Shown: positions 1-64,000 of the stretch, piece after piece
Position numbering within the stretch: position 1 is the stretch's first letter
How the letters are laid out: each line of letters opens with the position of its first letter
NCBI GenBank assembly: GCA_039810585.1
Contig: JBDHXF010000003.1
Location: 93,946-157,945, forward strand
DNA from: Chlorobiota bacterium
Lineage (GTDB): Bacteria; Bacteroidota; Ignavibacteria; Kapaibacteriales; NICIL-2
DNA: 64,000 nucleotides
Direction of reading: 5' to 3'
Made by a program: the position numbers and the translations under genes
Notes under the pieces: generated by a model
The model's database searches: none
The model's input: only the letters and a program-made list of their open reading frames with translations
What the model was told of the DNA's origin: nothing

Positions 1-850
1 GCGTAAAATTCTGATACTGATCAACTAAGCTCTCGGGCATATCCACGTATTCAATCGTCGTTTCTTGTCCCAGAGCATTGAAGACCGCCGAAGCCAGCTC
101 ATTCCAGCTTCTGGCCATGCCTGTGCCAAGATTGTAGATGCCACTCAGCGAGGAATCCTGTTGGATTTTCCAGAGCACATCACTGACATCGTTCACGTAG
201 ATAAAATCTCTTTTCTGTTCACCGTCGGCATACTCCGCTATGGTGCTTCGAAAGAGCTTGACCCGGCCACTTTCTTTCACTTGTCGGTAGGCTTTATATA
301 CCATGCTGGCCATCGATCCTTTATGTGCTTCGTTGGGACCGAAGACATTGAAGAATTTCAGACCGCAGAGTCGATCATCCAAGGCATTCTGCCTGACCCA
401 AAGGTCGAACACATGCTTAGAAAAACCGTACATGTTCAGAGGCCGCAAGGAATCGAAAACGGTGTCTTCGTATCCATACTCGCCCAAACCGTAGGTTGCC
501 GCCGAGCTTGCGTAGATCATGCGAATGTCGTGCTGTACACAGTACATCGCAAGCTTTACGCTGTAGTGATAGTTGTTTTCAAAGAGATAATCTCCATCTC
601 GTTCCGTGGTATCCGTGCAGGCACCCAAATGAACGATGAGATCAATGCTATCCTGGAAGGAACCTTGCTCTAAGCCGTAGAGAAAGGCATCCTTGTCAAT
701 CATCGTGCGAAACTTCTTCCCAACGCAGTTCTTCCACTTTTCCGACTGACCGAAATGATCGACAACAAGGATATCATCTATACCCTCATGGTTGAGTCGT
801 TTCAAATAGTTGCTGCCGATAAAGCCGGCACCACCGGTCAGAACAATCAT
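1..850 (-). CDS. hldD: ADP-L-glycero-D-manno-heptose 6-epimerase. The gene's 3' end lies before the window start; the N-terminus is at 850.
   Basis: Reverse translation begins MIVLTGGAGFIGSN...HLGACTDTTE...MIYASSAATYG...MYGFSKHVFD...FFNVFGPNEAHKGSMASM. These are Rossmann GxGxxG and YxxxK epimerase motifs, and the protein is colinear with HldD/RfaD. The listed + strand ORF 65..673 is its antisense shadow. Confidence 0.85.
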   Translation of the reverse strand, partial: MIVLTGGAGFIGSNYLKRLNHEGIDDILVVDHFGQSEKWKNCVGKKFRTMIDKDAFLYGLEQGSFQDSIDLIVHLGACTDTTERDGDYLFENNYHYSVKLAMYCVQHDIRMIYASSAATYGLGEYGYEDTVFDSLRPLNMYGFSKHVFDLWVRQNALDDRLCGLKFFNVFGPNEAHKGSMASMVYKAYRQVKESGRVKLFRSTIAEYADGEQKRDFIYVNDVSDVLWKIQQDSSLSGIYNLGTGMARSWNELASAVFNALGQETTIEYVDMPESLVDQYQNFT

Positions 851-896
851 GTGGCATCAACTCCGGAAAAAAGAAAGCTCCGTTAGGGGAGTTTCA

Positions 897-930
897 ATTC
901 GAGCGCAGCATGCTGCGCTCGAATAAGAAA
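897..930 (-). terminator. Perfect 28-bp palindromic hairpin (attcgagcgcagcatgctgcgctcgaat) immediately downstream of atpA. It has no U-tract. On the minus strand its 5' flank reads TTCTTATTCG, making it copy D of the dispersed motif.
   Basis: Seen directly. It lies between the atpA stop (957) and the hldD start (850). Confidence 0.45.
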
Positions 931-956
931 AACATCGCGACGATTTAAAGCGCCCG

Positions 957-2510
957 TTAAGCCAGCGTGCGTTTGAATCCATCCACAAAATGACCTAGCG
1001 CGTCGTCGAGCTTGACCTTGTTGTCAGCAGTGATTTCGCGATTCACACCAATACTATCGATCACGTCCTGATGCGCGCTATGCATGTACTCAAAGAACTC
1101 CTGTTCAAAGCGCTTCAGAGAATCCAACGGCAGTTCGTCAAGGTGTCCGTTTGTCGCAGCGTAGATAAGAAGAATCTGATCTTCCACCGGAACCGGAACA
1201 TACTGGTCTTGCTTGAGAATTTCCGTCAGGCGAGCACCACGACGAAGTTGTTGTTGTGTTGATTTGTCCAGGTCGGATCCGAACTTGGCGAAGGCTTCGA
1301 GTTCACGGAACATCGCGAGCTCGAGCTTCAAAGGACCGGCCACTTTCTTCATGGCTTTGATCTGAGCGTTACCGCCAACGCGCGAAACCGAGATACCAAC
1401 GTTCAAGGCGGGTCGAATACCGGCGTTGAACAAGCTGGGCTCGAGGTAAATCTGTCCGTCGGTGATGGAGATCACGTTCGTCGGAATGTAGGCTGATACG
1501 TCGCCTGCTTGTGTTTCGATAACCGGTAATGCGGTGAGTGAACCGGCGCCCAAATCGTCGCTTAGTTTCGAAGCGCGTTCGAGCAGGCGGCTGTGCAGAT
1601 AAAACACATCACCGGGATACGCCTCGCGTCCCGGCGGACGACGCAACAGCAGGGAAACCTGACGGTAGGCTGCGGCTTGCTTCGTTAAGTCGTCATAGAT
1701 GATCATAGCGTGGCGTCCGCTATCGCGGAAATACTCGCCCATCGACGTGCCGCAATAGGGGGCAACGAATTGTAGTGGGGCTGGATCGGCAGCGCTCGCA
1801 ACCACGATTGTGGTGTATTCCATCGCGCCATACTTTTCCAAGGTCGCCACGACGTTCGCAAGGGTTGATCCTTTTTGACCAACCGCCACGTAGATACAGT
1901 ACATCGGATTGATGCCGCGAGCTTTCGCTTCAGCCGTATGCGTGTACTTCTGGTTAATAATGGCATCGATAGCCACAGCAGTTTTACCGGTTTGACGGTC
2001 GCCAATAATCAACTCCCGTTGACCACGGCCGATAGGAATCAACGCGTCAATAGCCTTGATCCCGGTCTGTAGCGGCTCCTTTACCCCTTGGCGATGAATC
2101 ACACCAAGTGCTTTACGTTCAATAGGTAAAGAGTGCGGTGTGTTGATCGCACCTTTGCCGTCGATGGGGACGCCAAGCGGATTGACAACGCGACCTAGCA
2201 TTGCTTCGCCAACGGGGACGGAAGCAATGCGGCCGGTGCGCTTGACTTGGTCGCCTTCTTTTACAAGTCGGTCGTCACCAAACAACACCACCCCCACGTT
2301 GTCTTCTTCCAGGTTAAGCACCATGCCTAAAACGTTATTCGGAAACTCAACGAGTTCCGATGCCATACAATTATTGAGACCGTACACGCGCGCTACACCG
2401 TCGCCCACTTGGAGTACTGTTCCCACTTCCAAGACTTCGGTTTCCTTTTCAAAACCGGCGAGCTGACGACGCAGTATCGCTGAGATCTCATCGGGTCGAA
2501 CTTCTGCCAT
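957..2510 (-). CDS. atpA: F-type ATP synthase F1 alpha subunit
   Basis: 517 aa. Walker A GDRQTGKT is present, and the protein aligns end to end with AtpA. Confidence 0.97.
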
Positions 2511-2719
2511 TGTATTCCTCTGATAAAGTGTTTAGTTTTTCGTATCGTGTTTCAACTTGTGCATCGTAGTGATGCTTTGTCTGCGTTGACCCCTCGGTCA
2601 ATCTACCAGTCTGCTCGTCGCACTCACGTTTGTCATGCACCGCCGAGCTCTGTTGGTGTGCTACTCGAGACAGAAGTCTTTCCGCAGCTACATCTAGGGC
2701 TTGGTGGATATCACCGCAG

Positions 2720-3280
2720 TTAATTCATCGCTGAACGCACGCCATCGCGAATGAGCGAATCATGCAGACGAGTCAATTGAGTGCGCAACGACGAATCGAG
2801 AAGCTGATCACCAATTTGAATCATCAAGCCACCTTTCAAACCGGGATCGACAACGTAGCGGGCAATGGGTTTTCTTTGAACTCGTTGGTGCACCCCGTGC
2901 TCAATTGCGGCTTTTTCTTTGTCGTCCAACGCAATCGCGCTACTCACCGTTATTTGAACAAAGCCAAATTCCAGCGTGTACAATTCGAAGAACTGAAGAA
3001 AAATCTCCTCGGTGATATCCTCGCGATTCTTCGAGCAAAGAATTCCGAGAAAAGCTTTCGTCAATTCCGAAATCTTACCTTCGAACGCTTCAAAGAGAAG
3101 TCCCTTCTTTTTCCAGCTCTGAATAACCGGTGAGCGAAGAACAGCCTTCAAATCCTTGGCTGCCGCAATGGTGTTGACGATGAGGTCAGCATCTCGCCGA
3201 ACACGCTCGAGCGAGTTGTCCATTTTTGCTGATTTAAACAGCGCCAAAGCATAGCGCTTCGCAACGCGAAGATGTTTCAT
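2720..3280 (-). CDS. atpH: F-type ATP synthase delta (OSCP) subunit
   Basis: 186 aa, with the OSCP-like N-terminus MKHLRVAKRYALALF. It sits between atpF and atpA. Confidence 0.85.
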   Translation of the reverse strand: MKHLRVAKRYALALFKSAKMDNSLERVRRDADLIVNTIAAAKDLKAVLRSPVIQSWKKKGLLFEAFEGKISELTKAFLGILCSKNREDITEEIFLQFFELYTLEFGFVQITVSSAIALDDKEKAAIEHGVHQRVQRKPIARYVVDPGLKGGLMIQIGDQLLDSSLRTQLTRLHDSLIRDGVRSAMN

Positions 3281-3363
3281 AGGTATCTGTATTCTGAAGT
3301 GGTCCTAATCACTGCGATGTTTCGCGCAAGACTTGACAGGCACTTCCTTGTTTCAAAGTCGGA

Positions 3364-3858
3364 TTAATTTTTTGCTACTTGCGCAATGGACGACTCAATG
3401 AGACGTTTGTGAGCATCTGCATCCAGTTTTGTGTCCAACACTTTTTCGGTAGCCTGCATCACCAGATTTGCAACGTCGGCTTGAAGTGCGGCAAAGGTTT
3501 CGTCCTTTACGCGTTCCATTTCCTTCTTTGCTTCGTCCAGCTTCTGCGTCTTTACTTTCTCGGCTTCTTCCGCTGCTCGGGCAACGGTTTTTTCTGCCTG
3601 CGCACGACCGTCCTTAATAATATTCATCATTTCAACCTGTGCGCCACTGAGCTTGTCCGAAGCTTCTTTCAACAATCGTTGAGCTTCTTTGTTGGCATTC
3701 TCAGCACTGCTGATCGAATCCTGAATAGCCTTTTCACGAGCATCCAGTGAGTCTTTCATCGGTTTCCACCCAAACTTCACGATGATGAAGAGGAAGATTC
3801 CAAAGTTGACGAGAGTCCAGAAGATGAGCCCGGGACTAATATTGAGAACTGCATCCAT
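3364..3858 (-). CDS. atpF: F-type ATP synthase F0 subunit b
   Basis: 164 aa with a single N-terminal TM helix followed by a long charged coiled coil. Position in the operon supports the call. Confidence 0.85.
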   Translation of the reverse strand: MDAVLNISPGLIFWTLVNFGIFLFIIVKFGWKPMKDSLDAREKAIQDSISSAENANKEAQRLLKEASDKLSGAQVEMMNIIKDGRAQAEKTVARAAEEAEKVKTQKLDEAKKEMERVKDETFAALQADVANLVMQATEKVLDTKLDADAHKRLIESSIAQVAKN

Positions 3859-4058
3859 GAAAGTGGTGTTGTGTTAGTGATTACATTCCTTAAGCCGAAG
3901 AGCGACGAACTGATGAAAACGCTCCCTGCACTCGTCGTGTTAAGAAAGGTATCGCCTGTATTAGTCACAAGGAAATCGACAGACTAGAGTACCGCGATGA
4001 ATGTGACGCGGTGCAGTCCTCTCGCAAAAGAGGACTGCACCACAATCCACAATTCTTC

Positions 4059-4322
4059 TTATGCCTTGATAGCCAGAAGGACGCACACAACCATTGCGAA
4101 CAGCGCCACACCTTCGATGAGGGCAGCACCAATGATCATCGTAGCGCGGATATCGCCGGCAGCTTCCGGCTGACGTGCACCGGCTTCAAGTGCCGAAGCA
4201 GCCAGACGACCAATACCACTACCGACACCAATCACGGTTACACCGCAACCAAGACCGGCACCTAACCAGGCTAAACCCGTTGCTGTGGCATGCGCTACTG
4301 CTGCGGTTTGATCTGGATTCAT
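4059..4322 (-). CDS. atpE: F-type ATP synthase F0 subunit c
   Basis: 87 aa with a two-helix hairpin. The conserved ARQPE loop and a carboxylate in helix 2 (IEGVALF) are present. Confidence 0.92.
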   Translation of the reverse strand: MNPDQTAAVAHATATGLAWLGAGLGCGVTVIGVGSGIGRLAASALEAGARQPEAAGDIRATMIIGAALIEGVALFAMVVCVLLAIKA

Positions 4323-4393
4323 TGTAAACTCCTAAGAATAAGTGGGTAAAAAATATGATGAATGACGAAAGAAAAAACTGATCGTATGTCGAA

Positions 4394-5554
4394 TTAGTGA
4401 TGAGCACCGTGTGGATTCTCGCTCTTGTGGTCTCCAATGGCAAGTCCGGTAAACACAGCCGTCAACATCGTAAAGATGTAGGCTTGCAGAAAGCACACCA
4501 GCGTCTCGATGAAATACACAAACACCGAAAAACCTACCGCTACCACCGAAGCTCCATAGCCACCTGCCGGCCCCCATAGCTTAGCACAGAAAAAGATCAG
4601 GCCTACCAGGGTAAGCAGAACGATGTGACCGGCTGTCATGTTGGCGAACAAACGGACTGTGAGTGCAAAGGGTTTGGTGAAGATTCCAATGACTTCAATC
4701 GGGATCATGATAATGCCCAAGTACCATGGCGCGCCTCCAAGCAGGTGATACAAATAGGCTCGAATGCCCGCTTCCCGTAGGGCGACAACGTTAATGACAA
4801 TAAGAGCCGTTAACGCCAGTGCCGACGTAAATCCTATGGCACCGGTTGCTGCATGCATTCCGGGGAACAAACCGATGTAGTTGAGAATAAAGATGAAGAA
4901 GAAGATTGTCAGGAAGTAGGGCATGAGCTGGTTGGTGACCCGACTGGTGCCAACGTTCGGACGGATTACTTCATCTCGTAAATACAAGACCAACATTTCG
5001 AAGGCGTTTTGCAGTCCCTTCGGTGCCGCCAACGGAGCTTTTTTGTACCGACGGGATGCTTTCCATGCCACAAAAAACATGATGACGATGGCGAGCCACT
5101 CGTACACCACGAGGTTGGTAATCGAAAAATCGAAGGATGCAGTTTGCGGCTTGCCGTCCACCAAAATCACTTCACCATGATTTGCCTTTACCGGCTGCTT
5201 GTCAAATCGAGCAGTTTCCTTGGATTCAGAGTGAAACATCACGTAACTGCCTTCTTCCTCCATCACCTCAGGATTTTTCCAAGCGTGTAGACCGTTTTCA
5301 TCGTAGACGATTATCGGAAGAACCTCGGCATTGACAAAGGCCATGCTGAGCTCGTGATGGTCGCCCAACTCACTCAACAGATGGTCAAAAATGCGCTCCT
5401 GCGGAACAGCATTTGGATCTTCGGCCTTGTGCTCGTGATGGGCATGCATTGCCTCACCATGTTCGCTGCCAACTACCGGTGCCGATGTCGACTCCTGCGC
5501 AGATGCCTGCGCATGGGTGTTTTGCTGTGCTTCGCTTTGTGTGGTATCGCTCAT
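4394..5554 (-). CDS. atpB: F-type ATP synthase F0 subunit a, carrying a 150-aa His/acidic-rich N-terminal extension and a His-rich C-terminal tail. The true start may lie downstream of 5554.
   Basis: The C-terminal 230 aa are typical subunit a (LTVRLFANMTAGH, FLQAYIFTML). The N-terminus reads HAHHEHKAEDPN and the C-terminus HKSENPHGAHH. Confidence 0.88.
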   Translation of the reverse strand: MSDTTQSEAQQNTHAQASAQESTSAPVVGSEHGEAMHAHHEHKAEDPNAVPQERIFDHLLSELGDHHELSMAFVNAEVLPIIVYDENGLHAWKNPEVMEEEGSYVMFHSESKETARFDKQPVKANHGEVILVDGKPQTASFDFSITNLVVYEWLAIVIMFFVAWKASRRYKKAPLAAPKGLQNAFEMLVLYLRDEVIRPNVGTSRVTNQLMPYFLTIFFFIFILNYIGLFPGMHAATGAIGFTSALALTALIVINVVALREAGIRAYLYHLLGGAPWYLGIIMIPIEVIGIFTKPFALTVRLFANMTAGHIVLLTLVGLIFFCAKLWGPAGGYGASVVAVGFSVFVYFIETLVCFLQAYIFTMLTAVFTGLAIGDHKSENPHGAHH

Positions 5555-5689
5555 AATATGTTAGAACGTGTCAGTCCAAATCGTGAGTTGACGTCATGCA
5601 CACGCTGTGCAGCTATCGCCTCAATCTTTTCTCTACCATTCTCCCTAACCGTCTCCCTACCTCTCTTCCAAACATTCTAACGCGCTCAG

Positions 5690-6031
5690 CTATTCATCTC
5701 GTTTGACTCTGCGTTTTCGGTAGTAGGGTTTGGGTGCTGCCTTGGTTGTTGTATGAAAAAAAAATGTTTCGATCATCAACAACAGAAAAAACGAAATCAT
5801 CAGCGCCAATGTAAAGGATGCGACGTGAAGATTCCAGAACGACAATGCCATCCATGTAAGAATGGCAACGATGAACAAACGCACAACCATTCCACCGACA
5901 ACAATCCCTAGCGCCTTCTTCAAAGGTAACTTCGATGATCGGCGCGCCAGTAGGTATCCTGCCCCGGCATTCAACGCACTAAGCGAGATACCAGCCGCTA
6001 CTCCTACTACTTCCGGTGGGAGGTCTGCCAA
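5690..6031 (-). CDS. AtpI-like small membrane protein (ATP synthase protein I family)
   Basis: 113 aa with three predicted TM segments, immediately upstream of atpB in the same operon. Confidence 0.5.
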   Translation of the reverse strand: MADLPPEVVGVAAGISLSALNAGAGYLLARRSSKLPLKKALGIVVGGMVVRLFIVAILTWMALSFWNLHVASFTLALMISFFLLLMIETFFFHTTTKAAPKPYYRKRRVKRDE

Positions 6032-6044
6032 TGCTTAAATCTCC

Positions 6045-6362
6045 TCAGTGGCTATGGTCGCGTGCTTCACGATCGTCCTCGTTGTTCTTGTTCCGGTTTG
6101 CAGTACTCGTGACACGAGTTAAGGTTCGTATCCCTTGTACCAACCCGGCTGCCGCTCCCACCAGCCCACACACACCGGTCCACAAGGGACTAGTTGCATA
6201 GCGCTCATCCAGATACCATCCAAGCGCAACACAGAGTAATACCGTTAGCGCTAACTGCGTTCCCACACTCATTAATGGTGCGAGTTCACGATAGATGCGA
6301 GCGGACGTACTGTGCTGTCTCTCAGGATGCTTCATGACGAAGCGATGAACGGGAACAGACAC
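6045..6362 (-). CDS. AtpZ/AtpR-like small membrane protein (putative F0F1-ATPase-associated subunit)
   Basis: 105 aa. The motif LALTVLLCVALGWYLDERYATSPLWTGVCGLVGAAAGL matches the G..LD...G..LG..G pattern of the ATPase_gene1 family. It is the first gene of the atp operon. Confidence 0.5.
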   Translation of the reverse strand: MSVPVHRFVMKHPERQHSTSARIYRELAPLMSVGTQLALTVLLCVALGWYLDERYATSPLWTGVCGLVGAAAGLVQGIRTLTRVTSTANRNKNNEDDREARDHSH

Positions 6363-6477
6363 GCAAAAATAGGGGGAGAAGGCTACTTAACAATAAAGGA
6401 GAGCCCGTTTGTGGATAAAAAAGGGCATTCTGGTGTGAATTGATAGATACTTGTATCTCCTCTTGTTACGCGCAGAA

Positions 6478-6505
6478 TTCGGGACTGCCCCCGGCAGCCC
6501 CGAAT
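6478..6505 (-). terminator. 12-bp-stem hairpin (ttcgggactgcc-cccg-gcagccccgaa) flanked by GAATTC sites, 70 nt downstream of the TMTC-like gene. It has no U-tract.
   Basis: Seen directly. A second small palindrome, agatacttgtatct, lies at 6446..6459. Confidence 0.3.
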
Positions 6506-6574
6506 AAGAATTCATTTGAACGAAGACCCTGTCTATCTGACCGGTTCTTTACCGACATCAGGATAAACGCCTCG

Positions 6575-8518
6575 CTATAGCTTTGGGGCTGCTCCGCCAA
6601 CTTCTTGTAAGTCGTTCTTTAGCAACTGGTTATTTGGGTCAACCTCTAAGCCCATTTGGATGTATGTTCGGGCCCTGTCTTTGTCCGCCCGTTTTTTGTA
6701 GTACATCTCATATCCAACCTTGTGATAAAAGGCAGGGAGGAGCGAATCATAGCGATGGGTACGGTTCAGGTACTGACAGTACTGATCGATGTAATCTACT
6801 TTGTCTTTAATGTCCGACATTGCAGCCAAGCCGTTGAGAAGACGCTGGATATCGTTATCCATCGTGAACTGCTCGGTGTACACACCGCTCATCATTTGAT
6901 GAGCCGCATGGTACTCGGGATTGATGCGCATCGATGTATTCAAGTAGGTTTCCGCTGTATCGAGCAGTGCCATACGCTGCGGAACCGTTTTTGTCGGGTC
7001 GGCTTTTGCCCTTAGGTAGCGCTGAAAATAATCAACTCCCATGAAGCAATTTGTCTCGCACGAAGCTTTGGACGTTTCGATATCAGCCTCATTCAAACTT
7101 GCTGTGTTCCGTAGCGCCGGCACACGATCGACGGTTTTCGCACTGAATCCCACAAGCATCAATGCCAATATTCCAACTCCCGCAAATCGAACGGTGCTTT
7201 CGTGTGTCGGGATCTTCGACGGTAAAAGATCAACCACGATGTAAGCCAATGCCAGTGCGAAACCGATTGACGAAAAGTAGAGGAACCTCTCGTTCATAAA
7301 CGACCCGATAGGGATCAGGAGGTTGGAGACGATGGAGAGAGCAATGAGGTAAAACCAAATGGAGTAGCTGATGACGTTCTTGCGGACAAGTCCCCACAGG
7401 GCGATGACGCTGAGGAGAACATAGGCTCCGATGGATAAAAGCGTGCGTATGTCTGACAATTCCATGATGGGAATCGCATAGGGATAGTAATCGTGGGTGA
7501 GTGGGTGCGGAAAGAAGCTCAGCTTGAGATACAGCCCTAGCGTGTACATAATGGTTGAATACTTCTGGACAAAACTCATCCCGTAGAACGGATTGTTCAT
7601 CAAGTCGGTTATCTCTTTGCCACTCAAAAAGTATCCGATCACCTGGTATCGAATCATCAGGTAGAATACAGTGGTGATGAGCAAGGGAGTGCTAACTCGA
7701 ATGAGTTGTTGACGCGTCACCGACCGGAAAGTGTACAAGGTCAGGGGAATGATGGCGACAAAGGTTATGGCGTTTTCTTTCGACAACAATCCCAGCAAAA
7801 GCATGATTCCGCTCATGATGAGCGAACCAAACTGTTCACGATCGACAAATTGAATGCTGTAGTATAAAGTGAGCAACGAAAAGCCCAACGTCATGATCTC
7901 ATCTCGTCCCTTAATATTGGCAACGACCTCGATGTGCAAGGGATGAACCACAAAAAGCATGGTTGCAATAAACGGGATGCCGAGATACCATGGTCGTTCC
8001 AGTGAGCGCGGAAAGAGTAACACCAAAATGTGGTACAGAAGTAAGCAGGTGAGAGCATACATCAACACATTGATGAAGTGCGAGATCGCGGGATTGCCGG
8101 TCTGCAGTCGAACACCGCGCGCGTCGTTTTGCGGATTGCCCCATTCGTCACTCTTCGGAGATTCAAAGAACTGTCGTTCGATCGCAAAGGTGACGATCGA
8201 AAGGGGACGATATCGCGCCCCGGCTACCAAGTCCATCCGTTTTTGAAAGTAGCCCTCAAAACTCTCGTGTGATAAAATATCCTTTATGCCGGCAAAACCC
8301 TTGTTGGTGTACACATTGTCGGTGATCACAATCTTATCGTCCAACACATAGTCATAACTCACCGTGCTGATGTACAACGCCACACTGGCGAGTACGATCA
8401 CGAGAGCCTCGGGAACGTGCCGACGCCAAAAGTCAATCATTCCCAGGTGTTGCACTGCTGCGCGTTTTTTGGTAGGCGCAGACTTTTCGACCGGAGTTTT
8501 CTTGTTCTTGTGTGCCAT
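6575..8518 (-). CDS. Polytopic membrane protein of the TMTC/PMT_2 type (DUF1736 glycosyltransferase-39-like) with C-terminal TPR repeats
   Basis: 647 aa. YVLDDKIVITDN...GIKDIL is the DUF1736 signature. There are more than 10 TM helices, followed by a TPR-like C-terminal third. Confidence 0.6.
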   Translation of the reverse strand: MAHKNKKTPVEKSAPTKKRAAVQHLGMIDFWRRHVPEALVIVLASVALYISTVSYDYVLDDKIVITDNVYTNKGFAGIKDILSHESFEGYFQKRMDLVAGARYRPLSIVTFAIERQFFESPKSDEWGNPQNDARGVRLQTGNPAISHFINVLMYALTCLLLYHILVLLFPRSLERPWYLGIPFIATMLFVVHPLHIEVVANIKGRDEIMTLGFSLLTLYYSIQFVDREQFGSLIMSGIMLLLGLLSKENAITFVAIIPLTLYTFRSVTRQQLIRVSTPLLITTVFYLMIRYQVIGYFLSGKEITDLMNNPFYGMSFVQKYSTIMYTLGLYLKLSFFPHPLTHDYYPYAIPIMELSDIRTLLSIGAYVLLSVIALWGLVRKNVISYSIWFYLIALSIVSNLLIPIGSFMNERFLYFSSIGFALALAYIVVDLLPSKIPTHESTVRFAGVGILALMLVGFSAKTVDRVPALRNTASLNEADIETSKASCETNCFMGVDYFQRYLRAKADPTKTVPQRMALLDTAETYLNTSMRINPEYHAAHQMMSGVYTEQFTMDNDIQRLLNGLAAMSDIKDKVDYIDQYCQYLNRTHRYDSLLPAFYHKVGYEMYYKKRADKDRARTYIQMGLEVDPNNQLLKNDLQEVGGAAPKL

Positions 8519-8827
8519 AAGGATTCTGAATGCAATCTGTTATGTGATTTTTTATTCGTGCACGGCTTCGCCGTTTGCATGAGCGAGTGCGAAAAATTGA
8601 AGGCTGTTTCGACTCCACGCGCTGCACATGGATGTGCTTTGGATGAGGAACGCCTTTGTTCAAATATCGGCACTGACAGGCATTTGCGTAGCCTTTCCGC
8701 GGTACTGGCTCATGGCGGCGACCAACCTCTTATCAAGGCACTCTACACCACGTATCGTTTGTGGGTACGAGCCTGAAGGGCAGCGGCCGACAGTACATGG
8801 CGCGTCCGGCTACGAAGTGGACAGGCG

Positions 8828-8865
8828 AAAAAAAAGCCTCTGCGAAGAATCGCGGAGGCTTTTTT
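8828..8865 (-). terminator. Rho-independent terminator of the OmpA-like gene. On the plus strand it reads A8-gcctctgcg-aagaat-cgcggaggc-T6.
   Basis: Seen directly: a hairpin with a U-run, 23 nt after the stop at 8888. Confidence 0.7.
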
Positions 8866-8887
8866 GAATGTCAGACGACCTGAGATA

Positions 8888-9595
8888 TCAGACCTTTGTA
8901 AGAATGATGTAGGTAACGCCAACGTATCGACGACCTTTAGCACTCTTGCGAAGAGGAATTGGATTCAGAGGATCTATTTCTGAATTGGCGATGACGTGGA
9001 TTCGATCCGGTGAAACCCCGCCACGGACAAAGAAGTCACGAAGCGCATTAGCACGATCGGTGGTGAGTTTAGTATTGGCGTCCTTACTCTCCGACAAATC
9101 CGGATAGCAAGCGATACTAAACTGAACGTTAGGATTCATCACCATAGCGTCGCGTAAGGGCTGAAGCAGTTCCTCAGCGCCAGACTTCATGCGCGACTTC
9201 TTGTATTCGAAGGGAGAAATAGGCAAGTGCATTTTCGTGCCGACAACCATGGGGCGAGCCAACCAGTCGCGCGTTACTTCCGCATACTTGGCAGAGTTTG
9301 GAGTTGCAAACATGAACTCTTCACGGAAGTAGTCCGGGTGGTTGATTTGCACGCGGTACTTCGTACCCGGTTGCAAGGTAACGTAGTAGTAGCCGCCTTG
9401 AGCAGCGTTGCTTCGACAGCTTTGAACCTTCTTGCCGGATTCATCAAGGATATTGAGCGTCACTGTGACCGGACGCCGAGTAGTTTCGTCGAGAACCGTA
9501 CCGGTCAATCCGATGGTGGCACTGACTTGAGCGAACAGAGTGGGAGCAGTCAACATCAGACAGACTACACTCAGGAATACGCTTCGTTTCATCAT
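8888..9595 (-). CDS. Secreted protein with a carboxypeptidase-regulatory-like domain (CRD) plus a C-terminal OmpA_C peptidoglycan-binding domain
   Basis: The signal peptide is MMKRSVFLSVVCLMLTAPTLFAQ. The CRD reads LTGTVLDETTRRPVTVTLNILD..GGYYYVTLQPGTKY. The OmpA_C region reads TDRANALRDFFVRGGVSPDRIHV. The start codon overlaps the upstream stop (TAACATGATG). Confidence 0.7.
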   Translation of the reverse strand: MMKRSVFLSVVCLMLTAPTLFAQVSATIGLTGTVLDETTRRPVTVTLNILDESGKKVQSCRSNAAQGGYYYVTLQPGTKYRVQINHPDYFREEFMFATPNSAKYAEVTRDWLARPMVVGTKMHLPISPFEYKKSRMKSGAEELLQPLRDAMVMNPNVQFSIACYPDLSESKDANTKLTTDRANALRDFFVRGGVSPDRIHVIANSEIDPLNPIPLRKSAKGRRYVGVTYIILTKV

Positions 9596-9596
9596 G

Positions 9597-10028
9597 TTAT
9601 TTGCCTTTCTTGGTTTTTTTTGCTTTTGTTTTTCTCTTCGATTTGACCTTCTTGCCATTATCCTGCTGCGCGGGTTGCTCAGTAGGTGGAAGAGGAGCCT
9701 TTAAGCTGAAGTCCTGAGACATCTCCTTGTACTGTGCTCCATCCGGTGTTTTCAACGAAAACGTAAAGTGTTGAAAGTTTTCGTCGTCAATGCTGACTTT
9801 ATAGGACTCACCGGACTTCAGCACGGTCTGGTAGCTATTGTCGCCCGCGCTAGAGGCACGAACAGACTTTCCGCTATGATCCGTGAAGGTTATCTCGACG
9901 GGTTTGCCGGATGAATTATCAAGAATGTTCCCTTTAAGAAGAACGACGTTTTGACCTTGAGCCACACCATGCACGCTCATGCAAAGCAAAGCGGCAAGTA
10001 TGATGACATACCGGAGGTGTTTCATCAT
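9597..10028 (-). CDS. Small secreted CRD-like protein with a Lys-rich C-terminal tail
   Basis: 143 aa with a signal peptide. GNILDNSSGKPVEITFTD..GESYKVSIDDENF is CarboxypepD_reg-like. It is paralogous to the N-terminus of the downstream gene. Confidence 0.5.
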   Translation of the reverse strand: MMKHLRYVIILAALLCMSVHGVAQGQNVVLLKGNILDNSSGKPVEITFTDHSGKSVRASSAGDNSYQTVLKSGESYKVSIDDENFQHFTFSLKTPDGAQYKEMSQDFSLKAPLPPTEQPAQQDNGKKVKSKRKTKAKKTKKGK

Positions 10029-10032
10029 ACAC

Positions 10033-11091
10033 TTAGTGTTTCTGTGGTGTTTTTGACGAACCGGACTTCATGTTCGAATCACGAAGCATGCGAACTGTGC
10101 CGTCTGCACATCCCAGAATGATGGTCTTGCCATCGCTTGTCACGTCTACACCCCAAATCTCGGAATCGATTTTTTGAGAGTAGAGGAGTTCTCCGGTGAC
10201 AATGTTCCACATCTTTACGGTCTTATCAAGGCTTACGCTAATCAACGTGGTATTGTCTTCAGCAAAGGTAAAATCCTGGATCAAATCTTCGTGCGCGTTG
10301 ATCGTGCGAACCAATTCGCCACTATACATTTTCCACACCTTGATCACGCCATCTTTATCACAGGAAACTAGATAGTTGTCGTCGAATGAGAAGAGGCAAT
10401 TCAATACCGGAGCTTGGTGACCCGGACCACTGAGTTGGATAACAGGATCCTTCTTGCCGATTTCGGTTGACCAAATATTGATCTGATAGTCATCGCCACA
10501 AGAAGCGATGTATTTGCCGTCATAGGAATAGGCTACGCCGTTTACAGCAGCGGTGTGTCCGCGGAGTGTCTTCACTTCGCCCAATGTACACTTATCGTCA
10601 TCATGGCAAATCAGGTGAGTATCCCACAACTTGACCGTTTTGTCAAACGATCCGCTACAGATATAGGCGCCGGTGTCCGTCTGGCTGTAGTACACGCTGC
10701 TTACTTCGGCATTGTGACCGCGAAGAACGGCAACTTGCTTTCCACTTTCAACATCCCACACGCGAACTGTTCCATCAGAACTCGCGCTGGCCAGAGTTTT
10801 GTCATCGCCCGAAAACGATACGTTGTTCACTTGGCCAAGATGGCCGCGAAGTGTATGCAGTTCTTTGCCGTCGGGTAAACTCCAAATCTTGATTGTCTCA
10901 TCAACACTGCAAGTGGCAAAACGTGTGTTGGCCTGATTGACGAAAACGCCCAAGACTTCATCGTCATGATGGCCAATTGTCGTCATGGTATAGGTGCGCT
11001 GCTGTGCAAATCCCTGCATGCTCACGAGTGCTCCCAGCACACAACACAAGGCACATCGCAGAATCAATAATCGCGGCATAGTGTACTCCAA
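10033..11091 (-). CDS. Periplasmic WD40 beta-propeller protein
   Basis: 352 aa with a signal peptide. Seven GH..WD-type repeats are visible (IKIWSL..LRGH, VRVWDV..LRGH, and so on). Confidence 0.8.
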   Translation of the reverse strand: MEYTMPRLLILRCALCCVLGALVSMQGFAQQRTYTMTTIGHHDDEVLGVFVNQANTRFATCSVDETIKIWSLPDGKELHTLRGHLGQVNNVSFSGDDKTLASASSDGTVRVWDVESGKQVAVLRGHNAEVSSVYYSQTDTGAYICSGSFDKTVKLWDTHLICHDDDKCTLGEVKTLRGHTAAVNGVAYSYDGKYIASCGDDYQINIWSTEIGKKDPVIQLSGPGHQAPVLNCLFSFDDNYLVSCDKDGVIKVWKMYSGELVRTINAHEDLIQDFTFAEDNTTLISVSLDKTVKMWNIVTGELLYSQKIDSEIWGVDVTSDGKTIILGCADGTVRMLRDSNMKSGSSKTPQKH

Positions 11092-11128
11092 AATTTTAAC
11101 GTTAATCTACAACAATATACGCTCTCGT

Positions 11129-11632
11129 TTACAAAGCTTCAATCTGGTCAGCAACTTCGTGAAGCAACTTGATTACGAGCTCAACATCGCTTTTCCGCAT
11201 GTGAACCACATCTGTCGTTTCTGCTTCCTGTGCAGCACCATGATCGGACGGTATACTCGGTTCTAACATCGTAATCGAAACGGCGTTCTCCGCTTCACGA
11301 TACTGTGTTTCCGAAATCCCGTCCTTCAGAATATTCTTAGCCGACTGTACAGGCATTCGATCCACCCGTAACAGTTTCTTGATGACTTTCAAAACCCGGA
11401 TATCCTTTTCAGTATACACGCGGTTACCTGCTCTATTTTTCGAAGGGTTAAGGCAATCGAATTCCCGTTCCCAATAGCGCAGGATATGCTGTTCTTCATC
11501 GAACATTTCCCCAACCTCTTTTATCGAATGATAAAGCTTGGGTGTAGATGAGTGTTTCACTGTTGACGTCCCCGCATAATCCCCGCGCAAATATACAGTG
11601 ACACGGTTAATAGCAAATTCTATTTTTTCCAA
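11129..11632 (-). CDS. MerR family transcriptional regulator
   Basis: An N-terminal HTH is present (YHSIKEVGEMFDEEQHILRYWEREF...NRVYTEKDI) followed by a coiled-coil C-terminus. It lies 38 bp upstream of the WD40 gene and is co-directional with it. Confidence 0.75.
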   Translation of the reverse strand: MEKIEFAINRVTVYLRGDYAGTSTVKHSSTPKLYHSIKEVGEMFDEEQHILRYWEREFDCLNPSKNRAGNRVYTEKDIRVLKVIKKLLRVDRMPVQSAKNILKDGISETQYREAENAVSITMLEPSIPSDHGAAQEAETTDVVHMRKSDVELVIKLLHEVADQIEAL

Positions 11633-11748
11633 GCCAGTAGGATGAACCGTTGAAGCACAATTCGATTGGTGTTTTAGCGTCCCCGTTGGTCGGTCGCTGT
11701 TAGAATCATGATCCTAATGTAACTTGCAACGTTATCGGAACGCAGTCC

Positions 11749-12180
11749 ATGAACGATTCCACCGCACTCGAAATAGTCATTCCCAGTGTTCGCGCCAACA
11801 TCGCGATGGTGGAACCTTTTCTGTCAGGTATCGAATGCATTCGCGAGCTTGAAGAGAGCCGCTACTTCAATCTTCTCATTGCCGTAACCGAAGCTGTCAA
11901 CAACGGAATTGTCCACGGTAATGCGTGCGTCGAGTCAAAGATGGTTGCCTTGCACGTTCGGTGGAACAAGGATGATATCGTTATTACCGTTCGAGACGAA
12001 GGCAAAGGCTTTGACCCCAATCTTGTCCCGGATCCCCGCCGAAAAGAAAACATCTTGAAAGATGGTGGAAGGGGAGTCTTTCTCATTCGTAGCCTTGTCG
12101 ATGATTGTCGTTTTCTGTTCCCCGGCTCCGGCACCGTTCTGGAGATGACCGTTCACCGCAATCTTCACGAAACGAGCTAA
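11749..12180 (+). CDS. Anti-sigma regulatory factor (serine-protein kinase, RsbW/SpoIIAB-like, HATPase_c_2)
   Basis: 143 aa. AVTEAVNNGIVHGN (N-box) and GGRGVFLIRSLVDD (G-box) are present. Confidence 0.7.
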   Translation: MNDSTALEIVIPSVRANIAMVEPFLSGIECIRELEESRYFNLLIAVTEAVNNGIVHGNACVESKMVALHVRWNKDDIVITVRDEGKGFDPNLVPDPRRKENILKDGGRGVFLIRSLVDDCRFLFPGSGTVLEMTVHRNLHETS

Positions 12181-12276
12181 AGAGTTCCACCGATCTGACT
12201 CATTCGATCTGCACCAATTTGACTACCGTCTTGAATGGTAGCAACACTTCCACTGTTGGTCCGATTCAGCATCCCG

Positions 12277-12642
12277 TTACCAAAAGGCATTTCGATAATG
12301 CCGAATCTCAGGTGGAACCACGGATTCGTCGATCGCCACAACGTCGAAACGACACTCCACGTCCAACAGTCCGTTAATGTAGAGATAGGCTTGTGCCACA
12401 CGCCGTATTTGCTGTTGTTTTCGCTTGTGGATGGCGTCTTCCGGTCGACCAAACTCCAAACTTCTCCGTGCCTTTACCTCTACAAAAACCAAGGTTTGGT
12501 GCTCAGTACACACGAGATCAATCTCGCCAACTTTTCCAAACTGAAAGTTGCTGCGCACAATTTGGAATCCTTGCTCAATGAGGTAGGCTCGAGCCATGTC
12601 TTCTGCTGCCTTTCCTTTTTCTCGTTGATTGTCACGTGGCAT
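12277..12642 (-). CDS. YraN-family (UPF0102) endonuclease
   Basis: AEDMARAYLIEQGFQIVRSNF..GEIDLV..LVFVEVKAR matches the YraN core. The start was chosen at MPRDNQ rather than at the longest ORF. Confidence 0.7.
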   Translation of the reverse strand: MPRDNQREKGKAAEDMARAYLIEQGFQIVRSNFQFGKVGEIDLVCTEHQTLVFVEVKARRSLEFGRPEDAIHKRKQQQIRRVAQAYLYINGLLDVECRFDVVAIDESVVPPEIRHYRNAFW

Positions 12643-12940
12643 ACCTCTGCCTCCTGTTCGTTGATGGACATGACTCCGTTGAGGATTGCCATTCCTCAAC
12701 AAAGCCGACTATGTAAAAAATTGTGTGGAACGAGCATCCGCTTTCCCTCTTTTGCTCGCAGTTCTGGTTCCTAGTTTTAGTGAAGGTGCGGACGTGGTAC
12801 CGTGTGCGGAAAGTCCTTGCTTCGAGACGGAGCGGAATGTGTGCGAACAGCGAAACAGGAGGCCGTACGCTCATCCTGATATGAAGGGATGAACTGTATC
12901 AGGGTAGACTAGTCCCTTTCAGCTTCGCTGATATGTGGAA

Positions 12941-14173
12941 CTACTCGCTTCGCAACGCTTCCGCGATAAAGGTTCGTGCGGCGCGACGAGCGGGAATGAT
13001 GGTGGCGATCCATGAAAAGATGATGGAAACGGCGACAATGGATAGACAGTCTATCCATGCAATTTTCAGAGGTACTGCGTTGACAATAAAGGTGTGTTGA
13101 TCGAAGCGTAAGAGGTGAAATTGAATTTGGAGGAAACAAAGACCTAAGCCCAATGCAGCTCCCGATAAGGAACCTACAAGGCCGATTGCCAGTCCTTCCG
13201 TTCGAAAAATCCGTTCGATCACGCCTGTCGATGCGCCCATGGCGCTCAGTATGGCAATGTCTCGACGTTTACGAACTACCGTCATGCTCAGCATGGCAAA
13301 AATGTTGAACACAGATACCAAGACGATAACGGAGAGCACAACGAAGGACGCCAATCGCTCAAATCTCATCACGCTGTAAAGGTCTTTGTGCAGATCATAC
13401 CACGTATCGATGCTGTACGATGTTCCGAAAGTGCTCTGGAGGGTGTGCGCAATGTCGTCCGCGTTCTCTACGTCGTCGAGACGACAGTCTATTGCCGTGC
13501 AACTACCCGTCGGGGCAGAGAATAGCCTCTGTGCCAAGCCTGTGTCGCAATAGGCATAGCCCTCGTTGTACTCCTTGGAATTGGTATAGAAAATTCCACC
13601 AACGACGCAGCGCTGTCCTTGCGGCGCCATAAAACTTTGCAGTGCTTGTTCAATGAAGTGCGGCGAAAGCAATGTTATGGTGTCTTCAACCGCCAGCTCC
13701 GCTGCATTGGCGCACTCTGCGCCGATAACGATGCGTGGGAGGTCGTTAGCTGATGCTTCCCTGAAGTCGCCGGCGACCATACTTCGAGCAATGCCAGACA
13801 CCTTCTGAAACGAAGAAACAGCCACTCCGTGCATTTGCACGATACGGAAGGTGTTGCGTACACTGATAATACACCGTCCCTCAAGAACCGGTTCCGCTGC
13901 CACCACATGGGGTAACGACCGTACTGTCGACAGAATATCGTGATACTCCTGAAGTCGTGCACTGTCTGCGGAATGGATTCGCACATGTGGGTCGTAGGCA
14001 ATCATCGACGTCTGATACATATCTCGAAATCCGTTGAAGATTGACGAGACGCAAATAATTGCGGCTACCCCCACAGCGATTCCTACGAGTGACAACAGCG
14101 TAATCACACTGATGAACTGAAGCGAACGTCTGGCAACGATGTAGCGCCGTGCTATCCAAAAACTAATATTCAT
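12941..14173 (-). CDS. Lipoprotein-releasing system permease LolC/LolE (FtsX/MacB-type ABC permease)
   Basis: The N-terminus MNISFWIARRYIVARRSLQFISVITLLSLVGIAVGVAAIICVSSIFNGF is classic LolC/E. A periplasmic domain follows, then three C-terminal TM helices. Confidence 0.75.
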   Translation of the reverse strand: MNISFWIARRYIVARRSLQFISVITLLSLVGIAVGVAAIICVSSIFNGFRDMYQTSMIAYDPHVRIHSADSARLQEYHDILSTVRSLPHVVAAEPVLEGRCIISVRNTFRIVQMHGVAVSSFQKVSGIARSMVAGDFREASANDLPRIVIGAECANAAELAVEDTITLLSPHFIEQALQSFMAPQGQRCVVGGIFYTNSKEYNEGYAYCDTGLAQRLFSAPTGSCTAIDCRLDDVENADDIAHTLQSTFGTSYSIDTWYDLHKDLYSVMRFERLASFVVLSVIVLVSVFNIFAMLSMTVVRKRRDIAILSAMGASTGVIERIFRTEGLAIGLVGSLSGAALGLGLCFLQIQFHLLRFDQHTFIVNAVPLKIAWIDCLSIVAVSIIFSWIATIIPARRAARTFIAEALRSE

Positions 14174-14350
14174 TTTTCGAGTAATTCTCGCATACGTCAA
14201 ATCACCGCGGCGAACGCTGAACTTGCTGGGCAACCTGGCTACAACTACTATGGCAAGGTTCCCGACTCGTTAAACGTAGATGCTCCCAGCCGGCTTTGAC
14301 GTGTGCTTCACGTCGTACAGCTCGATCGCATAGCTGCAATTTCGTCATTG

Positions 14351-16057
14351 TTATTCACCAATCACAACAATTGCCGATTGTTGAATCGTATCCTGGGTTT
14401 GTACATCGACCGCCTCTACATGCACAATGTACACTCCAAGTGGAAGATCAAAGCCTGCATCGTCTCTACCATCCCACAAATACCCGAGGTCTGAACCACT
14501 GTACTCACCGTGATAAAACTCTCGTACCATGCGACCGGAAGCATCGAACAGGCGTAAAAGAACTCTGCACTGGTGTGCCGGCAAATGTATGCTGATGTAG
14601 GTGCTCTGTTTTGCGCCCAAAGGACTACGCGCCGAAAAGGGATTAGGGTTGCATTGAATATCAGCAACGGAGCTGATGGCGCGTGCCACACTGTTTATTG
14701 CACCAGGCGTACATCCGCTTGAATCCACGCAGGTTGTCCACGACCATGGTACGGCGGAGGGAAGATCGGGTGACACCTTCTCCAAGGAACGACCCTTCGT
14801 AGCCGTTGCCGCCGAGCTGTGCCATGACGAGCTATATCGCACCGAATCCAAAATCCTTCCGTACGGATCGCGCAGACTCACCAGCTCATCAGTCGATCGA
14901 AGAGTCCACGAATTTTGATCCTTGCAGACAATGATGCGATTGCGATCTAATCCCTGTTCAAATCGTAGAGTTGTGTCTTTGCATAACACGAGATAGTCGC
15001 GTGCGGAAATGCTGCAGCTGTCGGGTACAAGCAAGTATCCACCTGAACCATCGTGCAGCTGCAACTCCGACAAATCGAGCGGCATGTCGGTTGCGTTGTA
15101 CAGTTCAACAAACTCTGACTGTGTCGAAGTTGGGTCGTAGAGGATTTCGTTGATTCGTATCGCTTGTGCAACAGGGGAAATACGAAGGGACAACGCCAGA
15201 GTGTCGTTTCGCTGTCGCTCATCGCCAGTTGCGTGACAGATAAACAGACACTGAATGAGTGTTTGCTGCGCCTTGGCTCGAATGCTGTCGAGCGACAGAT
15301 GGATCGTGTCGTGGCTCGTTATGCCAAGCTTCTCGATTATACCTCCGAACCATTCTACATCCTGCGAACGAAATGACCACGATGTTCCATCTGTTTCACT
15401 ACGACTGAGATTCGATACCACGAGCTCGAGCGATTGGGCAAGGGTGTCGATAAACCAGCTCTCCGCCGCAACGTCTCGTCCGGTTAGCGAGACAGAATTT
15501 AACTCTCCGCACGATGCACCTTCGGCGTAGGTACAGGCGCGTAGATTATCGCCGTTTTCTGCACCCAACCAAGCGTTGACTCGCTCTACACTGTATCCGG
15601 AGGGAACTCCTTTGTTTGTATAGCGCAGTGAGTCTACCACCGTTGAATCTGATAATCGCAAGGCGAGATATTCGCCGCTGTTGTTGAGCGACGGAAGAGA
15701 CACCTTGCAAAGCGATGACGATGGCAGGTGGGGTCGGATCTGAACCAACGCCGCCGTATCCTTACAGAGCACAACATAGTGGCCAGCTGCCACACTGTAT
15801 TGCTGCAAGGCAACTCGACTTCCTGAGTCGTGGAAATACAGCCCACTCAAATTGTGAGCAGCGCTGTCCGTATTCACGAGCTCCACCCATTCGGGCTCCG
15901 GAGTTTTGGGAGCAAACATGATTTCATTAATGACAAACTGCGCATGCATTGGCGCTGTTGGTGTGCCTAGTGTTATCGCCGCCATGCACAGAGTTGGAAG
16001 CCAGCGCACATGCGTGCAACGCATGAAGCGTTGATAAAAAAATCTCAAGCAGAACAT
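14351..16057 (-). CDS. Secreted protein with two lamin-tail domains (LTD) and a T9SS C-terminal sorting domain
   Basis: LTD motifs: FVINEIMFAPKTPEPEWVELVN and IRINEILYDPTSTQSEFVELYN. The C-terminus reads NPNPFSARS...LRLFDASGRMV...WDGRDDAG..LPLGVYIVHVEA, which is Por_Secre_tail-like. Confidence 0.6.
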   Translation of the reverse strand: MFCLRFFYQRFMRCTHVRWLPTLCMAAITLGTPTAPMHAQFVINEIMFAPKTPEPEWVELVNTDSAAHNLSGLYFHDSGSRVALQQYSVAAGHYVVLCKDTAALVQIRPHLPSSSLCKVSLPSLNNSGEYLALRLSDSTVVDSLRYTNKGVPSGYSVERVNAWLGAENGDNLRACTYAEGASCGELNSVSLTGRDVAAESWFIDTLAQSLELVVSNLSRSETDGTSWSFRSQDVEWFGGIIEKLGITSHDTIHLSLDSIRAKAQQTLIQCLFICHATGDERQRNDTLALSLRISPVAQAIRINEILYDPTSTQSEFVELYNATDMPLDLSELQLHDGSGGYLLVPDSCSISARDYLVLCKDTTLRFEQGLDRNRIIVCKDQNSWTLRSTDELVSLRDPYGRILDSVRYSSSWHSSAATATKGRSLEKVSPDLPSAVPWSWTTCVDSSGCTPGAINSVARAISSVADIQCNPNPFSARSPLGAKQSTYISIHLPAHQCRVLLRLFDASGRMVREFYHGEYSGSDLGYLWDGRDDAGFDLPLGVYIVHVEAVDVQTQDTIQQSAIVVIGE

Positions 16058-16105
16058 CTCGACCGAGATATAGAGGTGGTACAGTACCCTTGCTTCTCGT
16101 TGTGC

Positions 16106-16609
16106 TTAAAGCGTCAGGTCGCTTCCTTCTACGAGAACACGGACGACTTCTTCAAGAAGCTCCTGTTCGTATTGGCGAAAGCGGGCGGGTACGGGCGAGT
16201 CGAGATCGAACACGCCAAGCAGCGTGTCCTTACTCATGAGCGGGATGACGAGTTCCGAACGCGAGTCAGCATCGCAGGCGATGTGTCCGGGAAACGCAAG
16301 GACGTCATCTACCAACACTGTCCGTCGCTCCTTGGCAGCTGTGCCGCACACTCCGCGACCAATCGTGATTCGCGTACACGCCGGCTTACCCTGAAAGGGT
16401 CCGAGCACAAGCGCATCTCTATGCACGAAATAAAATCCGCACCAATTCACATCGCGTAGCGAGTGGAAAATCAAGGAGCTGAGGTTGGCGCAGTTTGCTA
16501 GGAAGGTAGGCTCCGCATCTACCAAGGCTCGAGCATGCATCAGTACCAGAGCTCGGTGTTCTGATGCTTCGGTGAGTTCTTGGGATACGATGTATTTTGC
16601 TTCGTTCAT
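16106..16609 (-). CDS. GAF-domain protein (free methionine-R-sulfoxide reductase, fRMsr/YebR-like)
   Basis: 167 aa. WCGFYF..GPFQGKPACTRI..GVCG is the fRMsr signature. Confidence 0.75.
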   Translation of the reverse strand: MNEAKYIVSQELTEASEHRALVLMHARALVDAEPTFLANCANLSSLIFHSLRDVNWCGFYFVHRDALVLGPFQGKPACTRITIGRGVCGTAAKERRTVLVDDVLAFPGHIACDADSRSELVIPLMSKDTLLGVFDLDSPVPARFRQYEQELLEEVVRVLVEGSDLTL

Positions 16610-16624
16610 GGCTGCGATGGATGA

Positions 16625-18763
<2,139 letters not shown>

Positions 18764-18775
18764 ATCGACGACCTG

Positions 18776-18823
18776 TTCATCGTCAGGAGTTGAATTATTC
18801 GTGCGCGGCTTCGCCGCACAAGC
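18776..18823 (+). repeat. Dispersed about 45-nt motif, copy A (TCGTCAGGAG-N11-TTATTCGTGCG plus GC hairpin), immediately after ligA
   Basis: Compared by eye with copies at 41196, 46311 and 897. Confidence 0.55.
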
Positions 18824-18859
18824 TCAGGCGGTAGACTAACTCAGTGTTGCGAGCCTTCC

Positions 18860-21800
18860 TTAGAAGTTACGGTTCATCTCGCGCCAACGACCGGTTGTGC
18901 CATCGTAAATGAGGGTGATCATGTCGTCGGCATTCATCACAGCATCGGCATTCTTCGACAAGATCATTTTGTTCGCCGCTGTACCGGTGGCTGATTGATG
19001 CTTGATGGTAATGGCGTTGGAACCAACATTGATGAGGGTGATTTGACGACCATCAGTTCCCGATGCAATACTGTTGATGTTGATCGTGGTGGACGCGCTC
19101 ACGCGGAAAACAGAGTTGCCACTCAGTGTCAACGACAAATCTGTTTGATCGGCGCCATAGGCACCGGGACTATTCACACCATAGGTGATAGTTGCACCTG
19201 CTGAAGCCCAGGATAGGGTGCCGCTTCCGTTTGTTGAGAGCATTTGTCCGCTACTTCCGTCTGCTGTCGGCAATGTGTACGTCACATTTCCGGTATTAGC
19301 ACCAGCCTTGAACGAGGTAGTAAAGGTGCGAGCCGGATTGTAAAACTGAAGCTGTCCTGCCGTACCCGATGCGCTGGTATCGATGCTCAGATTACCACCA
19401 CTGAGACGTTCGGAGCCATTCACATGCAGAGTTGCGGTTGGAGTCGAGGTTCCAATGCCAACATTGCCACTTGGGATAAGTAATGCGTAGTTGTTGGTTC
19501 CGCCACTTGCACTAATGTATGCACCGACGTTGGTCGAGCTTGTTCCGGTATGCGTATTCGTCAAGTACAAGCCATAGGTGCTTTGTGTCGTGGTGGAGTT
19601 GGCACCGGACAGGCTGATGTTCAACATCTTCTGTCCGTTCGAAGCGGCTGCTGTCGAAGTCGAACTAAGAGTGAGCGCCGAGTTCGACGACAACGAATTC
19701 CATTGCCAAGTTTGAGCGTAGTCAACGTTGTTGATGCTATTGGTAGCCGTTGCCGCCGTCAAGGCTGAGATAGCGGTTGACGTAGAAGCACTCTGCCACG
19801 ACATATTTCCACTGGCGTCCGATTGCAAGAATTGCCCTGCCGATGGAGCAGAGGTAGGCCAGGTGTAGCTAAGGTTTGCACCCTGCGCCCCGGCTTTGAT
19901 CGACGTTGTAAAGGTTCGTGCCGGGTTATAAAACAAGAGTGAGCCTGCGGTTCCTGAAGCACTAGTATCGATCGTAAGATTGCCGCCACTGAAGCGAGAT
20001 GCGCCGTTAACATGCAGCACTGAAGTTGGTGTCGTTGTTCCTATCCCAACATTACCACTGGGAATTACCAACGCGTAATTGTTGGTTCCACCACTTGCAG
20101 ACAGGTATGCTGCAATGTTTGTAGACGAGGTGCCTGTATGAGTGTTCGTACTATACAAACCGTACGTGGTTTGGGTAGTTGTGGCGTTTGCACCACTGAG
20201 CGATAACGACAATAATTTCTGTGTGTTTGAAGCAGCGGCCGTTGAGGTCGACGACAATGCCAGAGCTGTGTTTGAGCTCAAACTGTTCCATTGCCATGTT
20301 TGAGCGTAGTCAGCATTGTTGATGCTATTTGTTGCTGCGGCTGCTGTTAGACCCGAAATGGGAACCGTTGTTGCTGTTGTCGATGGTGTCACCCAGCTCA
20401 ACGTTGATGAGCCGTTGGTACTCAGTACCTGACCATTCGATCCGTCGGCTGCCGGTAACGTATAGGTAACGTCTACCGATTGTGACTGTGCCTTGAAGCC
20501 TGTGTAGTTGGAGCCACCTGCACTTGGTTCAAAGAAGCGAAGTTCGGATGCTGTGCCGCTATTGCTAAGCAGAACATTCGTGTTGAACGATTTGGTTCCG
20601 TTAATCGTCTGAGCGCCTTCGGTCATCACGAAGCTGGCTGTTGTACCGGCATCAGGAATAGTGTAGGCCCGATTGGCTGCAAGATTTGCCAAGCTAATCG
20701 TTGCTGTTTTAGATGTTGCTTGTCCGTCGTTCAACACCACAGAAGCTGCATTAGAGTTTGATCCGAGTGTAAGCGCACCGGCATTGGTTTGTGCATTGGT
20801 GTTTTCAACCCAAGCCGAGCCGTTCCAGCGAAGGGTGGAGTTCGTTGTTGTGCCGGAAGCGACACTTGCGCCGCCGGTGGCATAGTTCGTCCATGCGCCA
20901 CTTTGATAGAACTCAAATTTTCCGGTGGAGGAGTTATAGCGAATCATACCGTTGACGGGCGACACCGGCTGTTGTCCGGTTGTACCAATCGGAATCGTCA
21001 GCGAAGCATTACCTGGAACGATGGGGTCTGATGCAAGTCCAAAGGTCGGATTGCCTGCTGTACCATCGCCATTCGTGACACTGATCTGATTTGCCGTTCC
21101 CGTCATCGTACGCGCGGTCATGGCTGCCGTTCCATTGCCCGAAGGGAAGCCGGTCATCGTTGCCACACCGGTACCACCGTTCGCCACCGGCAGAATGCCG
21201 CTGACATCGTTAGCAGACGAAAGCGATACTGTTCCTGATGACAACAGACCCGAGGCGTTGTTCTTTACGACGCCGGCAGTTGAGAACGGACTAATCGTTG
21301 GTGCTGAGCCAAAGGTCTTGGAACCGTTGATCGTCTGTGTCCCTTCGGTCATCACAAAGCTGGCTGTCGTACCGGCATCGGGAATAGTGTAGGCCCGATT
21401 GGCTGCAAGATTTGCCAAGCTAATCGTTGCTGTTTTAGATGTTGCTTGTCCGTCGTTCAACACCACAGAAGCTGCATTAGAGTTTGATCCGAGTGTAAGC
21501 GCACCGGCATTGGTTTGTGCATTGGTGTTTTCAACCCAAGCCGTGCCATTCCAGCGGAGAGTTGAATTCGTTACTGTTCCGGCTGCGATGCTTGCGCCAC
21601 CGGTGGCGTAGGTAACCCACGAGCCATTCTGATAAAATTCGAAGCGATTGGATGTGCTGTTATAGCGCATCATGCCGTTCACAGGTGAACCCGGTTGTTG
21701 ACCGGATGTACCGATGGGGATCGTCAGCGACGCGTTGCCTGGAATTATAGGATCGCTAGCCAGGGCAAAGGTCGGATTGCCTGCTGTACCATCGCCATTG

Positions 21801-23014
21801 GTGACACTGATTTGATTTGCAGTTCCCGTCATTGTACGCGCCGTCATCGCTGCGGTGCCATTTCCGGAAGGGAAACCGGTTATGGTTGCGACACCGGTAC
21901 CGCCATTAGCTACCGGCAGAATGCCGCTGACGTCGTTGGTTGACGCCAGTGACACAGTTCCGGATGATAACAGACCGGACGCATTGTTCTTCACAACGCC
22001 GGCTGTTGAAAATGGACTGACGGTGGGAGCAGAACCAAAGGTTTTCGAACCATTAATTGTCTGCGCACCTTCTGTCATTACAAAATTTGCGTTCGCTCCG
22101 GCTTCAGGAATGGTGTACACCCGATTGGCTCCAAGCGTGGAAAGACCAATCGTTGCTGTCTTTGACGTAGCCTGACCGTCGTTTAAAACGAGCGAAGCCG
22201 CATTGGAATTCGAACCAACTGTTACAGTTCCTGCACTGGTTTGCACGTTTGTGTTTTCCACCCACGCCGAACCACTCCATCGAAGAGTGGAGTTATTTGT
22301 TGTTCCGCTCGATACGGAGCCATTGTTCTGCCAGGATAAGTTGCCGGAGGCATCACTCACAAGGTACTGTCCTGCTGCCGGAGCCGTAGTTGGCCAGGTG
22401 TACGTGAGATTTTGACTCTGTGCACCGGCGCGAAGCGCCGTGAAGAACGATCCTGCGGGGTTGGAGAAGCGCAATTGACCTGCGGTACCGGAAGAGGCGG
22501 TATCCAGGAAGATATTTCCTCCACTGATGTGGAGTAGTTGGGATGGAGCGCTCTGTCCGATGCCAATGTTCCCACCGGAGAGTATGCGAAGGCGCTCCGT
22601 GTTGTTGGTAAAGAAGCGGAGGTCGTGAGCGTCGGTCGTTCCTATAAACATACCGGCTGTCGTTCCCGCGTTTCCGTGGAGAGACCACGCAGTGGTCGAG
22701 ATGAGGGTATCCGGATTGATCCAAGCCATACCGGAGCCGGACATTTGCAGCAACTCAGAAGCAGCGCCCGGACTCAGTAAGCCAATTTGGCCGGTAAGTC
22801 CATTCACATGCATGAGCTGCGGTGTGGCAACTCCAAGTGTGGATGGTAGAATTAGTCGGTAAGAACCACTTGCAGAGGATGGAAGTGATATCCACGATGA
22901 ACCGCCGGCGGCACTTCCCAGGCGTAGGGAATCAGCGCCTAACCCTTGAGCATTGCTCAGAGTTGTGCCACATAGCAGCATCAAACATATTATTCCCAGA
23001 GAACATTTATTCAT
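18860..23014 (-). CDS. Giant secreted S/T/G/N-rich repeat protein with phage-tail-fibre-like beta-helical repeats (1,384 aa)
   Basis: A signal peptide is present. An N-terminal roughly 230-aa domain is shared with the adjacent gene (WSLHGNAGTT..FIGTTD..RFFTNNTERLRI). The motif LRFxNPA..F.T...AG....N..YT.P.....GQ.L.....G..SW recurs. It has no T9SS sorting domain. Confidence 0.6.
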   Translation of the reverse strand: MNKCSLGIICLMLLCGTTLSNAQGLGADSLRLGSAAGGSSWISLPSSASGSYRLILPSTLGVATPQLMHVNGLTGQIGLLSPGAASELLQMSGSGMAWINPDTLISTTAWSLHGNAGTTAGMFIGTTDAHDLRFFTNNTERLRILSGGNIGIGQSAPSQLLHISGGNIFLDTASSGTAGQLRFSNPAGSFFTALRAGAQSQNLTYTWPTTAPAAGQYLVSDASGNLSWQNNGSVSSGTTNNSTLRWSGSAWVENTNVQTSAGTVTVGSNSNAASLVLNDGQATSKTATIGLSTLGANRVYTIPEAGANANFVMTEGAQTINGSKTFGSAPTVSPFSTAGVVKNNASGLLSSGTVSLASTNDVSGILPVANGGTGVATITGFPSGNGTAAMTARTMTGTANQISVTNGDGTAGNPTFALASDPIIPGNASLTIPIGTSGQQPGSPVNGMMRYNSTSNRFEFYQNGSWVTYATGGASIAAGTVTNSTLRWNGTAWVENTNAQTNAGALTLGSNSNAASVVLNDGQATSKTATISLANLAANRAYTIPDAGTTASFVMTEGTQTINGSKTFGSAPTISPFSTAGVVKNNASGLLSSGTVSLSSANDVSGILPVANGGTGVATMTGFPSGNGTAAMTARTMTGTANQISVTNGDGTAGNPTFGLASDPIVPGNASLTIPIGTTGQQPVSPVNGMIRYNSSTGKFEFYQSGAWTNYATGGASVASGTTTNSTLRWNGSAWVENTNAQTNAGALTLGSNSNAASVVLNDGQATSKTATISLANLAANRAYTIPDAGTTASFVMTEGAQTINGTKSFNTNVLLSNSGTASELRFFEPSAGGSNYTGFKAQSQSVDVTYTLPAADGSNGQVLSTNGSSTLSWVTPSTTATTVPISGLTAAAATNSINNADYAQTWQWNSLSSNTALALSSTSTAAASNTQKLLSLSLSGANATTTQTTYGLYSTNTHTGTSSTNIAAYLSASGGTNNYALVIPSGNVGIGTTTPTSVLHVNGASRFSGGNLTIDTSASGTAGSLLFYNPARTFTTSIKAGAQGANLSYTWPTSAPSAGQFLQSDASGNMSWQSASTSTAISALTAATATNSINNVDYAQTWQWNSLSSNSALTLSSTSTAAASNGQKMLNISLSGANSTTTQSTYGLYLTNTHTGTSSTNVGAYISASGGTNNYALLIPSGNVGIGTSTPTATLHVNGSERLSGGNLSIDTSASGTAGQLQFYNPARTFTTSFKAGANTGNVTYTLPTADGSSGQMLSTNGSGTLSWASAGATITYGVNSPGAYGADQTDLSLTLSGNSVFRVSASTTININSIASGTDGRQITLINVGSNAITIKHQSATGTAANKMILSKNADAVMNADDMITLIYDGTTGRWREMNRNF
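19240..20400. repeat. In-frame tandem DNA repeat, period about 579 bp, 2 copies
   Basis: The protein repeat IS(G/A)LTAA(A/T)ATNSINN.DYAQTWQWNSLSSN...LHVNG...YNPARTFTTS.KAGA is seen twice. Confidence 0.7.
20600..22320. repeat. In-frame tandem DNA repeat, period 726 bp, about 2.3 copies; copies 2 and 3 are nearly identical
   Basis: ORF-track fragments 20673..20885 and 21399..21611 translate almost identically, as do 21120.. and 21855... The protein repeat runs NSTLRW.G.AWVENTN...FYQ.G.W..YATGGAS. Confidence 0.8.
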
Positions 23015-23316
23015 GTTCGTTGAGATACTCCCATTTTGTACGACATCCTATCGAAAACGGTGTTCGTCCATGGAGGTCTGCAAAGACCTTGCCAGAACAA
23101 AAGGGCACCATTTGTCCGGAGAACAAATGATACCTCGTGGTTTTCGGCTGTTTGTAGCGAAAATTGAGGAGCCTTGGGTTGTTTTTAAGAGAGAAGAGTA
23201 AGGAGGCGTTTTTAGCGTAAAATCGACGTGCGCATGCACGTAAAAAACCTGGAGAGTCACAAGCCTGAGGTAGATGTGTGTTTCCCATCGACTGAAAATA
23301 TTCTGATCACGGTTCT

Positions 23317-26300
23317 TTATTGAATGCGGGTGTACTTCAACATCGAGAGCTTTTTCACAACAGTGGCGGTTCCACTGGATGTACTTTGGGCCCATTGAAG
23401 TTTGATGTTGCCTGCATTGGCACCAACGGAGATCACTCCGCGAATGTTGACAGAGGTAACTCCATTGGTAATGGTAATGGCGCTCGTAGCAGTGCCACTG
23501 GTTCGGAGCCACTCGTGTACGTGACTCGTATTCCCCGAATTAAGATTTGAGCACATATTCAGCGCCATAGTAGAGCCGGTGGGAATGGAAAACGCACACT
23601 TGATTCCACCGGTCGAGCCTGTTAGATCGAGAAGAACATCGACAAACCATTGTTCACCGTTGTTAACCGGGAATTGGAGATCATCGTCGTCCTGCAAGGA
23701 GGTTGACGAACTGAGCGACTCATCCGCAGCTTTTACTTTAAACTGGTCTTTGCCAATGTTAGTCCAGGTCATCGTGCCGGAACCGTTAGTGGCCATGAAG
23801 TCGCCGTTATTTCCATCGGCCGCCGGAAGCGTGTAGTTGACGTCGGCACTCTGCGCTTGTGCACTCAGAGAGCTATAGTTAGATCCACTTGCACTTGGCT
23901 CGTAGAATCGAAGTTGACTTGCCGTACCACTGTTGCTGAGTGCTAGATTACCCTGAACGTCAAGCTTGGACGATAGCGTTGGCGATTGGGTGTTGATTCC
24001 GACCGCACCATCAGATTTAATCGTCATCCGTGGCAAGAAACCCGCGCCGCCTCCAACGGGAGTTGTTGAAAAGATAATGCGTCCCGGAACGTTGCCGGAG
24101 CTGGGGGTACTGTCCACTTCCGAGGCAATATCGGCGCACGACAGATAGCTTCCTCCAAAGTAGGCGCGCCAACGGTACTGTCCGATTTCATCGTTGATTT
24201 GTACATCCGAGTAGCCCGCACCGTAAGTGCCGCGAGACCGAATGAGTTCAAAATGTGGTCCGCCAATGGCAGTTTCCGTCACTCCCGACATCGTCGCGTA
24301 ACTCTCGTCTCCGCCTTCCATAAAGAGTCGATTGGGTAAGCCGGAATACGACGTGGGTAGCGAGCTTGCCGTGTACCCAATTCGCAGCGACCCGTCTGTT
24401 CCAAAACTACCCACTTCCGCATTGTTGACTCGAAAACGCAGAGCGTAGTTATCTGTTGTACCGAGGAAGGGAGCTGCAGCACCGCTATTACCACTCAGCA
24501 ACCAAGAAGTGGAACCCATTGTAGCCCAGCTCAATGTACCTGAGCCATTTGTGCTGAGAACCTGTCCGGAACTTCCGTCCGCACTTGGTAAGGTGTAGAC
24601 CGTACTTCCGGCCGCAGCAGCGGGCGCGAAACCAACAAACCCCGAAGTTGCACCGCTCAACCGAAATGTACCTTTGACATCCAGGGTGGCACCGGGGGAG
24701 TAGGTATTGATTCCAATGAGCGGCGTCGAGGTGTAGATGCCACTGCCATAGATGGTGTTGGCGATACTCATGTAATTGGATCCGGTCGTAGCAGGGCCGA
24801 TACATGTTGAGTCACCGATAAAAATGTTTTTACTACCACTCGTGTGCGACACGCCCGCGTTATGACCAAGGAGCACGTTTTTATCTCCGGATACCAGAAA
24901 ATATCCGGCCGAGGAACCGATGCCTGTGTTGTAATTGCCGGTATTGGCATTGAGCGCAACAATACCAACAGCCACATTGTCTTGTCCGCTGATATTCTGA
25001 TCTAAAGCCACAAATCCCACCGCAACGTTGCGCATACCCGTCGTGTTCTGGAACATCGCTTGATATCCAAGTGCAACGTTTGCAGACCCGGCGTTCGACA
25101 AAGCCGCTTGGTACCCCATAATAGTGGACTGATTACTTTGGTTGAGGTGAATGTACCCATTGGTCTTATTGATGGTCATACGTTCAGTATTCGATGTCTT
25201 GAACATCAGGTCCTGCGCATCGGTTGTCCCGAGAAAATTGGTGCCAGACGTTGTCCCTGCGTTGCCACTGAGTGACCACGATGTAGCACCATTGCCGACC
25301 CAGCTTAACGAGCCACTACCATTGGTGCTGAGTACTTGACCGTTGGATCCATCGGCTGCGGGCAGGGTGTAGCTAACGTTCGCCGTATTGGTACCAGCCT
25401 GCAACGATGTGTAGAAAGTCCTTGCCGGATTATTAAGCATAAGCTTTCCTGCCACGCCGGTAGAAGCTGAGTCGATAAGGACATTACCTGCTACGTGTAG
25501 ACGCTGTGTAGCAACCGGCACTCCAACACCAATTTTACCGGACGATACGGTTGTGCCGGAGCCGCTCACCGATGTACCGAAAATCAAATTGCCAATGCTG
25601 AGTTGATTGCTCCCTGTTGCGCTTGGCGCATCAATGTCATACCCGATTATAATGTTATTCGAGCCACTCGTTAAGGCATCGCCTGCTTTGTACCCCAGCA
25701 GAATATTGTTGGATCCAGTTGTCAATGCGTAACCTGCTTGGAAGCCAAGGAGTGTCGAGTTTGCGAAGGAAAAGGTAGACGTTCCTTGTCCCGCGCTCGT
25801 CCCGACCAGAGTGTTATTTGCCCCGGAGATATTGTAGTATCCCGCATTGTAACCCAGGAGGGTGTTGTTGTCGGCTGTCGCATTACGTCCGGCATAAGCA
25901 CCCACAAAGGTCGAATTTTGAACGTTGGCCGATCCACCCGTATTGGCACCCACGAATACGGAGTATCCCACAGTAGTTGAGGTCTTTCCGGCTCCGGCAC
26001 CAAGGATGGTATTGTAGCCACCGCCAGTGTTGATATCACGTCCGGCTTCATGTCCCGCATAGGTATTTACCGATTGCGAGCCATTGCTCTTGCCTGCACC
26101 CGATCCAAAGAAGCTGTTATATGCACCGCTACTAAGATTCAGTCCCGATTGATAGCCGAAGGTCGTATTGAACGAGCCGATATTGATGAGTCCTGAGGGT
26201 GAGTTGTACACTTTCAAAACCAGATCGGAAGAATCAAGGGTGCCGAGAATGGCGGAACTTCCGCCGAGATTATTGCCGGACAGTGACCACGCATTAGCCA

Positions 26301-27024
26301 CGGCGGCGGCATCTACCCAGCTCAGTACTCCGGCTGAGGACGTACTCAACACATTCCCATCGGACGGTGTAGATAGTGGCAGGGTGTAGTTTATCGTAGC
26401 ACTTTGATTGCCGGCTCGAAACGAGCTATAGAAAGTTCGAGAAGGATTGGAAAACCGAAGTTCAGCCGCGTTACCTGAACTGAGAGTGTCGAGGTACAAG
26501 TGACCACCGCTTAGATGGAGTAACGTGGACGGATTGTTCGTACCAATACCGACGAAGCCACCGGGCTGAATACGTAGTCGCTCTGTTGCATATGTCTTCA
26601 TGACAAGGGGCTGAGAGTCTTGCGTTCCCAAGAACGAAGTGCCCGGCACGGTACCGGCATTTCCTACCAAAGACCATGCTTGTTGCTGAACAATACTATC
26701 GGGTTGAATCCAGCTCAGCGCGCCGGACGACATGCGAAGGAGTTGCGAATCAGATCCGGGACTCAGAAGATTGAGCTGACCACTCGGTCCGTCAACATAC
26801 AGGAGCTGTCCACTGGACGAACCGAGGTTTGGAGGCAAGAGCATTCGATAGCTTTGCGTAGCTGCGGAAGGGAGAACGATCCACGACGACCCACCATTGG
26901 CGTTTCCAATTCGAATGGAGTCGACGCCAAATCCCTGTGCCCAGAGTAGCGTTGGTGCACAAAACACCAGAGCCAGCAATCCATGCTTGTAGTTGCTCAC
27001 CGTACGTCCTATGTAATATCCCAT
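23317..27024 (-). CDS. Giant secreted phage-tail-fibre-like beta-helix repeat protein (about 1,235 aa), paralogous to the adjacent gene
   Basis: The signal peptide is at the internal M (GLLALVFCAPTLLWAQG). It shares N- and C-terminal domains with 18860..23014. The centre holds GYNAG/GYQAG..NTTG.NN..VG head-repeat arrays, as in tail fibres and trimeric adhesins. Confidence 0.6.
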   Translation of the reverse strand: MGYYIGRTVSNYKHGLLALVFCAPTLLWAQGFGVDSIRIGNANGGSSWIVLPSAATQSYRMLLPPNLGSSSGQLLYVDGPSGQLNLLSPGSDSQLLRMSSGALSWIQPDSIVQQQAWSLVGNAGTVPGTSFLGTQDSQPLVMKTYATERLRIQPGGFVGIGTNNPSTLLHLSGGHLYLDTLSSGNAAELRFSNPSRTFYSSFRAGNQSATINYTLPLSTPSDGNVLSTSSAGVLSWVDAAAVANAWSLSGNNLGGSSAILGTLDSSDLVLKVYNSPSGLINIGSFNTTFGYQSGLNLSSGAYNSFFGSGAGKSNGSQSVNTYAGHEAGRDINTGGGYNTILGAGAGKTSTTVGYSVFVGANTGGSANVQNSTFVGAYAGRNATADNNTLLGYNAGYYNISGANNTLVGTSAGQGTSTFSFANSTLLGFQAGYALTTGSNNILLGYKAGDALTSGSNNIIIGYDIDAPSATGSNQLSIGNLIFGTSVSGSGTTVSSGKIGVGVPVATQRLHVAGNVLIDSASTGVAGKLMLNNPARTFYTSLQAGTNTANVSYTLPAADGSNGQVLSTNGSGSLSWVGNGATSWSLSGNAGTTSGTNFLGTTDAQDLMFKTSNTERMTINKTNGYIHLNQSNQSTIMGYQAALSNAGSANVALGYQAMFQNTTGMRNVAVGFVALDQNISGQDNVAVGIVALNANTGNYNTGIGSSAGYFLVSGDKNVLLGHNAGVSHTSGSKNIFIGDSTCIGPATTGSNYMSIANTIYGSGIYTSTPLIGINTYSPGATLDVKGTFRLSGATSGFVGFAPAAAAGSTVYTLPSADGSSGQVLSTNGSGTLSWATMGSTSWLLSGNSGAAAPFLGTTDNYALRFRVNNAEVGSFGTDGSLRIGYTASSLPTSYSGLPNRLFMEGGDESYATMSGVTETAIGGPHFELIRSRGTYGAGYSDVQINDEIGQYRWRAYFGGSYLSCADIASEVDSTPSSGNVPGRIIFSTTPVGGGAGFLPRMTIKSDGAVGINTQSPTLSSKLDVQGNLALSNSGTASQLRFYEPSASGSNYSSLSAQAQSADVNYTLPAADGNNGDFMATNGSGTMTWTNIGKDQFKVKAADESLSSSTSLQDDDDLQFPVNNGEQWFVDVLLDLTGSTGGIKCAFSIPTGSTMALNMCSNLNSGNTSHVHEWLRTSGTATSAITITNGVTSVNIRGVISVGANAGNIKLQWAQSTSSGTATVVKKLSMLKYTRIQ

Positions 27025-27237
27025 ACAGAACCAATGTACATGGCAGTCACCTTCGTGTTCGCCACAAACACGCACCCCTTCTTCTAGGGTGCTCAGTCTG
27101 CCCATGCATCACAAATAGTGCGCCAATTATTGGAGTGTAATGTCCACGATAAGCAATCATTCATCATCCTCTCGACCCACCGAGAAGAGGAAAAAAGGGA
27201 AGAGCGGTGGGTAGTACGGGACGTCCAGGAAGTCAGA

Positions 27238-27265
27238 ATACGTGCAGCCCTCAGGCTGCACGTAT
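27238..27265 (-). terminator. Perfect 12-bp-stem hairpin (atacgtgcagcc-ctca-ggctgcacgtat) 45 nt after the stop of the aminotransferase gene. It has no U-tract.
   Basis: Seen directly. Confidence 0.4.
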
Positions 27266-27309
27266 CATAAACTTTGCAAGAATTAATTGTTCGATAGGGC
27301 TCGTGTACG

Positions 27310-28641
27310 CTACCGCGGTAGTGACGAGCGGATGAGGCTCAGTGCCTCGTCAATGAGTGATGATGAGATGTCGAGGGTAGGACGGAATCTGACGCTTCGA
27401 TTTCCGCTGCCGAGGATGAGCAAACCGTTTTCGTAGGTTTTATGTAAAAACGTCGTTCGAGCTTCGCGATCGGGAAGGTCGAAGGCGCAGAACAGACCTC
27501 GACCGCGGACGTTGGTCACAACCTCCGGATATTCTTCCGAAAGAGAGCGGAGGCCGCGTCGCAGGTACTCGCCCTGTGTGTCGGCATTAGCCAGGAGCGA
27601 CTCCTCGGCAATGATGTCGAGATAGCGAGTGGCTCGGGCCATGTCCACAAGGTTGCCGCCCCAGGTGGAATTAATGCGACTGGATGTGTGAAAGACGTTA
27701 TCCGGGATGTCGTCTATACGAGTGCTGACCAAGATCCCACACACTTGCATTTTCTTTCCGAAGCTCAGAATGTCCGGCATGACGCCAAGCTGTTCGCATG
27801 CCCACCAGCTTCCCGTGATGCCGAGACCTGTTTGAACCTCATCAAAAATCAGCAAGGCATCGTGTTCGTTGGCCAAGGTACGAAGACGCTGCAAAAACTC
27901 CGGTCTGAAGTGATTATCACCACCCTCACCTTGAATGGGTTCGATAATAATAGCGGCGATATCGTCTCGATTGTCTGCAAATGCTCTCAGGATTTGTTCC
28001 TCCGCAAGCTGCTCCTTCGCCAGAACATCCGCTAAAACGTTGTCGTTCAATGGAAAGCTCAGAATCGGGTTTTCAATGCGAGGAAAGGGGAATTTTGGGA
28101 AGAGGGCAACTTTTGTGGGGTCAGTGTTGGTGAGCGACATGGTGTAACCGGAGCGACCATGAAATGCCTGCTTGAAGTGGATGACTTTGGTCCCCACTTC
28201 TTTGGTGTATCCCTTTTGGAAATTCTTACGCACCTTCCAATCGAAGGCCACTTTCAAGGCGTTCTCATTTGCCAAAGCTCCGCCCTCTATGAAGAAGGCA
28301 TAATGGAAGTGATCGGGAACAGCGCGATCGAAGAGAGTGCTCACGAACTCGGCCATTACCTCGGTGTATAAGTCTGAGTTTGAAGGTTTGTGCAAGGCAA
28401 CTTTGCCGATCTGGTTGATGAAGTCGGCGTTGTTCATCTTAGGATGGTTCAAACGCAAGGGAACCGAGGCAAAGCAACTGAACATGTCCAGATACCGGCG
28501 ACCGCTCACGGCATCGGTATAGTATCCGTCGCCGCTTTTTTCGGTGTCGAGTACAAAATCAAATCCGTCTACTAGCATGTGTTTGCGTAGTTCGGGATGT
28601 ACGTCTGCGGGTGCTACGAAATGTGAACGAGTGGCAATCAT
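27310..28641 (-). CDS. Class-III PLP aminotransferase, probably L-lysine 6-transaminase (LAT family)
   Basis: 443 aa. IIEPIQGEGGDNHF and IFDEVQTGLGITG are class-III hallmarks. GRSGYTMSLTNTDPTK..FPFPRI resembles lysine epsilon-aminotransferases. Confidence 0.55.
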   Translation of the reverse strand: MIATRSHFVAPADVHPELRKHMLVDGFDFVLDTEKSGDGYYTDAVSGRRYLDMFSCFASVPLRLNHPKMNNADFINQIGKVALHKPSNSDLYTEVMAEFVSTLFDRAVPDHFHYAFFIEGGALANENALKVAFDWKVRKNFQKGYTKEVGTKVIHFKQAFHGRSGYTMSLTNTDPTKVALFPKFPFPRIENPILSFPLNDNVLADVLAKEQLAEEQILRAFADNRDDIAAIIIEPIQGEGGDNHFRPEFLQRLRTLANEHDALLIFDEVQTGLGITGSWWACEQLGVMPDILSFGKKMQVCGILVSTRIDDIPDNVFHTSSRINSTWGGNLVDMARATRYLDIIAEESLLANADTQGEYLRRGLRSLSEEYPEVVTNVRGRGLFCAFDLPDREARTTFLHKTYENGLLILGSGNRSVRFRPTLDISSSLIDEALSLIRSSLPR

Positions 28642-29026
28642 AGTAATCTTTCCGGGTGTTGGTAGTGTCGAGAAAATTGAGAACGAACGGATGGTGACCT
28701 AACGGTCCGACAATGAACATATATCGGCACTGGCGTGGTGGCTCCGAAGAAACGAGCCATGGCAATGCGAAAGCCTTTTAGGCGGGCATAGAAGAGGACA
28801 GGCAAAGCGCTAAGAGAAGGGCTGCGCGCTGTTGGTGCCATGTCACAAACGATCCGCCACGAATGGTTCCGTGGAAATCAAGAGGAAAGGCTGCTGTGAG
28901 AGTTGTGCGTCGCATGAGATGCAAAAGTACAAAAGCCATCGCATTTGCACAGATATCGCCGCTTTGTGCTTGGAACAAATGCATTTGTGATGAAAAAAAA
29001 TTCAGCTTTTTGGTGCGTCCCTGGAT

Positions 29027-29110
29027 TTGTTCATTTTTGTCTCCACACGGTTGGCGAGCACCATTGTTCAGCTATGAATTGTTGTATATTTGTTCATGAA
29101 CAACGATTGT
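29027..29110. promoter_or_regulatory. Operator-like array of three ATTGTT(C) half-sites with a perfect TTGTTCATGAACAA palindrome (29090..29103), inside a 545-bp AT-rich intergenic region
   Basis: Seen directly. It lies about 90 bp upstream of the ATG at 29196, and TTGACA sits at 29187..29192. Confidence 0.4.
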
Positions 29111-29195
29111 CCAGCAGCCTTGCGGAAATCGGCCGAAAGTTCAAAAACGTAGAAAATTGAGCGAATTTCATTCACTTACCTAGGGGTTGACAATA

Positions 29196-30530
29196 ATGTC
29201 ATCATATCATGCGGAGCAGACCGACGGTTTGCAATTCAAGAACACATTTGTCCATTATGCTGTGTTCGTTGCCATCGGCGTCGTCGTGGCGGTGCTCTTC
29301 CAGATGTTTGTTTTAAGTAACATCGTTGAAGGCTTCGTTGTATCGCAGTTCAAACCGGACGGTTCACAGGGGAAACTGACACAGTTCAAAGGCGTGAAAG
29401 CTATTGCAACGCCGGACGGTGAAAGTCATGCCGGTCAGGACGTTAAGAGAGAGTATATCAAACCGGACTTCATTTTCGACTTCAGTAGTATGAAACGTGA
29501 AGACAAGGTTCAAGGATATTCCAAGGAGCCAGGTGAATGGGTGGTAAAGGCTCCGAAACTTGGTGAGGAAGCAATCTATCTTGAGCCATACGGTTTCTGG
29601 ATTTTGTCATTCGATGCCGGGTTTGTCGCTGCAATCTTAATCACGCTGATTTTACCGAGTGGAATCGGTTTTGTGTCCATCAAGGTTGAACGTGAAATTC
29701 ACAACAACAAAGCAAAAGTTCGTCTGCAAACAGGCTTCTCTGAGGAAATCGTTGAACTATTGGCCATGCCCGATGCCAAACTGGCCGAGCTTGGTGAAAC
29801 AGATCGCAAGCGCATAACCGACTTCTTCCGTGTAATCTGGAATCGCACAACACCGGAAGATCAAGGCGATACCTTCGGTTCACACCAAGTGGTGCATTTC
29901 GAAGACGTGTTTGATAAGAACACCGATTTGGTTGCGTTCCGCAACAATGGCTTGTACATCCGTATTCGCGAACACTTCAGCGATTTCGTGGAAGGTGAAA
30001 TTGAGGACATTAAATCAGCACACGAGTGGATGTCCAATCACTTTAAAATTTTCAACGCGTTGCGTTTGTACATGGCTCACCACTTTACAGAGCAGTATTC
30101 AAACAACGTGACAGGATTCGCCTACGGTGGTGCTGCACTTCTGATTATCGCGGTTGGTATTCGTGGTTTGAAGTTCATTCCTTCCACTCGTCCTTCGCTC
30201 ATTCTCTTCGCCATCCTCCTTGAATTCTCCATGTTGGCTTTGCTGGCTCTTACCTTGTTCTATACGGAAGAAGAAGAGCGTATGGACAAAATGCTCAAGA
30301 AGATGGAAGATGCGAGCCGTTCGCAGCTGGATGTACTTCAAGAGCAGCAGCGTGACATTCGCACCTTTGTCGACAAGCTCATTGGCGAATCGTCTGAGAT
30401 TATCAAGCGTCGCGTTGAAGAAGCTCTCTCCGAGCACCTGACTAACGACGTTGAAATGCGCAAGCAACTCTCAGCTGCTATTCTGGAAAACCTTCGCATC
30501 GATTTCAAAGACAGTATTGATCGTCGATAA
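29196..30530 (+). CDS. Hypothetical polytopic membrane protein with a C-terminal cytoplasmic coiled coil
   Basis: About 444 aa. One N-terminal TM helix, a TM pair around residues 130-165 and a TM cluster around 300-350 are predicted. A charged heptad-rich tail follows (EEEERMDKMLKKMEDASRSQLDVLQEQQRD...). The ORF track starts at a TTG at 29187, but the ATG at 29196 is more likely. No recognisable family. Confidence 0.5.
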   Translation: MSSYHAEQTDGLQFKNTFVHYAVFVAIGVVVAVLFQMFVLSNIVEGFVVSQFKPDGSQGKLTQFKGVKAIATPDGESHAGQDVKREYIKPDFIFDFSSMKREDKVQGYSKEPGEWVVKAPKLGEEAIYLEPYGFWILSFDAGFVAAILITLILPSGIGFVSIKVEREIHNNKAKVRLQTGFSEEIVELLAMPDAKLAELGETDRKRITDFFRVIWNRTTPEDQGDTFGSHQVVHFEDVFDKNTDLVAFRNNGLYIRIREHFSDFVEGEIEDIKSAHEWMSNHFKIFNALRLYMAHHFTEQYSNNVTGFAYGGAALLIIAVGIRGLKFIPSTRPSLILFAILLEFSMLALLALTLFYTEEEERMDKMLKKMEDASRSQLDVLQEQQRDIRTFVDKLIGESSEIIKRRVEEALSEHLTNDVEMRKQLSAAILENLRIDFKDSIDRR

Positions 30531-30546
30531 CAGTTTGACTATATTC

Positions 30547-30581
30547 GGGCTCCACCATAGGGTGGAGCCCGTTTTGTTTTT
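30547..30581 (+). terminator. Rho-independent terminator: gggctccacc-atag-ggtggagccc followed by gttttgttttt
   Basis: Seen directly: a perfect 10-bp stem and a T-run, 17 nt after the stop. Confidence 0.8.
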
Positions 30582-30689
30582 ACGCAGTCACCTTCCTCGT
30601 TGCATGAATATTTGCTACGTTCACCAATAATTCCTGAGTACCAACACGGTGTTGACGTGTTACTCATTAGTGAACCGATTGTTCGTGCC

Positions 30690-33600
30690 ATGCCAGCATT
30701 TTTCCGTCTCTTCCTGTTTGCCTTCTTCGTATTGGGCCTTTGCGCTTCCGCACAACAGGCACGCGTGTCGTCGTCTAATGATGATCATGGCTGCACCATT
30801 GACCTTACAAACCTCAGTACGGCCAACGATGCCATCGAACAACCTCTTCGCGCACTCATCGCCCATCCCGAACGCACTGACTCGATTGAAGCAGCGATAG
30901 AACGACAGGTTTGTCGGCGCTTCTTCATCGTCGTCCCTTCCTCCGGCGCGCTCAGCGCTACGCTCCAAAACATACAAAGCGTTGAACGTACTCTGGGATC
31001 TGATGGCTCTGCTTTGCATCACACGATTGGTGTTGACATTCGCAGATTAGGAATCGTACGGGGAAATTCAGTAGCCGTTATCGTCCTCCATTGTTTTGAG
31101 AGTTCGACGCTACGGTCGTCAGTGCGGGTGCTGAATTCCTGCACCGTTAAGGTTCGATTCGGGGATTCGCTTGCGAGGGGGTCCGGTGGCCTGGTGCATC
31201 GCTTTCCGATGCAAGTCTTAAATAGCGAGTATCTGCACGGTGATAGCCGTGACGTGCGATTAGCCGCCATGTCAGCCGCACTTCGCCTCATAACGAGTGA
31301 TTCCACGCAACTTCCCATCGAAGTGAGCACGCACAAGGACGGCGTTGCTCGCATTCGAGGCGTCGATATCCTTTCCATTCACCCTTCGTGGCAAGGTCAA
31401 GCGTGTTCGCTGTTGCATTTGCGGTATAAGGGACAAGAGCAATGGCTCGCCTGCAGCGATAGTGTGCTTTTGCCGACAACGGATCTGTATTTCCGGGGTA
31501 GTCATGCTTCGGGAGATACCACGTGGTACAGTCCGTTTTCCAACAACTGCGTGTACTATCTTACGCTAGAAGCAGACCATTCGTCCAATCGCTACACTCT
31601 GCGAACATCAGGCGGAACGTCCACAATTCTCAACTCACTCGTTATCGACCGACATTGTGAGGAAGAACACGAGTACGTGCAAGGATATTTCCGCGGATCG
31701 GATGCCAACGATTTCTTCTTAACGGAAACCGCCGAAGGGGAGAAGTGGGTGTGGAGGATGGTGAATCGCTATACACCGTTTGAACATCGCCAAGTTTTTG
31801 TCACGAACGACGCCTTGAACGATTCCGTTCATGTACACATTGAGTACGAGTCGCTGAACGACCTGCCGACCGTGAATCCGGACAAAAGGGTAGTTCTTAC
31901 GCTGAACGGAGACGTTATACATGACGATACATTCGATGGTGCGACGGAAAAGCGACTCGATATCAATGTGCCACGAGAAGTGTTCCGCGGCGGATTGTGT
32001 GATCTTCGATGTGTGTCCATCGGCACCGATACGACTGCTCTAAACTACTCTGAATCGCAAGCCTTTGATTACTACTCTATACGCGCTCGCAGTGAAGCCT
32101 ATGCCATCAGCGGATCGCTGGAAGGCACTGTCGAAGCACCTCCTTCGTCAGCGCTTCAGGTACGATTGCTACGGTCTGAACGTTCAGTAGTTCTGGATAG
32201 TGTCACTCACCAATGGCAGATCGTCAGCGGTCAACCGGGTTTGAGTATGATGCTTCAGGTGCGAAATGGCAGTCGTTCCTGGTCGTCTTGCATTATAAAC
32301 GGGAATACTCTTCTTTCGAGCGCCCTTCGGGCTTGCTCCATATTTGTTTATCATCCTGCCACGGATTCTACCGAGTGGTGGACAGGCAGTAGCTCCGACC
32401 GCGACGGTGCTTTGATTCTCCAGCGTGTACATGAGGGTGACTATGTAGTGGTTCTGGCTAATGACGACCGAAGTTTAGCGCCACAGATCCAGTCAGCTTT
32501 AAGTGGAGTCGGAATTACCAACAGTGCTCAAAAAGTTGCTACCAATGTGTACTATGCCTATCGCCGCATTCAAGGTGGCGCACAGGCGGTGGAGCATTCC
32601 GATGCGACAGAGTTAAGCGATCAAGTGTTTGTGGACGATGCATCAGTCCACGCTTGGCAGGCTCTTGTTCCACTCGCAGCCGGAATGCAGCACCTGATGA
32701 TAACCTCAGAAGATAGTGTTGAGCTCTGCGGACTTCGCCGCATTTCGGATGTTGATTTGACGGATACAACGCTGTCGGCTGATTATATCGTCATCACGCA
32801 TCACACCTTCGAGTCGGCAGCTCGAGACTTAGCTACATTCCGAGCAGGCCAGGGACATCGAACACAAGTGGTGTTTGTTGATGATATCTACCGTCAGTTT
32901 GGCGACGGACAAAAGAGTCCGCACGCAATTCGAAATTTTCTCCGCTATGCCTATGACCATTGGTCGGCTCCGCGCGTTCATGACGTGCTGTTGTTTGGAG
33001 ATGCGAGCTGGGACAATCGATCCATTCGTAGCGGCGACACGATGACGGATTATGTTCCGAGCTACGGCAAGCCCGTGAGTGACGTCTGGTTCAGTTTTGT
33101 CGACGGATCCGATGAATTGAGCGATTTCAATGTTGGTCGTTTGCCGGTACAAAACCTCCGGCAAGCACAGGACTTGGTACGAAAAATCAAGCGGTATGAC
33201 TCTTTGCCTCCCGATTTGTGGTGGAAGAGTTTCCTCTTCGTGTCCGGAGGGCAGACCGAAGCAGAGAAGTTGGATTTTCTTCAGTACAATCAGTCGTTTG
33301 AAAACCAAATTTACTCTGACGATTATTTTTTCCGTTCCAATTCGGTGTGCGGTGATACCACCAATGCCGCCTCGTATTTCCAGGTGAACAACGCCGGCTA
33401 CTCGGTTTCTAATCACATCAATAAAGCGGTTAATGGGCAGGGAGTGGCGTGGATTAACTTTATTGGGCATGGAAGTCCGACACTCACTGATGTGAACGAC
33501 TGGACAGACAGCTCACTAGCCAACGTCGATCGACCATTTGTGCTCGCCACCTTGTCATGCCAAACGGCAGCCTTTGCCGAAGCAGAAGTGTCGTGTATCG

Positions 33601-36479
33601 ATGAGAATTTCCTTTTGGCAAAGGACAAGGGTGCCATCGCCGCGATTGGTGCAACCGGATATGGAATACCGGACGTGCAGTCTATTGTGATGACGAAATC
33701 TTTCTTCGAGCTTTCAACTTTTGGGTCGCGCAACTTGGGTGACATCCTCAGCAATTCAACTGCATTGATTGCAACTTTCAGCGATATCACCTCGCACGAT
33801 GTCTACCTACAGAGTTGCCTTCTTGGCGATCCACTGAGTCGTATTCCCTTCGATACAGTTGCTCATCCGGTTGTACTCGAGCGTAGCCTCCGTATTGAAG
33901 ATAGGAGTGGCAGCCAGTATTTGAGTGACGATCAAGATTCTGCGTTTGTTCACGTTGAGCTGTTTAATGCGGGAGTCCACGGAGATACAGCCACGGTCTT
34001 TTTCATTCATACCTTTCAGAACAAGACGGATACGCTTGTGCGGAGTTTTGATGATGTGTGTATGACAATGCCTACTGACGCGGCATTTTCCATTTTTGGA
34101 CAGAATGGCATTCATACACTTCGTATCGAGGTTCAAGCAGATCCGCGATGGAGTCCATCGTCACGGTTTGGATCGGTGTACACAACGTCGTTCAATGTCT
34201 TCTCTCCGCGCCCGTTGCCAATCGATCCCTTTCCGTATTGGAATGTAAGTGCCGAACATCCGCTGCTGCGCGTGATATCAACCACGAAAGAAGGAGATAG
34301 CGTTCGCTTCGAAGCACAGTTGCGACAAGACTCTGTAGTGCTAGATTCTGTCGGCTACGACAACAATTCGGCGTTGCTTGTCGATGAATGCTTCGTGCAG
34401 TGGCAGCCACCGCTTCACCTCCAAGAAGGGCAGCGATACACTTTCGCGATTCGGTCCCGAAGCGAATTGAGTGGTAAAGAGAGTGCTTGGTTGGAGATTC
34501 CATTCAACGCAGGAGCGGACTCAGACCGCATGTCGATACGCATCCGGAACACGGTACGTCTTGATTCCGCTGCATGGACAAAGTCAGATCGATGGCGCGT
34601 AGACACCACCGGTTCGGAGCCACAGTACGTTTTGCATGACGAGCTTCGCTACGAAATGAGATCCTCGGTAGGATATGGGTACTATGACAGCACCGGCCAT
34701 CTTATCATCCCGATTCAACCCACATTTAAGATTGCCCTGAACGGTGTTACCTTCGGTGATCGTGATGACGTGCGCGGCTTCAATGTCCGCCTGGTCAATA
34801 AACGCACAGGAATGGTAGAGGCAGTGCGAAACTTCGACTGCTTTGTGGACCGTGATTCGTGCGATACCTGTTTCAACGGCTCCGGTAGAACCTTGGTTCG
34901 TTTTCTGCGCGATTCCGTTCCACAGGATGATTACCTCTTCCTGGCTATTTGTGGAAATACCTACGGAGACGTGTTTGTAAACAGAGATCTTGATTCCTTG
35001 CATGAAGTGCTCAAGCGCTATGGATCAGTAGTTGCCGATTCCGTCGTTCCTCCACATTCGTATTTGATGATAGCGGCTGCCGACGATTCGACGCAGCTGG
35101 TTGAGCGCATTCGATTGGATACGCTCAGTCCTCATGCGGCGGAGGATACCGTGTTTGCCTCCGGATCCGTTGCACTACACCCGGATAGTGGTTGGGTGAC
35201 CAGTCCTGTGTATGGACCGGCAAGGCGCTGGACGCGGGCTCAGGTCGAGGGCGAATTATCAGACAGCGTAGCGGCTTTAGCAGTGACCGTCTTCGGTTTG
35301 CGCGACAATTTTTCCGAACCACGAGTTGTCATGTCTGACACTGTTGCGGAGATGGATTTGTCGTCCATCGATGCCACTCGGTATCCCTATATACAATTTG
35401 AGATCCACGTCGTACGGCGAAGCCTGCTCCGGGATCCGGCTTTCCAGGCAATTCGTGTAGATCTCGAACCACTGCCGGAATTAAGTGTTGTTCCGTCGTC
35501 CTACGTGCTAGATGCAGATAGTGTGTTGCGCGGTGACACGATTTCCATCGTAGCCGCGGCCAAGCGAATCTCTCCACGAGCGGTCGTGGACAGTGCCATA
35601 CTCGTCATGCAACGAAACCCTGTGAGCAATACAGGATTTAGCAGCGTAAAGAGTTGGGCGTTCACACAGCCGGGTGATACCGTGACTCTGAACGTGGGAG
35701 ACACAGTTAGCACCTTGCAATTCGGAGACTACACTCTCAACAGTTTTGTTGTCAACCCCGACTCACTTATCCCCGAACTGTATCGGTTCAACAATAGTGC
35801 GCTGCGATATCAAACGGTGATCAACGATACAGAGGCACCACGACTTGAGGTTCACATTGACAGTTTGCCCACGTACGACGGCATGACGGTTGCACGCCAA
35901 CCACTCATTCGATGCCTCATGCGTGACAATTCGCGGATGCCAATCGTGGATTCCTGGCACCTGAGCGGACTCGTGAACGACTCCGCGATCGAGCAGCAGC
36001 CGGCCTATCGTTTTGTGGGAAGTGCGGATATACAGAGTCTCGCGTTTGCTCCGCCGGAAACTCGAGCCTACGTGGAGTTTCGACCAACCTTGCATAACGG
36101 CACGAATACTCTTGAGCTGAATGCCGTTGACTACTTTGGGAACGAGACCGACAGTGTACTGCATCTTTATGTTGATAAAGATTTGTCGGTACAAAAGTCA
36201 AACGTGGTTCCCAATCCGATGAACGAATCGGCACGGATTTACTACACTCTGTACGGTCCATTTGAGCGACAACTCGTCACCTTGGAAATCTACGACGCCC
36301 GTGGTGAACGTGTGCGCAGCATGCTCATCAATGCTCGCTTGGGAACGAACGTAACGATTTTTAATGGCTGTGATGATGAAGGGCGCAAACTCCTGCAAGG
36401 CTCGTATTACTACCGCATTTTTGCATCGCAAAGTGGGTCGATTGGTTCGGAGAATGGCATGTTCATTATTCTTCGTTGA
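30690..36479 (+). CDS. Giant peptidase C25 family (gingipain/PorU-like) protein with a T9SS C-terminal domain (about 1,930 aa)
   Basis: The signal peptide is MPAFFRLFLFAFFVLGLCASAQQ. The C25 core is YIVITHHTFESAARDLATFRAGQG...VVFVDDIYRQFGDG..SPHAIRNFLRYAYDHW. A catalytic His (WINFIGHGSPT) and Cys (LATLSCQTAAF) are present. The C-terminus reads VVPNPMNESARIYYTL...LEIYDARGERV...GSYYYRI, which is CTD-like. Confidence 0.6.
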   Translation: MPAFFRLFLFAFFVLGLCASAQQARVSSSNDDHGCTIDLTNLSTANDAIEQPLRALIAHPERTDSIEAAIERQVCRRFFIVVPSSGALSATLQNIQSVERTLGSDGSALHHTIGVDIRRLGIVRGNSVAVIVLHCFESSTLRSSVRVLNSCTVKVRFGDSLARGSGGLVHRFPMQVLNSEYLHGDSRDVRLAAMSAALRLITSDSTQLPIEVSTHKDGVARIRGVDILSIHPSWQGQACSLLHLRYKGQEQWLACSDSVLLPTTDLYFRGSHASGDTTWYSPFSNNCVYYLTLEADHSSNRYTLRTSGGTSTILNSLVIDRHCEEEHEYVQGYFRGSDANDFFLTETAEGEKWVWRMVNRYTPFEHRQVFVTNDALNDSVHVHIEYESLNDLPTVNPDKRVVLTLNGDVIHDDTFDGATEKRLDINVPREVFRGGLCDLRCVSIGTDTTALNYSESQAFDYYSIRARSEAYAISGSLEGTVEAPPSSALQVRLLRSERSVVLDSVTHQWQIVSGQPGLSMMLQVRNGSRSWSSCIINGNTLLSSALRACSIFVYHPATDSTEWWTGSSSDRDGALILQRVHEGDYVVVLANDDRSLAPQIQSALSGVGITNSAQKVATNVYYAYRRIQGGAQAVEHSDATELSDQVFVDDASVHAWQALVPLAAGMQHLMITSEDSVELCGLRRISDVDLTDTTLSADYIVITHHTFESAARDLATFRAGQGHRTQVVFVDDIYRQFGDGQKSPHAIRNFLRYAYDHWSAPRVHDVLLFGDASWDNRSIRSGDTMTDYVPSYGKPVSDVWFSFVDGSDELSDFNVGRLPVQNLRQAQDLVRKIKRYDSLPPDLWWKSFLFVSGGQTEAEKLDFLQYNQSFENQIYSDDYFFRSNSVCGDTTNAASYFQVNNAGYSVSNHINKAVNGQGVAWINFIGHGSPTLTDVNDWTDSSLANVDRPFVLATLSCQTAAFAEAEVSCIDENFLLAKDKGAIAAIGATGYGIPDVQSIVMTKSFFELSTFGSRNLGDILSNSTALIATFSDITSHDVYLQSCLLGDPLSRIPFDTVAHPVVLERSLRIEDRSGSQYLSDDQDSAFVHVELFNAGVHGDTATVFFIHTFQNKTDTLVRSFDDVCMTMPTDAAFSIFGQNGIHTLRIEVQADPRWSPSSRFGSVYTTSFNVFSPRPLPIDPFPYWNVSAEHPLLRVISTTKEGDSVRFEAQLRQDSVVLDSVGYDNNSALLVDECFVQWQPPLHLQEGQRYTFAIRSRSELSGKESAWLEIPFNAGADSDRMSIRIRNTVRLDSAAWTKSDRWRVDTTGSEPQYVLHDELRYEMRSSVGYGYYDSTGHLIIPIQPTFKIALNGVTFGDRDDVRGFNVRLVNKRTGMVEAVRNFDCFVDRDSCDTCFNGSGRTLVRFLRDSVPQDDYLFLAICGNTYGDVFVNRDLDSLHEVLKRYGSVVADSVVPPHSYLMIAAADDSTQLVERIRLDTLSPHAAEDTVFASGSVALHPDSGWVTSPVYGPARRWTRAQVEGELSDSVAALAVTVFGLRDNFSEPRVVMSDTVAEMDLSSIDATRYPYIQFEIHVVRRSLLRDPAFQAIRVDLEPLPELSVVPSSYVLDADSVLRGDTISIVAAAKRISPRAVVDSAILVMQRNPVSNTGFSSVKSWAFTQPGDTVTLNVGDTVSTLQFGDYTLNSFVVNPDSLIPELYRFNNSALRYQTVINDTEAPRLEVHIDSLPTYDGMTVARQPLIRCLMRDNSRMPIVDSWHLSGLVNDSAIEQQPAYRFVGSADIQSLAFAPPETRAYVEFRPTLHNGTNTLELNAVDYFGNETDSVLHLYVDKDLSVQKSNVVPNPMNESARIYYTLYGPFERQLVTLEIYDARGERVRSMLINARLGTNVTIFNGCDDEGRKLLQGSYYYRIFASQSGSIGSENGMFIILR

Positions 36480-36484
36480 TACAT

Positions 36485-37039
36485 ATGACTCATCGAGGAA
36501 CTCCTTCACTCATCATTCTTTGCCTTGCGAGTTGTTGCCTTCTTCACGCCCAACAAATACGGTTTGAGAGCGATCCTCTGCCCTTCATTCTCAAAGGATG
36601 GGTTGCTGCACTTGCTGTTGGTTCCGAAACGTGGAGTGTACGTATTCTCGATGCTCGAGTTGACAAACCACAGTGGCTTCTTCCGTCGTCCGTCGATAAC
36701 AACCGCATTCACTCGGACGCAATTCTTCTGGATTACAGCATTCCTTCCGTCACATTCCTGAAGACCGACGGAATGGCGTTGAGCGTTGGACTCGTTCGAT
36801 GGGCCGGAACGATTCGAAACAAGGAGCTGGACGAAACGAGAGCCTACGTTTGCGAGTTAGTCAGTGTAGGCGGCGCACTGTTCTATTTTCTCGATTCCCA
36901 CTTTTACCTCAGTCCGTGGGCGGGTTTGCACCTCTTGGTAGCCGGCGATAGAGAGCTCTCATTTTCCCACGGAAGCTATTCGATTCCACGTCTAAATCCC
37001 GAAGCTAGCGTTCGCATTGGCTATCGTTTCTCAATCTAA
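36485..37039 (+). CDS. Small outer-membrane beta-barrel-like protein (about 185 aa)
   Basis: A signal peptide with Cys is present (LASCCLLHA). The sequence alternates hydrophobic residues and ends RIGYRFSI with an aromatic residue, typical of OMPs. It overlaps the stop of the C25 gene. Confidence 0.4.
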   Translation: MTHRGTPSLIILCLASCCLLHAQQIRFESDPLPFILKGWVAALAVGSETWSVRILDARVDKPQWLLPSSVDNNRIHSDAILLDYSIPSVTFLKTDGMALSVGLVRWAGTIRNKELDETRAYVCELVSVGGALFYFLDSHFYLSPWAGLHLLVAGDRELSFSHGSYSIPRLNPEASVRIGYRFSI

Positions 37040-37192
37040 GCAATCTCGACCGGTCACAGAACACAATGGGAAAGGCTGCGTTTTCAGGTGCGATGGCCAC
37101 GGCCACTTGTACGAGCCGGCCATTGGCCGGCGTGAATAAATGTCTCCCACTGTCTATTTTTGTTGTTTACGACCACCCAAACAAGCCATTTC

Positions 37193-39904
37193 ATGCAGGA
37201 ATTAGCAAAACAGTACAGTCCGACCTCGGTAGAATCCACTTGGTACGAGCGTTGGATGGCGGCACAGATTTTCGCCATACCGGAGCAGCTACCGAAGGGC
37301 AAGACGCCGTTTAGTATCCTTATGCCACCGCCCAATGTGACAGGGATGCTCACGATGGGACATGTGCTCAATCATTCTATCCAAGACCTTTACATTCGGT
37401 ACAAGCGCATGTGTGGCTTTCAGGCGGTCTGGTTCCCAGGTCTTGATCATGCCGGTATTGCCACACAAAGCAAGGTAGAAGGCATGCTTCGCGAAACGGA
37501 AGGGATCGGCCGACGAGATCTCGGGCGTGAGAAATTCGTGGAGCGCGTGTATGAATGGAAAGAGAAGTACGGCGGCATTATCCTGCAACAACTACGACGC
37601 CTAGGCAATTCGTGCGACTGGGATCGAACCTTGTTCACCATGGATGAAGGTGCAAACCGTGCAGTGGAGGAGACGTTTATCAGACTCTTCGACGCAGGGT
37701 TGATCTACCGTGGCAAACGTATTATTAACTGGTCGCCCGTGATGCAAAGCGCGCTCTCGGATGAAGAAGTGATTATGCGTGAACAGACGGACAAAATGGT
37801 CACTCTCAAATATCACTTCGAAGATGGCGGCGGCTTTATGTCCGTAGCAACAGTGCGACCGGAAACCATCTTTGGCGACGTTGCCGTCGCCGTGCATCCC
37901 AAAGATGACCGATACAGCGCATTTGTCGGCAAGACTGTGCGCGTGCCGCTCACGGATCGATACGTTCCGATTATCGCCGACGATTATGTGGAGAAGGATT
38001 TTGGAACCGGATGTTTGAAAATTACACCGGCGCACGATCCGAACGATTTTGAAGTTGGGCAGCGTCACAACCTTCCCATTCTCGTTTCCATCACGGCAGA
38101 TGCTAAGCTCAACGAGCTCGCCGGTCCGTACAACGGACTCGATCGTTTCGATGCTCGCAAACGCATCATGAAGGATTTGGAGGCAGCGGAGCTCATCGTC
38201 AAGTCGGAAGACTACACACACAAAGTTGGCTACAGTGAGCGCGGAGGAGAGGTTGTTGAGCCCTATTACTCCGATCAGTGGTTTGTGAGTATGAAGGTGC
38301 TTGCCGAACCTGCGCTCAAAGCAGTACAAGAGGGCAGTGTTCGATTCTATCCCGAACACTGGACCAAGACCTATGAGCATTGGATGACCAATATCCGCGA
38401 TTGGTGTATCTCACGTCAGCTTTGGTGGGGACATCGCATTCCCGTGTACTATGCGCCGGACGGTCGTTTCACGGCAGCTCACTCCGAGCAGGAAGCGCGA
38501 ACCAAACTTGGTCTTGATGATAGTATCTCCATGATCCGCGACGAAGATTCAGTGGATACCTGGTTCTCGTCCTGGCTCTGGATGCTCACGACCATGCACT
38601 GGCTGGACGATGGCATAACGGAAGATACGAGCCTGCTTCGCAGCTACTTACCGACGGATCTCTTAGTGACAGGGCCCGACATCATCTTCTTCTGGGTTGC
38701 TCGCATGATCATGGCGTCGTTGTACTTCAAGAACCAAGTACCGTTTCGAGATGTGTACTTCACGAGCATTATTCGTGACGGTGATGGACGGAAGATGTCT
38801 AAGTCGCTCGGCAATTCACCCGATCCGCTTTTCCTCTTCGACAAGTACGGAGCCGATGCCGTTCGATATACAACTCTTTACCTTGCACCTCTTGGATTGG
38901 ACGTGAAAGTGAATGTGGTGGATGACAACGGCAAAGCCGATGCACCACAGATGGAATTCGGTCGGAACTTTGCCAACAAAATTTGGAACGCCGCTCGCTT
39001 TCTTCACATGAAAGCGTCGGAAGCCGGGATGAGCTCAAACGCGCAGTCCATGCCGGAAGAAGAATGGTCAGCTGCAGATCGCTGGATCCTGTCTCGTTTC
39101 CACAGCACCATCCATGCCGTGCACGAACATTTGGGAGCGTATCGCATTACCGAGTACACGCGTGCTTTGTATGACTTTATTTGGAAAGACTTCTGCGACT
39201 GGTACGTGGAAATCATGAAGGTTCAGTTTGCTGAGCGTGAGGATCCCGCTTACCGTCAGTCACTCATGCGCTTTGCCCTCGATCTCTTCGAAGGAGCACT
39301 TGCACTTCTCCATCCGGTGATGCCCTTTATCACGGAGGAGATTTGGCATGTGATCGGCGATCGTGCTGACGATCGATTCCTTGCCGCCTCAGCACTTCCT
39401 GCATTCGATGCACAGCGTGTGGATACGGCACGCGAACGTCGCTTCGAACTTCTGCAGCAGATTGTAGACGAACTCAGAATGTTGAAGAGTCAGAGTGGCA
39501 TCAAGCCCGGACAAAAACTTCCGCTGTATCTGCGCTGCGCCGAAGACGACAAGGAGTTTTTTGGCGCGGTCGCATCGGTCATAGCCAGTCTCACCCGTAA
39601 CGAACTGCCGCAATTTTTAGCGGAGGGTCAACAGCCTGAATCCGCGTTGTCGAGCGTAGTTCGTGGTGTGGATCTGTTCCTCGTAGCCGAGTCTGTTATC
39701 GATCACGACAAGGAGCGAGAGCGGCTCACGAAAGAGCTGGAACGCCTGCAGAACTTGCAGCGCAGCGCTGAACAAAAATTGGGGAACGAACGTTTCGTTG
39801 CCAACGCTAAACAAGAAGTGGTTGATGCCGAGCGAACCAAACTCCAATCCGCTGTGGATGGCATTGCCAAAATTCAGGACGCGTTGTCACGTCTAGCTTC
39901 ATGA
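37193..39904 (+). CDS. valS: Valine--tRNA ligase
   Basis: The HIGH region reads PPPNVTGMLTMGHVLNH and the KMSKS motif is KMSKSLGN. A C-terminal coiled coil is present. Confidence 0.95.
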   Translation: MQELAKQYSPTSVESTWYERWMAAQIFAIPEQLPKGKTPFSILMPPPNVTGMLTMGHVLNHSIQDLYIRYKRMCGFQAVWFPGLDHAGIATQSKVEGMLRETEGIGRRDLGREKFVERVYEWKEKYGGIILQQLRRLGNSCDWDRTLFTMDEGANRAVEETFIRLFDAGLIYRGKRIINWSPVMQSALSDEEVIMREQTDKMVTLKYHFEDGGGFMSVATVRPETIFGDVAVAVHPKDDRYSAFVGKTVRVPLTDRYVPIIADDYVEKDFGTGCLKITPAHDPNDFEVGQRHNLPILVSITADAKLNELAGPYNGLDRFDARKRIMKDLEAAELIVKSEDYTHKVGYSERGGEVVEPYYSDQWFVSMKVLAEPALKAVQEGSVRFYPEHWTKTYEHWMTNIRDWCISRQLWWGHRIPVYYAPDGRFTAAHSEQEARTKLGLDDSISMIRDEDSVDTWFSSWLWMLTTMHWLDDGITEDTSLLRSYLPTDLLVTGPDIIFFWVARMIMASLYFKNQVPFRDVYFTSIIRDGDGRKMSKSLGNSPDPLFLFDKYGADAVRYTTLYLAPLGLDVKVNVVDDNGKADAPQMEFGRNFANKIWNAARFLHMKASEAGMSSNAQSMPEEEWSAADRWILSRFHSTIHAVHEHLGAYRITEYTRALYDFIWKDFCDWYVEIMKVQFAEREDPAYRQSLMRFALDLFEGALALLHPVMPFITEEIWHVIGDRADDRFLAASALPAFDAQRVDTARERRFELLQQIVDELRMLKSQSGIKPGQKLPLYLRCAEDDKEFFGAVASVIASLTRNELPQFLAEGQQPESALSSVVRGVDLFLVAESVIDHDKERERLTKELERLQNLQRSAEQKLGNERFVANAKQEVVDAERTKLQSAVDGIAKIQDALSRLAS

Positions 39905-39982
39905 TCGGCATTCCCGATATGTTTGGGTCGACGTGCAGACCTCTCAACCATCAACTTTTGAACAATACGCTATCGTAGGCTT

Positions 39983-41188
39983 ATGAATGATGTTTTCTTT
40001 TGTGAACCACTCCGGACACCTGTTGGCAAATACGGCGGTGCTTTAGCACCGGTGCGACCCGACGACATGGCGGCGCTCGTATTGCGAAGCGTCGTTGAAC
40101 GAAGTGGAATTGATCCCGTTGCTATTGACGACGTGATCATGGGCTGTGCCAATCAAGCCGGTGAAGACAATCGAAACGTTGCACGAATGGCCACGCTCTT
40201 AGCCGGTTATCCGCACTCGGTACCGGCAGTGACCGTTAACCGATTGTGTGCCTCGTCACTAGAGGCTATCATTCAAGCAGCGCGCGCTATTCGTAGCGGT
40301 GAAGCGTCTATGATTATCGCCGGCGGAGTAGAGTCGATGTCGCGCGCGCCGTACTCGATCCCAAAAAACGTCAGCGGTGGCGCAGCGTTTGGCAATCTTA
40401 CGGCATACGATACAGCTCTGGGTTGGCGCTATCCGAACCCTGCCATGAGTGAACTCTTTCCACTGGAATCGATGGGTGAGACTGCCGAAAACCTGGTGGA
40501 GCGTTTCCATATCAGTCGCGAGGATCAGGATGCGTTTGCGCTGCGTTCGCATCAATTAGCTGTGGCAGCACAGGAACGAGGGGAGTTTCACGACGAGATT
40601 GTTGAGGTTGTTATCCCCCGGAAGAAATCCGATCCGATTGTTGTGAGTCGTGACGAACAACCGCGAGCCGATACCTCGCTCGAGAAGTTGGCAAAGCTCT
40701 CTCCCGCATTCCGCAAAGGCGGATCCGTCACTGCCGGCAATGCCTCGTCGCTCAACGACGGCGCCGCTGCGTTGATCGTGGCTGACGAGAGTTCGGTGAA
40801 GCGCTTTGGTCTCAAGCCCATCGCACGCTACGTGAGCGGACACGCCTCCGGAGTCGATCCGAGAATTATGGGTACCGGTCCCATCGAAGCCATTCGCGGC
40901 GCCCTTGCAAAAGCAGGTTTGTCGGTTAATGAGATTGATGCCTTCGAAATCAACGAAGCCTTTGCCTCACAAGTACTGACCTGCCAACGAGAACTCGGCA
41001 TTCCGATGGACAAGCTTAACACGAACGGTGGAGCCATCGCTATCGGTCACCCCTTGGGCATGAGCGGCGCACGCATCGCCGGGACGCTCATGCGTTCGAT
41101 GAAACGTCGCGGGCAACGCTACGGTGTCGCTTCGCTTTGCATTGGCGTTGGTCAAGGCTTGGCAATGGTGATGGAATCGGTAAGCTAA
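39983..41188 (+). CDS. Thiolase II, likely 3-oxoadipyl-CoA / 3-ketoacyl-CoA thiolase (PaaJ/PcaF-like)
   Basis: 401 aa. The N-terminus MNDVFFCEPLRTPVGKYGGALAPVRPDDMAAL matches PcaF/PaaJ. NRLCASSLEA is the active-site Cys region, and the C-terminus reads GGAIAIGHPLGMSGAR...CIGVGQG. Confidence 0.8.
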   Translation: MNDVFFCEPLRTPVGKYGGALAPVRPDDMAALVLRSVVERSGIDPVAIDDVIMGCANQAGEDNRNVARMATLLAGYPHSVPAVTVNRLCASSLEAIIQAARAIRSGEASMIIAGGVESMSRAPYSIPKNVSGGAAFGNLTAYDTALGWRYPNPAMSELFPLESMGETAENLVERFHISREDQDAFALRSHQLAVAAQERGEFHDEIVEVVIPRKKSDPIVVSRDEQPRADTSLEKLAKLSPAFRKGGSVTAGNASSLNDGAAALIVADESSVKRFGLKPIARYVSGHASGVDPRIMGTGPIEAIRGALAKAGLSVNEIDAFEINEAFASQVLTCQRELGIPMDKLNTNGGAIAIGHPLGMSGARIAGTLMRSMKRRGQRYGVASLCIGVGQGLAMVMESVS

Positions 41189-41195
41189 ACGCAGC

Positions 41196-41242
41196 GCATC
41201 GTCGTCAGGAGATTTCTTATTCGTGCGGCGCTTCGCGCCTTA
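41196..41242 (+). repeat. Dispersed about 45-nt motif, copy B, immediately after the thiolase gene
   Basis: The sequence catcgtcgtcaggagatttcttattcgtgcggcgcttcgcgcc was compared with copy A. Confidence 0.55.
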
Positions 41243-41335
41243 CACGACAATGACAAGACGAGTGTTGATCTGACGGAGCCGCGGAAACGCCATGGACGAA
41301 AGTGAACTCGTCAAATAAAGTGAACACGTCAGATA

Positions 41336-41370
41336 AAGAAAAGGGTCGGCAAAAATGCCAACCCTTTTTA
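41336..41370 (-). terminator. Bidirectional-type terminator (A-run, hairpin aaaagggtcggc/gccaaccctttt, T-run) serving citrate synthase
   Basis: Seen directly, about 30 nt after the gltA stop. Confidence 0.6.
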
Positions 41371-41396
41371 GTGAGTCATGTCTGCTGTCTTATCGA

Positions 41397-42671
41397 TTAC
41401 TTGTTGGCCATTGCCGTGAGTTGATCGAGAGTTACCGACTTCGGACGTGTAATTGCAGAGCCGAGGATGCGGTGAACAAGAATTTGCGAGCAGATACCCA
41501 TGGCGCGACTAACGCCGAACATCACCGTGTAGAAGGAGAATTCCTTCATACCCAAATCGTAGAGCAGGGAACCACTGATGGAGTCGACATTTGGCCACGG
41601 ACTCTTTGCCTTGCCATGCTCTGTGAGAACTCCCGGAACAATTTGGAAGAACTTCTTGACCAACGTAATGCTGTCGCTAGTCATATTATGCTTATCAGCA
41701 AACTCGTGGAAAGCAGTGAAACGTGGGTCCGTGCATCGCAGTACACCATGACCATAGCCCGGAATAACCCGGCCGCCATTCAGACGATCCCAGCAGTACT
41801 GGGTAAGAGTGGCATCATCTGGCACTCCCTTGAAATGTTCGATTACTTCGAGAATGAAAGCAAGCACTTCTTGATTTGCGAGTCCGTGTAACGGACCGGC
41901 AAGACCATTAAGACCCGCGCTGACCGCGTAATACACATCGCTGAGAGCGGACCCTACGGTAAGACCGGTAAGAGCGCTCACGTTACCACCTTCGTGGTCG
42001 GAGTGCAATACCAGGTACAGGCGGACTAAATCCTGCCATGCATGGTCGGAACTGACGCCCAGCATGTTGGCAAAGTTCGTCGCCCAATCGGCGTTGGGAT
42101 CCGGATGGATGATATCGCCATTATGGAATTTCAGACGGTAAATGGCGGCAGCCAGGGTGGTAATGCGCGAGAGGAGATTGATGGAGTCTTCTAGAGTGGC
42201 TTCCCACAAATGATCCTTACTGGCGCCGGAATCGTAAGCATGACGGAAGGCAGATTCGTGCTCCATGGACAATAAACCCATCGACAACATTGCCATCGGA
42301 TGGGAATCTTTGTGCATTGCCTTCAGCGTGTCCAACACATACGTAGGAAGTTCTGCTCTCGAAGCAAAGACGTGCTTTAGCAAAGCTTTCTCTTCGTCGT
42401 TCGGCTTGGAACCTGTGGCCAGCAAGAAGAAGATTTCTTCGGGCTGCCAATCGGTGAGTTCCATGATGGGAATTTTGCGAATACGCAGACCTTCGTCCGC
42501 CGACACCGATGAAGTGTCGCAAAGGACGGAGGGAATTCCACGCATCCCGCCAATGACCTGTTCAACCGTAACGGAGGCAATCGCAGTGTCGCTCTTTTCC
42601 TTAAGAAGTGTGGTGCGCTTATCGCGGATGGACGGTGCCATTTCCGCCAGTTTGTTTTTAATGAAATCCAT
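41397..42671 (-). CDS. gltA: Citrate synthase
   Basis: 424 aa. GYGHGVLRCTDPR is the citrate synthase signature. Confidence 0.9.
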   Translation of the reverse strand: MDFIKNKLAEMAPSIRDKRTTLLKEKSDTAIASVTVEQVIGGMRGIPSVLCDTSSVSADEGLRIRKIPIMELTDWQPEEIFFLLATGSKPNDEEKALLKHVFASRAELPTYVLDTLKAMHKDSHPMAMLSMGLLSMEHESAFRHAYDSGASKDHLWEATLEDSINLLSRITTLAAAIYRLKFHNGDIIHPDPNADWATNFANMLGVSSDHAWQDLVRLYLVLHSDHEGGNVSALTGLTVGSALSDVYYAVSAGLNGLAGPLHGLANQEVLAFILEVIEHFKGVPDDATLTQYCWDRLNGGRVIPGYGHGVLRCTDPRFTAFHEFADKHNMTSDSITLVKKFFQIVPGVLTEHGKAKSPWPNVDSISGSLLYDLGMKEFSFYTVMFGVSRAMGICSQILVHRILGSAITRPKSVTLDQLTAMANK

Positions 42672-42860
42672 AGTACGAACCCTTGTGATGAAAATTCGGC
42701 CAACTCACAACTACACATCGTTGCAAAAATAAGGGCTATGCGTGCAACAGGGGGCATATTTCGAAGAGAAAAAGATCGCGATAGACGAAAGTAGCCGGCC
42801 TATTTGACCTACATCAGCATTTCAAAGCTTAGGTAGCCAAACGATGCGTAATTTTCTACC

Positions 42861-43874
42861 ATGAAGCGAGCAATTGGAATTGTGGTGGTTGGAGTGGTAC
42901 TCTTGGCTGCAGGCTGTGCATGGTACTTACGCTCACCCTTGGCGATCAACAGTGTTACAGACGTGTATATCCCAAAAGGAAGTAGTGTTTTCAAAGCCAC
43001 GCAAGTGGTGCAACAAAGTCATTGCATTCGCCACCCCCTCTTGTTCAGACTCATGCTCAGTGCATGGTGTCGCCTCAACTCGTCCACCATTTACGCCGGT
43101 TCGTATCGGTTTAACGTAACGAACACCCACTTTCAACTTTTAAGGGCCTTGCTGAGTGGAAAGCAGGTATTGAAGGTGCGAGTGACCTTTCCGGAAGGAC
43201 TTCCAAGCTGGCGCTTTGCGTCCATTCTCCAAAAAAACGTCGGGATTGATTCAGCGGCCTTCATGAAGGAGATGATGAACGACTCGCTCATCAAGGCGCT
43301 GGGTATCCAAGCTACCTCGCTTGAAGGCTATCTCAAACCGGATACCTATGAGTACTTCTGGAAGCAGCCGACGCAGGAGATTATCGAGGGGCTTGTGAGC
43401 CAACAGAACAAACTCTGGAATGAGAAGTTTCAAGCGGATGCCTTGCAGCAGGGAAAAACGCGCGCGGAAGTCATGACCATGGCCAGCATCGTGGAGGCAG
43501 AAACTCCGCAGGCGGACGAGAGAGCCCGCGTAGCGGGCGTGTATGAAAATCGTCTTGCGAAGGGAATGAGACTGGAAGCTGATCCCACCGTGCAGTATGC
43601 AATCGGACCAGAGGCACGGTGGTTGTCGCTTGCCGATCTGCGTTTCGAGAGTCCCTACAACACCTACTTGCACAGCGGACTGCCACCAGGACCAATCAAC
43701 AACCCCGGGGAGCTTAGCATTGCCGCCGCATTGCATCCGGAGGTGAATTCATACTACTTCTTTTGTGCCAAAGGCGACCGCTCTAACAGCCATTATTTCT
43801 CCTCAACCATCAACGAGCACCACGTCAACGTGATGCGCTACCGACATAACCTGAGCTTGTCTCACCAGGATTGA
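42861..43874 (+). CDS. mltG: Endolytic murein transglycosylase (YceG family)
   Basis: 337 aa with an N-terminal TM helix. MASIVEAETPQADERARVAGVYENRLAKGMRLEADPTVQYA is the YceG core. Confidence 0.85.
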   Translation: MKRAIGIVVVGVVLLAAGCAWYLRSPLAINSVTDVYIPKGSSVFKATQVVQQSHCIRHPLLFRLMLSAWCRLNSSTIYAGSYRFNVTNTHFQLLRALLSGKQVLKVRVTFPEGLPSWRFASILQKNVGIDSAAFMKEMMNDSLIKALGIQATSLEGYLKPDTYEYFWKQPTQEIIEGLVSQQNKLWNEKFQADALQQGKTRAEVMTMASIVEAETPQADERARVAGVYENRLAKGMRLEADPTVQYAIGPEARWLSLADLRFESPYNTYLHSGLPPGPINNPGELSIAAALHPEVNSYYFFCAKGDRSNSHYFSSTINEHHVNVMRYRHNLSLSHQD

Positions 43875-43910
43875 TTTGGTCGCCTGCACGAATACGATGC
43901 AGGTGTTTGC

Positions 43911-45434
43911 TTAGTCCCGAATCTGATATTCGCGTCGTTCCGATGATTTTTTATACCCGTTGATTGCGCGAACAGAGAATGCACTTTGCTGGGGTGTGAA
44001 TTGGAAGAGCTGCACGTGTATGTTGAAGCGCGGGTCGTAGGAGTAATCGCCCATGCGTTCTTGCACCTTGGATATGGTCGGAACACTAATCTCAAGCTTC
44101 ACTCGAGCCCTTACGTCGCCTTCAATTCCGTAGGAGCGAGTGCGTACCCACACCTGACCATTCTGCTGAGAGATGTCGATGATTTCGGGAGAGGGAAAGG
44201 CGAGCACGGGGATCTGAATGGTTTGACCGATTTTACGACCATTCAACGTTCGTTCGAAACTAAACACACGCGACGTGTCTTCAGGTCGCGGCTTGAAGTT
44301 GAACAATTCTCCGCTAACACTCGAGAGGATTTCCGTCCCGTGCTCGTCACGAAGAGTGGCACCGGCGGGAAGTCCGCTGATCACCGGAACATTGGGGTTG
44401 AACGTGTAGTTCAAACCGGGATACATGTGCTGTGGTACTTGCGGTGCATCCAGATTCATGGCCAGCACGCGAAACGAAACGCTTGTGTCCTTTTTATCGG
44501 ATATTCGTCGAGCGGACACGGTGTACAGCGCCATACCGGACGGCGGCGTTGTACCGGTGACGACCAGATCGGGTCCTTCAAATCGGTAGGACGCATTAGC
44601 GCCACTCACCCGGAAACTATCGCACTCTCGCTGCGGATCCGCACCATACACTCGAATGCGATTCTCAAACGGCTGATATGCAATCATCTTGATGATTTTC
44701 TCACGAGGCTGCAAGGAAAACTCACCAACCGGTGCGGGTAAAAAGCGTGGCTTATTGACTTCAGCCAGGAGCTCTTCGTATCGTTTGCGGAACGTGCTAT
44801 CGCTTTGTGCCAAAATCTGTGGGTTTAACTCCGCGAGTGTACTGCCGGCACTTCCACCATCCACGTACACCAGAGCCAGCGTGAACTTGGTTTCCGCATG
44901 AATCTGGATTTCTCCCTCATCCTGCATGGCATCACTCAAGTAACGACGCTGCTCGTCAGTGAGTCCCGGTGGTAGAAGTGGACTGGCAGTGGCGCTCACG
45001 CTCACTTGATAGAGTCGATTCTTTCCCTCGCTCAACGGGGGATTCCAGCTGAATTGTACACTTCCTTCATCACCACGACCAAGGATGTGAAATGAAGAGG
45101 AGCTGTTGGTTTTCTGCGACGACAACTGAACCACATTTTTATACGATTGATCTTCGATCCGAAAATCGTATTGAAGATCCCGAACAGCGCCGGAGTGGTA
45201 AATGGTATTGAGCGAATCGCAATCCAGGATGACCGTGGAGTCGCCCGTGCGAATCACTCGGCACATCAGCACCGTGTGTTCCGGTTGTAAAACAAAGGAC
45301 GACTGCAAGAGGGAACTGATCAGCGAGGTGGCTTGTTTGTCTTCATGCTTCTTATCAGGAATAAGGAGCACCAGTGCTGCCAAGTACAGCACAAAGTATA
45401 TTTCGACAAATCGTTTGGGTCTGGTCTTCTTCAC
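43911..45434 (-). CDS. GldM/PorM-like protein (candidate T9SS motor-complex periplasmic component)
   Basis: 507 aa. A short cytoplasmic N-terminus and a single TM helix (KRFVEIYFVLYLAALVLL, compare GldM RQKMINLMYLVFIAMLAL) are followed by a long periplasmic beta-rich region. It lies 53 bp downstream of the GldL-like gene. Confidence 0.45.
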   Translation of the reverse strand: MKKTRPKRFVEIYFVLYLAALVLLIPDKKHEDKQATSLISSLLQSSFVLQPEHTVLMCRVIRTGDSTVILDCDSLNTIYHSGAVRDLQYDFRIEDQSYKNVVQLSSQKTNSSSSFHILGRGDEGSVQFSWNPPLSEGKNRLYQVSVSATASPLLPPGLTDEQRRYLSDAMQDEGEIQIHAETKFTLALVYVDGGSAGSTLAELNPQILAQSDSTFRKRYEELLAEVNKPRFLPAPVGEFSLQPREKIIKMIAYQPFENRIRVYGADPQRECDSFRVSGANASYRFEGPDLVVTGTTPPSGMALYTVSARRISDKKDTSVSFRVLAMNLDAPQVPQHMYPGLNYTFNPNVPVISGLPAGATLRDEHGTEILSSVSGELFNFKPRPEDTSRVFSFERTLNGRKIGQTIQIPVLAFPSPEIIDISQQNGQVWVRTRSYGIEGDVRARVKLEISVPTISKVQERMGDYSYDPRFNIHVQLFQFTPQQSAFSVRAINGYKKSSERREYQIRD

Positions 45435-45487
45435 GCGTCTACGCTGGTGTCCTTATAGCTATGGCGGGGATTCGAAAAAGAGTACGG

Positions 45488-46075
45488 CTAGGATGAGCGT
45501 TCCTTGCTTTGCAGATTCGTTCGCAAGATGCTCTGAACCTCGCGTTGGACTGCGGCTTCAATTTCCTCGCGCTGCAGTTTATTGGCAGCCACATTGAACG
45601 ATTGCACGGTTTGTTCGAGTCGCTCCAGACTGTCGGCTGTTTTACTCATGCTCTCAAGAAGCGCCGGATTTGGGGCCACTGCTTTGGTAGCTGCTTCGGT
45701 ATGCTGGCGGAGCAATGCCATGACTTCAGCTTGCTCTTGCGTGAGTTCACGCAGAGCGGCAACAGCTTGCTCCATATGCATATTCACATCGGCGTAATCT
45801 CGGCCAATCTCGCCGATTTCTCGCAGGACGTCCGCGTGTGTCTCGTCCTCGCCTGGTGAATCGTCGTCGGTATTGTCCTCCGTTGGTGAAAAGAACATCA
45901 CCACGAACATCACTACAAGTAGGAGCGCTTCAAACAAAATGCTACCAAGCACGGTGGAATCGGTGACACGATCGGTAAAACGTCGAATCCCAATCATCAC
46001 CAACAGCATCGCGGCGCCAAAATAGACGAAGGAGTTTATGGTGGAGTAGTAGAAACGGTTCACCACTTCTTGCAT
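45488..46075 (-). CDS. GldL/PorL-like protein (candidate T9SS motor component); the ORF may extend to 46288
   Basis: Two N-terminal TM helices are predicted. EALLLVVMFVVMFFSPTED resembles GldL EALIFALSAFEPVEDE. An acidic linker and a cytoplasmic coiled coil follow. The start at MQEVVNRFYYS parallels GldL MALLSKKVMNFAYG. Confidence 0.45.
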   Translation of the reverse strand: MQEVVNRFYYSTINSFVYFGAAMLLVMIGIRRFTDRVTDSTVLGSILFEALLLVVMFVVMFFSPTEDNTDDDSPGEDETHADVLREIGEIGRDYADVNMHMEQAVAALRELTQEQAEVMALLRQHTEAATKAVAPNPALLESMSKTADSLERLEQTVQSFNVAANKLQREEIEAAVQREVQSILRTNLQSKERSS

Positions 46076-46310
46076 CCATAAGGACGTTCCGCGAAGTGGT
46101 CCAAGAGGGTGCAGAACCGTGACTTCCACATTGGAATAGCGGTACACTTCTCTCTCGGTGCTGCAAATACGCCACATGGTACTCAAGGTGCTGAGCCCGC
46201 CTAACTGCTTATCGTATCTGAGCTCGCGAAATATTTCTCGCAAGACACGGCGTCCTTCTCGAGACGCCATCGAACGAAGTTCTTTCATGGTGTCAAGATA
46301 GCAAAAAAGA

Positions 46311-46352
46311 TCACGCTGCTGGAGACGGCTTATTCATGCGCGCTGCGCGCTT
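46311..46352 (+). repeat. Dispersed about 45-nt motif, copy C (ctggagacggcttattcatgcgcgctgcgcgc), in the 5' region of the GldL-like gene
   Basis: Compared with copies A and B. It is inverted relative to local transcription. Confidence 0.45.
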
Positions 46353-46489
46353 TCGGGAGCAACCGTGACTACGCCAAGAGTTACCGGCCGTCTTGTCTTT
46401 CCTCAGCTAAAAAGGGGATGGGACATACAAAAACGGAGGAAACCGAGCTATCGTGTTCCCTCCGTGTGACCAATCGTGGCCAAACTCTC

Positions 46490-49144
46490 CTACGAGCCAT
46501 GTGTTACCACAATGCGAACTGCTTGTTGTACACCATTGGACATCCGTAGCATTATCGTGTACATGCCGTTAGGCAACGTGCTGACGGAGAAGCCGCCATC
46601 ACTCAGTTGAGAAAGTTCCGTTCCCAAACCGACAAGCGAATAGGCCGTGGCGCTTACACATCGGTTCGATTCATTTGCCAAACGCACGTGAAAATCACTG
46701 GCAGCAGGCAAGGGATAAACCACGCATGAAGACGGGCTCGGGGACTCTGCGACATCCGATGGATGGTAGACGCCTTCGCCTTCCAAAAGGTTGGACGGCT
46801 TCCATACGACCACGTTATTGAAGATGTCCAGTAAGGCAATGCGATCTGCATTGCCATTCCACATTAAGAGATCGTACACAGGAGTGCGTACCAACCACGA
46901 TGCGATCTTGTCGGAGTTTGTGCTAAAGAGCGACAAGCTGTCTCTGGCATCCGACGAACCCACCACGTAATAGTTCTTCTGTGGTCTAAAGAATGCCCGA
47001 TTTTTTGTGTTGTGTTGTGTGATCGTGGCAGTACGCGTGTTTTCTCGAATGAACGAACCGTTATACACAAACGTGCAGGTGCTGTCAACCTCGCTGAACA
47101 AGGTACCAAAGGGAGCGGTGGACAATGTGCTCATGACCTTTCCGTTCGATAACTGGAGCAGAGCGTTGTCCTTCGTGCTGATGTACGACAGATACGTACC
47201 GTTTGGTGAGAGCACAAGCTCGCGCAATGGATACACTGTATGGTACACCTTCACAATGGTGTCATGATTGGAACTAACAGACCAAATATCACCTTTCACA
47301 TCACCGAGATAGTAGTTTTGACTGAGGGGATTCCAGATTGCAGCACTGACCAAGTATTGCATGTGCAGGCTGTCCAGGAGCATGCCACTACTCAAGTCGT
47401 AACGAAACACATTGCCCTTCGAGTCAGCCAGGACGAATGAGGAACTATCAGGCGAGAAGCTCATGAAGACAGAATTGGAGTCGTACTCGTGAATTGTGCT
47501 GAGCTGCGAGGTATTGAGAAGAGACACCCATTTCTGTGTACTGTCTACGCTCAGGTTAAGGATAACAGCGATGGAATCGAGGGGTGACCACTTAATTGTT
47601 TGTGCCGTAGGAAACTCTCTGGTGTTGAGCTGAGTGGTGGATGGAACGTCCCAATAGCGTAAGGCATGGTCGGCTGTTAGTAGATGGTCACCATCCGGAC
47701 TGATCGCGATGGACCGCAGGCGGTCATACAATTCGTCGTCCGGAAACGCTTTGACTAAATCGCCGGTAAATAAATTGTACCGATACAATTTATTATTCAG
47801 GATAAACAAACTCGTTCCATCCGGACTTGTGGTATAGTACGATTCCAGCGAGACTGAGGCCACCGATTGAGCTGTTGCCAAATCCACAATGCGATAATTC
47901 CACGAACTATCCAGAACGAGAATTGCTCGATTGCCACTGAGGAATTTCATCGACGAGTGGTCGTTATAATTCACGTTGGGAGGAAAATCAAGGTGAATTT
48001 GATAGATACCCTGAAATGTTTTCGTGTTTATCACCGTTAATGTGTTGTCCGGAGTCAAGTAGGCCAAGAAGCGAGAATCTGAACTGAAGGTGTAGGCAAT
48101 CATGTCGCCTGGGCTGAAACTTCGGATCAAGGTATTATTCAAGTTCCAGAAGTCGAAATAGAAATCCGGGCTTACCAACGTCACTAAACTATCCGCAGAA
48201 TTGACCGCATAGTCAATCAATAAATGTGGGTTGGTAATAGTTTTTTGAGCGCCGTGGATATCCGTGTAATAAAACGTGTGATTTCCAAAGGTGCAGAACA
48301 CCTTGCTGTCCGGTATCCACGTGCCGTACTGGTGCGTTGGAATGGTGTCTGATACATACGACTTTGACTGCAAATCAAAGGCATGCCAATACGATTCTGC
48401 CCGGTACTCGATGTCTGTACCCAGAGTGTCAGATAAGCGATCCACTCGAAGCATCACCAGCGAATTATCCGACGTCCAGCTATTGGAGTTACAGAAAATC
48501 TTGAAGTGAGCTAGGAAATAGGACGAATCGGCAAGCCCGTGTAAAGTGTCCGGTGGTCGGACGTAGGTGTACGAAGGCCACACGCTATCACGGAGCATGA
48601 TTTGTTTGTGTTCTAAATCAACAACATAGAACAAGTCATTTTTTGTGCAGATAACGGAATGACTAAAATCCGGTGACATATACACACTACGAATGGTGTC
48701 CTCAACGCTAAAGTCCACTTGTACAGCTCCGCTCAGTACATTTACAAGGTTTAGCGTTTTGACTTGCGGACAATACAAAAAGTGGGGAATTCCGTGCAAT
48801 GTTCCGAAACGATAGATTGGTTGTGCATCCGCCATCTGAACATTGAAATAGTCGCGGGAGACCAGAGCCTTTCCGGTGGTGGCGTTCCAATTGCGCACCT
48901 GGATGTGGGTAGTCGTGATGGCTTCGTCGCGCGTGCGCACTTCGGCGCTGTAAGCTAAGCTGACGCTGTCGCCATTGGAGCTACTGATAAAAGCACTGAC
49001 GTCGTTATTCGAGCGATAAAAACTCGGTATCGTCCAGACGCTGTCGGCGGCGGCACGAAGTATAGATGTCCCGCAGAGAAGCGTGGCCAGTATCAAAAGG
49101 ACCGCTGGTCTGAGCAGGAAGGTGGTGGCAGAAGACTTTCGCAT
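46490..49144 (-). CDS. Large secreted beta-propeller-repeat protein with a T9SS C-terminal sorting domain
   Basis: About 885 aa. The signal peptide starts at the internal M (MRKSSATTFLLRPAVLLILATLLCGTSILRAAA). Repeated SPD(G/S)..L motifs are present. The C-terminus reads VVYPLPAASDFHVRL..AYSLVGLGT...LPNGMYTIMLRMSNG. Confidence 0.5.
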   Translation of the reverse strand: MRKSSATTFLLRPAVLLILATLLCGTSILRAAADSVWTIPSFYRSNNDVSAFISSSNGDSVSLAYSAEVRTRDEAITTTHIQVRNWNATTGKALVSRDYFNVQMADAQPIYRFGTLHGIPHFLYCPQVKTLNLVNVLSGAVQVDFSVEDTIRSVYMSPDFSHSVICTKNDLFYVVDLEHKQIMLRDSVWPSYTYVRPPDTLHGLADSSYFLAHFKIFCNSNSWTSDNSLVMLRVDRLSDTLGTDIEYRAESYWHAFDLQSKSYVSDTIPTHQYGTWIPDSKVFCTFGNHTFYYTDIHGAQKTITNPHLLIDYAVNSADSLVTLVSPDFYFDFWNLNNTLIRSFSPGDMIAYTFSSDSRFLAYLTPDNTLTVINTKTFQGIYQIHLDFPPNVNYNDHSSMKFLSGNRAILVLDSSWNYRIVDLATAQSVASVSLESYYTTSPDGTSLFILNNKLYRYNLFTGDLVKAFPDDELYDRLRSIAISPDGDHLLTADHALRYWDVPSTTQLNTREFPTAQTIKWSPLDSIAVILNLSVDSTQKWVSLLNTSQLSTIHEYDSNSVFMSFSPDSSSFVLADSKGNVFRYDLSSGMLLDSLHMQYLVSAAIWNPLSQNYYLGDVKGDIWSVSSNHDTIVKVYHTVYPLRELVLSPNGTYLSYISTKDNALLQLSNGKVMSTLSTAPFGTLFSEVDSTCTFVYNGSFIRENTRTATITQHNTKNRAFFRPQKNYYVVGSSDARDSLSLFSTNSDKIASWLVRTPVYDLLMWNGNADRIALLDIFNNVVVWKPSNLLEGEGVYHPSDVAESPSPSSCVVYPLPAASDFHVRLANESNRCVSATAYSLVGLGTELSQLSDGGFSVSTLPNGMYTIMLRMSNGVQQAVRIVVTHGS

Positions 49145-49349
49145 ATAACCTCCGTTTGTGATTGGGGGAAAAGTAGCGAAGAACACTTTAACAACAAATG
49201 TCAAGTGTCACTAGTTCGTGTCACGATTTGAATTATTTCGACAAAAGATGAAATAAACACTGGAATGTGTACGAGAAATCTGACAGTGCAGGCAGCGAAG
49301 CTGCGCGCGAATCATGAGTATCTGTTTTTAGGATCGTATGCTCTAAAGT

Positions 49350-50438
49350 CTACGTCTTGGTAATTCGCAGATTGACGAGCGCGATGAGGAGGAACAATCC
49401 GTTAGCAGACCAGGCGACTATTTGGGGCGAGAGGTTTAATTCAAAACCCATGGACTGAGAGATTTTGGTAAACACCAAATACACGAAGGAAACGATCATG
49501 GCAGTTGCAATTTGAACGGCGATGCCGCCTTTTTTACGAATCGAAGCAAAGGGGACTCCGAAAAGGACGACGATTAGATCGGCGAAGGGAAATGCGTATT
49601 GTCCGAAATAGTCGATGCGCTTCATGCGTACATCTTTGCCACCTCGCTCCAGAATGCTGATGTATTCGGCAAGTTCAGGGAGCGTCATTTCGTCGGTTGT
49701 TCGTTGCAGGCGCATGATACTTGCATGGGACATTTGCAGGTGAATCGTGTCGTTCACAAATGGTGCAACGGAAATATCGCCGGCCGTACTAACACTCCGA
49801 CGGTATCCATCGCTCAGCGACCAACACTGTTGCAGTGAATCCCAATGAAAGAGTTTGGCGTCAACTCGCCGTGTGATTCTTGGATGCTTTTCCGAACTGT
49901 AATCCTCCACGGCAATCATTGCACCACTCTTGCGCGTTTCGTCGTACGAATTCATGATGACGTTTCGCAGGGGATTGTCGCGAAAGTACAGGTTGTACAA
50001 TTGCGTGGGCGACTCAGATCCGCCTTTGCCAAGAAAACGCCGATCCAACTCCAACATCTTGGTAGTTGCTCGTGGCACGACCCATCCATTAAAACCGAGT
50101 TGTGCGATACTGAGCAGTGTGCTCACTATCACGATCGGGAGCATCAAACGGTACAAGCTCAAACCCGCGGTTTTCATCGCCGTTATTTCATTGGCACCGG
50201 AGTGTCGACCTATGGCAAACAAACTTGCCATCAGCATTGCGATGGGAAAGATCAGTTTGATAATCTGCGGTAAAAAGTAGAAATAGTACGAGGCAATCGC
50301 GAAAGCGCTTGCTTTGTGGTCCAGAAAGCCGTCTAAGCTTTCCATGAGGTTCACCACCACGAAAATCACGCACAAGGCCACGACCGAAAAGACCAGAGTC
50401 TGAACGAAGCTGCGTAGCAGATAACGATCGAGTTTGTT
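49350..50438 (-). CDS. LPS export ABC permease of the LptF/LptG (YjgP/YjgQ) family
   Basis: MNKLDRYLLRSFVQTLVFSVVALCVIFVVVNLMESLD is the family N-terminus. There are six TM helices and a periplasmic beta-jellyroll insert. Confidence 0.8.
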   Translation of the reverse strand, partial: NKLDRYLLRSFVQTLVFSVVALCVIFVVVNLMESLDGFLDHKASAFAIASYYFYFLPQIIKLIFPIAMLMASLFAIGRHSGANEITAMKTAGLSLYRLMLPIVIVSTLLSIAQLGFNGWVVPRATTKMLELDRRFLGKGGSESPTQLYNLYFRDNPLRNVIMNSYDETRKSGAMIAVEDYSSEKHPRITRRVDAKLFHWDSLQQCWSLSDGYRRSVSTAGDISVAPFVNDTIHLQMSHASIMRLQRTTDEMTLPELAEYISILERGGKDVRMKRIDYFGQYAFPFADLIVVLFGVPFASIRKKGGIAVQIATAMIVSFVYLVFTKISQSMGFELNLSPQIVAWSANGLFLLIALVNLRITKT

Positions 50439-50668
50439 CATACACAAGCGAATTGCAAAGAAAACCGGACATTCTTCGACGGCAGGGTGGCGGCGAAGAC
50501 GTGGCGCTGACAAAAATACAGCCCTCGCGCAGACAAAAGACCTACAGCGCGCAGAGGCACTATTGGATCGCGGCTCGCCGGATCGGTCTCGGGAGTGCTT
50601 GATAATTCCCGATTTAGCGCTATCTTTGTAGTCACTCTCGTTGCGGGATTTGTTTCACTAGATGTCCA

Positions 50669-52714
50669 TTGAGCGGTGCGTCGCAACGGCGCCGAGCAAT
50701 GAGTAAGGAACGCAGAATGTCAGAATCAACACAGCCGCTGGAAGAACAACCGGTGGAAGCACCGCAAGCAGCGGTCGCTGAAAGCTCAATACCGGAGCAT
50801 TTGATGGATGAAACACCGGTGCAACTCTCAAAAAAGAGTACACTGGCAGCCATTTTAGAAGGTGATTTGGATTTGGATTTCAATGGTTTGGACAACGAAT
50901 CTTTCGAGAAGATGTTGTCGACCAAGATGACCCAAATCAAAGAAGACGAGATGGTACACGGTCGCGTTGTCGCGATCTCAAAAGATGAAATATTAGTCGA
51001 CATCGGTTTTAAGTCCCTTGGCGTTGTGCCGCGCGCTGAATTCTCAGTTGCTGCAGATTCACTCGTCATTGGCGAAGAGATTGATGTTTTCGTGGACAAG
51101 ATGGAAGATGCCTCCGGTCGTCTTGTGTTGTCGCGCCGTCGTGCCGACTTCATGAAGACATGGAACGACATCATGTCTCACTACGAAAAGCAAGATGTCA
51201 TTCCGGTTCGCATCCTCCGTCGCATCAAGGGTGGTATGGTGGTCGATCTGTTGGGCATTGAGGCATTTTTGCCCGGCTCGCAAATTGACGTTCGACCGGT
51301 TCGCGATTTCGACGTGTGGGTTGGTAAGACCATCGACGTTCGCGTGGTGAAGGTCAACAACCCAAGTGAAAACGTGGTGGTGAGCCACAAGATCCTTTTG
51401 GAAGAGCAAATCTCCGAACAACGTGGCAAGATCATTTCGTCCCTCGAAAAGGGTCTTGTTCTCGAAGGTGTGGTCAAGGCGATTGCAGACTTCGGTGTGT
51501 TCGTCGATTTGGGCGGTGTGGACGGTCTCGTGCACATCACCGATCTGTCCTGGGGTCGCGTCAATCACCCTTCAGAAATTGTCAGCCTCGACGAGCAAGT
51601 CAAGGTGGCCGTTCTCGACTTCGATCAAGAGAAGAAGCGTATTTCTCTTGGTATGAAGCAACTCACACCACACCCGTGGGATACCATTGGTGAGAAGTAC
51701 GAGCCGGGTGTCAAGGTTAGCGGTAAGGTTGTGAGCATCACCGATTACGGTGTCTTCATCGAAATCGAAAAGGGCGTGGAAGGCTTGATCCACATCAGCG
51801 AAATGTCGTGGACACAACACATCAAGCACCCGTCGCAACTCGTATCCCTTGGTCAGATGCTTGAAGCCGTTGTGCTCAACATCGATCGCGACAACCGTAA
51901 GCTCGCTCTCGGTATCAAGCAACTCGAGCCGGATCCATGGCAAGACTTGATGAACAAGTATCCCATTGGTTCCATCCACAAAGGTATCGTGCGCAACCTC
52001 ACCAACTTTGGCGTGTTTGTTGAACTCGAAGCCGGTGTGGACGGTTTGGTGCATATTTCGGACTTGTCATGGACAAAGAAGATTCGTCACCCAGGCGAAT
52101 TCGTCAAGAAGGGCGACTCTCTCGAAGTGATCGTTCTCAGTGTCGATCCTGAGCACCGTCGTATCTCTCTCGGTCACAAGCAAATCAGCGACAATCCGTG
52201 GGATGTGTTTGCTGAACGCTTCACCGTAGGCACCGAAACCGAAGGCAAGATTGTTCGCATTATCGACAAGGGCGTAATCGTTGAAATGCCTGAGGGTGTA
52301 GACGGATTTGTGCCGTCGTCACAGTTATCTTTCGCTCCGGTTCGCAGCATTGCCGACTTCTTCCACGTTGGCGACGCTCTGCCGCTGAAAGTGGTCGAGT
52401 TCGATAAAGAATCGAAGAAGATCGTTCTCTCGGCTGTCGATGCCCTGAAGGGTAAAGATGCGGATGTGATTGCAGCGTATAACTCCAATCACCCCGTTCC
52501 AAACGCTGAGAAGTACGTAGCTGAAGGCGTTGCGCCGACGATTGCTCCGGAGGAAGTGGCCGCCATCGAAGCCGTTGTTGCGGCAGAGAATGTGGCTTCC
52601 GCTTCTGATGACAATGCGGCGAAGGCCAAGGCCGAGGCTGCTCCCGCCGCTGCTCCAGCTGCTCCAGCTGCTGAAGCCGGTGATACACCCGCAGCAACCG
52701 AAAACGCTGCCTAA
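50669..52714 (+). CDS. rpsA: 30S ribosomal protein S1, six S1 domains and an Ala/Pro-rich tail; the true start may be at 50699 or 50717
   Basis: Repeated G..V.G.V..I...G.FV.L motifs are present, and the C-terminus reads AKAKAEAAPAAAPAAPAAEAG. Confidence 0.9.
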   Translation: MSGASQRRRAMSKERRMSESTQPLEEQPVEAPQAAVAESSIPEHLMDETPVQLSKKSTLAAILEGDLDLDFNGLDNESFEKMLSTKMTQIKEDEMVHGRVVAISKDEILVDIGFKSLGVVPRAEFSVAADSLVIGEEIDVFVDKMEDASGRLVLSRRRADFMKTWNDIMSHYEKQDVIPVRILRRIKGGMVVDLLGIEAFLPGSQIDVRPVRDFDVWVGKTIDVRVVKVNNPSENVVVSHKILLEEQISEQRGKIISSLEKGLVLEGVVKAIADFGVFVDLGGVDGLVHITDLSWGRVNHPSEIVSLDEQVKVAVLDFDQEKKRISLGMKQLTPHPWDTIGEKYEPGVKVSGKVVSITDYGVFIEIEKGVEGLIHISEMSWTQHIKHPSQLVSLGQMLEAVVLNIDRDNRKLALGIKQLEPDPWQDLMNKYPIGSIHKGIVRNLTNFGVFVELEAGVDGLVHISDLSWTKKIRHPGEFVKKGDSLEVIVLSVDPEHRRISLGHKQISDNPWDVFAERFTVGTETEGKIVRIIDKGVIVEMPEGVDGFVPSSQLSFAPVRSIADFFHVGDALPLKVVEFDKESKKIVLSAVDALKGKDADVIAAYNSNHPVPNAEKYVAEGVAPTIAPEEVAAIEAVVAAENVASASDDNAAKAKAEAAPAAAPAAPAAEAGDTPAATENAA

Positions 52715-52740
52715 GCTATTTCGTTGTGTGTAGAAATCAA

Positions 52741-52772
52741 CAGCACGTCCGTTGGACGTGCTGTTTTAGTTT
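52741..52772 (+). terminator. Rho-independent terminator after rpsA: cagcacgtcc-gttg-gacgtgctg followed by ttttagttt
   Basis: Seen directly. Confidence 0.75.
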
Positions 52773-52810
52773 ATACTGGTAATGAAGTCCCCATCACTGA
52801 GAAACGAAGC

Positions 52811-54055
52811 ATGTACCGTATCGCACTATTGAGCATTGGAGATGAATTGTGTATAGGTCAAGTGGTCAACACCAACGTTGCCTGGATAGCCCAGCAATGC
52901 TCGCAACGCGGAGCCTTGATAACGGAGCATGCTGTGGTAGCCGACGACGCGGGAGCCATGTTGTCGGCTCTTACGCGCATGAGCACGTCAAATCACATGC
53001 TGCTAGTGACGGGAGGTTTAGGACCGACGCACGACGACATCACCAAAGATGTGTTATGCACTTTTTTTCAGGATACACTGCAACACGATGCTCGTACACA
53101 CGAACGGTTAGTTCGCATGTTCGAGCTTCGACAACGACCGCTTACACCTCGCAACCAATTGCAAGCAATGCTTCCGTCTACCGCCATGGCACTTGACAAC
53201 GACAAAGGAACTGCACCGGGCTTATTCTTTGACCGTCAACCCTGCGCAGTGATCGCCATGCCCGGCGTCCCGGCCGAAATGCAAGGAATCATGAAGAACT
53301 CGGTGCTACCCTTGATCGAGGAGAGAATTCGAGCTGGTCACTTCGCCGTCCGTCGTTACTCCACCATCACCGTAGCCGGAATTGCGGAATCCAGCCTAGC
53401 CGATGTACTGGGAGAGCCGGAGAGCTTTCTGGAGGGACAGTCGCTGGCCTTTCTTCCTTCCTACACCGGAGTCCGTCTTCGGATTAGCGTGACTGCCGCC
53501 AACGATCAGCTCGCCGACGAAATGCTGTCTCGCATTGCCACCTACATTCGCTCAAAAGCCGGGCAGTATGTAGTAAGCGAAGATGACCGCACACTGAACC
53601 AAGCGTTGCACGAGCGTCTCATCGCCAACGGTGTCAGCCTTGCCCTCGCAGAGTCCTGCACCGCAGGCATGTTGGGTGAACTCTTCTCGGAAAATCCCGG
53701 ATGCTCAGCGTATCTATTGGGTGGGATTATCTGCTATTCCAACCAATCAAAACACCGAGAGCTGGATGTACCGCTCGAAGTCATTGAAACGCATGGAGCC
53801 GTCAGTAAAGAAGTGGTCGAGCTCTTGGCAACCAACGCACGCAAACGATTCGAAAGCGATTATGCGTTGGCTATCAGCGGCATTGCCGGTCCCGACGGAG
53901 GAAGCGCTGACAAGCCGGTCGGTACCGTATGGATAGCACTCGCCGGACCGAAGGGAGCGCAAGCCAGCCTGCATCACTTTGGCTCAGACAGACGAGCGAA
54001 CCGAGAACGCGCATGTGCGGAAGCGCAACGTCAGTTATTACAAGAACTTAACTAG
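52811..54055 (+). CDS. cinA: CinA family protein (MoCF-binding domain plus C-terminal nicotinamide-nucleotide amidase PncC domain)
   Basis: MYRIALLSIGDELCIGQVVNTN is the CinA N-terminus, and GGLGPTHDD is present. The C-terminal half reads ESCTAGMLG..GPDGG. Confidence 0.8.
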   Translation: MYRIALLSIGDELCIGQVVNTNVAWIAQQCSQRGALITEHAVVADDAGAMLSALTRMSTSNHMLLVTGGLGPTHDDITKDVLCTFFQDTLQHDARTHERLVRMFELRQRPLTPRNQLQAMLPSTAMALDNDKGTAPGLFFDRQPCAVIAMPGVPAEMQGIMKNSVLPLIEERIRAGHFAVRRYSTITVAGIAESSLADVLGEPESFLEGQSLAFLPSYTGVRLRISVTAANDQLADEMLSRIATYIRSKAGQYVVSEDDRTLNQALHERLIANGVSLALAESCTAGMLGELFSENPGCSAYLLGGIICYSNQSKHRELDVPLEVIETHGAVSKEVVELLATNARKRFESDYALAISGIAGPDGGSADKPVGTVWIALAGPKGAQASLHHFGSDRRANRERACAEAQRQLLQELN

Positions 54056-54299
54056 ATTGCCATAGACTTTCGTCTTCGGATGGTCATTCGTAGAGACCGA
54101 TGAATACATGCGCGCTTCGCGCAAAATTCCTTCGCATCGGGAACGTGTGAAAGTCAGGTTTGTGGTTGCGGTGCTGGAGTGTGTTGCTTTGAGAGAGCGG
54201 GATCTTCCAAAAACCTTCACATGTGGAAAATCCTCCAGATTTCGCAATCTTTAAACCCTTATTTTTGCCTTTCTCTTCCATCTCATCTTCTTCTGAAGC

Positions 54300-56762
54300 A
54301 TGGCTTTACACAGTGAAAAGATTCTTCCGGTTTTACTGGAAGACCAAATGCGGGGATCGTACCTAGATTATTCGATGTCGGTTATTGTCTCTCGCGCCTT
54401 ACCGGACGTCCGAGACGGACTTAAACCCGTGCACAGACGTATCCTGTATGCAATGCAGGAACTTGGATTAACGCACAACAGGCCTTACAAAAAGTCGGCT
54501 CGTTTGGTGGGGGAAGTTCTTGGTAAGTATCACCCTCATGGTGACTCGTCTGTGTACGATGCCATGGTTCGGATGGCGCAAGAATGGTCGCTCCGTTATC
54601 CTTTGGTAGACGGCCAGGGCAACTTCGGCTCGGTTGACGGTGACCCGCCGGCTGCTATGCGTTATACCGAAACACGTCTCTCGGGCATCGCCGCAGAAGT
54701 ATTACGTGACATTGATAAGGATACGGTTGACTTTCAACCCAACTTTGACGACAGCTTGGAGGAGCCAAAAGTACTTCCAACAGTTGTTCCTTTATTACTT
54801 GTCAACGGTGCAGGTGGAATTGCGGTTGGAATGGCTACAAATATTCCACCGCACAATCTGCGTGAAGTGGTAAAGGGATTGAAGGCCTTGATTCAAGATC
54901 CCACACTATCGTCAAACGATTTAATGCAGCACATCACGGCTCCGGATTTTCCGACCGGTGGTGTGATTTATGGGTATGATGGCGTTCGGGATGCCTATTT
55001 GACCGGACGCGGAAAGATTCTTGTTCGTGCTCGTGCTTCAGTAGAAACGGCGAAGAATGGCAAAGAGTCGATCGTCGTGACCGAGCTACCGTATCAAGTT
55101 TCAAAAGCCTCGTTGATCGAAAAAATGGCGGACTTAGTGCGTGACAAAGTGTTGGAGGACATTTCCGACATCCGCGACGAGTCCGACCGTGATGGTATGC
55201 GCATCGTGATCGAGCTCAAGCGTGACGGTGTCCCGCTTGTTGTACTCAACAATCTCTACAAGCATACCTCGATGCAAGTCACATTTGGCTGCATCATGCT
55301 GGCGCTGGTAGAAGGTCGTCCACGGGTGTTGGAACTTCGCGACATGCTACAGCATTTTATCGAGTTCCGAAATGAAGTAGTGGTTCGCCGAACAAAGTTC
55401 GAACTCGGTGCAGCGGAGAAAAGAGCTCACATCTTAGAAGGCTTTATCATCGCTCTCGACAATATCGATGAGGTGATCAAGACTATCAAAGAGTCGCCAA
55501 CGGTCGAAGTTGCCAGTGAACGCTTGCAGAAGCGATTTAAACTGAGCGAGATACAGGCCAAGGCAATTCTCGACATGCGCTTGCAGCGACTGACCGGACT
55601 CGAGCGCGAGAAGATCATGAACGAGTATCGTGACATCATCAAGCTCATCGAACGACTGCGCTCCATCCTAGCGAGCAAGGAATTGCAATTGCAAATCGTT
55701 TCAGAGGAACTGACAGCCATCGAAGAAAAGTATGGAGATGAACGTCGTACGGATATCGTGTTCGATTCTCGCGACTTCACGGTGGAGGATATGATTGCCA
55801 ACGAAGATGTGATCGTGACCATCTCGCATAAAGGCTTCATTAAACGAACACCGGTTAACTCCTACCGACGTCAGGGCCGTGGTGGACGGGGTCTGAGTGG
55901 CGCCGGCACTTACGAGGACGATTACGTAGAGAATCTCTTCCGCGCCGCGACGCACGACTTCTTGTTGTGCTTTACCGATAAGGGACGCTGTTACCGTGTG
56001 AAAGTGTACGACATCCCGGAGGGAAGTCGTAACGCAAAAGGACGCTCCATCGCCAATGTCATCCAAAAGCCAGCCGATGAACGCGTAACGGCGTACCTCC
56101 TGGTTCAGGGTGCCTTTAGCGAGGATCAGTTTATCTTCATGTGTACAAAAAATGGAACCGTGAAGAAAACCCAGCTTTCGGAATTCGAAAGTGTGCGTGC
56201 TAACGGTAAGATTGCCCTCAGCTTGGATGATGGCGACTTCCTGCTCAGTGCCCGTCTCACGAACGGAACCTGCGATATAATCGTAGGAACCCGTGAAGGA
56301 TTGGCGTGCAGATTCCGCGAAAGCGACGTGCGTACCATGGGTCGTACCGCTGCCGGTGTGAAGGGAATTAGCTTGGTGGACGATGATCAAGTGATTTCCA
56401 TGATCGCGATCAAGCGACCTGACAGTCAAGTTCTGGTCATTGGTGAAAATGGTTATGGTAAGCGCACTCGTTTCGAAGACTTCCGTCTGACCCGGCGCGG
56501 CGCCAAGGGCGTAATCTCCATGAACGTTACCGATAAAACCGGTAAGGTGGTGAGCATGGCAGAGATTACCGACAGCGATGACTTGGTGGTTATGACCCAG
56601 AAGGGCATCCTGATTCGTCAGCCTTCGGATTCCATCCGCATTATTGGACGGAATACACAAGGAGTTCGCCTCATCCGTCTTGACGAAGGCGATACCATTG
56701 CCGATATCACGATCGTTCCGCACGACGATGATGAAAGCGGTGATGAAGAAGCCGCAGCATAA
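54300..56762 (+). CDS. gyrA: DNA gyrase subunit A
   Basis: The N-terminus reads [26 protein letters not shown] is present and the catalytic Tyr lies in AAMRYTE. C-terminal beta-pinwheel repeats and an acidic tail ([12 protein letters not shown]) argue for gyrA rather than parC. Confidence 0.8.
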
Positions 56763-56840
56763 TTGATCTCATCGTTTCGACTCAGGGCTAAGATGAAAAG
56801 TCTAACTGTGTAGTCGATCCGAAATAATGCAAACTCAGCC

Positions 56841-56865
56841 AAAGGGAAGCTTATAGCTTCCCTTT
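56841..56865 (+). terminator. Hairpin aaagggaagct-tat-agcttcccttt after gyrA; only a weak U-tract follows
   Basis: Seen directly. Confidence 0.5.
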
Positions 56866-56984
56866 GATACATCTATTACCGTGGATGTGGGGAACACAAT
56901 CTTCAATCAATCACCATTGAACCACACCCATACCATTTAAGGAAGAGCAGCATGGTCGGCACATGCACTCTTCAAGGAGTTTTT

Positions 56985-57974
56985 ATGTCATCAGAACAAC
57001 ACACATCGGCATCACAAGCAGATAAGCATTCGGTGGATGTTGCCATTATTGGATCCGGACCCGCAGGATTCACTGCAGCTATTTATGCAGCGCGAGCAGG
57101 ACTAAACGTCGCTGTTTTTGAAGGACTACAGCCTGGCGGTCAGCTTACAATTACCACAGAGGTCGAGAATTATCCGGGCTTTGAGCATGGAATTATGGGG
57201 CCGGACATGATGAACGTCTTTCGAAACCAAGCACAGCGCTTTGGCGCTCGAAGCGTGTATGAGAAAATCGAATCGCTCGATGCCACCGCTCGGCCGTTCA
57301 AACTTGTTTCCGATCGCAATACCACCTACACGGCTAAAGCTGTCATCGTGGCAACCGGAGCGAGCGCCAGACTGTTGGGAACAAAAGGTGAGCAGGAGTA
57401 TATGGGGTATGGCGTGTCAGCTTGCGCCACCTGCGACGGCTTCTTTTATCGAAACCTGCATGTAATCGTGGTGGGTGGCGGCGACACCGCAATGGAGGAA
57501 GCCAATTACCTCACCCGTTTTGCAGAAACGGTGACCATCGTTCACCGTCGCGACGAATTCAGAGCGTCCAAGATCATGCTTGAGCGCGCCAAGGCCAATC
57601 CGAAGGTTCGCTTTATGACGAACACCGTGATCGACGAATATCTAGGTGAGACGATGGCAAATGGAGTGAAGAAACTGACCTCAGTGCGCCTGAAAAACAC
57701 GGTCAACTCCGAAGAAACAACCATTCCAATCGATGGCGTGTTTGTTGCCATCGGTCACGAACCCAACACACAGCTCTTTAAAGGCATACTTGAGCTGGAT
57801 GATCATGGCTATATTCAGACAAAGGCGAAGTCTAGCTATACCAATGTGGACGGACTCTTTGCGTGTGGCGATGCTCAGGATTCTGTGTATCGTCAGGCAA
57901 TCACAGCAGCCGGCAGCGGTTGTGTGGCTGCAATTGACGCAGAACGATGGCTGGAAGCCAATCATCATGGCTAG
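56985..57974 (+). CDS. trxB: Thioredoxin-disulfide reductase
   Basis: FAD-binding VAIIGSGPAGFTAA is present, with the redox-active CATCDG motif and NADPH-binding GGGDTAMEEA. Confidence 0.9.
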   Translation: MSSEQHTSASQADKHSVDVAIIGSGPAGFTAAIYAARAGLNVAVFEGLQPGGQLTITTEVENYPGFEHGIMGPDMMNVFRNQAQRFGARSVYEKIESLDATARPFKLVSDRNTTYTAKAVIVATGASARLLGTKGEQEYMGYGVSACATCDGFFYRNLHVIVVGGGDTAMEEANYLTRFAETVTIVHRRDEFRASKIMLERAKANPKVRFMTNTVIDEYLGETMANGVKKLTSVRLKNTVNSEETTIPIDGVFVAIGHEPNTQLFKGILELDDHGYIQTKAKSSYTNVDGLFACGDAQDSVYRQAITAAGSGCVAAIDAERWLEANHHG

Positions 57975-58070
57975 TAGATATGCACCTGTAGAAATTATGA
58001 AGCGGGTTCAAGCGAAGCTTGAACCCGCTTCCTGTGTAAGAAAAATCATCCTATCGATATCCTAACCAGT

Positions 58071-58439
58071 ATGAATGCTCTCACTAGTATATCCTTTCTC
58101 ATCGTATCGAACTTATTCATGACGATAGCATGGTACGGTCACCTCCGTTTTGCGGATGCTCCGTGGTTTCGATCGACGAGTGTCTTCTTGGTGATCCTTA
58201 TGAGTTGGGGACTGGCATTCTTCGAGTATTGCTTCCAAGTGCCGGCGAACCGAATTGGCTATGTTGAGAATGGAGGTCCGTTTTCGCTCATCCAGCTAAA
58301 AGTGATTCAAGAGGTGATAAGCTTAGGCGTTTTCACGCTCTTCACACTGCTTGTATTCAAGCATGAGAGCTTTCGTTGGAACCATGCGGCTGCGGCTGTG
58401 CTTCTTGTGGCGGCCGTGTACCTGGTGTTCAAAGATTGA
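58071..58439 (+). CDS. Small DMT-superfamily-like membrane protein (DUF486-type)
   Basis: 122 aa with four TM helices. Confidence 0.45.
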   Translation: MNALTSISFLIVSNLFMTIAWYGHLRFADAPWFRSTSVFLVILMSWGLAFFEYCFQVPANRIGYVENGGPFSLIQLKVIQEVISLGVFTLFTLLVFKHESFRWNHAAAAVLLVAAVYLVFKD

Positions 58440-58494
58440 GATTAGGTATCCGTATCGTGTATCGAGACTGGGGAAAGACACGGACGACAACGCA

Positions 58495-60360
58495 TTACTC
58501 GACGCTGACCTTCTGATGATATTTCTTCTCAATAGCCTGCGCTTCTGTGTTGGCTTTCACCTCGGTGTCGTAACCCCAGAGTTTCACGCGGAAGGCGGGC
58601 GTTCCGGAAACCCGAACACGTTCATAGTACGTTTTGTAGCCACGCTTTTCCCATTGTTCACAGAATTTTAGTGCATCGTTTTCCGTGTAACAGTACTCGG
58701 CAATGAGCTCGAAGGGTAAGAGCGACGGGTCGATCCAACGCACTTCAACTCGCCGATTGAATTTGAGTTTCCAGTCTTCCGTCTGAAAATAAAACAAGGG
58801 TCGAATATCTCCCATAGCCTTGCCACGCACTTGCGTTGGATTTACGCCAAGTTCGCTGAGTGCCTTACGAACGTTTCGAACACGCTGTAAAGCAAGGTCT
58901 CGCATGGCATCGTCACTGCCTTCGTTACTGGCATTACCGCAGAGTTCGATGGTTTTCTTGGGATTGTCCTTGAGCACTTGAGCCAGACTCTTCAAGAGGG
59001 GATTGTACTCAGCGCTGACCGTTGATTGATTGTATTCAAACAGCGACAGAGCTTGAAAAGACGGCTGCGCATTGCTGGAAGGACCAAACACATCGAAGCT
59101 CTCGTTAAAGACTTCATTGGCGGCTTTAATACTTAACCGTAGTGAGGCGCTGTCGCAGGACTGCAGCGCACGCGACAGTAACGGAACCTGCAGCAGGTAA
59201 CTGCCATGCGTTGCGTAGTTGATTTCTCGAAGAACTCCGGTGAGTTGCAATGTATTGTCGGATGATAAACTGTAGTACCGTCCGCCAGTTTGGGAAGCCA
59301 GATACCGCAAGGGATAGCTGTCTACCATATCGCCAATCCCAATGGTGAAAATGATGCATCGCTTCTGCAGAGCACGCTGGATAACATCATCGGCTGTGTA
59401 CACGAGCGACGCGTTGTCGCCACCATTGCAGACCAGAACAAGCACATTTTGTTGACGATCACGACGATCGAATTTTCCTAGGGCTGAGTAGACGGACTTA
59501 AACATGGCCGACAAACCCTTGGCGTCGCCACTGAACAATTCCGCAACATTATTGAGTTTGTCCTTTGTCAGATGTTGACACAGTGTGCTTGACTCTTGAT
59601 TGAAACACACGATACTCAGCTTGTCCGATCCGCCCATGTAAAAGGGAAAATCCGAAACTGCTTTTTGCACAGCAGCATCAGTTTTCTCCGCATAGGAAGA
59701 GCGATCCATGCACACCGTCATCATGCAACGCAAATCAGATCGCAACCACTTGCTCTCTCCAACCAGCGGCTGAAACTTCTGCTCGCGGTCGTTACACTTA
59801 CTTACCAAGCCTACAGTCAAACTCTCAATTGGCAGGGAAGACAGTTGGTTGCCATTGGCATCCAACAGCACGGTGTGGAGATTCAACGTTTTATTATTTG
59901 AGTCCGAGTGATCTATATACACCACGCGAACCCTTTGAAGAGCGGAGTCCGACCCTTGTTGTTGGTATCCGATGTAGTAGGAGGAATGCTCGGTAGAGGC
60001 TCGAGGGGCGACCGAATACACCGTGGCTTCCGGGCCACGTTTTGCCTCGTTCGGGATATTGGGTTCAATAACCCGAATGGTCCATTGCTTCTCCGTGCTA
60101 TCGCCCTGACGATAGGCTCGGATGATGTACGTAGTGGTTTGTTGCGGTGCAACGTACACTTGATAGGCTTTGGGATAATGGGTGGTGTCACCCATTACCT
60201 TAACGTAGTCATAACTATCGAAGCGCCAGGTGACTAGGGCTCTGGAACCGCGCAGCACTTCATTTTGTCCGCCTAAGGCGTCCGGATTTTGAGCGTGAAG
60301 ACAGTTTCCCCAAAACAGGATAAAGGGTAAAACGATGCAGAAGGCAAAGGCTCGGCGCAT
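58495..60360 (-). CDS. Secreted tripartite protein with a VWA domain, an OmpA_C-like domain and a C-terminal SPOR domain
   Basis: The signal peptide starts at MRRAFAFCIVLPFILFWGNCLHAQ. The VWA-like core reads LSIVCFNQ...VLVLVCNGGDNAS. The OmpA_C region reads TIELCGNASNEGSDDAMRDLALQRVRNVRKAL...NRRVEVRW. The C-terminus YTENDALKFCEQWEKRGYKTYYERV...FRVKLWGY is SPOR-like. Confidence 0.55.
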   Translation of the reverse strand: MRRAFAFCIVLPFILFWGNCLHAQNPDALGGQNEVLRGSRALVTWRFDSYDYVKVMGDTTHYPKAYQVYVAPQQTTTYIIRAYRQGDSTEKQWTIRVIEPNIPNEAKRGPEATVYSVAPRASTEHSSYYIGYQQQGSDSALQRVRVVYIDHSDSNNKTLNLHTVLLDANGNQLSSLPIESLTVGLVSKCNDREQKFQPLVGESKWLRSDLRCMMTVCMDRSSYAEKTDAAVQKAVSDFPFYMGGSDKLSIVCFNQESSTLCQHLTKDKLNNVAELFSGDAKGLSAMFKSVYSALGKFDRRDRQQNVLVLVCNGGDNASLVYTADDVIQRALQKRCIIFTIGIGDMVDSYPLRYLASQTGGRYYSLSSDNTLQLTGVLREINYATHGSYLLQVPLLSRALQSCDSASLRLSIKAANEVFNESFDVFGPSSNAQPSFQALSLFEYNQSTVSAEYNPLLKSLAQVLKDNPKKTIELCGNASNEGSDDAMRDLALQRVRNVRKALSELGVNPTQVRGKAMGDIRPLFYFQTEDWKLKFNRRVEVRWIDPSLLPFELIAEYCYTENDALKFCEQWEKRGYKTYYERVRVSGTPAFRVKLWGYDTEVKANTEAQAIEKKYHQKVSVE

Positions 60361-60622
60361 TGAACAATCCGTGTAAACTGACGACATTCCATTCGTTTAC
60401 GAATATACTGCACAGAGCCCAGCTCCGAAGCACTACCGCGGGAATTGTAGCAGATCTGCAGAGTGCCAACGCCGCTTGATACAGACAACGAAAGCACTCT
60501 CAGGGAGGCTCTGGTAGAGTTCTAAACTAAGGCTGAGATTGAGTCAGTGGCTGAGACTGATTCGATCAGGAAAGAAGAATTCTTCTTACTCGCCGACAAT
60601 GTCGTCTCGCCGGCAGATGCTT

Positions 60623-63262
60623 CTACTGCACATAGGTGTTGGTGCGCTTCTCAATTTTTAGGTCGTGAAGAACCGACGCGAGGGGACTAAAGCTCAGGTA
60701 GAATCCACGCACATATCCCGTGGGATACCAGGTTACGTCCAGTGCCCAACAATGGATAATCTTGCGCAGGGTGATACTGGGTGCCACGATACTGTGATTA
60801 AATACATCGTAGTTGATTCCTCCATTGACGGACCAAGTCGGCGTGAAGGAGAAGTTCATGGTGGACTGTAAATTGAGCGATTGCGTAGCAGGTAAAGCCG
60901 AATACGGTTTAGAGCTGCTGTAGCTCAGATTAATACTCACGTTCCAGGGAAAGGACAGGGGAGTGTAGCCGGGACTATTCTCGCCGAACACATCACTCGT
61001 CTGTTGCTGGTAGTTCATCCGGCGACTGAAACGGTCGCCAATCGACTCGGCACTCGTGTCGGCGCGGGTGGTGTCGCTATGCCCTTGCGCAAATGAGGAG
61101 CTTTTAGAACCAAAAGTAGCCGTGAGATAAAACGAGACGGCGGTTACCCGCAGCGGTGTCTTGCCAGCAGATGCCAGGTACTGTCCGGTTTGACGGTACA
61201 GTCCCGTGGCACGACCATTCGTATCCAGCACCGGAGCCTCATCGTAGGGTGTGGTGCTAAAGTCGGTGGTAAAGTTCAGACTACCGATGGCTGGAGTTCG
61301 CACGCTCCAGTGAATATCGCTGAGGCGCATGGAGTCCTTGGTGAAGTTGTAGTTACCGGACACTCCAATGCGCGCCAGTTCAAGCTTCTTGTCTGCGCTA
61401 TCGCCAAACACTTTGGCGTCCAGACTGTTGTCGAGTGACCAGTTGAGCAGTAACGATTTTGCTTGAGAGGCAATGCCGCCACCGTCCAACGCGAAGCGCG
61501 AATAGCGAACCGACTGTCCTTCACGATTAAGAGAGTCGGCCGGGAGATGGTAGTTCGAATAAAATCTGGAGTCCGTACTTAAATCCGGCGTGAAACTCAG
61601 CCCGATCGAGGGCATTATGGTATGACGCAGCGCAAATGATCCCAAGTTCAGAGGTGTTCCGTACAGTGTGGTCCTGGTGTTGAGGCCAAAGCTGTAATTG
61701 TACTCATAGAACAATCCGTTCTCAACCGCATCAACAGCGGATTGCGTGGCAGTGTCGTAACGGCGATCCGCAATGCGTCTCTGGTACACATTAGCAAGAA
61801 AGCTAATACTGGGAGTGACGGTAAACACTCCAAGTTTAGGAGAAATACTGATTGTTGGAGTGTGACGCCATACCGCAGAGTGCGAATCGTTATAGGTTGA
61901 ATCGAACACAACCACGGTGTTCGATAAGCCGGTGGAACTGTCGAATTCCACACTGTCACGTTGCCGCACATTGAGGGAATGCCTGTAGGTGGTGTTGACC
62001 TGTGAAGAATAGCTTAGCGAAATGTCATTGTACCAGGCGGACGAACCTGTAGTCTTGAAAGGAAAAAGCGCGGGAATGGAAAAGTTTAGGCTTGGTGATT
62101 GGTCGTATGTTTTGGCTTGAAGGTCTTGATTGCGCGTATAGTTCAGACCAATCGCCATGTTGTTATCGAAGGTGTGCGACAATCCGGCTGAGCTAAACAC
62201 ATTCTGTTGGATACGCTGAGCAAGCGAGCTTAAGGTGTTGTTCGCATAGTCGTTACTCTGAAAGTTCACATTGGCGTTGAAGCGCGTTTGAGGATCGAAG
62301 ATTTGATTATGCACCCATCCAAGTTTATACTCTTTGCTATACGGCGTAAGAGGATTGGGTCGTACGTTGGCATAGCTCAAGTCCAAGTGTCCGTCAAGAA
62401 CATAACGCAACACATAATTCCACTTATTGTTGATTTGGATTCCGCCTTTGCTATACAGATCGGCACTGATTTGGGTGTCGTAGTAATCGCTGAGAGCGAA
62501 GTAGTAGCCTAAGTTCTGCAAGGTCACACCACGATTAGCGTCAAAGAAGGGTCGCGGTATGATCAAGCCCGATTGCCGTCCGCTCTTATTGGGAAAGAAT
62601 AACCCAAAGGGTAGGTACAACACCGGAACATCTTGCACATAGAGGTACACTTCATCCATCAGAATGCGATCGCCGGGAATGACTTTCATTCTTGGCGAGC
62701 TGAAATAGAAATGCGGGTGCGGTGCATCGCAGGTGGTATAACATCCGTTCTCGACAAACATTGTTTGATCCGGATTTCGCCTAATACGAGAGCCGCTGAA
62801 GTAGGCATTGTCAATGGTGGTTTCGCCAACCGACACCGTGCCTGTTTTATTCTTGAAGTTGTACTTAATCTGAGCACCGGCATATTCCTTTCCGGCGTCG
62901 GTGAACTTTGGGTAACCAATGGTTTTTCCGCTGCTATCCTTTACCGGTTCAGAGTTCATGAGCCCGCTGTCGAAGTACATTTCAATGACTTCCGATTCCA
63001 GTTTCTGACTTCGAAAGCGAGCCTGCGAACTTCCTCGAAGTCGCATCCGTTTGTCCTTGGCATAAAAGATCACTGAATCTTTCGCCGAGTAACTCACAAC
63101 GGTGTCAATACCACTCCTCGACCGACGAGTGCTGTCGCCCGGGATGCTCACCCTCGTCGTACCTAACGAATCGTTCTGATGTACAATCAATGAGTCGCGC
63201 AATGCGTCAGCATGCGCGTAAGAAGAAGTCACCAGCAGACTCAACACACTCACTACAATCAC
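60623..63262 (-). CDS. Large outer-membrane protein, possibly LptD/OstA-like
   Basis: 879 aa with a signal peptide. The N-terminal region resembles an OstA-like fold (GCYTTCDAPHPHFYF). The long C-terminal region alternates Y/F/N-rich beta-strands. This is a tentative assignment from architecture only. Confidence 0.35.
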   Translation of the reverse strand: MIVVSVLSLLVTSSYAHADALRDSLIVHQNDSLGTTRVSIPGDSTRRSRSGIDTVVSYSAKDSVIFYAKDKRMRLRGSSQARFRSQKLESEVIEMYFDSGLMNSEPVKDSSGKTIGYPKFTDAGKEYAGAQIKYNFKNKTGTVSVGETTIDNAYFSGSRIRRNPDQTMFVENGCYTTCDAPHPHFYFSSPRMKVIPGDRILMDEVYLYVQDVPVLYLPFGLFFPNKSGRQSGLIIPRPFFDANRGVTLQNLGYYFALSDYYDTQISADLYSKGGIQINNKWNYVLRYVLDGHLDLSYANVRPNPLTPYSKEYKLGWVHNQIFDPQTRFNANVNFQSNDYANNTLSSLAQRIQQNVFSSAGLSHTFDNNMAIGLNYTRNQDLQAKTYDQSPSLNFSIPALFPFKTTGSSAWYNDISLSYSSQVNTTYRHSLNVRQRDSVEFDSSTGLSNTVVVFDSTYNDSHSAVWRHTPTISISPKLGVFTVTPSISFLANVYQRRIADRRYDTATQSAVDAVENGLFYEYNYSFGLNTRTTLYGTPLNLGSFALRHTIMPSIGLSFTPDLSTDSRFYSNYHLPADSLNREGQSVRYSRFALDGGGIASQAKSLLLNWSLDNSLDAKVFGDSADKKLELARIGVSGNYNFTKDSMRLSDIHWSVRTPAIGSLNFTTDFSTTPYDEAPVLDTNGRATGLYRQTGQYLASAGKTPLRVTAVSFYLTATFGSKSSSFAQGHSDTTRADTSAESIGDRFSRRMNYQQQTSDVFGENSPGYTPLSFPWNVSINLSYSSSKPYSALPATQSLNLQSTMNFSFTPTWSVNGGINYDVFNHSIVAPSITLRKIIHCWALDVTWYPTGYVRGFYLSFSPLASVLHDLKIEKRTNTYVQ

Positions 63263-63390
63263 GGAACAGGCGCGACATGATGGAAGTACACGACGGCGAT
63301 CAGCGCGACATCTTCTTACGCGCCGTGCTTCGCCCGCGCGTCTGCAAGGATGGTGTATGAAATCTTGGAAGGGCAGTGTGGTGTTCCTCG

Positions 63391-64000
63391 CTAATCGAGC
63401 TTAATGACTTTTGCGCCCTTGGGAGCGCGGAAGCTGTAGTGCTCCGTGAGTGGACTAACCGAAACGGAGCGAATTCGTAACCGACACACCACTTTCTGCG
63501 TGGGGAAACTGAAGACCATGGTTCGCGGAAACAAAGTTCCGTGCACGGCTTCGAAGTCTGAGTAATTGATATTCATGAGCACATCCCCTTTGAGCGACTT
63601 TCGCTGGTAACTGATCATCGAATGTGTGCCAAGGGAGCGTTTGACAAAATCGATACAACACAGGCTGTCTATACGACGATAGATATGACAGCTGTCTGCT
63701 GTAATTGAGCCAACGACTTCGTAGACAGAATCGGCGAAAGGAGTGGCATTGCGCACTAAGTACACAAAATCGTCGTAAGAAAGGGGGAGTGGAAGTCGCT
63801 CCATCAACACCGGGGAACGCGGATCTGCCTCCACGAACTCGGTTTTCAGCGCGTCGAAATAGAGAAGATTCTCCGGCGATGCGCACATACGGCCAATTAG
63901 AATTCCGAAGGGACCATTGATGGTCATGGCCACAGAATCGGTCTTCAACATGGAGATACTGCAGCTACCGCTCATGGGACCGGTCTCTTCATCGATATCC
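63391..64000 (-). CDS. Hypothetical protein; the N-terminus probably lies beyond the window end
   Basis: It is an ORF only, with no recognisable motif. Co-directional with the upstream OMP gene. Confidence 0.3.
   Translation of the reverse strand, partial: DIDEETGPMSGSCSISMLKTDSVAMTINGPFGILIGRMCASPENLLYFDALKTEFVEADPRSPVLMERLPLPLSYDDFVYLVRNATPFADSVYEVVGSITADSCHIYRRIDSLCCIDFVKRSLGTHSMISYQRKSLKGDVLMNINYSDFEAVHGTLFPRTMVFSFPTQKVVCRLRIRSVSVSPLTEHYSFRAPKGAKVIKLD

Follow-up and report, generated by a model that had tools for sequence, protein, structure and literature searches.

Two adjacent genes in a 64-kb stretch of DNA from a Chlorobiota bacterium (the whole stretch is referred to as the window) raise the question of what very large proteins resembling phage tail fibres do among housekeeping genes. 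An earlier note, made from the sequence alone, had described them as two co-directional large genes encoding S/T/G/N/A-rich secreted products. Both minus-strand ORFs were found, encoding 1,384 aa (gene 1) and 1,235 aa (or 1,227; gene 2), and S+T+G+N+A make up 61% and 54% of the respective proteins.

Export signals and a common N-terminal domain

The two genes and the elements at their 5' ends are the following.

18860..23014, minus strand: gene 1, fibre protein of 1,384 aa (ORF and translation; public protein 100% identical)
22949..23014, minus strand: gene 1 signal peptide, aa 1-22, MNKCSLGIICLMLLCGTTLSNA ahead of QG (read from sequence)
22685..22948, minus strand: gene 1 base domain, aa 23-110, putative anchor (alignments A1, A3)
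23104..23134, minus strand: putative terminator-like hairpin in the gap between gene 2 and gene 1 (consensus scan only)
23317..27024, minus strand: gene 2, fibre protein; translation from the ATG at 27024 gives 1,235 aa (ORF, homologues)
26938..27024, minus strand: gene 2 signal peptide, ending in HGLLALVFCAPTLLWA ahead of QG (read from sequence)
26674..26937, minus strand: gene 2 base domain, aa 30-117 in the 1,235-aa numbering (alignments)

Public protein P0001 is the gene 1 product called from a start 11 codons further downstream. The gene 2 ORF reaches upstream to 27105 (23317..27105, 1,262 aa); on the basis of homologues its true start is M28 (27024) or the alternative GTG at 27000, which gives the 1,227 aa of public protein P0121. 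The putative terminator hairpin consists of a 14-pair stem and then a T-rich tail.

Inspection of the sequences revealed a hydrophobic leader in both fibres, ending in an A/QG junction that is kept in all close homologues. In agreement with the earlier note, neither fibre has a T9SS sorting domain (no NCBIfam or Pfam CTD match at E≤1). Nor do their C-termini resemble the CTD-like tails in which three further proteins of the window end, namely the LTD protein, the PorU-like protein and the product of ORF 46490..49204. Neither fibre has a T9SS CTD, an autotransporter barrel or a lipobox, i.e. a recognised outer-membrane targeting signal. We found no conserved gene beside the fibre genes that might act as a partner or secretion factor, and the neighbourhoods vary among genera.

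The N-terminal region of ~230 aa, which had been reported as shared, is 50% identical between the two proteins over 228 aa (E 1e-65). Its first ~90 aa form a base domain that 247 representative proteins match at E≤1e-3, about 45 of them with a single copy directly behind a signal peptide. Only a few are named, as hypothetical proteins of Kapabacteria, of Ignavibacteria and of unclassified Bacteroidota MAGs; judged by these matches, the domain is specific to the Kapabacteria/Ignavibacteria lineage. An AF2 model of the gene 1 N-terminus reached a moderate pLDDT of 69-92 over mature residues 1-90, and its shaft portion was poor. The base-domain model had no fold match in the PDB. In a comparison of profile A1 with profile A5, the latter made of Bdellovibrionales-type N-domains from Bdellovibrionales MAG ORFs and CPR proteins and not of the HD100 proteins themselves, hhalign gave a probability of 0.2% for kinship with the N-terminal domain of the mosaic adhesive trimer (MAT) fibres of Bdellovibrio. 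As the domain has neither MAT kinship nor a solved-fold match, its anchoring role is argued from position and conservation only, and we regard it as a putative envelope anchor.

Shaft modules and unlike C-terminal tips

Behind the base domain both proteins are made up of repeated units, closed by a C-terminal tip.

22322..22684, minus strand: gene 1 first shaft unit, aa 111-231 (Bd3182 match, motif scan)
20585..22318, minus strand: gene 1 tandem 242-aa repeats, aa 233-810 (726-bp period; BppL_N)
20390..20584, minus strand: gene 1 module copy 2, aa 811-875 (repeat comparison)
19199..20377, minus strand: gene 1 tandem 196-aa repeats, aa 880-1272 (repeat comparison, motif scan)
18863..19189, minus strand: gene 1 tip, aa 1276-1384, Phage_depo_C-type beta-sandwich (Pfam PF25692)
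26311..26673, minus strand: gene 2 first shaft unit, aa 118-238, with capping loop VGIGTNNPSTLLHL and module copy 1
25540..26187, minus strand: gene 2 repeat array 1, aa 280-495 (~17-residue NN.L.G(Y/F).AG units)
25297..25539, minus strand: gene 2 capping loop and module copy 2, aa 496-576
24730..25167, minus strand: gene 2 repeat array 2, aa 620-765
24526..24729, minus strand: gene 2 capping loop IGINTYSPGATLDV and module copy 3, aa 766-833
23758..24525, minus strand: gene 2 last shaft unit, aa 834-1089, closing with capping loop VGINTQSPTLSSKLDV and module copy 4
23320..23757, minus strand: gene 2 tip, aa 1090-1235, TNF/C1q-like jelly-roll

The module L(R/Q)F.NPA..F.T..AG....N..YTLP...G..GQ.L.T.GSG.LSW, whose repetition had been noticed before, is present in four copies per protein; those of gene 1 end at about residues 228, 874, 1073 and 1269, and those of gene 2 lie at about 149-238, 496-576, 769-833 and 999-1089. 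A capping-loop motif occurs three times in gene 1 and four times in gene 2, against ~0.002 expected from shuffled sequences. In the first shaft unit of gene 1 the order is W.L.GNAG...GTTD...TNN.ER.RI, capping loop IGIGQSAPSQLLHI and module copy 1.

The 242-aa (726-bp) unit of gene 1 is present in 2.4 copies that are 82-95% identical in protein and 67-91% in DNA. The TINGSKTF (BppL_N) motif is found in each of these repeats (Pfam BppL_N in three copies), and both complete copies also contain LPVANGGTG and NGM.RYN...FEFYQ.G.W. Phage matches to gene 1 fall only within this region (aa 233-810). The 196-aa unit is present in two copies (72-83%); module copies 3 and 4 lie one in each, together with a capping loop, VGIGT..PT..LHV. 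The long arrays described for gene 2 proved to be two, built from ~17-residue units of the NN.L.G...AG type (at about 280-495 and 620-765), and they match tail-spike and tail-fibre PHROGs of phages at E 1e-20 to 1e-24; array 1 has matches to tail-spike and to virion structural protein families.

The C-terminal domain of ~110 aa that the two proteins had been said to share did not hold up: the last 110-150 residues are unrelated (best pairwise match 21 aa, E 0.013), the two C-termini belong to different domain families, and near them only the last module copy is common. The gene 1 tip matches PF25692 at E 1.3e-6 (29.2 bits, cutoff 25); the same domain sits at the end of P0002, P0004 and P0007 and within the chain of other fibres. 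The gene 2 tip had no match among solved structures by sequence, and its AlphaFold2 monomer model (pLDDT 91.6) matches the fold of TNF-like lectins, C1q/TNF and cyanophage tail fibres, and also that of the Bd2734 MAT tip and many phage fibre C-termini. Phage receptor-binding proteins and bacterial lectins use jelly-rolls of this kind, so a glycan is the likely ligand.

Relatives, neighbours and known fibre systems

The flanking genes are ligA and a class-III aminotransferase, as described. No phage gene and no tRNA is present in the 64-kb window, where the annotated ORFs are all housekeeping or envelope genes. A related MAG (L001) has the PorU-like gene, 447-aa ORF, aminotransferase and fibre gene in the same order. 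The housekeeping window, the position by the aminotransferase kept in a related species and the signal peptides on both proteins all agree with the view that this is not a prophage. In Kapabacteria/Ignavibacteria relatives the fibre genes (244 to ~3,000 aa) stand in tandem, two to six per array, with the base domain common to all and with either tip type; no phage genes were found in these arrays either, and in another genus the array is located elsewhere, beside flagellar genes. Comparison against the genomes of relatives shows that the locus evolves by duplication of shaft repeats and exchange of tips between paralogues.

The closest characterised counterpart is the MAT fibres of Bdellovibrio bacteriovorus, of which Bd2133, Bd1334, Bd2439 and Bd2734 form the non-S74 group (Caulton et al. 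2024, PMC10769870). These trimeric fibres, shown on the cell surface, have a signal peptide followed by a ~130-aa beta-rich domain that is conserved, a beta-helix shaft with capping loops V-G-(I)-G/N-pi-x-x-P-x-x-x-L, and varying tips with an S74 or a non-S74 adhesive fold, e.g. TNF-like (PMC10769870). Phmmer matches across the capping-loop motifs were obtained with Bd3182 (8OJN; E 5.6e-5, covering gene 1 aa 125-180) and Bd2133 (8OND; E 1.2e-3); at the level of sequence these show that the shaft is homologous to both. The proteins studied here likewise have a signal peptide directly before a conserved base domain, a long shaft with the same capping-loop motif, multiple mosaic paralogues per genome and variable adhesive tips, TNF-like in gene 2 and Phage_depo_C in gene 1, which are exchanged among paralogues; as in the non-S74 group, the S74 chaperone is absent. 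They differ in that the base domain is unrelated (~90 aa versus ~130 aa), the genes lie in tandem arrays, the prevailing repeat is the 50-aa YTLP...GQ.L.T.GSG.LSW module, and the host is Kapabacteria-type (Bacteroidota-Chlorobiota group), with no known predatory habit. The earlier note's idea of an uncharacterised family needs correction in that a known counterpart does exist.

Other systems share fewer features. Bacteroidota tail fiber domain-containing proteins (Peptidase_S74), which are also chromosomal, secreted and giant, match the gene 2 shaft repeats at 29-38% identity over 25-79% of the query, but their N-terminal domain, QVGINT..P..SA.LDV.S..KG.LIPRMT, and their C-terminal S74 intramolecular chaperone (PF13884, SDxxxK motif) are absent here; Pfam gave no PF13884 match in either fibre, whereas many homologues of the gene 2 shaft carry this domain. 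Phage fibres and receptor-binding proteins share the BppL_N motif (lactococcal phage BppL), the Phage_depo_C-type sandwich, the TNF-like tip (comparators are the cyanophage A4 and A-1(L) fibres, 9k09 and 8ke9, and actinophage fibre tips) and the scheme of a constant base with a variable tip. They differ by the signal peptides present here, by the lack of virion genes nearby and by sequence similarity that is confined to short modules. Pfam (BppL_N and Phage_depo_C), PHROGs of tail fibres and tail spikes and the fold matches of the gene 2 tip to phage tail-fibre tips uphold the phage-tail-fibre-like nature put forward in the earlier note. With TNF/C1q-like lectins and tips (Photorhabdus TNF-like lectin 9ib6, the Chlamydia Pgp3 C-domain, BclA), identity is just 4-15%.

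A probable fibre adhesin and its alternatives

We consider it probable that the two genes encode long modular cell-envelope fibre adhesins of phage tail-fibre modules, probably trimeric, which work like the MAT fibres with which Bdellovibrio binds its prey; surface location, trimer formation and binding are what we infer for them. Sec would export each precursor, and signal peptidase I would cut at the conserved A/QG site read from the sequence. The beta-rich N-terminal ~90 aa would then hold the fibre on a common envelope element, a role assigned because of the position behind the signal peptide, the conservation across paralogues and the analogy with MAT and phage fibres. Beta-helix units would be strung together to form the shaft; a V-G-I-G/N-T-x-x-P-x-x-x-L capping loop would close each of them, with the 50-aa module coming next. 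Extrapolation from the Bd3182 model (~550 Å for 922 aa) suggests a fibre length of very roughly 70-100 nm. The C-terminal tip would bind the target, probably a glycan on another cell or surface.

It is improbable that the proteins are instead S-layer-like surface proteins or cargo of type IX secretion whose sorting signal escaped recognition and is handled by the nearby PorU-like sortase. The PorU-like gene lies 3.5 kb away (30600..36479) in the gene order kept in L001, and the organism has T9SS-type cargo. However, no T9SS CTD model matches the fibres, their C-termini resemble neither the CTD-like tails of the window cargo nor each other, and the fibre array of another genus sits elsewhere, by flagellar genes. 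Moreover, the C-terminus of gene 2 is a TNF-like receptor-binding fold and not an Ig-like CTD, and PorU-style removal of it would lose the tip. Very improbable, in our judgement, are leftover or moonlighting tail fibres of a prophage, tailocin or phage-tail-like particle, mounted on a baseplate encoded elsewhere. Module-level homology with phage fibres would fit such an origin, and those fibres, too, as a rule pair a constant N-terminus with a varying C-terminus. Virion fibres are assembled in the cytoplasm, normally without Sec signal peptides; both proteins have one. The 64 kb hold no phage or tail gene and no tRNA, the arrays of up to six genes in relatives again lack phage genes, and matches to phages and viral contigs span only ~10% of gene 1.

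We give hardly any credence to trimeric autotransporter adhesins of the YadA type. The gene 2 repeats do resemble YadA-head repeats and some database sources call relatives 'trimeric autotransporter adhesin', but Pfam found neither a C-terminal YadA-type anchor nor a YadA head or stalk in either protein, and the two proteins end in soluble domains, a beta-sandwich and a jelly-roll; with no anchor domain present, this reading is in practice refuted. It is just as hard to believe that misassembly of repeated sequence produced the long ORFs as chimeras. Long internal repeats are present and contigs of related MAGs break within such genes, but the ORFs are unbroken over 1,384 and 1,262 codons, the repeats have diverged (67-91% in DNA), and independent assemblies, a 3.28-Mb contig among them, show the same layout of signal peptide, base, shaft and tip.

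A further-reaching form of the fibre-adhesin explanation, which we regard as unlikely, is that Kapabacteria and Ignavibacteria built their own cell-recognition fibre system from phage parts for recognising other bacteria. The novel 90-aa base domain would mount the fibres on an envelope structure, and the TNF-like tips would be swappable. If true, these cell-recognition arrays would suggest that this uncultured lineage has a predatory or epibiotic way of life so far unrecognised, in parallel to Bdellovibrio and Micavibrio.

Gene structure and the shared N-terminal region

Both fibre proteins are unannotated ("hypothetical protein"). In agreement with the earlier note, which described two giant co-directional genes with S/T/G/N/A-rich products, two open reading frames were found on the minus strand, and these five residues make up 61% of the gene 1 product and 54% of the gene 2 product (composition count). 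The features of the locus and its surroundings discussed here are:

18860..23014, minus strand: gene 1 fibre ORF, 1,384 aa (ORF and translation)
23104..23134, minus strand: terminator-like hairpin with a 14-pair stem and T-rich tail, in the gene 1/gene 2 spacer (consensus scan)
23317..27105, minus strand: gene 2 fibre ORF, open from 27105
30600..36479, plus strand: PorU-like protein, 1,959 aa, with a Peptidase_C25 domain, matching the T9SS sortase PorU and "PorU2" models

Alignment to gene 1 and homologues places the start of gene 2 at the ATG at 27024 (1,235 aa) or at the GTG at 27000, the start used for public protein P0121 (1,227 aa). The genes are separated by a 303 bp spacer, and the terminator-like hairpin it contains suggests that they may form separate transcription units. 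A sigma-70 promoter scan gave no matches above shuffled expectation. A 154-aa ORF with a GTG start (23048..23512, minus strand), which overlaps the spacer and gene 2 at its 3′ end, is unlikely to be a gene.

As read from the sequence, each protein starts with a hydrophobic leader that closes with A|QG, and this junction is kept in all close homologues. Bacteroidota proteins cleaved by signal peptidase I typically have Gln as their first mature residue (the "Q-rule"). The N-terminal similarity of about 230 aa noted earlier was recovered as 50% identity over the first 228 residues (E 1e-65). This region consists of a base domain of ∼90 aa followed by the first shaft unit, in which the motif W.L.GNAG...GTTD...TNN.ER.RI precedes a (V/I)GIG(T/Q)..P...LH(V/I/L) loop and then a 50-aa module, L(R/Q)F.NPA..F.T..AG....N..YTLP...G..GQ.L.T.GSG.LSW. 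The module, whose repetition in both proteins had also been noticed, is present in four copies in each.

Searching 1.84 billion representative proteins with a base-domain profile gave 247 matches at E<=1e-3. About 45 of these carry a single copy directly after the signal peptide, and the few that are named come from MAGs of Kapabacteria, Ignavibacteria and unclassified Bacteroidota, where they are annotated as hypothetical. The profile also matches internal modules; base domain and repeated module are therefore probably related, though diverged. The AlphaFold2 model of the base domain is small and beta-rich (pLDDT 69-92 across mature residues 1-90); structure comparison of this model revealed no counterpart in the PDB, and no family was found in the copies of Pfam-A and NCBIfam searched. 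A 29-sequence base-domain alignment gave no matches at E<=1e-5 in a 5.8-billion-sequence database, which probably reflects the short, low-information query.

Shafts and tips

The shafts of the two proteins are built from different repeats. A repeat search of gene 1 gave periods of 588 and 726 bp, corresponding to a 196-aa repeat in 2 copies and a 242-aa repeat in 2.4 copies (82-95% identical in protein and 67-91% in DNA). Every copy of the 242-aa repeat bears the TINGSKTF motif (Pfam BppL_N), and its two complete copies have LPVANGGTG and NGM.RYN...FEFYQ.G.W motifs as well. In place of these repeats gene 2 has two arrays of ∼17-residue NN.L.G(Y/F).AG units, which match tail-spike, tail-fibre and virion-structural phage PHROGs (E 1e-20 to 1e-24), bearing out the suggestion that they resemble phage tail fibres. 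A motif scan detected the capping loop three times in gene 1 and four times in gene 2; from shuffled sequence, ∼0.002 occurrences would be expected.

The C-terminal domain that the earlier note took to be shared did not hold up: over their final 110-150 residues the two proteins are not significantly similar, and the best local match covers 21 aa (E 0.013). The tip of gene 1 is a 109-aa domain that scores 29.2 bits (E 1.3e-6) against Pfam Phage_depo_C, above the threshold of 25; this family is the beta-sandwich found at the C-terminus of phage depolymerases. No family matched the 146-aa tip of gene 2; its AlphaFold2 model, based on an alignment of 24 homologues, is confident and all-beta (pLDDT 91.6, pTM 0.85). 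Compared with predicted viral structures, this model matched many phage tail-fibre C-termini (E 1.8e-14 to 1e-10) at TM scores of 0.76-0.84 and 18-32% identity. Profile searches gave no significant sequence-level relative in the PDB for either tip.

Among public homologues, the gene 1-type tip is terminal in P0002, P0004 and P0007, and the gene 2-type, TNF-like tip is terminal in P0008, P0124, P0131 and P0139. In P0332, P0163-P0167, P0259, P0353 and P0375 the gene 1-type sandwich lies directly ahead of the gene 2-type tip, which indicates that the Phage_depo_C-like sandwich can be either the tip or the domain just before it, a "neck".

Relatives and genomic surroundings

The nearest homologues (47-75% identity within the segments that align) follow the plan of genes 1 and 2 with the parts shuffled, and every one of them is encoded in a MAG that bears the label Kapabacteria, Kapaibacterium, "Chlorobiota" or Bacteroidetes. 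In one related MAG (locus L001) the order PorU-like gene, 447-aa ORF, aminotransferase and fibre gene is conserved. A second contig of the same MAG (L002) holds four consecutive fibre genes of 1,921, 510 (5852..7384), 244 and 1,812 aa; in the 244-aa protein (7462..8196) the signal peptide is followed only by a short base domain and then a TNF-like tip. Another MAG has at least five fibre genes in tandem (L003). Six are found in tandem on a 3.28-Mb Kapaibacterium contig (L077, GCA_046329015.1), encoding 2,948, 782, 1,524, 353, 354 and 358 aa, and five of the six have a TNF-like tip. This array (1..17874 and 18415..23084) directly adjoins flaG, fliD, fliS and flagellin on the opposite strand, and a 146-aa secreted protein of no assigned function is encoded inside it (6581..7021). 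Together, the tandem arrays, shuffled parts and differing neighbours identify the fibre family as a mosaic locus of several genes that changes fast and has no fixed neighbourhood.

Relatives of gene 1 at the level of modules, 27-61% identical in the best segment, were also seen at loci L005-L031. Most of these lie in genomes of organisms known as predators or suspected to be so (Micavibrio, Alphaproteobacteria MAGs, Pseudobdellovibrionaceae, Bdellovibrionales), although the few search patterns used do not establish an enrichment in predators.

The whole 64-kb window is housekeeping. It encodes ATP synthase subunits, a MerR regulator, an FtsX-type permease, a GAF protein, LigA, a class-III aminotransferase, ValRS, thiolase, citrate synthase, YceG, LptF/G, ribosomal protein S1, CinA, GyrA, a thioredoxin-reductase-like protein and LptD; searches of the window for tRNA genes and Rfam RNA families were negative. 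In line with the earlier remark that no other phage gene lies near the fibres, not one was found within the 64 kb, and a prophage remnant is therefore an unlikely origin of these genes. An assembly artefact was also tested and is unlikely. Similarity to phages and viral contigs is confined to short modules, ∼10% of gene 1.

Export by type IX secretion, which the source organism has, was considered as well. CTD-like tails end three proteins of the window and neither of the two fibres, as the earlier note had observed for the sorting domain, which makes T9SS cargo an unlikely identity for them. The PorU-like protein scores far under the curated cutoffs (209 against 420 bits for PorU, 197 against 450 for "PorU2"), is nearly twice the size of the PorU model and has a CTD-like tail of its own; the position of its gene near the fibre locus is kept in L001. 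According to Pfam, the fibres have neither an S74 chaperone nor a YadA-type anchor, and the absence of the latter makes trimeric autotransporters (TAA) unlikely too.

Three further proteins encoded on the minus strand of the window deserve mention. A 352-aa protein (10033..11091) consists nearly entirely of eukaryote-like WD40 repeats (six stretches matched, E 5e-61). A 904-aa protein (46490..49204) combines a beta-propeller region with a T9SS CTD-like tail (…VYPLPA…LPNGMYTIML…). A 568-aa protein (14351..16057), adjoining the small GAF protein and ligA, has two LTD (lamin-tail-domain) stretches and a C-terminal FlgD_ig/CTD-like tail, and is probably T9SS cargo.

Relation to MAT fibres and proposed function

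The only PDB sequence matches of gene 1 at E<0.01 were 8OJN/8ONB/8ONC (E 5.6e-5) and 8OND (E 1.2e-3), both spanning the capping-loop region. These are Bd3182 and Bd2133 from the superfamily of mosaic adhesive trimers (MAT) of Bdellovibrio bacteriovorus (Caulton et al. 2024, PMC10769870). MAT proteins are defined as signal-peptide-bearing trimeric fibres with a conserved beta-rich N-domain of ∼130 aa; their beta-helix shafts have the capping-loop consensus V-G-G/N-pi-x-x-P-x-x-x-L and end either in an S74 chaperone or, in the non-S74 case, in a tip that is a novel sandwich, TNF-like or a C-type lectin, and the fibres are found on the predator surface, where they bind prey glycans (PMC10769870). 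All MAT features that could be tested were found in fibres 1 and 2 except the N-domain: base domain and Bdellovibrionales-type N-domain are unrelated (hhalign probability 0.2%, with a reference taken from Bdellovibrionales MAG loci and CPR homologues). The fibres would work like MAT but are set apart by their N-domain. Bacteroidota "tail fiber domain-containing proteins" share the shaft arrays of gene 2 but have their own Peptidase_S74 C-terminus (>1,100 matches) and yet another N-terminal domain. The design itself was described for Bdellovibrio in 2024 and then said to reach other phyla, Supplementary Table S3 already naming putative MAT members in other phyla, the FCB group included (PMC10769870); our literature search found no paper on MAT-like fibres outside the Bdellovibrio literature.

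The best-supported interpretation is that fibres 1 and 2 are chromosomal, Sec-exported, probably trimeric surface fibres functioning like MAT adhesins. The conserved base domain would hold the fibre on the envelope, the repetitive shaft would project it outward, over ∼70-100 nm when scaled from the Bd3182 model, and the interchangeable tips would bind ligands, most likely a glycan in the case of the TNF-like tip. A bolder proposal, that the arrays of cell-recognition fibres point to a predatory or epibiotic way of life so far overlooked in Kapabacteria, and to a new anchoring and export system there, appears improbable to us. The module-level relatives in Micavibrio and Bdellovibrionales genomes fit it without demonstrating it, but the same modules occur in ordinary phages, and our literature search found no paper tying Kapabacteria to predation.

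As probable MAT-like surface fibres, these proteins raise the question of how such fibres cross the outer membrane without any known signal, and the small natural members of the family (244-360 aa) provide a defined set that can be expressed for finding ligands and anchor. The use of phage-type fibres by a bacterium, on its own surface, to recognise other cells has so far been studied only for MAT fibres. The same design, in which a conserved base and a modular shaft are combined with tips that can be exchanged and paralogues are numerous, is present in a distant uncultured lineage with a different base domain. This suggests either repeated recruitment of phage fibre modules to cell surfaces or an anchor that is replaced no less easily than the tip.

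Follow-up and report, generated by a model that had tools for sequence, protein, structure and literature searches.

Two In-Frame Domain Arrays Form the Probable Shaft of a Chromosomal, Phage-Tail-Fiber-Like Protein of Kapabacteria

Results

Organization of the gene

The window (the whole 64-kb stretch of DNA analyzed) encodes on its reverse strand a large secreted protein with in-frame internal repeats, as originally predicted, and the repeats lie within a single open reading frame (Table 1). The NCBI annotation of this frame, P0001, matches the translation at 100% but is only 1373 residues long, the signal peptide having been clipped off. By sequence reading, the leader has the expected features of a signal peptide (MNK, with positive charge at the start, then a hydrophobic core and, before QG, the cleavage motif SNA), and the QG start that follows it is also found in the upstream paralogue and in relatives.

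The protein runs from the signal peptide through an N-terminal domain, a β-helix-type module (C0), array A, and array B to a β-sandwich tip of phage tailspike type. Array A can be written as a-(b-c-a) x 2, that is, 2.36 units of 242 residues, and array B as two units of 196 residues. C0-type modules are seen again at residues ~809–870 and within both B1 and B2.

Table 1. Coordinates of the gene, its modules, and the neighboring paralogue within the window
Feature	Position	Strand	Basis or remark
Whole gene, 1384 aa, secreted modular fiber-like protein	18860..23014	-	Single ORF and translation
Putative signal peptide, aa 1-22 (MNKCSLGIICLMLLCGTTLSNA / QG)	22949..23014	-	Read from translation
N-terminal domain, aa 23-125, putative cell-proximal anchor	22640..22948	-	Common to upstream paralogue and Kapabacteria relatives
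Module C0, aa 126-236, β-helix-type shaft module (NNTERLRI..GNIGIG..P..LHI)	22307..22639	-	Matches to Bd3182 and Bd2133 chains
Repeat A copy 1 (A1), aa 237-478, 726 nt	21581..22306	-	Versus copy 2: 76% nt, 84% aa
Repeat A copy 2 (A2), aa 479-720, 726 nt	20855..21580	-	Sub-parts a, b, c
Repeat A partial copy 3 (A3p), aa 721 to ~808, sub-part a only	20591..20854	-	
Perfect 163-nt tract in A2, putative gene-conversion patch	21381..21543	-	Identical to 20655-20817
Partner of the 163-nt tract, in A3p	20655..20817	-	
Short C-type shaft module between arrays A and B, aa ~809-870	20405..20590	-	68% identical to aa 1053-1114 of the neighbor
Repeat B copy 1 (B1), aa 871-1066, 588 nt	19817..20404	-	
Repeat B copy 2 (B2), aa 1067-1262, 588 nt	19229..19816	-	72-74% aa identity to B1
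C-terminal tip, aa 1263-1384, putative ligand-binding end	18863..19228	-	Predicted β-sandwich, aa ~1291-1384
Upstream tandem paralogue, 1262 aa	23317..27105	-	Same N-domain and C modules; without A or B array

Shaft, tip, and N-terminal domain

A phmmer search of the shaft against solved chains returned Bd3182 632–922 (8ojn, E 5.6e-5) and Bd2133 662–1031 (8ond, E 1.2e-3), both of them mosaic adhesive trimer (MAT) surface fibers of Bdellovibrio bacteriovorus (PMC10769870). Pfam matches in the gene are BppL_N, whose motif TQTINGSKTF ends sub-part a of the A unit, and Phage_depo_C, which falls in the tip (E 1.3e-6). Sub-part c is 43–61% identical to ORFs on viral contigs (IMG/VR), and the upstream paralogue matches PHROG tail-spike and tail-fiber families. 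AlphaFold2 modeled the A unit poorly as a monomer (mean pLDDT 61); its model of the tip β-sandwich reaches pLDDT 71–90, and in Foldseek searches against BFVD this tip retrieved tail-spike and tail-fiber proteins of Gordonia, Rhodococcus, and Pseudoalteromonas phages with E values down to 1e-6, matches in the PDB being weak. The C-termini differ among relatives. The same tip type occurs twice, internally, in a Bdellovibrionales protein.

A gene for a PorU-like C25 peptidase lies at a distance of 7.6 kb, and the sorting domains of type IX secretion (T9SS) cargo are also β-sandwiches, of ~80–100 residues. The protein might accordingly be a T9SS cargo adhesin whose terminal β-sandwich is a sorting domain rather than a ligand-binding tip. 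This is very unlikely, given that the Pfam and NCBIfam models for T9SS C-terminal domains (type A or type B) gave no match at E<=0.01, that the tip instead matches Phage_depo_C and phage tail-spike and tail-fiber proteins, and that its counterparts in the Bdellovibrionales protein are internal.

The N-terminal domain and first shaft module are 51% identical to those of the upstream paralogue and 57–68% identical to those of relatives. In an hhalign comparison based on shallow profiles and leaving out HD100 proteins, the domain matched the N-termini of three Bdellovibrionales/Pseudobdellovibrionaceae fiber ORFs with a probability of 0.2%. This lineage-specific domain is a putative cell-proximal anchor.

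The phage-type modules, the PHROG and BFVD matches, and the relatives on viral contigs would also be expected of a prophage or tailocin tail-fiber gene, as opposed to a gene for a cellular surface protein. The surroundings make such an origin extremely improbable. The flanks are chromosomal (ligA, an aminotransferase, the PorU-like protein, valS, gyrA, ATP synthase, and others), and a syntenic chromosomal locus is present in another Kapabacteria MAG (L001/L005). Among 25 of the larger ORFs of the 64-kb window, Pfam and NCBIfam scans gave no match to phage structural, integrase, or lysis families; instead of a phage tail or baseplate cluster, only housekeeping and envelope genes were found. The N-terminal signal peptide likewise argues for a cellular protein.

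Geometry and divergence of the arrays

Array A (20591..22306) is an in-frame repeat of a 726-nt (242-residue) unit. Its start-to-start spacing is exactly 726 nt (3 x 242) by repeat search, self-BLASTN, and offset scan alike, in agreement with the predicted period and 2.3 copies. The best 300-nt windows of the offset scan had identities of 0.91 (offset 726), 0.72 (588), and 0.69 (1452), and every other in-frame offset gave <=0.43 in any 300-nt window. Tandem Repeats Finder reported no repeat in the gene, because its longest period is 500.

The copies had been described as near-identical DNA, which is not what the alignments show. A1 and A2 are 76.3% identical, with 127 of their 172 mismatches over 726 nt at third codon positions, and the gap-free self-BLASTN alignment (20592–21581 versus 21318–22307) has 80.8% identity over 990 nt. 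High conservation is seen in the protein only (A1/A2, 84%; A2/A3p, 95%). Except for the short A2/A3p overlap, the array falls below the nucleotide identity of about 90% that the original prediction had set as its own threshold. Near-perfect DNA had been deduced from near-identical translations of paired antisense ORF fragments, a deduction that fails here: the 20673/21399 pair falls within a 163-nt perfect tract, which accounts for the impression, and the 21120/21855 pair is spaced by 735 nt and not by 726. With dS ~1.4 (near saturation) and dN/dS 0.07, the A1/A2 divergence also speaks against the recent expansion that had been proposed.

A2 and A3p are indeed the most alike, at 92–93% nucleotide identity as against 72–73% for each with A1, but this is due to the one perfect tract. 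Their similarity is a mosaic, 100% across 163 nt and 83% outside it, and the tract is the sole truly identical stretch between A copies. Given 22 mismatches in 270 nt, a run of 163 arose in 0 of 20,000 permutations (p<5e-5). From its sequence, the tract is a putative gene-conversion patch, which fits better than a young duplicate. A3p stops at the domain junction TQTINGxKSF-NxxLLxNSG, which is shared with P0004, P0006, and P0007; it therefore ends at a conserved domain boundary and not by random truncation.

Array B (19229..20404) comprises two in-frame copies of a 588-nt (196-residue) unit; a second repeat type had thus been recognized correctly, although with a period of 579 nt. B1 and B2 are 63% identical in DNA, ungapped, over the full unit and 71% in the best BLAST segment (450 nt), with saturated dS and the amino acid identity given in Table 1. 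Each is 76–77% identical in amino acid sequence to its counterpart in another species, compared with 74% to the other copy, and B2 is 77% identical to the final B unit of P0002. Since B1 and B2 are closer to the P0002 units than to one another, their duplication predates speciation. Across both arrays, strong purifying selection holds the amino acid sequence of the copies, while synonymous drift has taken them to 63–81% nucleotide identity.

Copy number among relatives

Relatives differ from one another by whole A units, gained or lost in frame, which bears out the expectation of copy-number change within the family. Loci L002 and L003, which are 94–99% identical in nucleotide sequence in their flanks, differ by exactly one 735-nt unit; four units are found in L007 and at least 4.5 in L001/L005, although all comparison genomes are metagenome-assembled and some of these differences could be assembly errors. 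A two-unit protein of a related clade is present in two independent assemblies, and in related species it is the other paralogue of the tandem pair that carries the A array. Searches found no other genome of the species to which the window belongs.

A copies are 84–98% identical in amino acid sequence within one protein versus 64–83% between proteins of different species, and 76–93% identical in DNA within a genome versus 68–75% between genomes. Perfect tracts also occur in the arrays of L001 (172 nt), L007 (71 nt), and L002 (116 nt). At the level of sequence, these comparisons indicate partial homogenization (concerted evolution) of the A copies. The same likeness within genomes could also result from duplications that took place separately in each lineage, and not from gene conversion.

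The original prediction had warned of misassembly, with reason. In one relative, MAG_AAO_H125.55, a hybrid assembly breaks inside the array, one contig ending and another starting there in frameshifted sequence, and L001 is visibly frameshifted. The repeat in the window could thus be real and its copy number an artifact, A units having been collapsed through the 163-nt perfect tract, which is longer than usual k-mer sizes; an in-register loss would leave the ORF intact and hence be invisible, and 2.36 would be a lower bound for an array whose counterparts in related species reach 4 and at least 4.5 units. Such a collapse is unlikely: beyond the tract, the window's three copies are clearly distinct from one another (76–83%), the ORF is intact with mismatches biased by codon position, and arrays of ~2 units recur in the two assemblies of the related clade.

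The remaining alternative is that the array expanded recently, consists of near-identical DNA repeats, and lets recombination rapidly switch the number of units in a surface protein. It would account for the resemblance of A2 to A3p, with their shared perfect tract, and for the variation in copy number among relatives. It is nonetheless a reading of very low probability, in view of the A1/A2 divergence, the still lower identity and saturated dS of B1/B2, the B duplication older than speciation, the A2/A3p mosaic, and the conserved junction at which the partial copy ends. Hypervariable loci of contingency type have near-identical DNA units, and the units here are 76% (A1/A2), 81% (over 990 nt), and 63–71% (B) identical; a copy number differing between close genomes, as is also expected of such loci, is seen in L002 versus L003. 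The array in the window is not a fast-switching contingency locus, its pace being that of strain and species divergence, and the repeats are probably an old modular fiber shaft rather than a freshly expanded hypervariable array.

Discussion

The most probable explanation of the locus is that the shaft of a chromosomal, Sec-exported, phage-tail-fiber-like protein of Kapabacteria (Candidatus Kapaibacterium-like) consists of two old tandem duplications of domains, both in frame. By analogy with Bdellovibrio MAT fibers and phage tail fibers, the protein may be a trimeric surface fiber, in which shaft copy number would set fiber length and thereby the reach of an adhesive tip. Whole units would be gained or lost by unequal homologous recombination at short perfect tracts, which patchy gene conversion may renew. 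Within the window, perfect tracts available as recombination substrate comprise one of 163 nt and one of 34 nt, and the former is putatively the best substrate in the gene for unequal crossing-over.

Long in-frame units, each a folded module, are also found in streptococcal Alp/Rib, staphylococcal Bap/SasG, and fungal Als/Hil adhesins, as are whole-unit copy differences between relatives and concerted evolution. Repeats of those adhesins are typically almost identical in DNA and variable between isolates. In contrast, the repeats in the window have 63–81% identity and only short perfect tracts, so their change should be much slower.

Phage tail fibers and tailspikes with modular shafts (BppL of the lactococcal phage TP901-1; depolymerase tailspikes ending in a β-sandwich) share the BppL_N motif and the Phage_depo_C-type tip with the window protein, as well as the Foldseek matches of the tip and the viral-contig relatives of sub-part c. 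Unlike them, it has a signal peptide and housekeeping neighbors, and it shows no recognizable enzymatic depolymerase domain.

Similarity to the MAT fibers is more extensive. Both are chromosomal and not phage-borne; both begin with a signal peptide and a conserved N-domain, continue as a long shaft of repeats, and end in a variable tip. The window protein has a β-sandwich tip, as in non-S74 members, its C modules directly match solved shaft regions, and it is one of several paralogues that have exchanged parts in a mosaic manner. It thus combines the signal peptide, phage-fiber-like β-helix shaft modules, and independently folding C-terminal tip of the MAT superfamily, for which FCB-group examples are listed (PMC10769870). 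All MAT members have a conserved β-rich N-domain of ~130 residues right after the signal peptide (PMC10769870); that of the window protein is conserved within Kapabacteria instead and has no detectable similarity to the N-domains of Bdellovibrionales fibers. The window protein also differs in having no S74 chaperone-protease domain, in its array of 242-residue A units, which is not described for MAT fibers, and in its host, a Kapabacteria MAG that is not known to be predatory. The Bdellovibrio fibers are described as trimeric and surface-located (PMC10769870), as the window protein may also be. Other relatives of the window protein occur in Bdellovibrionales, Pseudobdellovibrionaceae, and Micavibrio.

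It is interesting to speculate, although the odds are against it, that Kapabacteria, not known as predators, use tandem MAT-like fiber cassettes with their own N-terminal anchor to recognize other cells on contact, whether prey, hosts, or cyanobacterial partners. The 242-residue A array would then tune fiber length as a mobile cassette, which recombination enlarges, shortens, or swaps between adjacent paralogues, so that reach and tip assort independently of each other.

In annotation and assembly, it is best to treat the array as a true feature whose copy number is a lower bound pending spanning reads. The gene adds a Kapabacteria example to chromosomal fibers built like phage tail and Bdellovibrio MAT fibers, with a different N-terminal domain. 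Its relatives provide a clean natural series of ~2, 3, 4, and at least 4.5 units, with whole-unit indels and transfer of the array between tandem paralogues, in which shafts change in length but their units keep the same protein sequence.

Repeat architecture

The fibre gene, the ligA-proximal member of a tandem pair, is a single long ORF that encloses the whole repeat region. A repeat search identified a three-copy family with a start-to-start spacing of exactly 726 nt (array A: units A1, A2, and the partial A3p, with sub-parts a, b, and c), as originally predicted, and a two-copy family (array B: B1 and B2), for which a period of 579 nt had been proposed and 588 nt was measured. Both periods are divisible by three (242 and 196 codons). 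Self-BLASTN of the gene aligned 20592-21581 with 21318-22307 (80.8% over 990 nt, gapless), 20598-20855 with 22050-22307 (74%, offset 1452), and 19299-19747 with 19887-20335 (70.7%, offset 588). A scan of all in-frame offsets from 30 to 2500 nt gave signals solely at 726, 588, and 1452 (peak 300-nt identities 0.91, 0.72, and 0.69, respectively), with all other offsets at 0.43 or below. The repeats thus greatly exceed what chance would give, and a chance origin is rejected; their presence in one reading frame is confirmed. Tandem Repeats Finder reported no repeat, but its longest period is 500, so this silence is not counted against the arrays.

Positions of the fibre gene, its parts, and neighboring features, with pairwise identities of repeat units (aa, residues of the fibre protein in gene orientation; other positions are nucleotides of the window)
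Feature	Position	Strand	Nucleotide identity	Amino acid identity	Remarks
ligA	16700-18763				convergent with fibre gene
Fibre gene	18860..23014	-			1384 aa
C (shaft) modules	aa 126-236; about 809-870; within B1 and B2
A1	aa 237-478
A2	aa 479-720
A3p	aa 721 to about 808				similarity stops ~265 nt into unit
A1 vs. A2			76.3%	84%
A2 vs. A3p			92-93%	95%	163-nt perfect tract included
A1 vs. A3p			73%	79%
B1 vs. B2			63% (ungapped)	72%	saturated synonymous sites
Perfect A2/A3p run	21381-21543 = 20655-20817				163 nt
RYNS-containing motif	around aa 424-466; 666-708
Phage_depo_C match	aa 1295-1374				Pfam
Modelled tip β-sandwich	aa about 1291-1384				pLDDT 71-90
Segment absent from P0001	22982-23014				11 codons
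Hairpin	23104-23134	-			14-bp stem
Upstream paralogue	23317..27105	-			1262 aa
PorU-like C25 peptidase	30600-36479	+			1959 aa

Divergence between copies

The expected order of similarity, with the second and third copies closest, is borne out. Near identity of the copies holds for the translations; at the DNA level it is confined to one perfect 163-nt run between A2 and A3p, beyond which these two units are 83% identical. A1 and A2 differ at 172 nucleotides, 127 of them third codon positions, with dS about 1.4 and dN/dS 0.07 (Nei–Gojobori). The arrays are thus in frame, modular, and under strongly purifying selection, and their copies are patchily identical. When 22 mismatches were placed at random 20,000 times over 270 aligned bases, no placement matched the 163-nt run; the next perfect runs at offset 726 are of 34, 20, and 14 nt. 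Such a mosaic, in which identity gives way to ordinary divergence, suggests a gene-conversion patch, since a uniformly young duplicate would look otherwise.

The B duplication is old, with positional orthology, as B1 and B2 are each nearer to a particular unit of the related protein P0002 (76-77%) than to one another (74%). The recent expansion envisaged in the original prediction is not supported, given the A1/A2 dS, the A2/A3p mosaic, and a B duplication that predates speciation.

Unit number and arrangement in relatives

Two contigs of relatives, L002 (protein P0004, 1769 aa) and L003 (P0007, 1524 aa, also present in a second assembly, L004), have identical gene neighborhoods. Upstream, their DNA shows 93.9% identity, and downstream 98.8%; L002 carries exactly one additional A unit, of 735 nt. 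Close relatives thus differ by the in-frame gain or loss of a whole unit, which upholds the suggestion that copy number changes. Adjacent P0004 units (L002 11126-13388) match, at the protein level, the middle unit of two different two-unit alleles: the second unit that of P0006 (98%), the third that of P0007 (100%). This pattern would fit two separate deletions of one unit each, or else unequal crossing-over of alleles that had diverged, and a strain-mixture assembly chimera could also produce it. In the same clade (L002 1-18609, L003 1-17874), the fibre gene ends a run of consecutive large genes, and is followed by three ~355-aa paralogous genes and then a flagellar filament cluster (FlaG, FliD, FliS, flagellin).

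L001/L005, of MAG_AAO_H125.55, is syntenic with the window (PorU-like protein; 447-aa ORF, 89% identity; aminotransferase, 78%), and its array has at least 4.5 units of about 88% nucleotide identity. The L001 array is frameshifted past unit 3 and reaches the contig end; frameshifted A fragments past the called stop (12850-14050 and the contig end) are followed by unrelated sequence lacking a long ORF. A further contig of this MAG (L006, 1-1245) begins in frame within an A unit. Since one contig runs out in the array and another begins inside an A unit, the array broke a hybrid assembly, with what look like indel errors in the repeat, and the anticipated assembly risk is real in this relative. 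The copy number given for the window is that of the assembly; had units been collapsed through the 163-nt tract, the sequence would show no trace of it.

Contig L007 contains four full A units of exactly 726 nt each. A units are 76-93% identical within genomes and 68-75% between genomes, and perfect tracts of 172 nt (L001), 71 nt (L007), and 116 nt (L002) occur in the arrays of relatives; repeated homogenization, or lineage-specific duplication, is therefore a family property. In L007 and in L005 and L006 combined, the A array is joined to a body resembling the upstream paralogue of the window, whereas the ligA-proximal gene of the window combines it with the B units and tip and has an N-domain nearest to that of P0002 (68%). 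The array has thus been relocated between tandem paralogues. Sub-part a is the last element of the array, which stops at a junction (TQTINGxKSF-NxxLLxNSG) common to the window and the P0004/P0006/P0007 clade. As this junction is conserved, the apparent 0.36 copy is a structural element of an a-(b-c-a)n arrangement, not recent debris.

Modules and predicted folds

In Pfam, the fibre protein matches BppL_N, a short motif at the N-terminus of a receptor-binding protein from a lactococcal phage baseplate; the match corresponds to the TQTINGSKTF motif ending sub-part a of each A unit. The protein also matches Phage_depo_C near its C-terminus. PHROG matches to the A unit are phage families of unknown function, and relatives of sub-part c occur on IMG/VR contigs (43-61% identity). 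As a database query, the A unit retrieved short fragments alone and no giant relatives. An AlphaFold2 monomer model of A2 and A3p has a mean pLDDT of 61 and is confident solely at aa about 190-232 of the modelled segment. Poor monomer models are common among chains that need an intertwined trimer to fold, and the shaft fold here is a putative one. Within the A unit, confident modelling was confined to the motif PG..S.T.P.GTT.QQP..P.NGM.RYNS....FE.Y..G.W, which is also widespread on freshwater-lake and TARA ocean metagenome contigs (L039-L117). Hits of the metagenome scan were limited to remote sequences bearing the short RYN..FE.Y..G.W motif; none was a genome of the window's own species.

An AlphaFold2 model from an 11-sequence alignment predicts a β-sandwich tip. 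Foldseek searches of predicted viral structures (BFVD) gave 69 tip matches at E ≤ 1e-3; those named include the tail spike of Gordonia phage Skog and the tail fibre of Rhodococcus phage ReqiPoco6 (RMSD 2.3-3.4 Å over 93-99 columns for these two), and the tail fibre of Pseudoalteromonas phage J2-1. Matches in the PDB are weak (phage tailspikes, TM 0.33-0.45) and are taken as consistent with Pfam and BFVD. In P0039, a Bdellovibrionales protein, the tip-type β-sandwich occurs twice, at internal positions (aa 1102-1217 and 1687-1808).

By sequence, PDB matches are restricted to chains 8ojn/8onb/8onc and 8ond, which represent parts of the shaft and tip of Bd3182 and Bd2133, two surface mosaic adhesive trimer (MAT) fibres of Bdellovibrio (PMC10769870). 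The matching region is the C module, with the signature NNTERLRI..GN(I/V)GIG..P...LH(V/I).

The N-terminus of the fibre product is a typical Sec leader, MNKCSLGIICLMLLCGTTLSNA/QG. The public NCBI call (P0001, 1373 aa) starts 3′ of the first ATG, so that its signal peptide lacks the charged beginning and some of the hydrophobic core, which makes the longer ORF the more plausible start. An exact-sequence look-up of P0001 matched no contig. The N-domain alone, as a database query, gave no match.

Comparison with known fibres and proposed mechanism

By analogy, the fibre protein would function as MAT fibres or phage tail fibres do. It resembles MAT fibres in having a signal peptide, a homologous shaft, and a modular tip. 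The one family-wide sequence feature compared, the N-domain common to MAT fibres, was not detected: hhalign of its N-domain with the N-termini of fibre ORFs from Bdellovibrionales and Pseudobdellovibrionaceae gave a probability of 0.2%, from shallow profiles. Proteins of the FCB group have already been listed as MAT-like (PMC10769870), and our genome scan found module relatives in Micavibrio, Pseudobdellovibrionaceae, Bdellovibrionales, and Kordia. ORFs of 3,391-5,253 codons in Micavibrio and other Alphaproteobacteria MAGs (L009 1344.., L010 4641.., L011 5478.., L022 4227..) share sub-part c. Their N-termini resemble prepilin leaders (..ESGN(I/V)FF(T/M)LFGA(V/I)A(L/I)VGV..), so the shaft module also appears with a third type of anchor at the N-terminus.

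Whole A units would be gained or lost by unequal homologous recombination in perfect tracts, themselves probably created by gene conversion; in the window, the 163-nt tract (A2/A3p) and, marginally, the 34-nt tract (A1/A2) would be usable. Unit number would set the length of a putative trimeric fibre, held at the cell by its N-domain and binding ligand through the β-sandwich tip. As overall identity is only 76-81%, the array should change at a much lower rate than near-identical repeat adhesins, and a near-identical-repeat contingency locus is rejected.

Genomic context

The 64-kb window is ordinary chromosome, with genes for ATP synthase subunits, ligA, a class-III aminotransferase, a PorU-like C25 peptidase, valS, thiolase, citrate synthase, LptD, LptF/G, rpsA, and gyrA. 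No scanned window ORF matched a phage family, and a prophage tail fibre is rejected for lack of phage genes among these ORFs. The NCBIfam scan of the fibre protein gave no match, the T9SS sorting domain included, and T9SS cargo is rejected by the available models. The closest database proteins belong to Candidatus Kapaibacterium/Kapabacteria MAGs.

The upstream paralogue has the N-domain and C modules in common with the fibre gene (51% identity over the first ~215 aa past the leader); it has neither A nor B array, and its different body matches PHROG tail-spike, tail-fibre, and virion-structural families. The 302-nt gap between the two genes contains a hairpin followed by CTTTTGTTCT. This may be a terminator, with the two paralogues transcribed separately; the sigma-70 promoter and terminator scan was near background and is used for this one hairpin alone.

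The PorU-like peptidase has an ILEI-like domain and an FlgD_ig-type C-terminus. It scores 209 and 197 bits against NCBIfam PorU and PorU2, well under the cut-offs of 420 and 450, and may be a divergent relative of the T9SS sortase. A PorU-like peptidase adjoins the fibre locus in L001 too.

Follow-up and report, generated by a model that had tools for sequence, protein, structure and literature searches.

[quoted passage not shown] Nearly all that is known about the processing of T9SS cargo comes from Porphyromonas and Flavobacterium; the attachment complex consists of PorU, PorV, PorZ and PorQ, PorZ presents the glycan acceptor in Porphyromonas, and pairing of the porU and porV genes is common, not universal. 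PorU cleaves the C-terminal domains of cargo proteins and joins the cargo to anionic LPS (PMC10202324). Our preferred reading, to which we give a probability of about 0.4, is that the protein would be a T9SS-exported, PorU-like processing or attachment enzyme working with surface glycans, that is, a sortase paralogue or specialised variant and not a member of a canonical PorU-PorV pair.

Gene and domain architecture

The reading frame is open over positions 30600-36479 on the + strand, and translation from the ATG at 30690 gives a protein of 1,929 aa (gene at 30690-36479, stop codon included; hereafter the giant), so the ~1,930-aa open reading frame of the original prediction is a real gene. 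The public record of this protein (P0001) has a GTG start 11 codons further upstream, at 30657, and hence a length of 1,940 aa. From the ATG, the N-terminus reads MPAFFRLFLFAFFVLGLCASAQQ, a typical signal peptide (aa 1-23, 30690-30758, as read from the sequence) with cleavage likely near ASA-QQ, and the N-termini of all orthologues are hydrophobic.

The question whether extra domains flank the protease was addressed by structure prediction, which placed a prodomain-like domain, two ILEI domains, CARDB/FN3-like domains and further beta-sandwiches around it. From the N- to the C-terminus, and all on the + strand, the signal peptide is followed by a gingipain-type prodomain-like domain that resembles the Kgp prodomain (~aa 24-160, 30759-31169), a beta-sandwich region (~aa 185-540, 31242-32309; AlphaFold secondary structure with mean pLDDT of 87, and Foldseek against PorU 6ZA2), a first ILEI/FAM3/PANDER-like domain (~aa 541-675, 32310-32714), the C25 catalytic domain (aa 690-1060, 32757-33869), CARDB-like and Ig/FN3-like beta-sandwiches (aa 1068-1280, 33891-34529), a second domain of the ILEI/FAM3/POMGnT1-stem type (aa 1283-1480, 34536-35129), three beta-sandwich domains (aa 1487-1830, 35148-36179; AlphaFold, mean pLDDT of 88), the last of which is common to PorU, and a probable T9SS C-terminal sorting domain (CTD; aa 1833-1929, 36186-36476).

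The two ILEI/FAM3/PANDER domains (PF15711) were identified by HMM matches above the gathering score and by their beta-beta-alpha fold. They flank the catalytic domain, one on each side, with several Ig-like spacers besides, and among orthologues just one domain is better conserved than the second of them. The prodomain-like domain and both ILEI/FAM3 domains had been overlooked in the original prediction. To our knowledge, the other proteins with ILEI domains are FAM3 and POMGnT1 of animals. FAM3 proteins bind GlcNAc and other sugars, as does the stem domain of POMGnT1, whose GlcNAc-binding residues are Arg129, Asp179 and Arg207 (PMC9802357). In the second ILEI domain of the giant, the Arg129 equivalent alone is conserved; the Asp179 equivalent is Gly in the giant and acidic in about half of the family, and the Arg207 equivalent is not conserved.

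The last ~100 aa had been proposed to form a T9SS C-terminal domain, and they align with the C-terminal region of PorU (profile domain E-value of 1e-20), though the giant alone scores 12.7 bits against a cut-off of 23 with the curated Por_Secre_tail model (models for T9SS type A sorting domains: TIGR04183 and PF18962). Positions 1704-1918 of the giant-family profile align with PorU 930-1153, and an HMM of the pre-CTD beta-sandwich (bs5) matches canonical PorU proteins.

Catalytic domain

Judged by its sequence, the giant is a multi-domain cysteine peptidase of MEROPS family C25. The Pfam model Peptidase_C25 (PF01364, clan CD) matches aa 699-1050 over the full domain (profile positions 1-372 of 374) with an E-value of 6.7e-70 and a score of 236.6 bits against a gathering cut-off of 23, and the domain has the caspase-like alpha/beta fold. 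The intact dyad that had been predicted, with His before Cys, is present: His927 (33468-33470) lies in the motif GHGSPT (aa 926-931) and Cys957 (33558-33560) in LSCQT (aa 955-959). The two residues align with the GHGGP and TATCD motifs of PorU and with the His at chain position 211 and the Cys at 244 in RgpB (1CVR), which we take to be its catalytic residues.

These observations bear on a highly improbable reading, that the giant is mainly an adhesive or non-catalytic surface protein whose C25 domain has a scaffolding role. The many Ig-like and lectin-like domains are in keeping with such a role, as is the quick divergence of the non-catalytic parts among orthologues, but conservation within the protein is highest in the catalytic domain, and His927, Cys957 and the surrounding motifs are invariant in alignments of 24 and 50 divergent family members.

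Relationship to PorU, PorU2 and gingipains

PorU is the closest characterised relative of the giant (profile E-value of 1e-56 versus 7e-18 for RgpB) and the best match among solved structures. Sequence scores are 194.7 bits for PorU versus 66.4 bits for gingipains, and Foldseek over the whole architecture gives an E-value of 2.8e-27 over 1,075 columns for PorU (6ZA2) versus ~1e-18 for gingipains.

Curated models set a limit to this likeness. The search with the NCBIfam PorU profile (NF033707), proposed together with the original prediction, gave a match at 208.7 bits, below the cut-off of 420, and its best stretch covers 342-733 of the 1095 profile positions. On the same model, six canonical PorU proteins match from end to end, at 612-1,279 bits. 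These six are 1,143-1,399 aa long, and the giant is, as had been stated, much longer than characterised PorU. With the N-terminal model NF052324 (putative type IX secretion system sortase PorU2), the giant reaches 197.1 bits where 450 are required, and it matches profile positions 322-866 of 879, leaving the first 320 positions unmatched. By these two models the giant does not classify as PorU or as PorU2. Of 24 sampled family members, all match the PorU2 model and 23 match the PorU model; the best of the family on NF052324 reaches an E-value of 3.2e-125, or ~420 bits by conversion from E-values, which is below the cut-off of 450. Our literature searches found no paper describing PorU2.

A possible, if somewhat unlikely, alternative is that the giant is a gingipain-like degradative protease, secreted or at the surface, which would be exported by the T9SS as a zymogen, would then lose its prodomain and would use its ILEI and Ig-like domains to target glycoproteins or polysaccharide-rich matrices for nutrients. 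The multi-domain, adhesin-like layout would suit such an enzyme, but the sequence is far nearer to PorU than to gingipains, and Pfam searches found no Cleaved_Adhesin or haemagglutinin domains in the giant. RgpB Asp163, presumably the S1 residue, aligns with a non-acidic position of the family, in a region where the alignment is poor, and this too counts against a gingipain-like protease.

A large family of ~1,900-residue proteins

An exhaustive search returned ~800 strong relatives of the giant; among the best 150 cluster representatives, the median length is 1,894 aa and almost every protein aligns end to end. Word-based homologue searches returned 15-18 proteins, even with a profile, so the size of the family was seen only by the exhaustive search. 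Because the ~1,900-aa layout is common to at least 150 clusters at 50% identity, the giant is not a lineage-specific oddity, contrary to the original prediction of a lineage-specific variant. The family of ~1,900-residue proteins that includes it is distinct, large and uncharacterised, and there are hints that it extends over Kapabacteria (the source genome), Ignavibacteria and candidate division KSB1. Both members whose names were retrieved are labelled "hypothetical protein" by NCBI. Targeted literature searches found no description of the family, and nothing relevant was found for C25 combined with ILEI or for Ignavibacteria with PorU.

Genomic context

Single-copy orthologues lie at the same position in six syntenic Kapabacteria-type genomes (L001-L004, L007 and L008). 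Since it occupies one fixed place, flanked by housekeeping genes, in all six of these related genomes, and since its adjacency to an upstream gene (up447, below) is conserved, the giant looks like a core-genome gene, not an accessory one, and a single-copy gene so placed, with a deeply conserved neighbour, would be unusual for a nutritional protease. Other features favour a degradative enzyme: the orthologues have diverged rapidly (31-49% identical versus 73-80% for the neighbouring ValRS), the L008 orthologue is split by a frameshift, and in L088 two C25 giants lie 7 kb apart, which suggests an expansion by paralogy, as is typical of cargo.

The neighbour that recurs beside the giant is up447 (29187-30530, + strand), a 447-aa membrane protein with four predicted TM helices, as read from the sequence, and a C-terminal coiled coil. 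It is 72-88% identical across the six syntenic loci, and homologues of 47-52% identity lie directly upstream and on the same strand in L092-L094, L097, L098, L100, L102 and L106, so that the adjacency holds across lineages whose giants are just 22-27% identical. No Pfam or NCBIfam family matched up447. As a helical membrane protein, it was rejected as a candidate PorV. The original prediction did not mention this conserved neighbour. An intrinsic-terminator-like hairpin (30546-30581, + strand; 11-bp stem with 9 G-C pairs, followed by a T-run) lies in the intergenic region between up447 and the peptidase gene.

Related giants adjoin, after or among them, genes for glycosyltransferases, Wzm/Wzt, Wzi/Wzz or DegT/Bac_transf/PglD. 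Seven more metagenome loci have a GT9 and WecG pair just upstream of the giant, and an eighth has WecG alone. This neighbourhood is a feature of related subfamilies and is absent at the locus studied here; its recurrence speaks for an enzyme linked to the envelope or its glycans and is a further point against a degradative protease.

PorV and other T9SS genes

As originally noted, porV does not adjoin the giant. The whole 64-kb window yielded no porV, and none was found beside the giants of the six syntenic loci, of the P0002-P0006 and P0186 contexts or of 29 metagenome loci; searches with tblastn for canonical PorU and PorV in the examined loci and the window returned only the positive-control loci L089 and L090 and the giants themselves. 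In a positive control, PorV (PF19572) comes immediately after the canonical PorU P0015. The lack of a porV neighbour is also what would be expected of a degradative protease. No T9SS core genes were found within the window, which does encode a second protein, the LTD protein at 14351-16057, with a CTD homologous to that of the giant; this speaks for use of the T9SS in the source genome.

We consider it improbable that the giant has replaced canonical PorU as the working T9SS sortase in Kapabacteria, Ignavibacteria and KSB1, with the ILEI domains taking the role of PorZ. PorU is its nearest characterised relative, and the two have catalytic, pre-CTD and C-terminal domains in common; the gene is conserved and single-copy in the six related genomes; the window has CTD-bearing cargo and no canonical PorU or PorV within its 64 kb; and the lectin-like domains could bind an LPS-type acceptor. 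Against replacement, the score misses the PorU cut-off by half, there is no PorV-like partner nearby, and an essential component would hardly be expected to carry a frameshift such as that in L008. The word-based searches that returned giants also returned canonical PorU proteins with FlgD_ig-type CTDs (P0008, P0011 and P0014); canonical PorU, in taxa that may be others, therefore exists in metagenomes alongside giants, which also argues against replacement.

A small downstream gene

Downstream of the giant, the original prediction had placed an overlapping, beta-barrel-like outer-membrane protein of 185 aa. The reading frame is real and encodes a small secreted protein of 184 aa (36485-37039, + strand, ATG start; alternative TTG start at 36476); the ATG start leaves 5 nt between the C25 stop codon and this gene, so that the two do not overlap, and the barrel is plausible but has no family match. 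A signal peptide is present, and the protein is one of a conserved family of 19 members, most of which end in Phe and all of which share the motifs ExDxLP, YLSPW..LH and NPEAS. From these sequence features, a small outer-membrane beta-barrel is plausible; a crude hydrophobic-moment periodicity scan for beta-strands was uninformative. Searches of Pfam and NCBIfam gave no match even when lenient E-values were allowed, nor did a profile search of PDB, and PorV, PorG and other known outer-membrane families were rejected as identities on this basis.

The gene is present in L001, L002, L007 and L008 and missing from L003 and L004 among the six syntenic genomes, family members P0026, P0028 and P0031 lie in unrelated genomic contexts, and no homologue was found in the 29 metagenome loci with a giant. 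With this distribution, an obligate partner of the giant was rejected. The gene is probably co-transcribed with the giant here, and we regard its product as a separate small envelope protein, co-located by chance in part of the lineage.

Proposed function

For a PorU-like processing or attachment enzyme working with surface glycans, the anatomy of the giant suggests the following course. The protein would be exported to the periplasm by Sec, and its gingipain-type N-terminal prodomain would probably keep it latent. Once on the cell surface, it may act as a PorU-like peptidase or as a transpeptidase via a thioester on Cys957, while the ILEI domains could hold a cell-surface glycan, as acceptor or as anchor. 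A distinctly doubtful extension is that the giant might be a single-polypeptide T9SS attachment enzyme of non-Bacteroidia lineages of the Fibrobacterota-Chlorobiota-Bacteroidota (FCB) group, in which the ILEI domains would capture the glycan acceptor, the job of PorZ, with no adjacent PorV-type partner and possibly with coupling to up447.

The family joins a PorU-like catalytic core to a gingipain-like prodomain and two lectin-type ILEI domains, and it is a widespread and uniform PorU-related family, apparently of Kapabacteria, Ignavibacteria and KSB1, outside the model T9SS organisms. A glycan-directed sortase would show how the attachment of proteins to the surface is organised beyond model organisms and would assign a function to the bacterial ILEI domain; a large secreted protease would still give a useful annotation for hundreds of unnamed proteins.

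Comparison with known systems

The giant and PorU both have a C25 domain with aligned His and Cys, N-terminal beta-sandwiches arranged alike ahead of that domain (Foldseek, 1,075 columns), and a homologous last beta-sandwich and T9SS CTD. Unlike PorU, the giant has two ILEI domains, a domain like the gingipain prodomain, and beta-sandwich domains of the CARDB/FN3 and other types; it is ~770 residues longer, only its catalytic and C-terminal parts match the PorU profile, and no porV adjoins it. With RgpB and Kgp (MEROPS C25.001 and C25.002), it shares a dyad that aligns with RgpB His211 and Cys244, and it has an N-terminal domain similar to the Kgp prodomain and a probable T9SS CTD, whereas it has two ILEI domains and no haemagglutinin/adhesin domains, the alignment shows no clear S1 Asp, and its setting is that of environmental Kapabacteria and Ignavibacteria. 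Compared with FAM3 and the POMGnT1 stem (PF15711), the ILEI domains of the giant sit inside a bacterial peptidase and keep, of the three GlcNAc-binding residues, only the equivalent of Arg129.

Gene and catalytic domain of the giant peptidase

An ORF at 30600-36479 (+) encodes, from the ATG at 30690, a protein of 1,929 residues (hereafter the giant; gene 30690-36479 (+)) with a typical signal peptide by sequence (aa 1-23); in the public record of the same protein (P0001) the annotated start lies 11 codons further upstream, at a GTG. In Pfam, Peptidase_C25 is matched as a complete domain at aa 699-1050 (E 6.7e-70) and ILEI at aa 1362-1463 (29.7 bits; cut-off 27), while the C-terminus gives weak hits to FlgD_ig and CHU_C. 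His927 and Cys957, which lie in the motifs GHGSPT (aa 926-931) and LSCQT (aa 955-959), align with GHGGP and TATCD of PorU, the sortase of type IX secretion (T9SS), and with positions 211 and 244 in the chain of RgpB, the catalytic dyad of gingipains. Both residues are invariant across divergent relatives (alignments of 24 and of 50 sequences). The original prediction of a C25 protein with an intact His/Cys dyad thus held, also where it had said it could fail, in the superposition of the two residues on C25 catalytic positions. The giant is a secreted C25 enzyme built of several domains, and its dyad is intact. Gln directly follows the likely signal-peptide cleavage site both in the giant (ASA-QQ; 30690-30770) and in the downstream 184-aa small ORF (HA-QQ; 36485-36560), which fits the Bacteroidetes ‘Q-rule’ (PMC5837995).

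Domain architecture and protein family

Two AlphaFold models were computed from a 50-sequence alignment, covering aa 24-1160 (mean pLDDT 87, pTM 0.89) and aa 1051-1929 (mean pLDDT 88). As to whether extra domains flank the protease, a question raised with the original prediction, the models gave a beta-sandwich region at about aa 185-540 (by secondary structure) and three further beta-sandwiches at aa 1487-1830, the last homologous to PorU. The giant also carries a prodomain-like region and two FAM3/ILEI-type lectin-like domains, ILEI-1 and ILEI-2, on either side of the catalytic domain. Among orthologues, conservation is highest in the catalytic domain (43-61%), followed by ILEI-2 (30-60%), and lowest in the prodomain-like region and ILEI-1 (16-34%).

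Word-based searches found few relatives of the giant; an exhaustive HMMER search using aa 690-1889 as query gave 11,302 protein hits with E<1e-3, of which 797 had E<1e-30. Among the 150 top-ranked cluster representatives the median length is 1,894 aa, with most between 1,750 and 1,990 aa, and in nearly every case the alignment spans the entire 1,200-residue query. Domain HMMs made from the family alignment detected the catalytic domain in all 150, ILEI-2 in 148, the C-terminal domain in 142, ILEI-1 in 122 and all four together in 115. Source names seen among members were ‘hypothetical protein’, from Ignavibacteria and candidate division KSB1. The giant belongs to a big unnamed family of which large size is a trait, so the suggestion of a lineage-specific PorU variant was not sustained. 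Literature searches yielded nothing on this family, PorU2 (a putative sortase model of NCBI) or the combination of C25 with ILEI; the giant is a C25 enzyme related to PorU whose set of domains is unreported.

Genomic context

The window ValRS is 80% identical to that of ‘Chlorobiota bacterium’ genomes and 73-75% to that of Candidatus Kapaibacterium genomes, so the genome is Kapabacteria-like. The gene order, lysine 6-transaminase (-), up447 (+), giant (+), small ORF (+; not in every genome), ValRS (+) and thiolase (+), is repeated in six related genomes (L001-L004, L007, L008), where giant orthologues are 31-49% identical versus 68-88% for flanking genes. In L008 the orthologous gene is frameshifted into two ORFs (about 8057-8276), which reflects either an error in sequencing or assembly, or a pseudogene. 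Between the up447 and giant genes lies a strong terminator-like hairpin (30546-30581).

The upstream gene, up447 (29187-30530 (+)), encodes a 447-aa protein with four predicted transmembrane helices and a C-terminal coiled coil, and matched no known family. Its conservation exceeds that of ValRS among Kapabacteria. A metagenome scan provided 29 giant-bearing loci, among which up447 homologues (47-52% identical; just upstream of position 10001 in each locus) directly precede the giant on the same strand in six independent lineages (L092; L093/L098; L094; L097/L102; L100; L106), most of them with a divergent lysine 6-transaminase gene upstream; their giants are only 22-27% identical to that of the window. 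Of the lineages whose upstream sequence is present, three or four (L099/L103, L101, L105 group) lack this neighbour. The Chloroherpeton-like locus L029 has, between its up447 homologue and ValRS, no C25 giant but a different secreted protein of 879 aa (7185-9824 (+)).

Surface-glycan genes repeatedly adjoin related giant C25 subfamilies. In the P0003-like subfamily (L086, L109-L115, L117), GT9 and WecG glycosyltransferase genes precede the giant (in L117 only WecG); four of these loci additionally have a GT4 gene. P0004 (L091) is located after DegT, Bac_transf, PglD-like and GT4 genes; P0005 (L087) adjoins Wzi, Wzz and UDP-glucose dehydrogenase; and P0186 (L088), which is devoid of ILEI domains, has GT2 and Wzm/Wzt genes around it and a second C25 giant 7 kb away. 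The contexts of P0002 and P0006 showed no surface-glycan gene link.

The small downstream ORF

The small ORF starts at 36476 (TTG) or 36485 (ATG) and ends at 37039 (+). The predicted gene behind the peptidase is therefore present; the predicted overlap disappears with the ATG start, which leaves 5 nt between it and the stop codon of the peptidase gene. The protein has a signal peptide, and its family (n=19) shares sharply conserved motifs (ExDxLP, YLSPW..LH, NPEAS.K.G..F), with Phe as the final residue in most members; no relatives were found in Pfam, NCBIfam or the PDB. This small envelope protein is real but unnamed. Behind the giant it occurs in L001, L002, L007 and L008. A role as dedicated peptidase partner was rejected: L003 and L004 have no room for it, none of the 29 metagenome loci has a homologue, and distant relatives adjoin a TonB receptor and SbcCD, a Cys/Met-metabolism PLP-dependent enzyme (Pfam Cys_Met_Meta_PP) and an MFS transporter, or an unrelated Por_Secre_tail protein. 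Invariant polar residues (E28, D30, R53, K61, N73, S143, H149, N171, E173, S175) are unusually numerous for a small barrel with a purely structural function, and may hint at enzymatic activity or ligand binding.

T9SS signs in the window

The presence of T9SS in Chlorobiota and in Ignavibacteriota is compatible with the literature (PMC11285876). No T9SS core gene scored above any threshold within the 64-kb window. A protein of 568 aa that contains Lamin Tail Domains (14351-16057 (-)) is likely T9SS cargo, because its terminal domain is homologous to the giant's C-terminal domain (E 6e-11, HMM made from the giant family). The C-terminus of a 904-aa beta-propeller protein (46490-49204 (-)) weakly matches Por_Secre_tail; the layout of this protein recalls the propellers and C-terminal domain of PorZ, and the PorZ model did not match it. 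Two very large adjacent ORFs, both devoid of the giant-type C-terminal domain, encode 1,384 aa (18860-23014 (-); BppL_N and phage depolymerase C-terminal sandwich matches) and 1,262 aa (23317-27105 (-); no family matched).

Relation to PorU and gingipains, and proposed role

The family profile matched PorU 6ZA2 with 194.7 bits (E 1.4e-56) and the gingipains RgpB and Kgp with 66 and 45 bits, and PorU ranked top in Foldseek (1,075 aligned columns). On the curated NCBI models the giant scored below cut-off for both PorU (208.7 bits; cut-off 420) and PorU2 (197.1; cut-off 450). Sampled relatives matched the PorU2 model in 24/24 cases and the PorU model in 23/24, none reaching either cut-off (bits converted from best E-values); six canonical PorU proteins gave 612-1,279 bits end to end on the PorU model. 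The profile check proposed earlier therefore returned a PorU relative, yet not PorU by the available defining tests. Homology searches found no PorV homologue in the window, as already noted for the neighbourhood, nor in any giant-carrying locus; directly behind P0015, one of the six canonical PorU proteins, lies a Pfam PorV gene. That the giant completely replaces PorU is possible, if quite improbable.

We favour, at a probability of roughly 0.4, a PorU-like processing or attachment role involving a surface glycan, because of the affinity to PorU, the core-genome-like fixed position of the gene, the deeply conserved up447 neighbour, the lectin-type domains, the glycan genes adjoining related subfamilies, and the transfer of cargo to anionic LPS by PorU (PMC10202324). 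The giant would be exported by T9SS, remain latent as a zymogen and act at the cell surface. Binding of GlcNAc is known for the POMGnT1 stem and for FAM3 proteins (PMC9802357). Against this role stand the failed PorU cut-offs, the missing porV neighbour, the fast divergence of orthologues, one of them frameshifted, and the conservation of only one of the three POMGnT1 sugar-binding residues. The main rival, a degradative protease targeted to glycan, is somewhat less probable.

In its catalytic and C-terminal parts the giant is PorU-like: the family profile matches PorU in two separate parts, once in the catalytic domain and again in the last sandwich together with the C-terminal domain. It has 1,929 aa versus 1,143-1,399 aa in the six canonical PorU proteins, and its predicted prodomain, which also speaks against the favoured PorU-like role, is gingipain-like.

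Follow-up and report, generated by a model that had tools for sequence, protein, structure and literature searches.

A conserved gene pair with a GldL-like first member in Kapabacteria and Ignavibacteria, a candidate motor for type IX secretion without adjoining gldK and gldN

Type IX secretion needs proton-motive force, which in Bacteroidota is delivered by GldLM/PorLM via the PorK/N ring. The window, which is the whole 64-kb stretch of DNA analysed here, contains two adjacent and unannotated genes that a preliminary description had called GldL/GldM-like. The question is whether this pair is a displaced part of a type IX secretion system (T9SS) locus, a motor for some other process, or not a motor at all. 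The open reading frames bear out the three genes of that description, all on the minus strand (Table 1), and the structure models agree with the anatomy claimed for the pair. The L-like gene encodes two transmembrane (TM) helices, a cytoplasmic helical hairpin and the motif FEALLLVVMFVVMFFSPTED, and the M-like gene encodes one N-terminal TM helix followed by a periplasmic part of about 480 aa. Also correct were the beta-propeller gene upstream, given as about 885 aa, with a T9SS sorting domain (here a sub-threshold match), the mltG gene on the opposite strand downstream of the M-like gene, and the absence of gldK and gldN beside the pair, as no K- or N-like gene lies near it in the window.

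Table 1. Coordinates of the L-like and M-like genes, their neighbours and related features in the window
Feature	Coordinates	Strand	Assignment and evidence
mltG/yceG, convergent with the M-like gene	42861..43874	+	MltG/YceG profile match, E 2.8e-79
M-like gene, 507 aa, GTG start	43911..45434	-	architectural analogue of GldM/PorM; homology undetected
L-like gene, 266 aa	45488..46288	-	probable remote GldL/PorL homologue
terminator-like hairpin, then UUUUU	46428..46465	-	just 3' of the propeller gene stop codon; sequence and fold
beta-propeller gene, 904-aa ORF, 884 aa from the probable ATG at 49144	46490..49204	-	WD40-type matches, signal peptide, probable type-A T9SS C-terminal domain (CTD)
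LptF/LptG-family LPS export permease	49350..50513	-	profile match, E 7e-71
L2, 444 aa	29196..30530	+	TM hairpin homologous to that of the L-like protein
giant PorU-like peptidase C25 (T9SS sortase-like)	30600..36479	+	signal peptide, FlgD_ig-type C-terminal domain

In the AF2 model of the L-like protein (pLDDT 86), a small domain at the N-terminus precedes helices 64-104 and 110-132, which include the TM hairpin (TM1 about 84-104, TM2 about 110-134). A disordered, acidic linker then leads to a helical hairpin in the cytoplasm at 148-265. The N-terminal domain, of about 65-80 aa (roughly residues 1-65 here), is cytoplasmic and conserved and had been overlooked in the preliminary description; conservation of the N-terminus among homologues backs the start at the ATG at 46288. 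In TM2, residue E120 (codon 45929..45931) is invariant in 59/59 homologues. Some sources label homologues of this family as 'methyl-accepting chemotaxis protein'.

Curated GldL, GldM, PorL and PorM models from Pfam and NCBIfam, which the preliminary description had named as the test of its assignment, matched neither protein of the pair at E≤1, and by that test the assignment fails. GldL/PorL was also absent from the Pfam and NCBIfam families most often matched by 59 L-family members scanned singly. Comparisons of profiles gave a remote relationship. A PDB search with the 59-protein L-family profile matched GldL (7sax_C) at E 5e-4 in two colinear stretches, TM residues 83-127 to 10-54 and C-terminal residues 147-239 to 106-197; part of this match is a coiled-coil-like region that designed coiled coils and chemoreceptor helices match about equally well. 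By hhalign, the L family matched a GldL/PorL profile consisting of only five solved sequences with 87% probability and E 4e-6, L residues 84-233 being aligned to GldL 9-202 colinearly across TM1, TM2 and the C-terminal helices, whereas reversed GldL gave 3.6%. With the TM region alone the probability was 60.7%, and the reversed version gave 0.2%. Under block-wise column permutation, which preserves composition and the order of the TM blocks, scores averaged 16.4 +/- 3.3 with a maximum of 27.3, and none of 100 permutations reached the real score of 46.7 (z 9.1). An HMM of the L hairpin only had no significant match to GldL sequences (E 20 at PDB size), and Foldseek with the L-like monomer model was uninformative.

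The hhalign alignment places E49 of Flavobacterium johnsoniae GldL on the invariant E120, and GldL G16/A17 on the invariant G91/A92. GldL K27 falls on R102, adjoining the near-invariant R103 (58/59), and the invariant Y89 is one position off GldL Y13, while GldL H30 has no counterpart in the L-like family. By these profile comparisons the L family is probably a remote, very divergent homologue of GldL/PorL, so the L half of the "GldL/GldM-like" label holds as a remote relationship.

For the M family the same label holds in architecture only. The M-like protein has a TM helix (residues 9-25, codons about 45360..45410; residues 12-24 in the model), a periplasmic helix at 28-46 and four Ig-like beta-sandwich domains, behind a basic N-terminus oriented N-in; its periplasmic region is mostly beta. 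No part of the protein is more conserved than the TM helix, which has the motif [RK][RK]x[VI][ED]IYF[VI]LY[LI]AA, in which E/D11, I12, Y13, F14, L16, Y17 and A19 are invariant; the basic residues at positions 7-8, preceding E/D11, are present in 21/22 and 19/22 members, with a varying register. The family comprises 228 clusters and is sharply bounded. Searches with curated GldM/PorM models assigned no Pfam or NCBIfam family to the M-like protein or to 22 M-family members scanned singly, and a PDB profile search gave no match at E≤10. Against solved GldM/PorM, hhalign gave a probability of 0.18%, with every domain-by-domain comparison at or below 0.9%, and the score of the TM helix alone against GldM was reached by 4 of 100 permutations. 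Fold searches with the model returned generic Ig domains, and GldM/PorM was not among the top matches. In GldM/PorM the periplasmic part begins with a helical D1 and continues with three Ig-like domains, D2-D4; the helical D1 is absent from the M-like model, where a beta-sandwich stands in its place. The M-like protein is therefore an architectural analogue of GldM/PorM whose homology is undetected.

The two genes are adjacent in 76 of 82 related loci from Kapabacteria and Ignavibacteria, in the order L then M, as in gldL-gldM, and they are tightly coupled, often overlapping (median gap -4 nt). A gldK- or gldN-like neighbour was found neither near the pair in the window nor in the 82 loci, for which representatives of the recurrent neighbour clusters were scanned. 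With the K/N ring genes absent nearby, the pair lacks the partner through which GldM is known to act. Since this two-gene arrangement without K and N is the conserved state throughout the clade, the earlier proposal of a rearranged T9SS locus is unsupported. None of the T9SS core genes is a conserved neighbour in the 82 loci; around the pair lie lptF/G, mltG and housekeeping genes. The commonest co-directional upstream neighbour is lptF/G, which immediately precedes L in 29/82 loci that span 42-67% L identity, with gaps often below 40 nt; mltG takes the downstream position in nine loci, being recurrent and not universal.

In the window, lptF/G is parted from L only by the inserted propeller gene. 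The product of this inserted gene has a signal peptide, WD40-type beta-propeller matches (best E 1.2e-13) and, at the extreme C-terminus, a Por_Secre_tail match that is sub-threshold but spans the whole model (E 0.007; 17 bits, where the cutoff is 27), together with a likewise sub-threshold TIGR04183 match at E 0.008, so that it probably carries a T9SS C-terminal sorting domain of type A. Paralogues of this protein occur at this position only in the closest relatives (loci L003-L005), and the gene is specific to this lineage, inserted between lptF/G and L and outside the conserved module. A predicted terminator-like hairpin (-20.7 kcal/mol, z -4.8, a stability that 0 of 200 shuffles attained) separates it from the L-M unit. 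With this strong hairpin after the propeller gene, and with lptF/G or another gene upstream of L in most relatives, the adjacency to a cargo gene, which had been part of the initial characterization of the pair, is incidental.

Other genes of the window bear on type IX secretion. The PorU-like protein matches Peptidase_C25 (E 6.9e-70) and the T9SS sortase model NF033707 (E 1.2e-61; 208.6 bits, short of the 420-bit cutoff), which establishes that the genome carries genes for T9SS parts, and Por_Secre_tail or FlgD_ig C-termini are present on three window proteins. SprA/Sov, PorV and the PorK/PorN ring are not encoded within the 64-kb window. L2, a protein with several predicted TM segments, four by reading of the sequence, is encoded immediately before the PorU-like sortase gene in a conserved arrangement and always adjoins it. 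Its last two helices (residues about 300-360, with a Glu in 'LLEFSML') share homology with the TM hairpin of the L-like protein: hhalign of L2 against the L family gave 96.7% and E 4.6e-10, a pre-TM helix and the TM hairpin being common to both, and against GldL itself a non-significant 1.9%. The L2 and L families occur in the same clade and, in several genomes, on the same contigs. L2 differs from the L-like protein in its length of 444 aa, its two additional N-terminal TM segments and its large cytoplasmic insert, and it is paired with the PorU-like C25 sortase gene instead of an adjacent M-like gene.

We propose that the L-like and M-like proteins together make up, in the inner membrane of Kapabacteria and Ignavibacteria, a complex corresponding to the proton-driven GldLM/PorLM motor and probably serving the T9SS, and we consider this reading somewhat more probable than its negation. 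A BLAST-based survey found SprA, PorV and Plug in Ignavibacterium and Melioribacter and did not find any other T9SS protein (PMC11705866). A clade with T9SS cargo, a PorU-like sortase and the reported SprA, PorV and Plug, and no recognisable GldK, L, M or N, makes the energising of type IX secretion the likeliest job of the pair. The analysis shows the anatomy of the genes, their conservation, the tight coupling of L and M, the remote homology of L to GldL and the lack of K/N at the locus; complex formation, stoichiometry, proton coupling and the T9SS link are what we infer for the pair. By analogy with GldL, the L-like protein would form an ion-conducting ring of two-TM hairpins around the M-like TM helix, with the invariant E120, again by analogy, as the putative protonatable site. 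The M-like protein may then serve as a shaft that rotates or transmits force, with the extremely conserved TM helix enclosed by the L ring and the four Ig-like domains spanning the periplasm to outer-membrane components. Such a motor would energise type IX secretion without the canonical PorK/N ring. Against the proposal count the lack of matches to curated models, the hairpin-only HMM, the coiled-coil share of the PDB match, the missing K/N partner and the fact that lptF/G, which is not a T9SS gene, is the only recurrent functional neighbour.

The pair might instead be a GldL-type ion-driven motor for another envelope process, such as LPS or outer-membrane biogenesis. We consider this unlikely, even though the co-directional lptF/G-family permease gene lies directly upstream with short gaps over a wide range of L identities (29/82 loci), T9SS core genes are not conserved neighbours, M has no detectable homology to GldM and K/N partners are lacking. 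More than half of the loci do not have the lptF/G adjacency, which may be a matter of inherited gene order; the translocon of SprA, PorV and Plug reported for the clade needs some energy source (PMC11705866); and L2, the only other protein with an L-type hairpin, is tied to the PorU-like sortase gene. Less probable still, and in our judgement quite improbable, is that the likeness of L to GldL is convergence and that the pair is a scaffold, an adhesion-like or a signalling complex. The chemotaxis-protein name of some homologues, the hairpin-only HMM without a significant GldL match, the roughly equal quality of the C-terminal matches to GldL, to coiled-coil designs and to chemoreceptor helices, and the match of M to generic Ig folds only would all suit such a complex. 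Against it stand the L-GldL profile score, 9 sd above the block-wise permuted controls and colinear over TM1, TM2 and the tail, and the placing of the invariant TM2 Glu and TM1 Gly-Ala on invariant or functional positions of GldL. The extreme conservation of the TM helices in both L and M also argues for a specific intramembrane complex.

Our view is limited to 64 kb of the genome, and a canonical gldKLMN operon elsewhere would make the pair an additional paralogous L/M-like system. This seems highly unlikely, since Ignavibacterium and Melioribacter are reported with SprA, PorV and Plug alone (PMC11705866); in addition, no K/N-like gene occurred among the scanned representatives of recurrent neighbour clusters.

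Within the reading of the pair as the motor of the clade, we tentatively suggest, as a possibility that is rather less than even, a minimal T9SS in which a GldL-derived motor and an Ig-only shaft unrelated to GldM act on a SprA/PorV translocon or attachment complex without PorK/N, with L2 dedicated to the PorU-like sortase. If so, either the T9SS motor would be seen here in its ancestral state or its output module would have been re-invented independently. Sister lineages such as the Ignavibacteria have a translocon and many CTD cargo proteins and reportedly lack the motor and the ring, for which the conserved L-M pair is a candidate missing motor. They would thereby offer a natural experiment on the essential parts of the machine, with the GldL hairpin kept, the GldM shaft replaced and the K/N ring absent. 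L/M and L2 are two new protein families that are currently missed by genome annotation and by T9SS-prediction tools.

The L-like protein shares with GldL/PorL (PDB 6ys8, 7sat, 7sau, 7sax, 7saz) the two-TM hairpin with both termini cytoplasmic, the invariant TM2 Glu, the TM1 Gly-Ala, a basic residue where TM1 meets the periplasm, a helical cytoplasmic tail and the gene of a bitopic partner immediately after its own. It differs in the extra conserved N-terminal domain, which GldL does not have, in a TM2 that is one turn longer after the Glu (a 4-residue gap in hhalign), in the lack of counterparts to the invariant H30 and the W67/P72-E73-L74 motif of GldL, in escaping the curated models and in the position of its gene outside any K-L-M-N operon. 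The M-like protein and GldM/PorM have in common a short basic N-terminus in the cytoplasm, a single N-terminal TM helix that is conserved more than any other segment, a periplasmic part of about 480 aa with Ig-like domains, and a gene directly after the L gene. In GldM a conserved Arg (R9) of the N-terminal TM helix faces the GldL Glu, and the invariant pattern is R-Q-x-M-I-N..Y, whereas the M-like pattern [RK][RK]x[VI][ED]IYFxLY has an invariant acidic residue; compared with GldM/PorM structures (PDB 6ey4, 6ys8, 7cmg), the M-like protein has no detectable sequence homology and no helical D1. With the 5:2 motors MotAB, ExbBD and TolQR the pair would share the logic of a ring subunit and a bitopic partner with a conserved acidic TM residue near the cytoplasmic end, and in our reading, compared by description, E/D11 of the M-like protein recalls MotB Asp32, ExbD Asp25 and TolR Asp23. 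The ring subunits of those motors have three or four TM helices and unrelated sequence, whereas the L-like protein has two, and their partners bear peptidoglycan-binding or TonB-interacting domains where the M-like protein bears Ig repeats.

The L-like and M-like genes and, preceding them, the propeller cargo gene are three minus-strand ORFs, and mltG lies downstream on the opposite strand. ORF calls and Pfam and NCBIfam matches show that the preliminary description was accurate in this respect. It had also placed neither gldK nor gldN beside the pair, and no FGE-sulfatase/GldK-like or GldN-like neighbour was seen in the window or among 82 related loci. Elsewhere in the window, two minus-strand ORFs encode very large proteins: for one of them, phage-like BppL_N and depolymerase C-terminal domains were matched, and no family at all matches the other.

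Features of the L-M locus and of other genes in the window
Feature	Coordinates	Strand	Details
Propeller cargo gene	46490..49204	-	904-aa ORF; 884 aa with signal peptide from the ATG at 49144
Terminator-like hairpin with U-run	46428..46465	-	directly 3' of propeller gene; -20.7 kcal/mol, z -4.8
L-like gene	45488..46288	-	ORF, 266 aa
M-like gene	43911..45434	-	ORF, 507 aa, GTG start
LptF/G-family permease	49350..50513	-	Pfam E 7e-71; upstream of propeller gene, same strand as L-M
MltG/YceG	42861..43874	+	E 2.8e-79; downstream of M-like gene, convergent
L2	29196..30530	+	444-aa membrane protein directly upstream of PorU-like gene; ends in TM hairpin with conserved Glu
PorU-like protein	30600..36479	+	1959 aa; Peptidase_C25 E 6.9e-70
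Secreted protein	36476..37039	+	187 aa; overlaps sortase stop codon by 4 nt
LptD-like gene	60623..63262	-	
Three consecutive genes	8888..11091	-	WD40 propeller (352 aa); 143 aa, no Pfam match; CarboxypepD_reg and OmpA (256 aa)
Very large protein	18860..23014	-	1384 aa
Very large protein	23317..27105	-	1262 aa

WD40-type propeller models match the propeller protein. It also matches the T9SS sorting domain, below threshold (E 0.007) but over the full model and at the extreme C-terminus. The gene does precede the pair, as described earlier, but it was rejected as an operon member with L and M, because a terminator lies between them and the gene is lineage-specific: only the window and the loci most closely related to it carry the gene at this position. 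The hairpin was not picked up by a consensus terminator scan, possibly due to a loop beyond the allowed length. In the most closely related loci (L003-L005), one or two propeller paralogues and two 'choice-of-anchor V' domain proteins are encoded between lptF/G and L, a layout that suggests that this gap is a hot spot for the insertion of cargo genes.

L and M form a conserved two-gene module. A survey of one genome per GTDB species identified 235 genomes encoding an L relative, and the best 80 of the 235 are Kapabacteria or Ignavibacteria MAGs, some generically or wrongly labelled. The homologues of L and M are encoded in Candidatus Kapaibacterium, Kapabacteria and Ignavibacteria MAGs and, where named, are almost always hypothetical proteins. 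The M gene directly follows L in 76 of the 82 loci, with a median gap of -4 nt from L stop to M start by longest-ORF start calls; five of the other six loci end at a contig edge, and in the sixth (L078) ORF calling returned no L. No further neighbour is shared by all loci. The commonest gene directly upstream of L, and co-directional with it, is an lptF/G-like gene (29/82 loci; neighbour cluster c2), which in relatives with 42-67% L identity is frequently less than 40 nt from the pair. A convergent mltG is found downstream in 9 loci, and the remaining neighbours are housekeeping genes, an efflux pump and a BamG-like barrel. In one subclade of nine loci (L041, L044, L048, L052, L061, L074, L079, L080 and L082) a FadL-like outer-membrane barrel gene is located directly upstream of L, with a GTPase gene and a fumarase gene before it. 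This barrel was rejected as PorV, since it matched NCBIfam BamG instead (E 7e-61, below cutoff).

The pair had been labelled GldL/GldM-like, but neither protein matches any GldL, GldM, PorL or PorM model of Pfam or NCBIfam at E<=1. The same was observed for 59 L-family and 22 M-family members searched singly, these scans yielding nothing but helical noise. Conservation in the L family extends along the whole protein (a word-indexed search gave 165 proteins at E<=0.001), and its invariant residues are concentrated in the TM hairpin: V88, Y89, G91, A92, E120, L124, F128 and P135. The AF2 model of L (pLDDT 86) presents a small N-terminal domain and two long helices (64-104, 110-132), then a linker that is disordered and acidic, leading to a helical hairpin. 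Foldseek comparison of the whole monomer with the PDB was uninformative because the long helices dominate. Among all PDB sequences, the L-family profile matched the GldL chain 7sax_C at E 5e-4, in two colinear stretches that place the L TM hairpin on residues 10-54 and the L tail on 106-197. A merged hairpin-only HMM of L and L2 gave no significant match to GldL sequences. Alignment with hhalign to the five solved GldL/PorL sequences from the PDB gave a probability of 87% (E 4e-6) against 3.6% for reversed GldL, with L 84-233 aligned to GldL 9-202, E120 on the TM2 glutamate of GldL (E49) and G91/A92 on G16/A17. The TM segment by itself scored 60.7% (0.2% reversed), and the tail 18% (1.5% reversed). 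On these profile-profile comparisons, the L-like protein and GldL are probably, though not certainly, homologous, and that half of the label stands as a probable remote relationship.

The M family is sharply bounded, since almost all full-length members have 470-550 aa; when 1.84 billion representatives were searched exhaustively by HMM, 228 clusters were collected, of which 205 fall below 1e-10. The M protein of the window, looked up by exact match in the contig index, had no record there. With the M-family profile, nothing was found in the PDB at E<=10. The hhalign probability against the solved GldM/PorM alignment was 0.18% for the whole protein and at most 0.9% for every domain, and the TM-only score was reached by 4 of 100 permutations. 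Thus the M half of the label lacks detectable homology; the pair is not to be classed in the GldM family, and L is no more than a remote homologue of GldL, lying beyond the curated family. The TM helix is by far the best conserved segment of M: E/D11, I12, Y13, F14, L16, Y17 and A19 are invariant among sequences otherwise just 27-71% identical, and so strong a conservation implies that the helix has a specific partner within the membrane.

The window also encodes proteins that can be related to type IX secretion. The PorU-like C25 protein scores 208.6 bits with the NCBIfam T9SS sortase model, below cutoff, and 197.1 bits with a PorU2-related model, and other proteins have CTD-like ends. L2 shares homology with the L hairpin in its last two TM helices (hmmsearch 6e-12; hhalign 96.7%, E 4.6e-10). 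The L2 family, which is undescribed, includes at least 493 proteins, and the L2 gene immediately precedes the giant C25 gene, both in the window and in every other genome examined (loci including L083, L085 and L086). The PorU-like protein was rejected as an M-type partner of L2, because its signal peptide is an ordinary one. The conserved divergent neighbour of the L2 and sortase genes is a class-III aminotransferase gene. The T9SS component PorE combines TPR, WD40, CRD as well as OmpA_C-like domains; most of this set, split over separate genes, is present in the three consecutive genes of the window, with a MerR-type regulator just upstream.

We lean towards reading L and M as the form that the GldLM motor takes in this clade. 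Its ring subunit would have descended from GldL, the shaft would have been replaced or have diverged past recognition, and the motor would run with no PorK/N ring, its most likely task being type IX secretion. That the two proteins form a complex, that it is coupled to protons and that it is linked to T9SS is what we infer. The same kind of motor could serve another envelope process, which we regard as unlikely; its main argument is the recurrent lptF/G adjacency, which may reflect a functional link of LPS export to the pair or only inherited gene order.

A non-motor complex with a convergent likeness to GldL seems more doubtful still. In the PDB profile search, designed coiled coils score about as well with the L tail as GldL does; when GldL columns were shuffled within TM1, loop, TM2 and tail (n=100), the score was 16.4 +/- 3.3, with a maximum of 27.3, versus 46.7 for the real alignment. 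It is highly improbable that the pair is an additional paralogue alongside a canonical operon elsewhere. In a BLAST-based survey, Melioribacter and Ignavibacterium presented PorV, SprA and Plug and no other T9SS protein (PMC11705866), and a review includes Ignavibacteriota among the phyla that may possess T9SS (PMC11285876). Our literature searches turned up no account of a GldLM-like motor for either Ignavibacteria or Kapabacteria. As a candidate clade version of the GldLM motor, the pair should interest T9SS researchers, since it points to the motor that has been missing from a lineage with the translocon only.

The AF2 model of the M-like protein (pLDDT 80) presents a TM helix at 12-24 and a helix at 28-46, followed by four beta-sandwich domains; residues 193-236 form a disordered linker. 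It differs from GldM in having no helical D1, whereas topology, size, gene position and the TM helix as the most conserved segment are common to both. The M-like protein can be described as a GldM analogue, without detectable homology.
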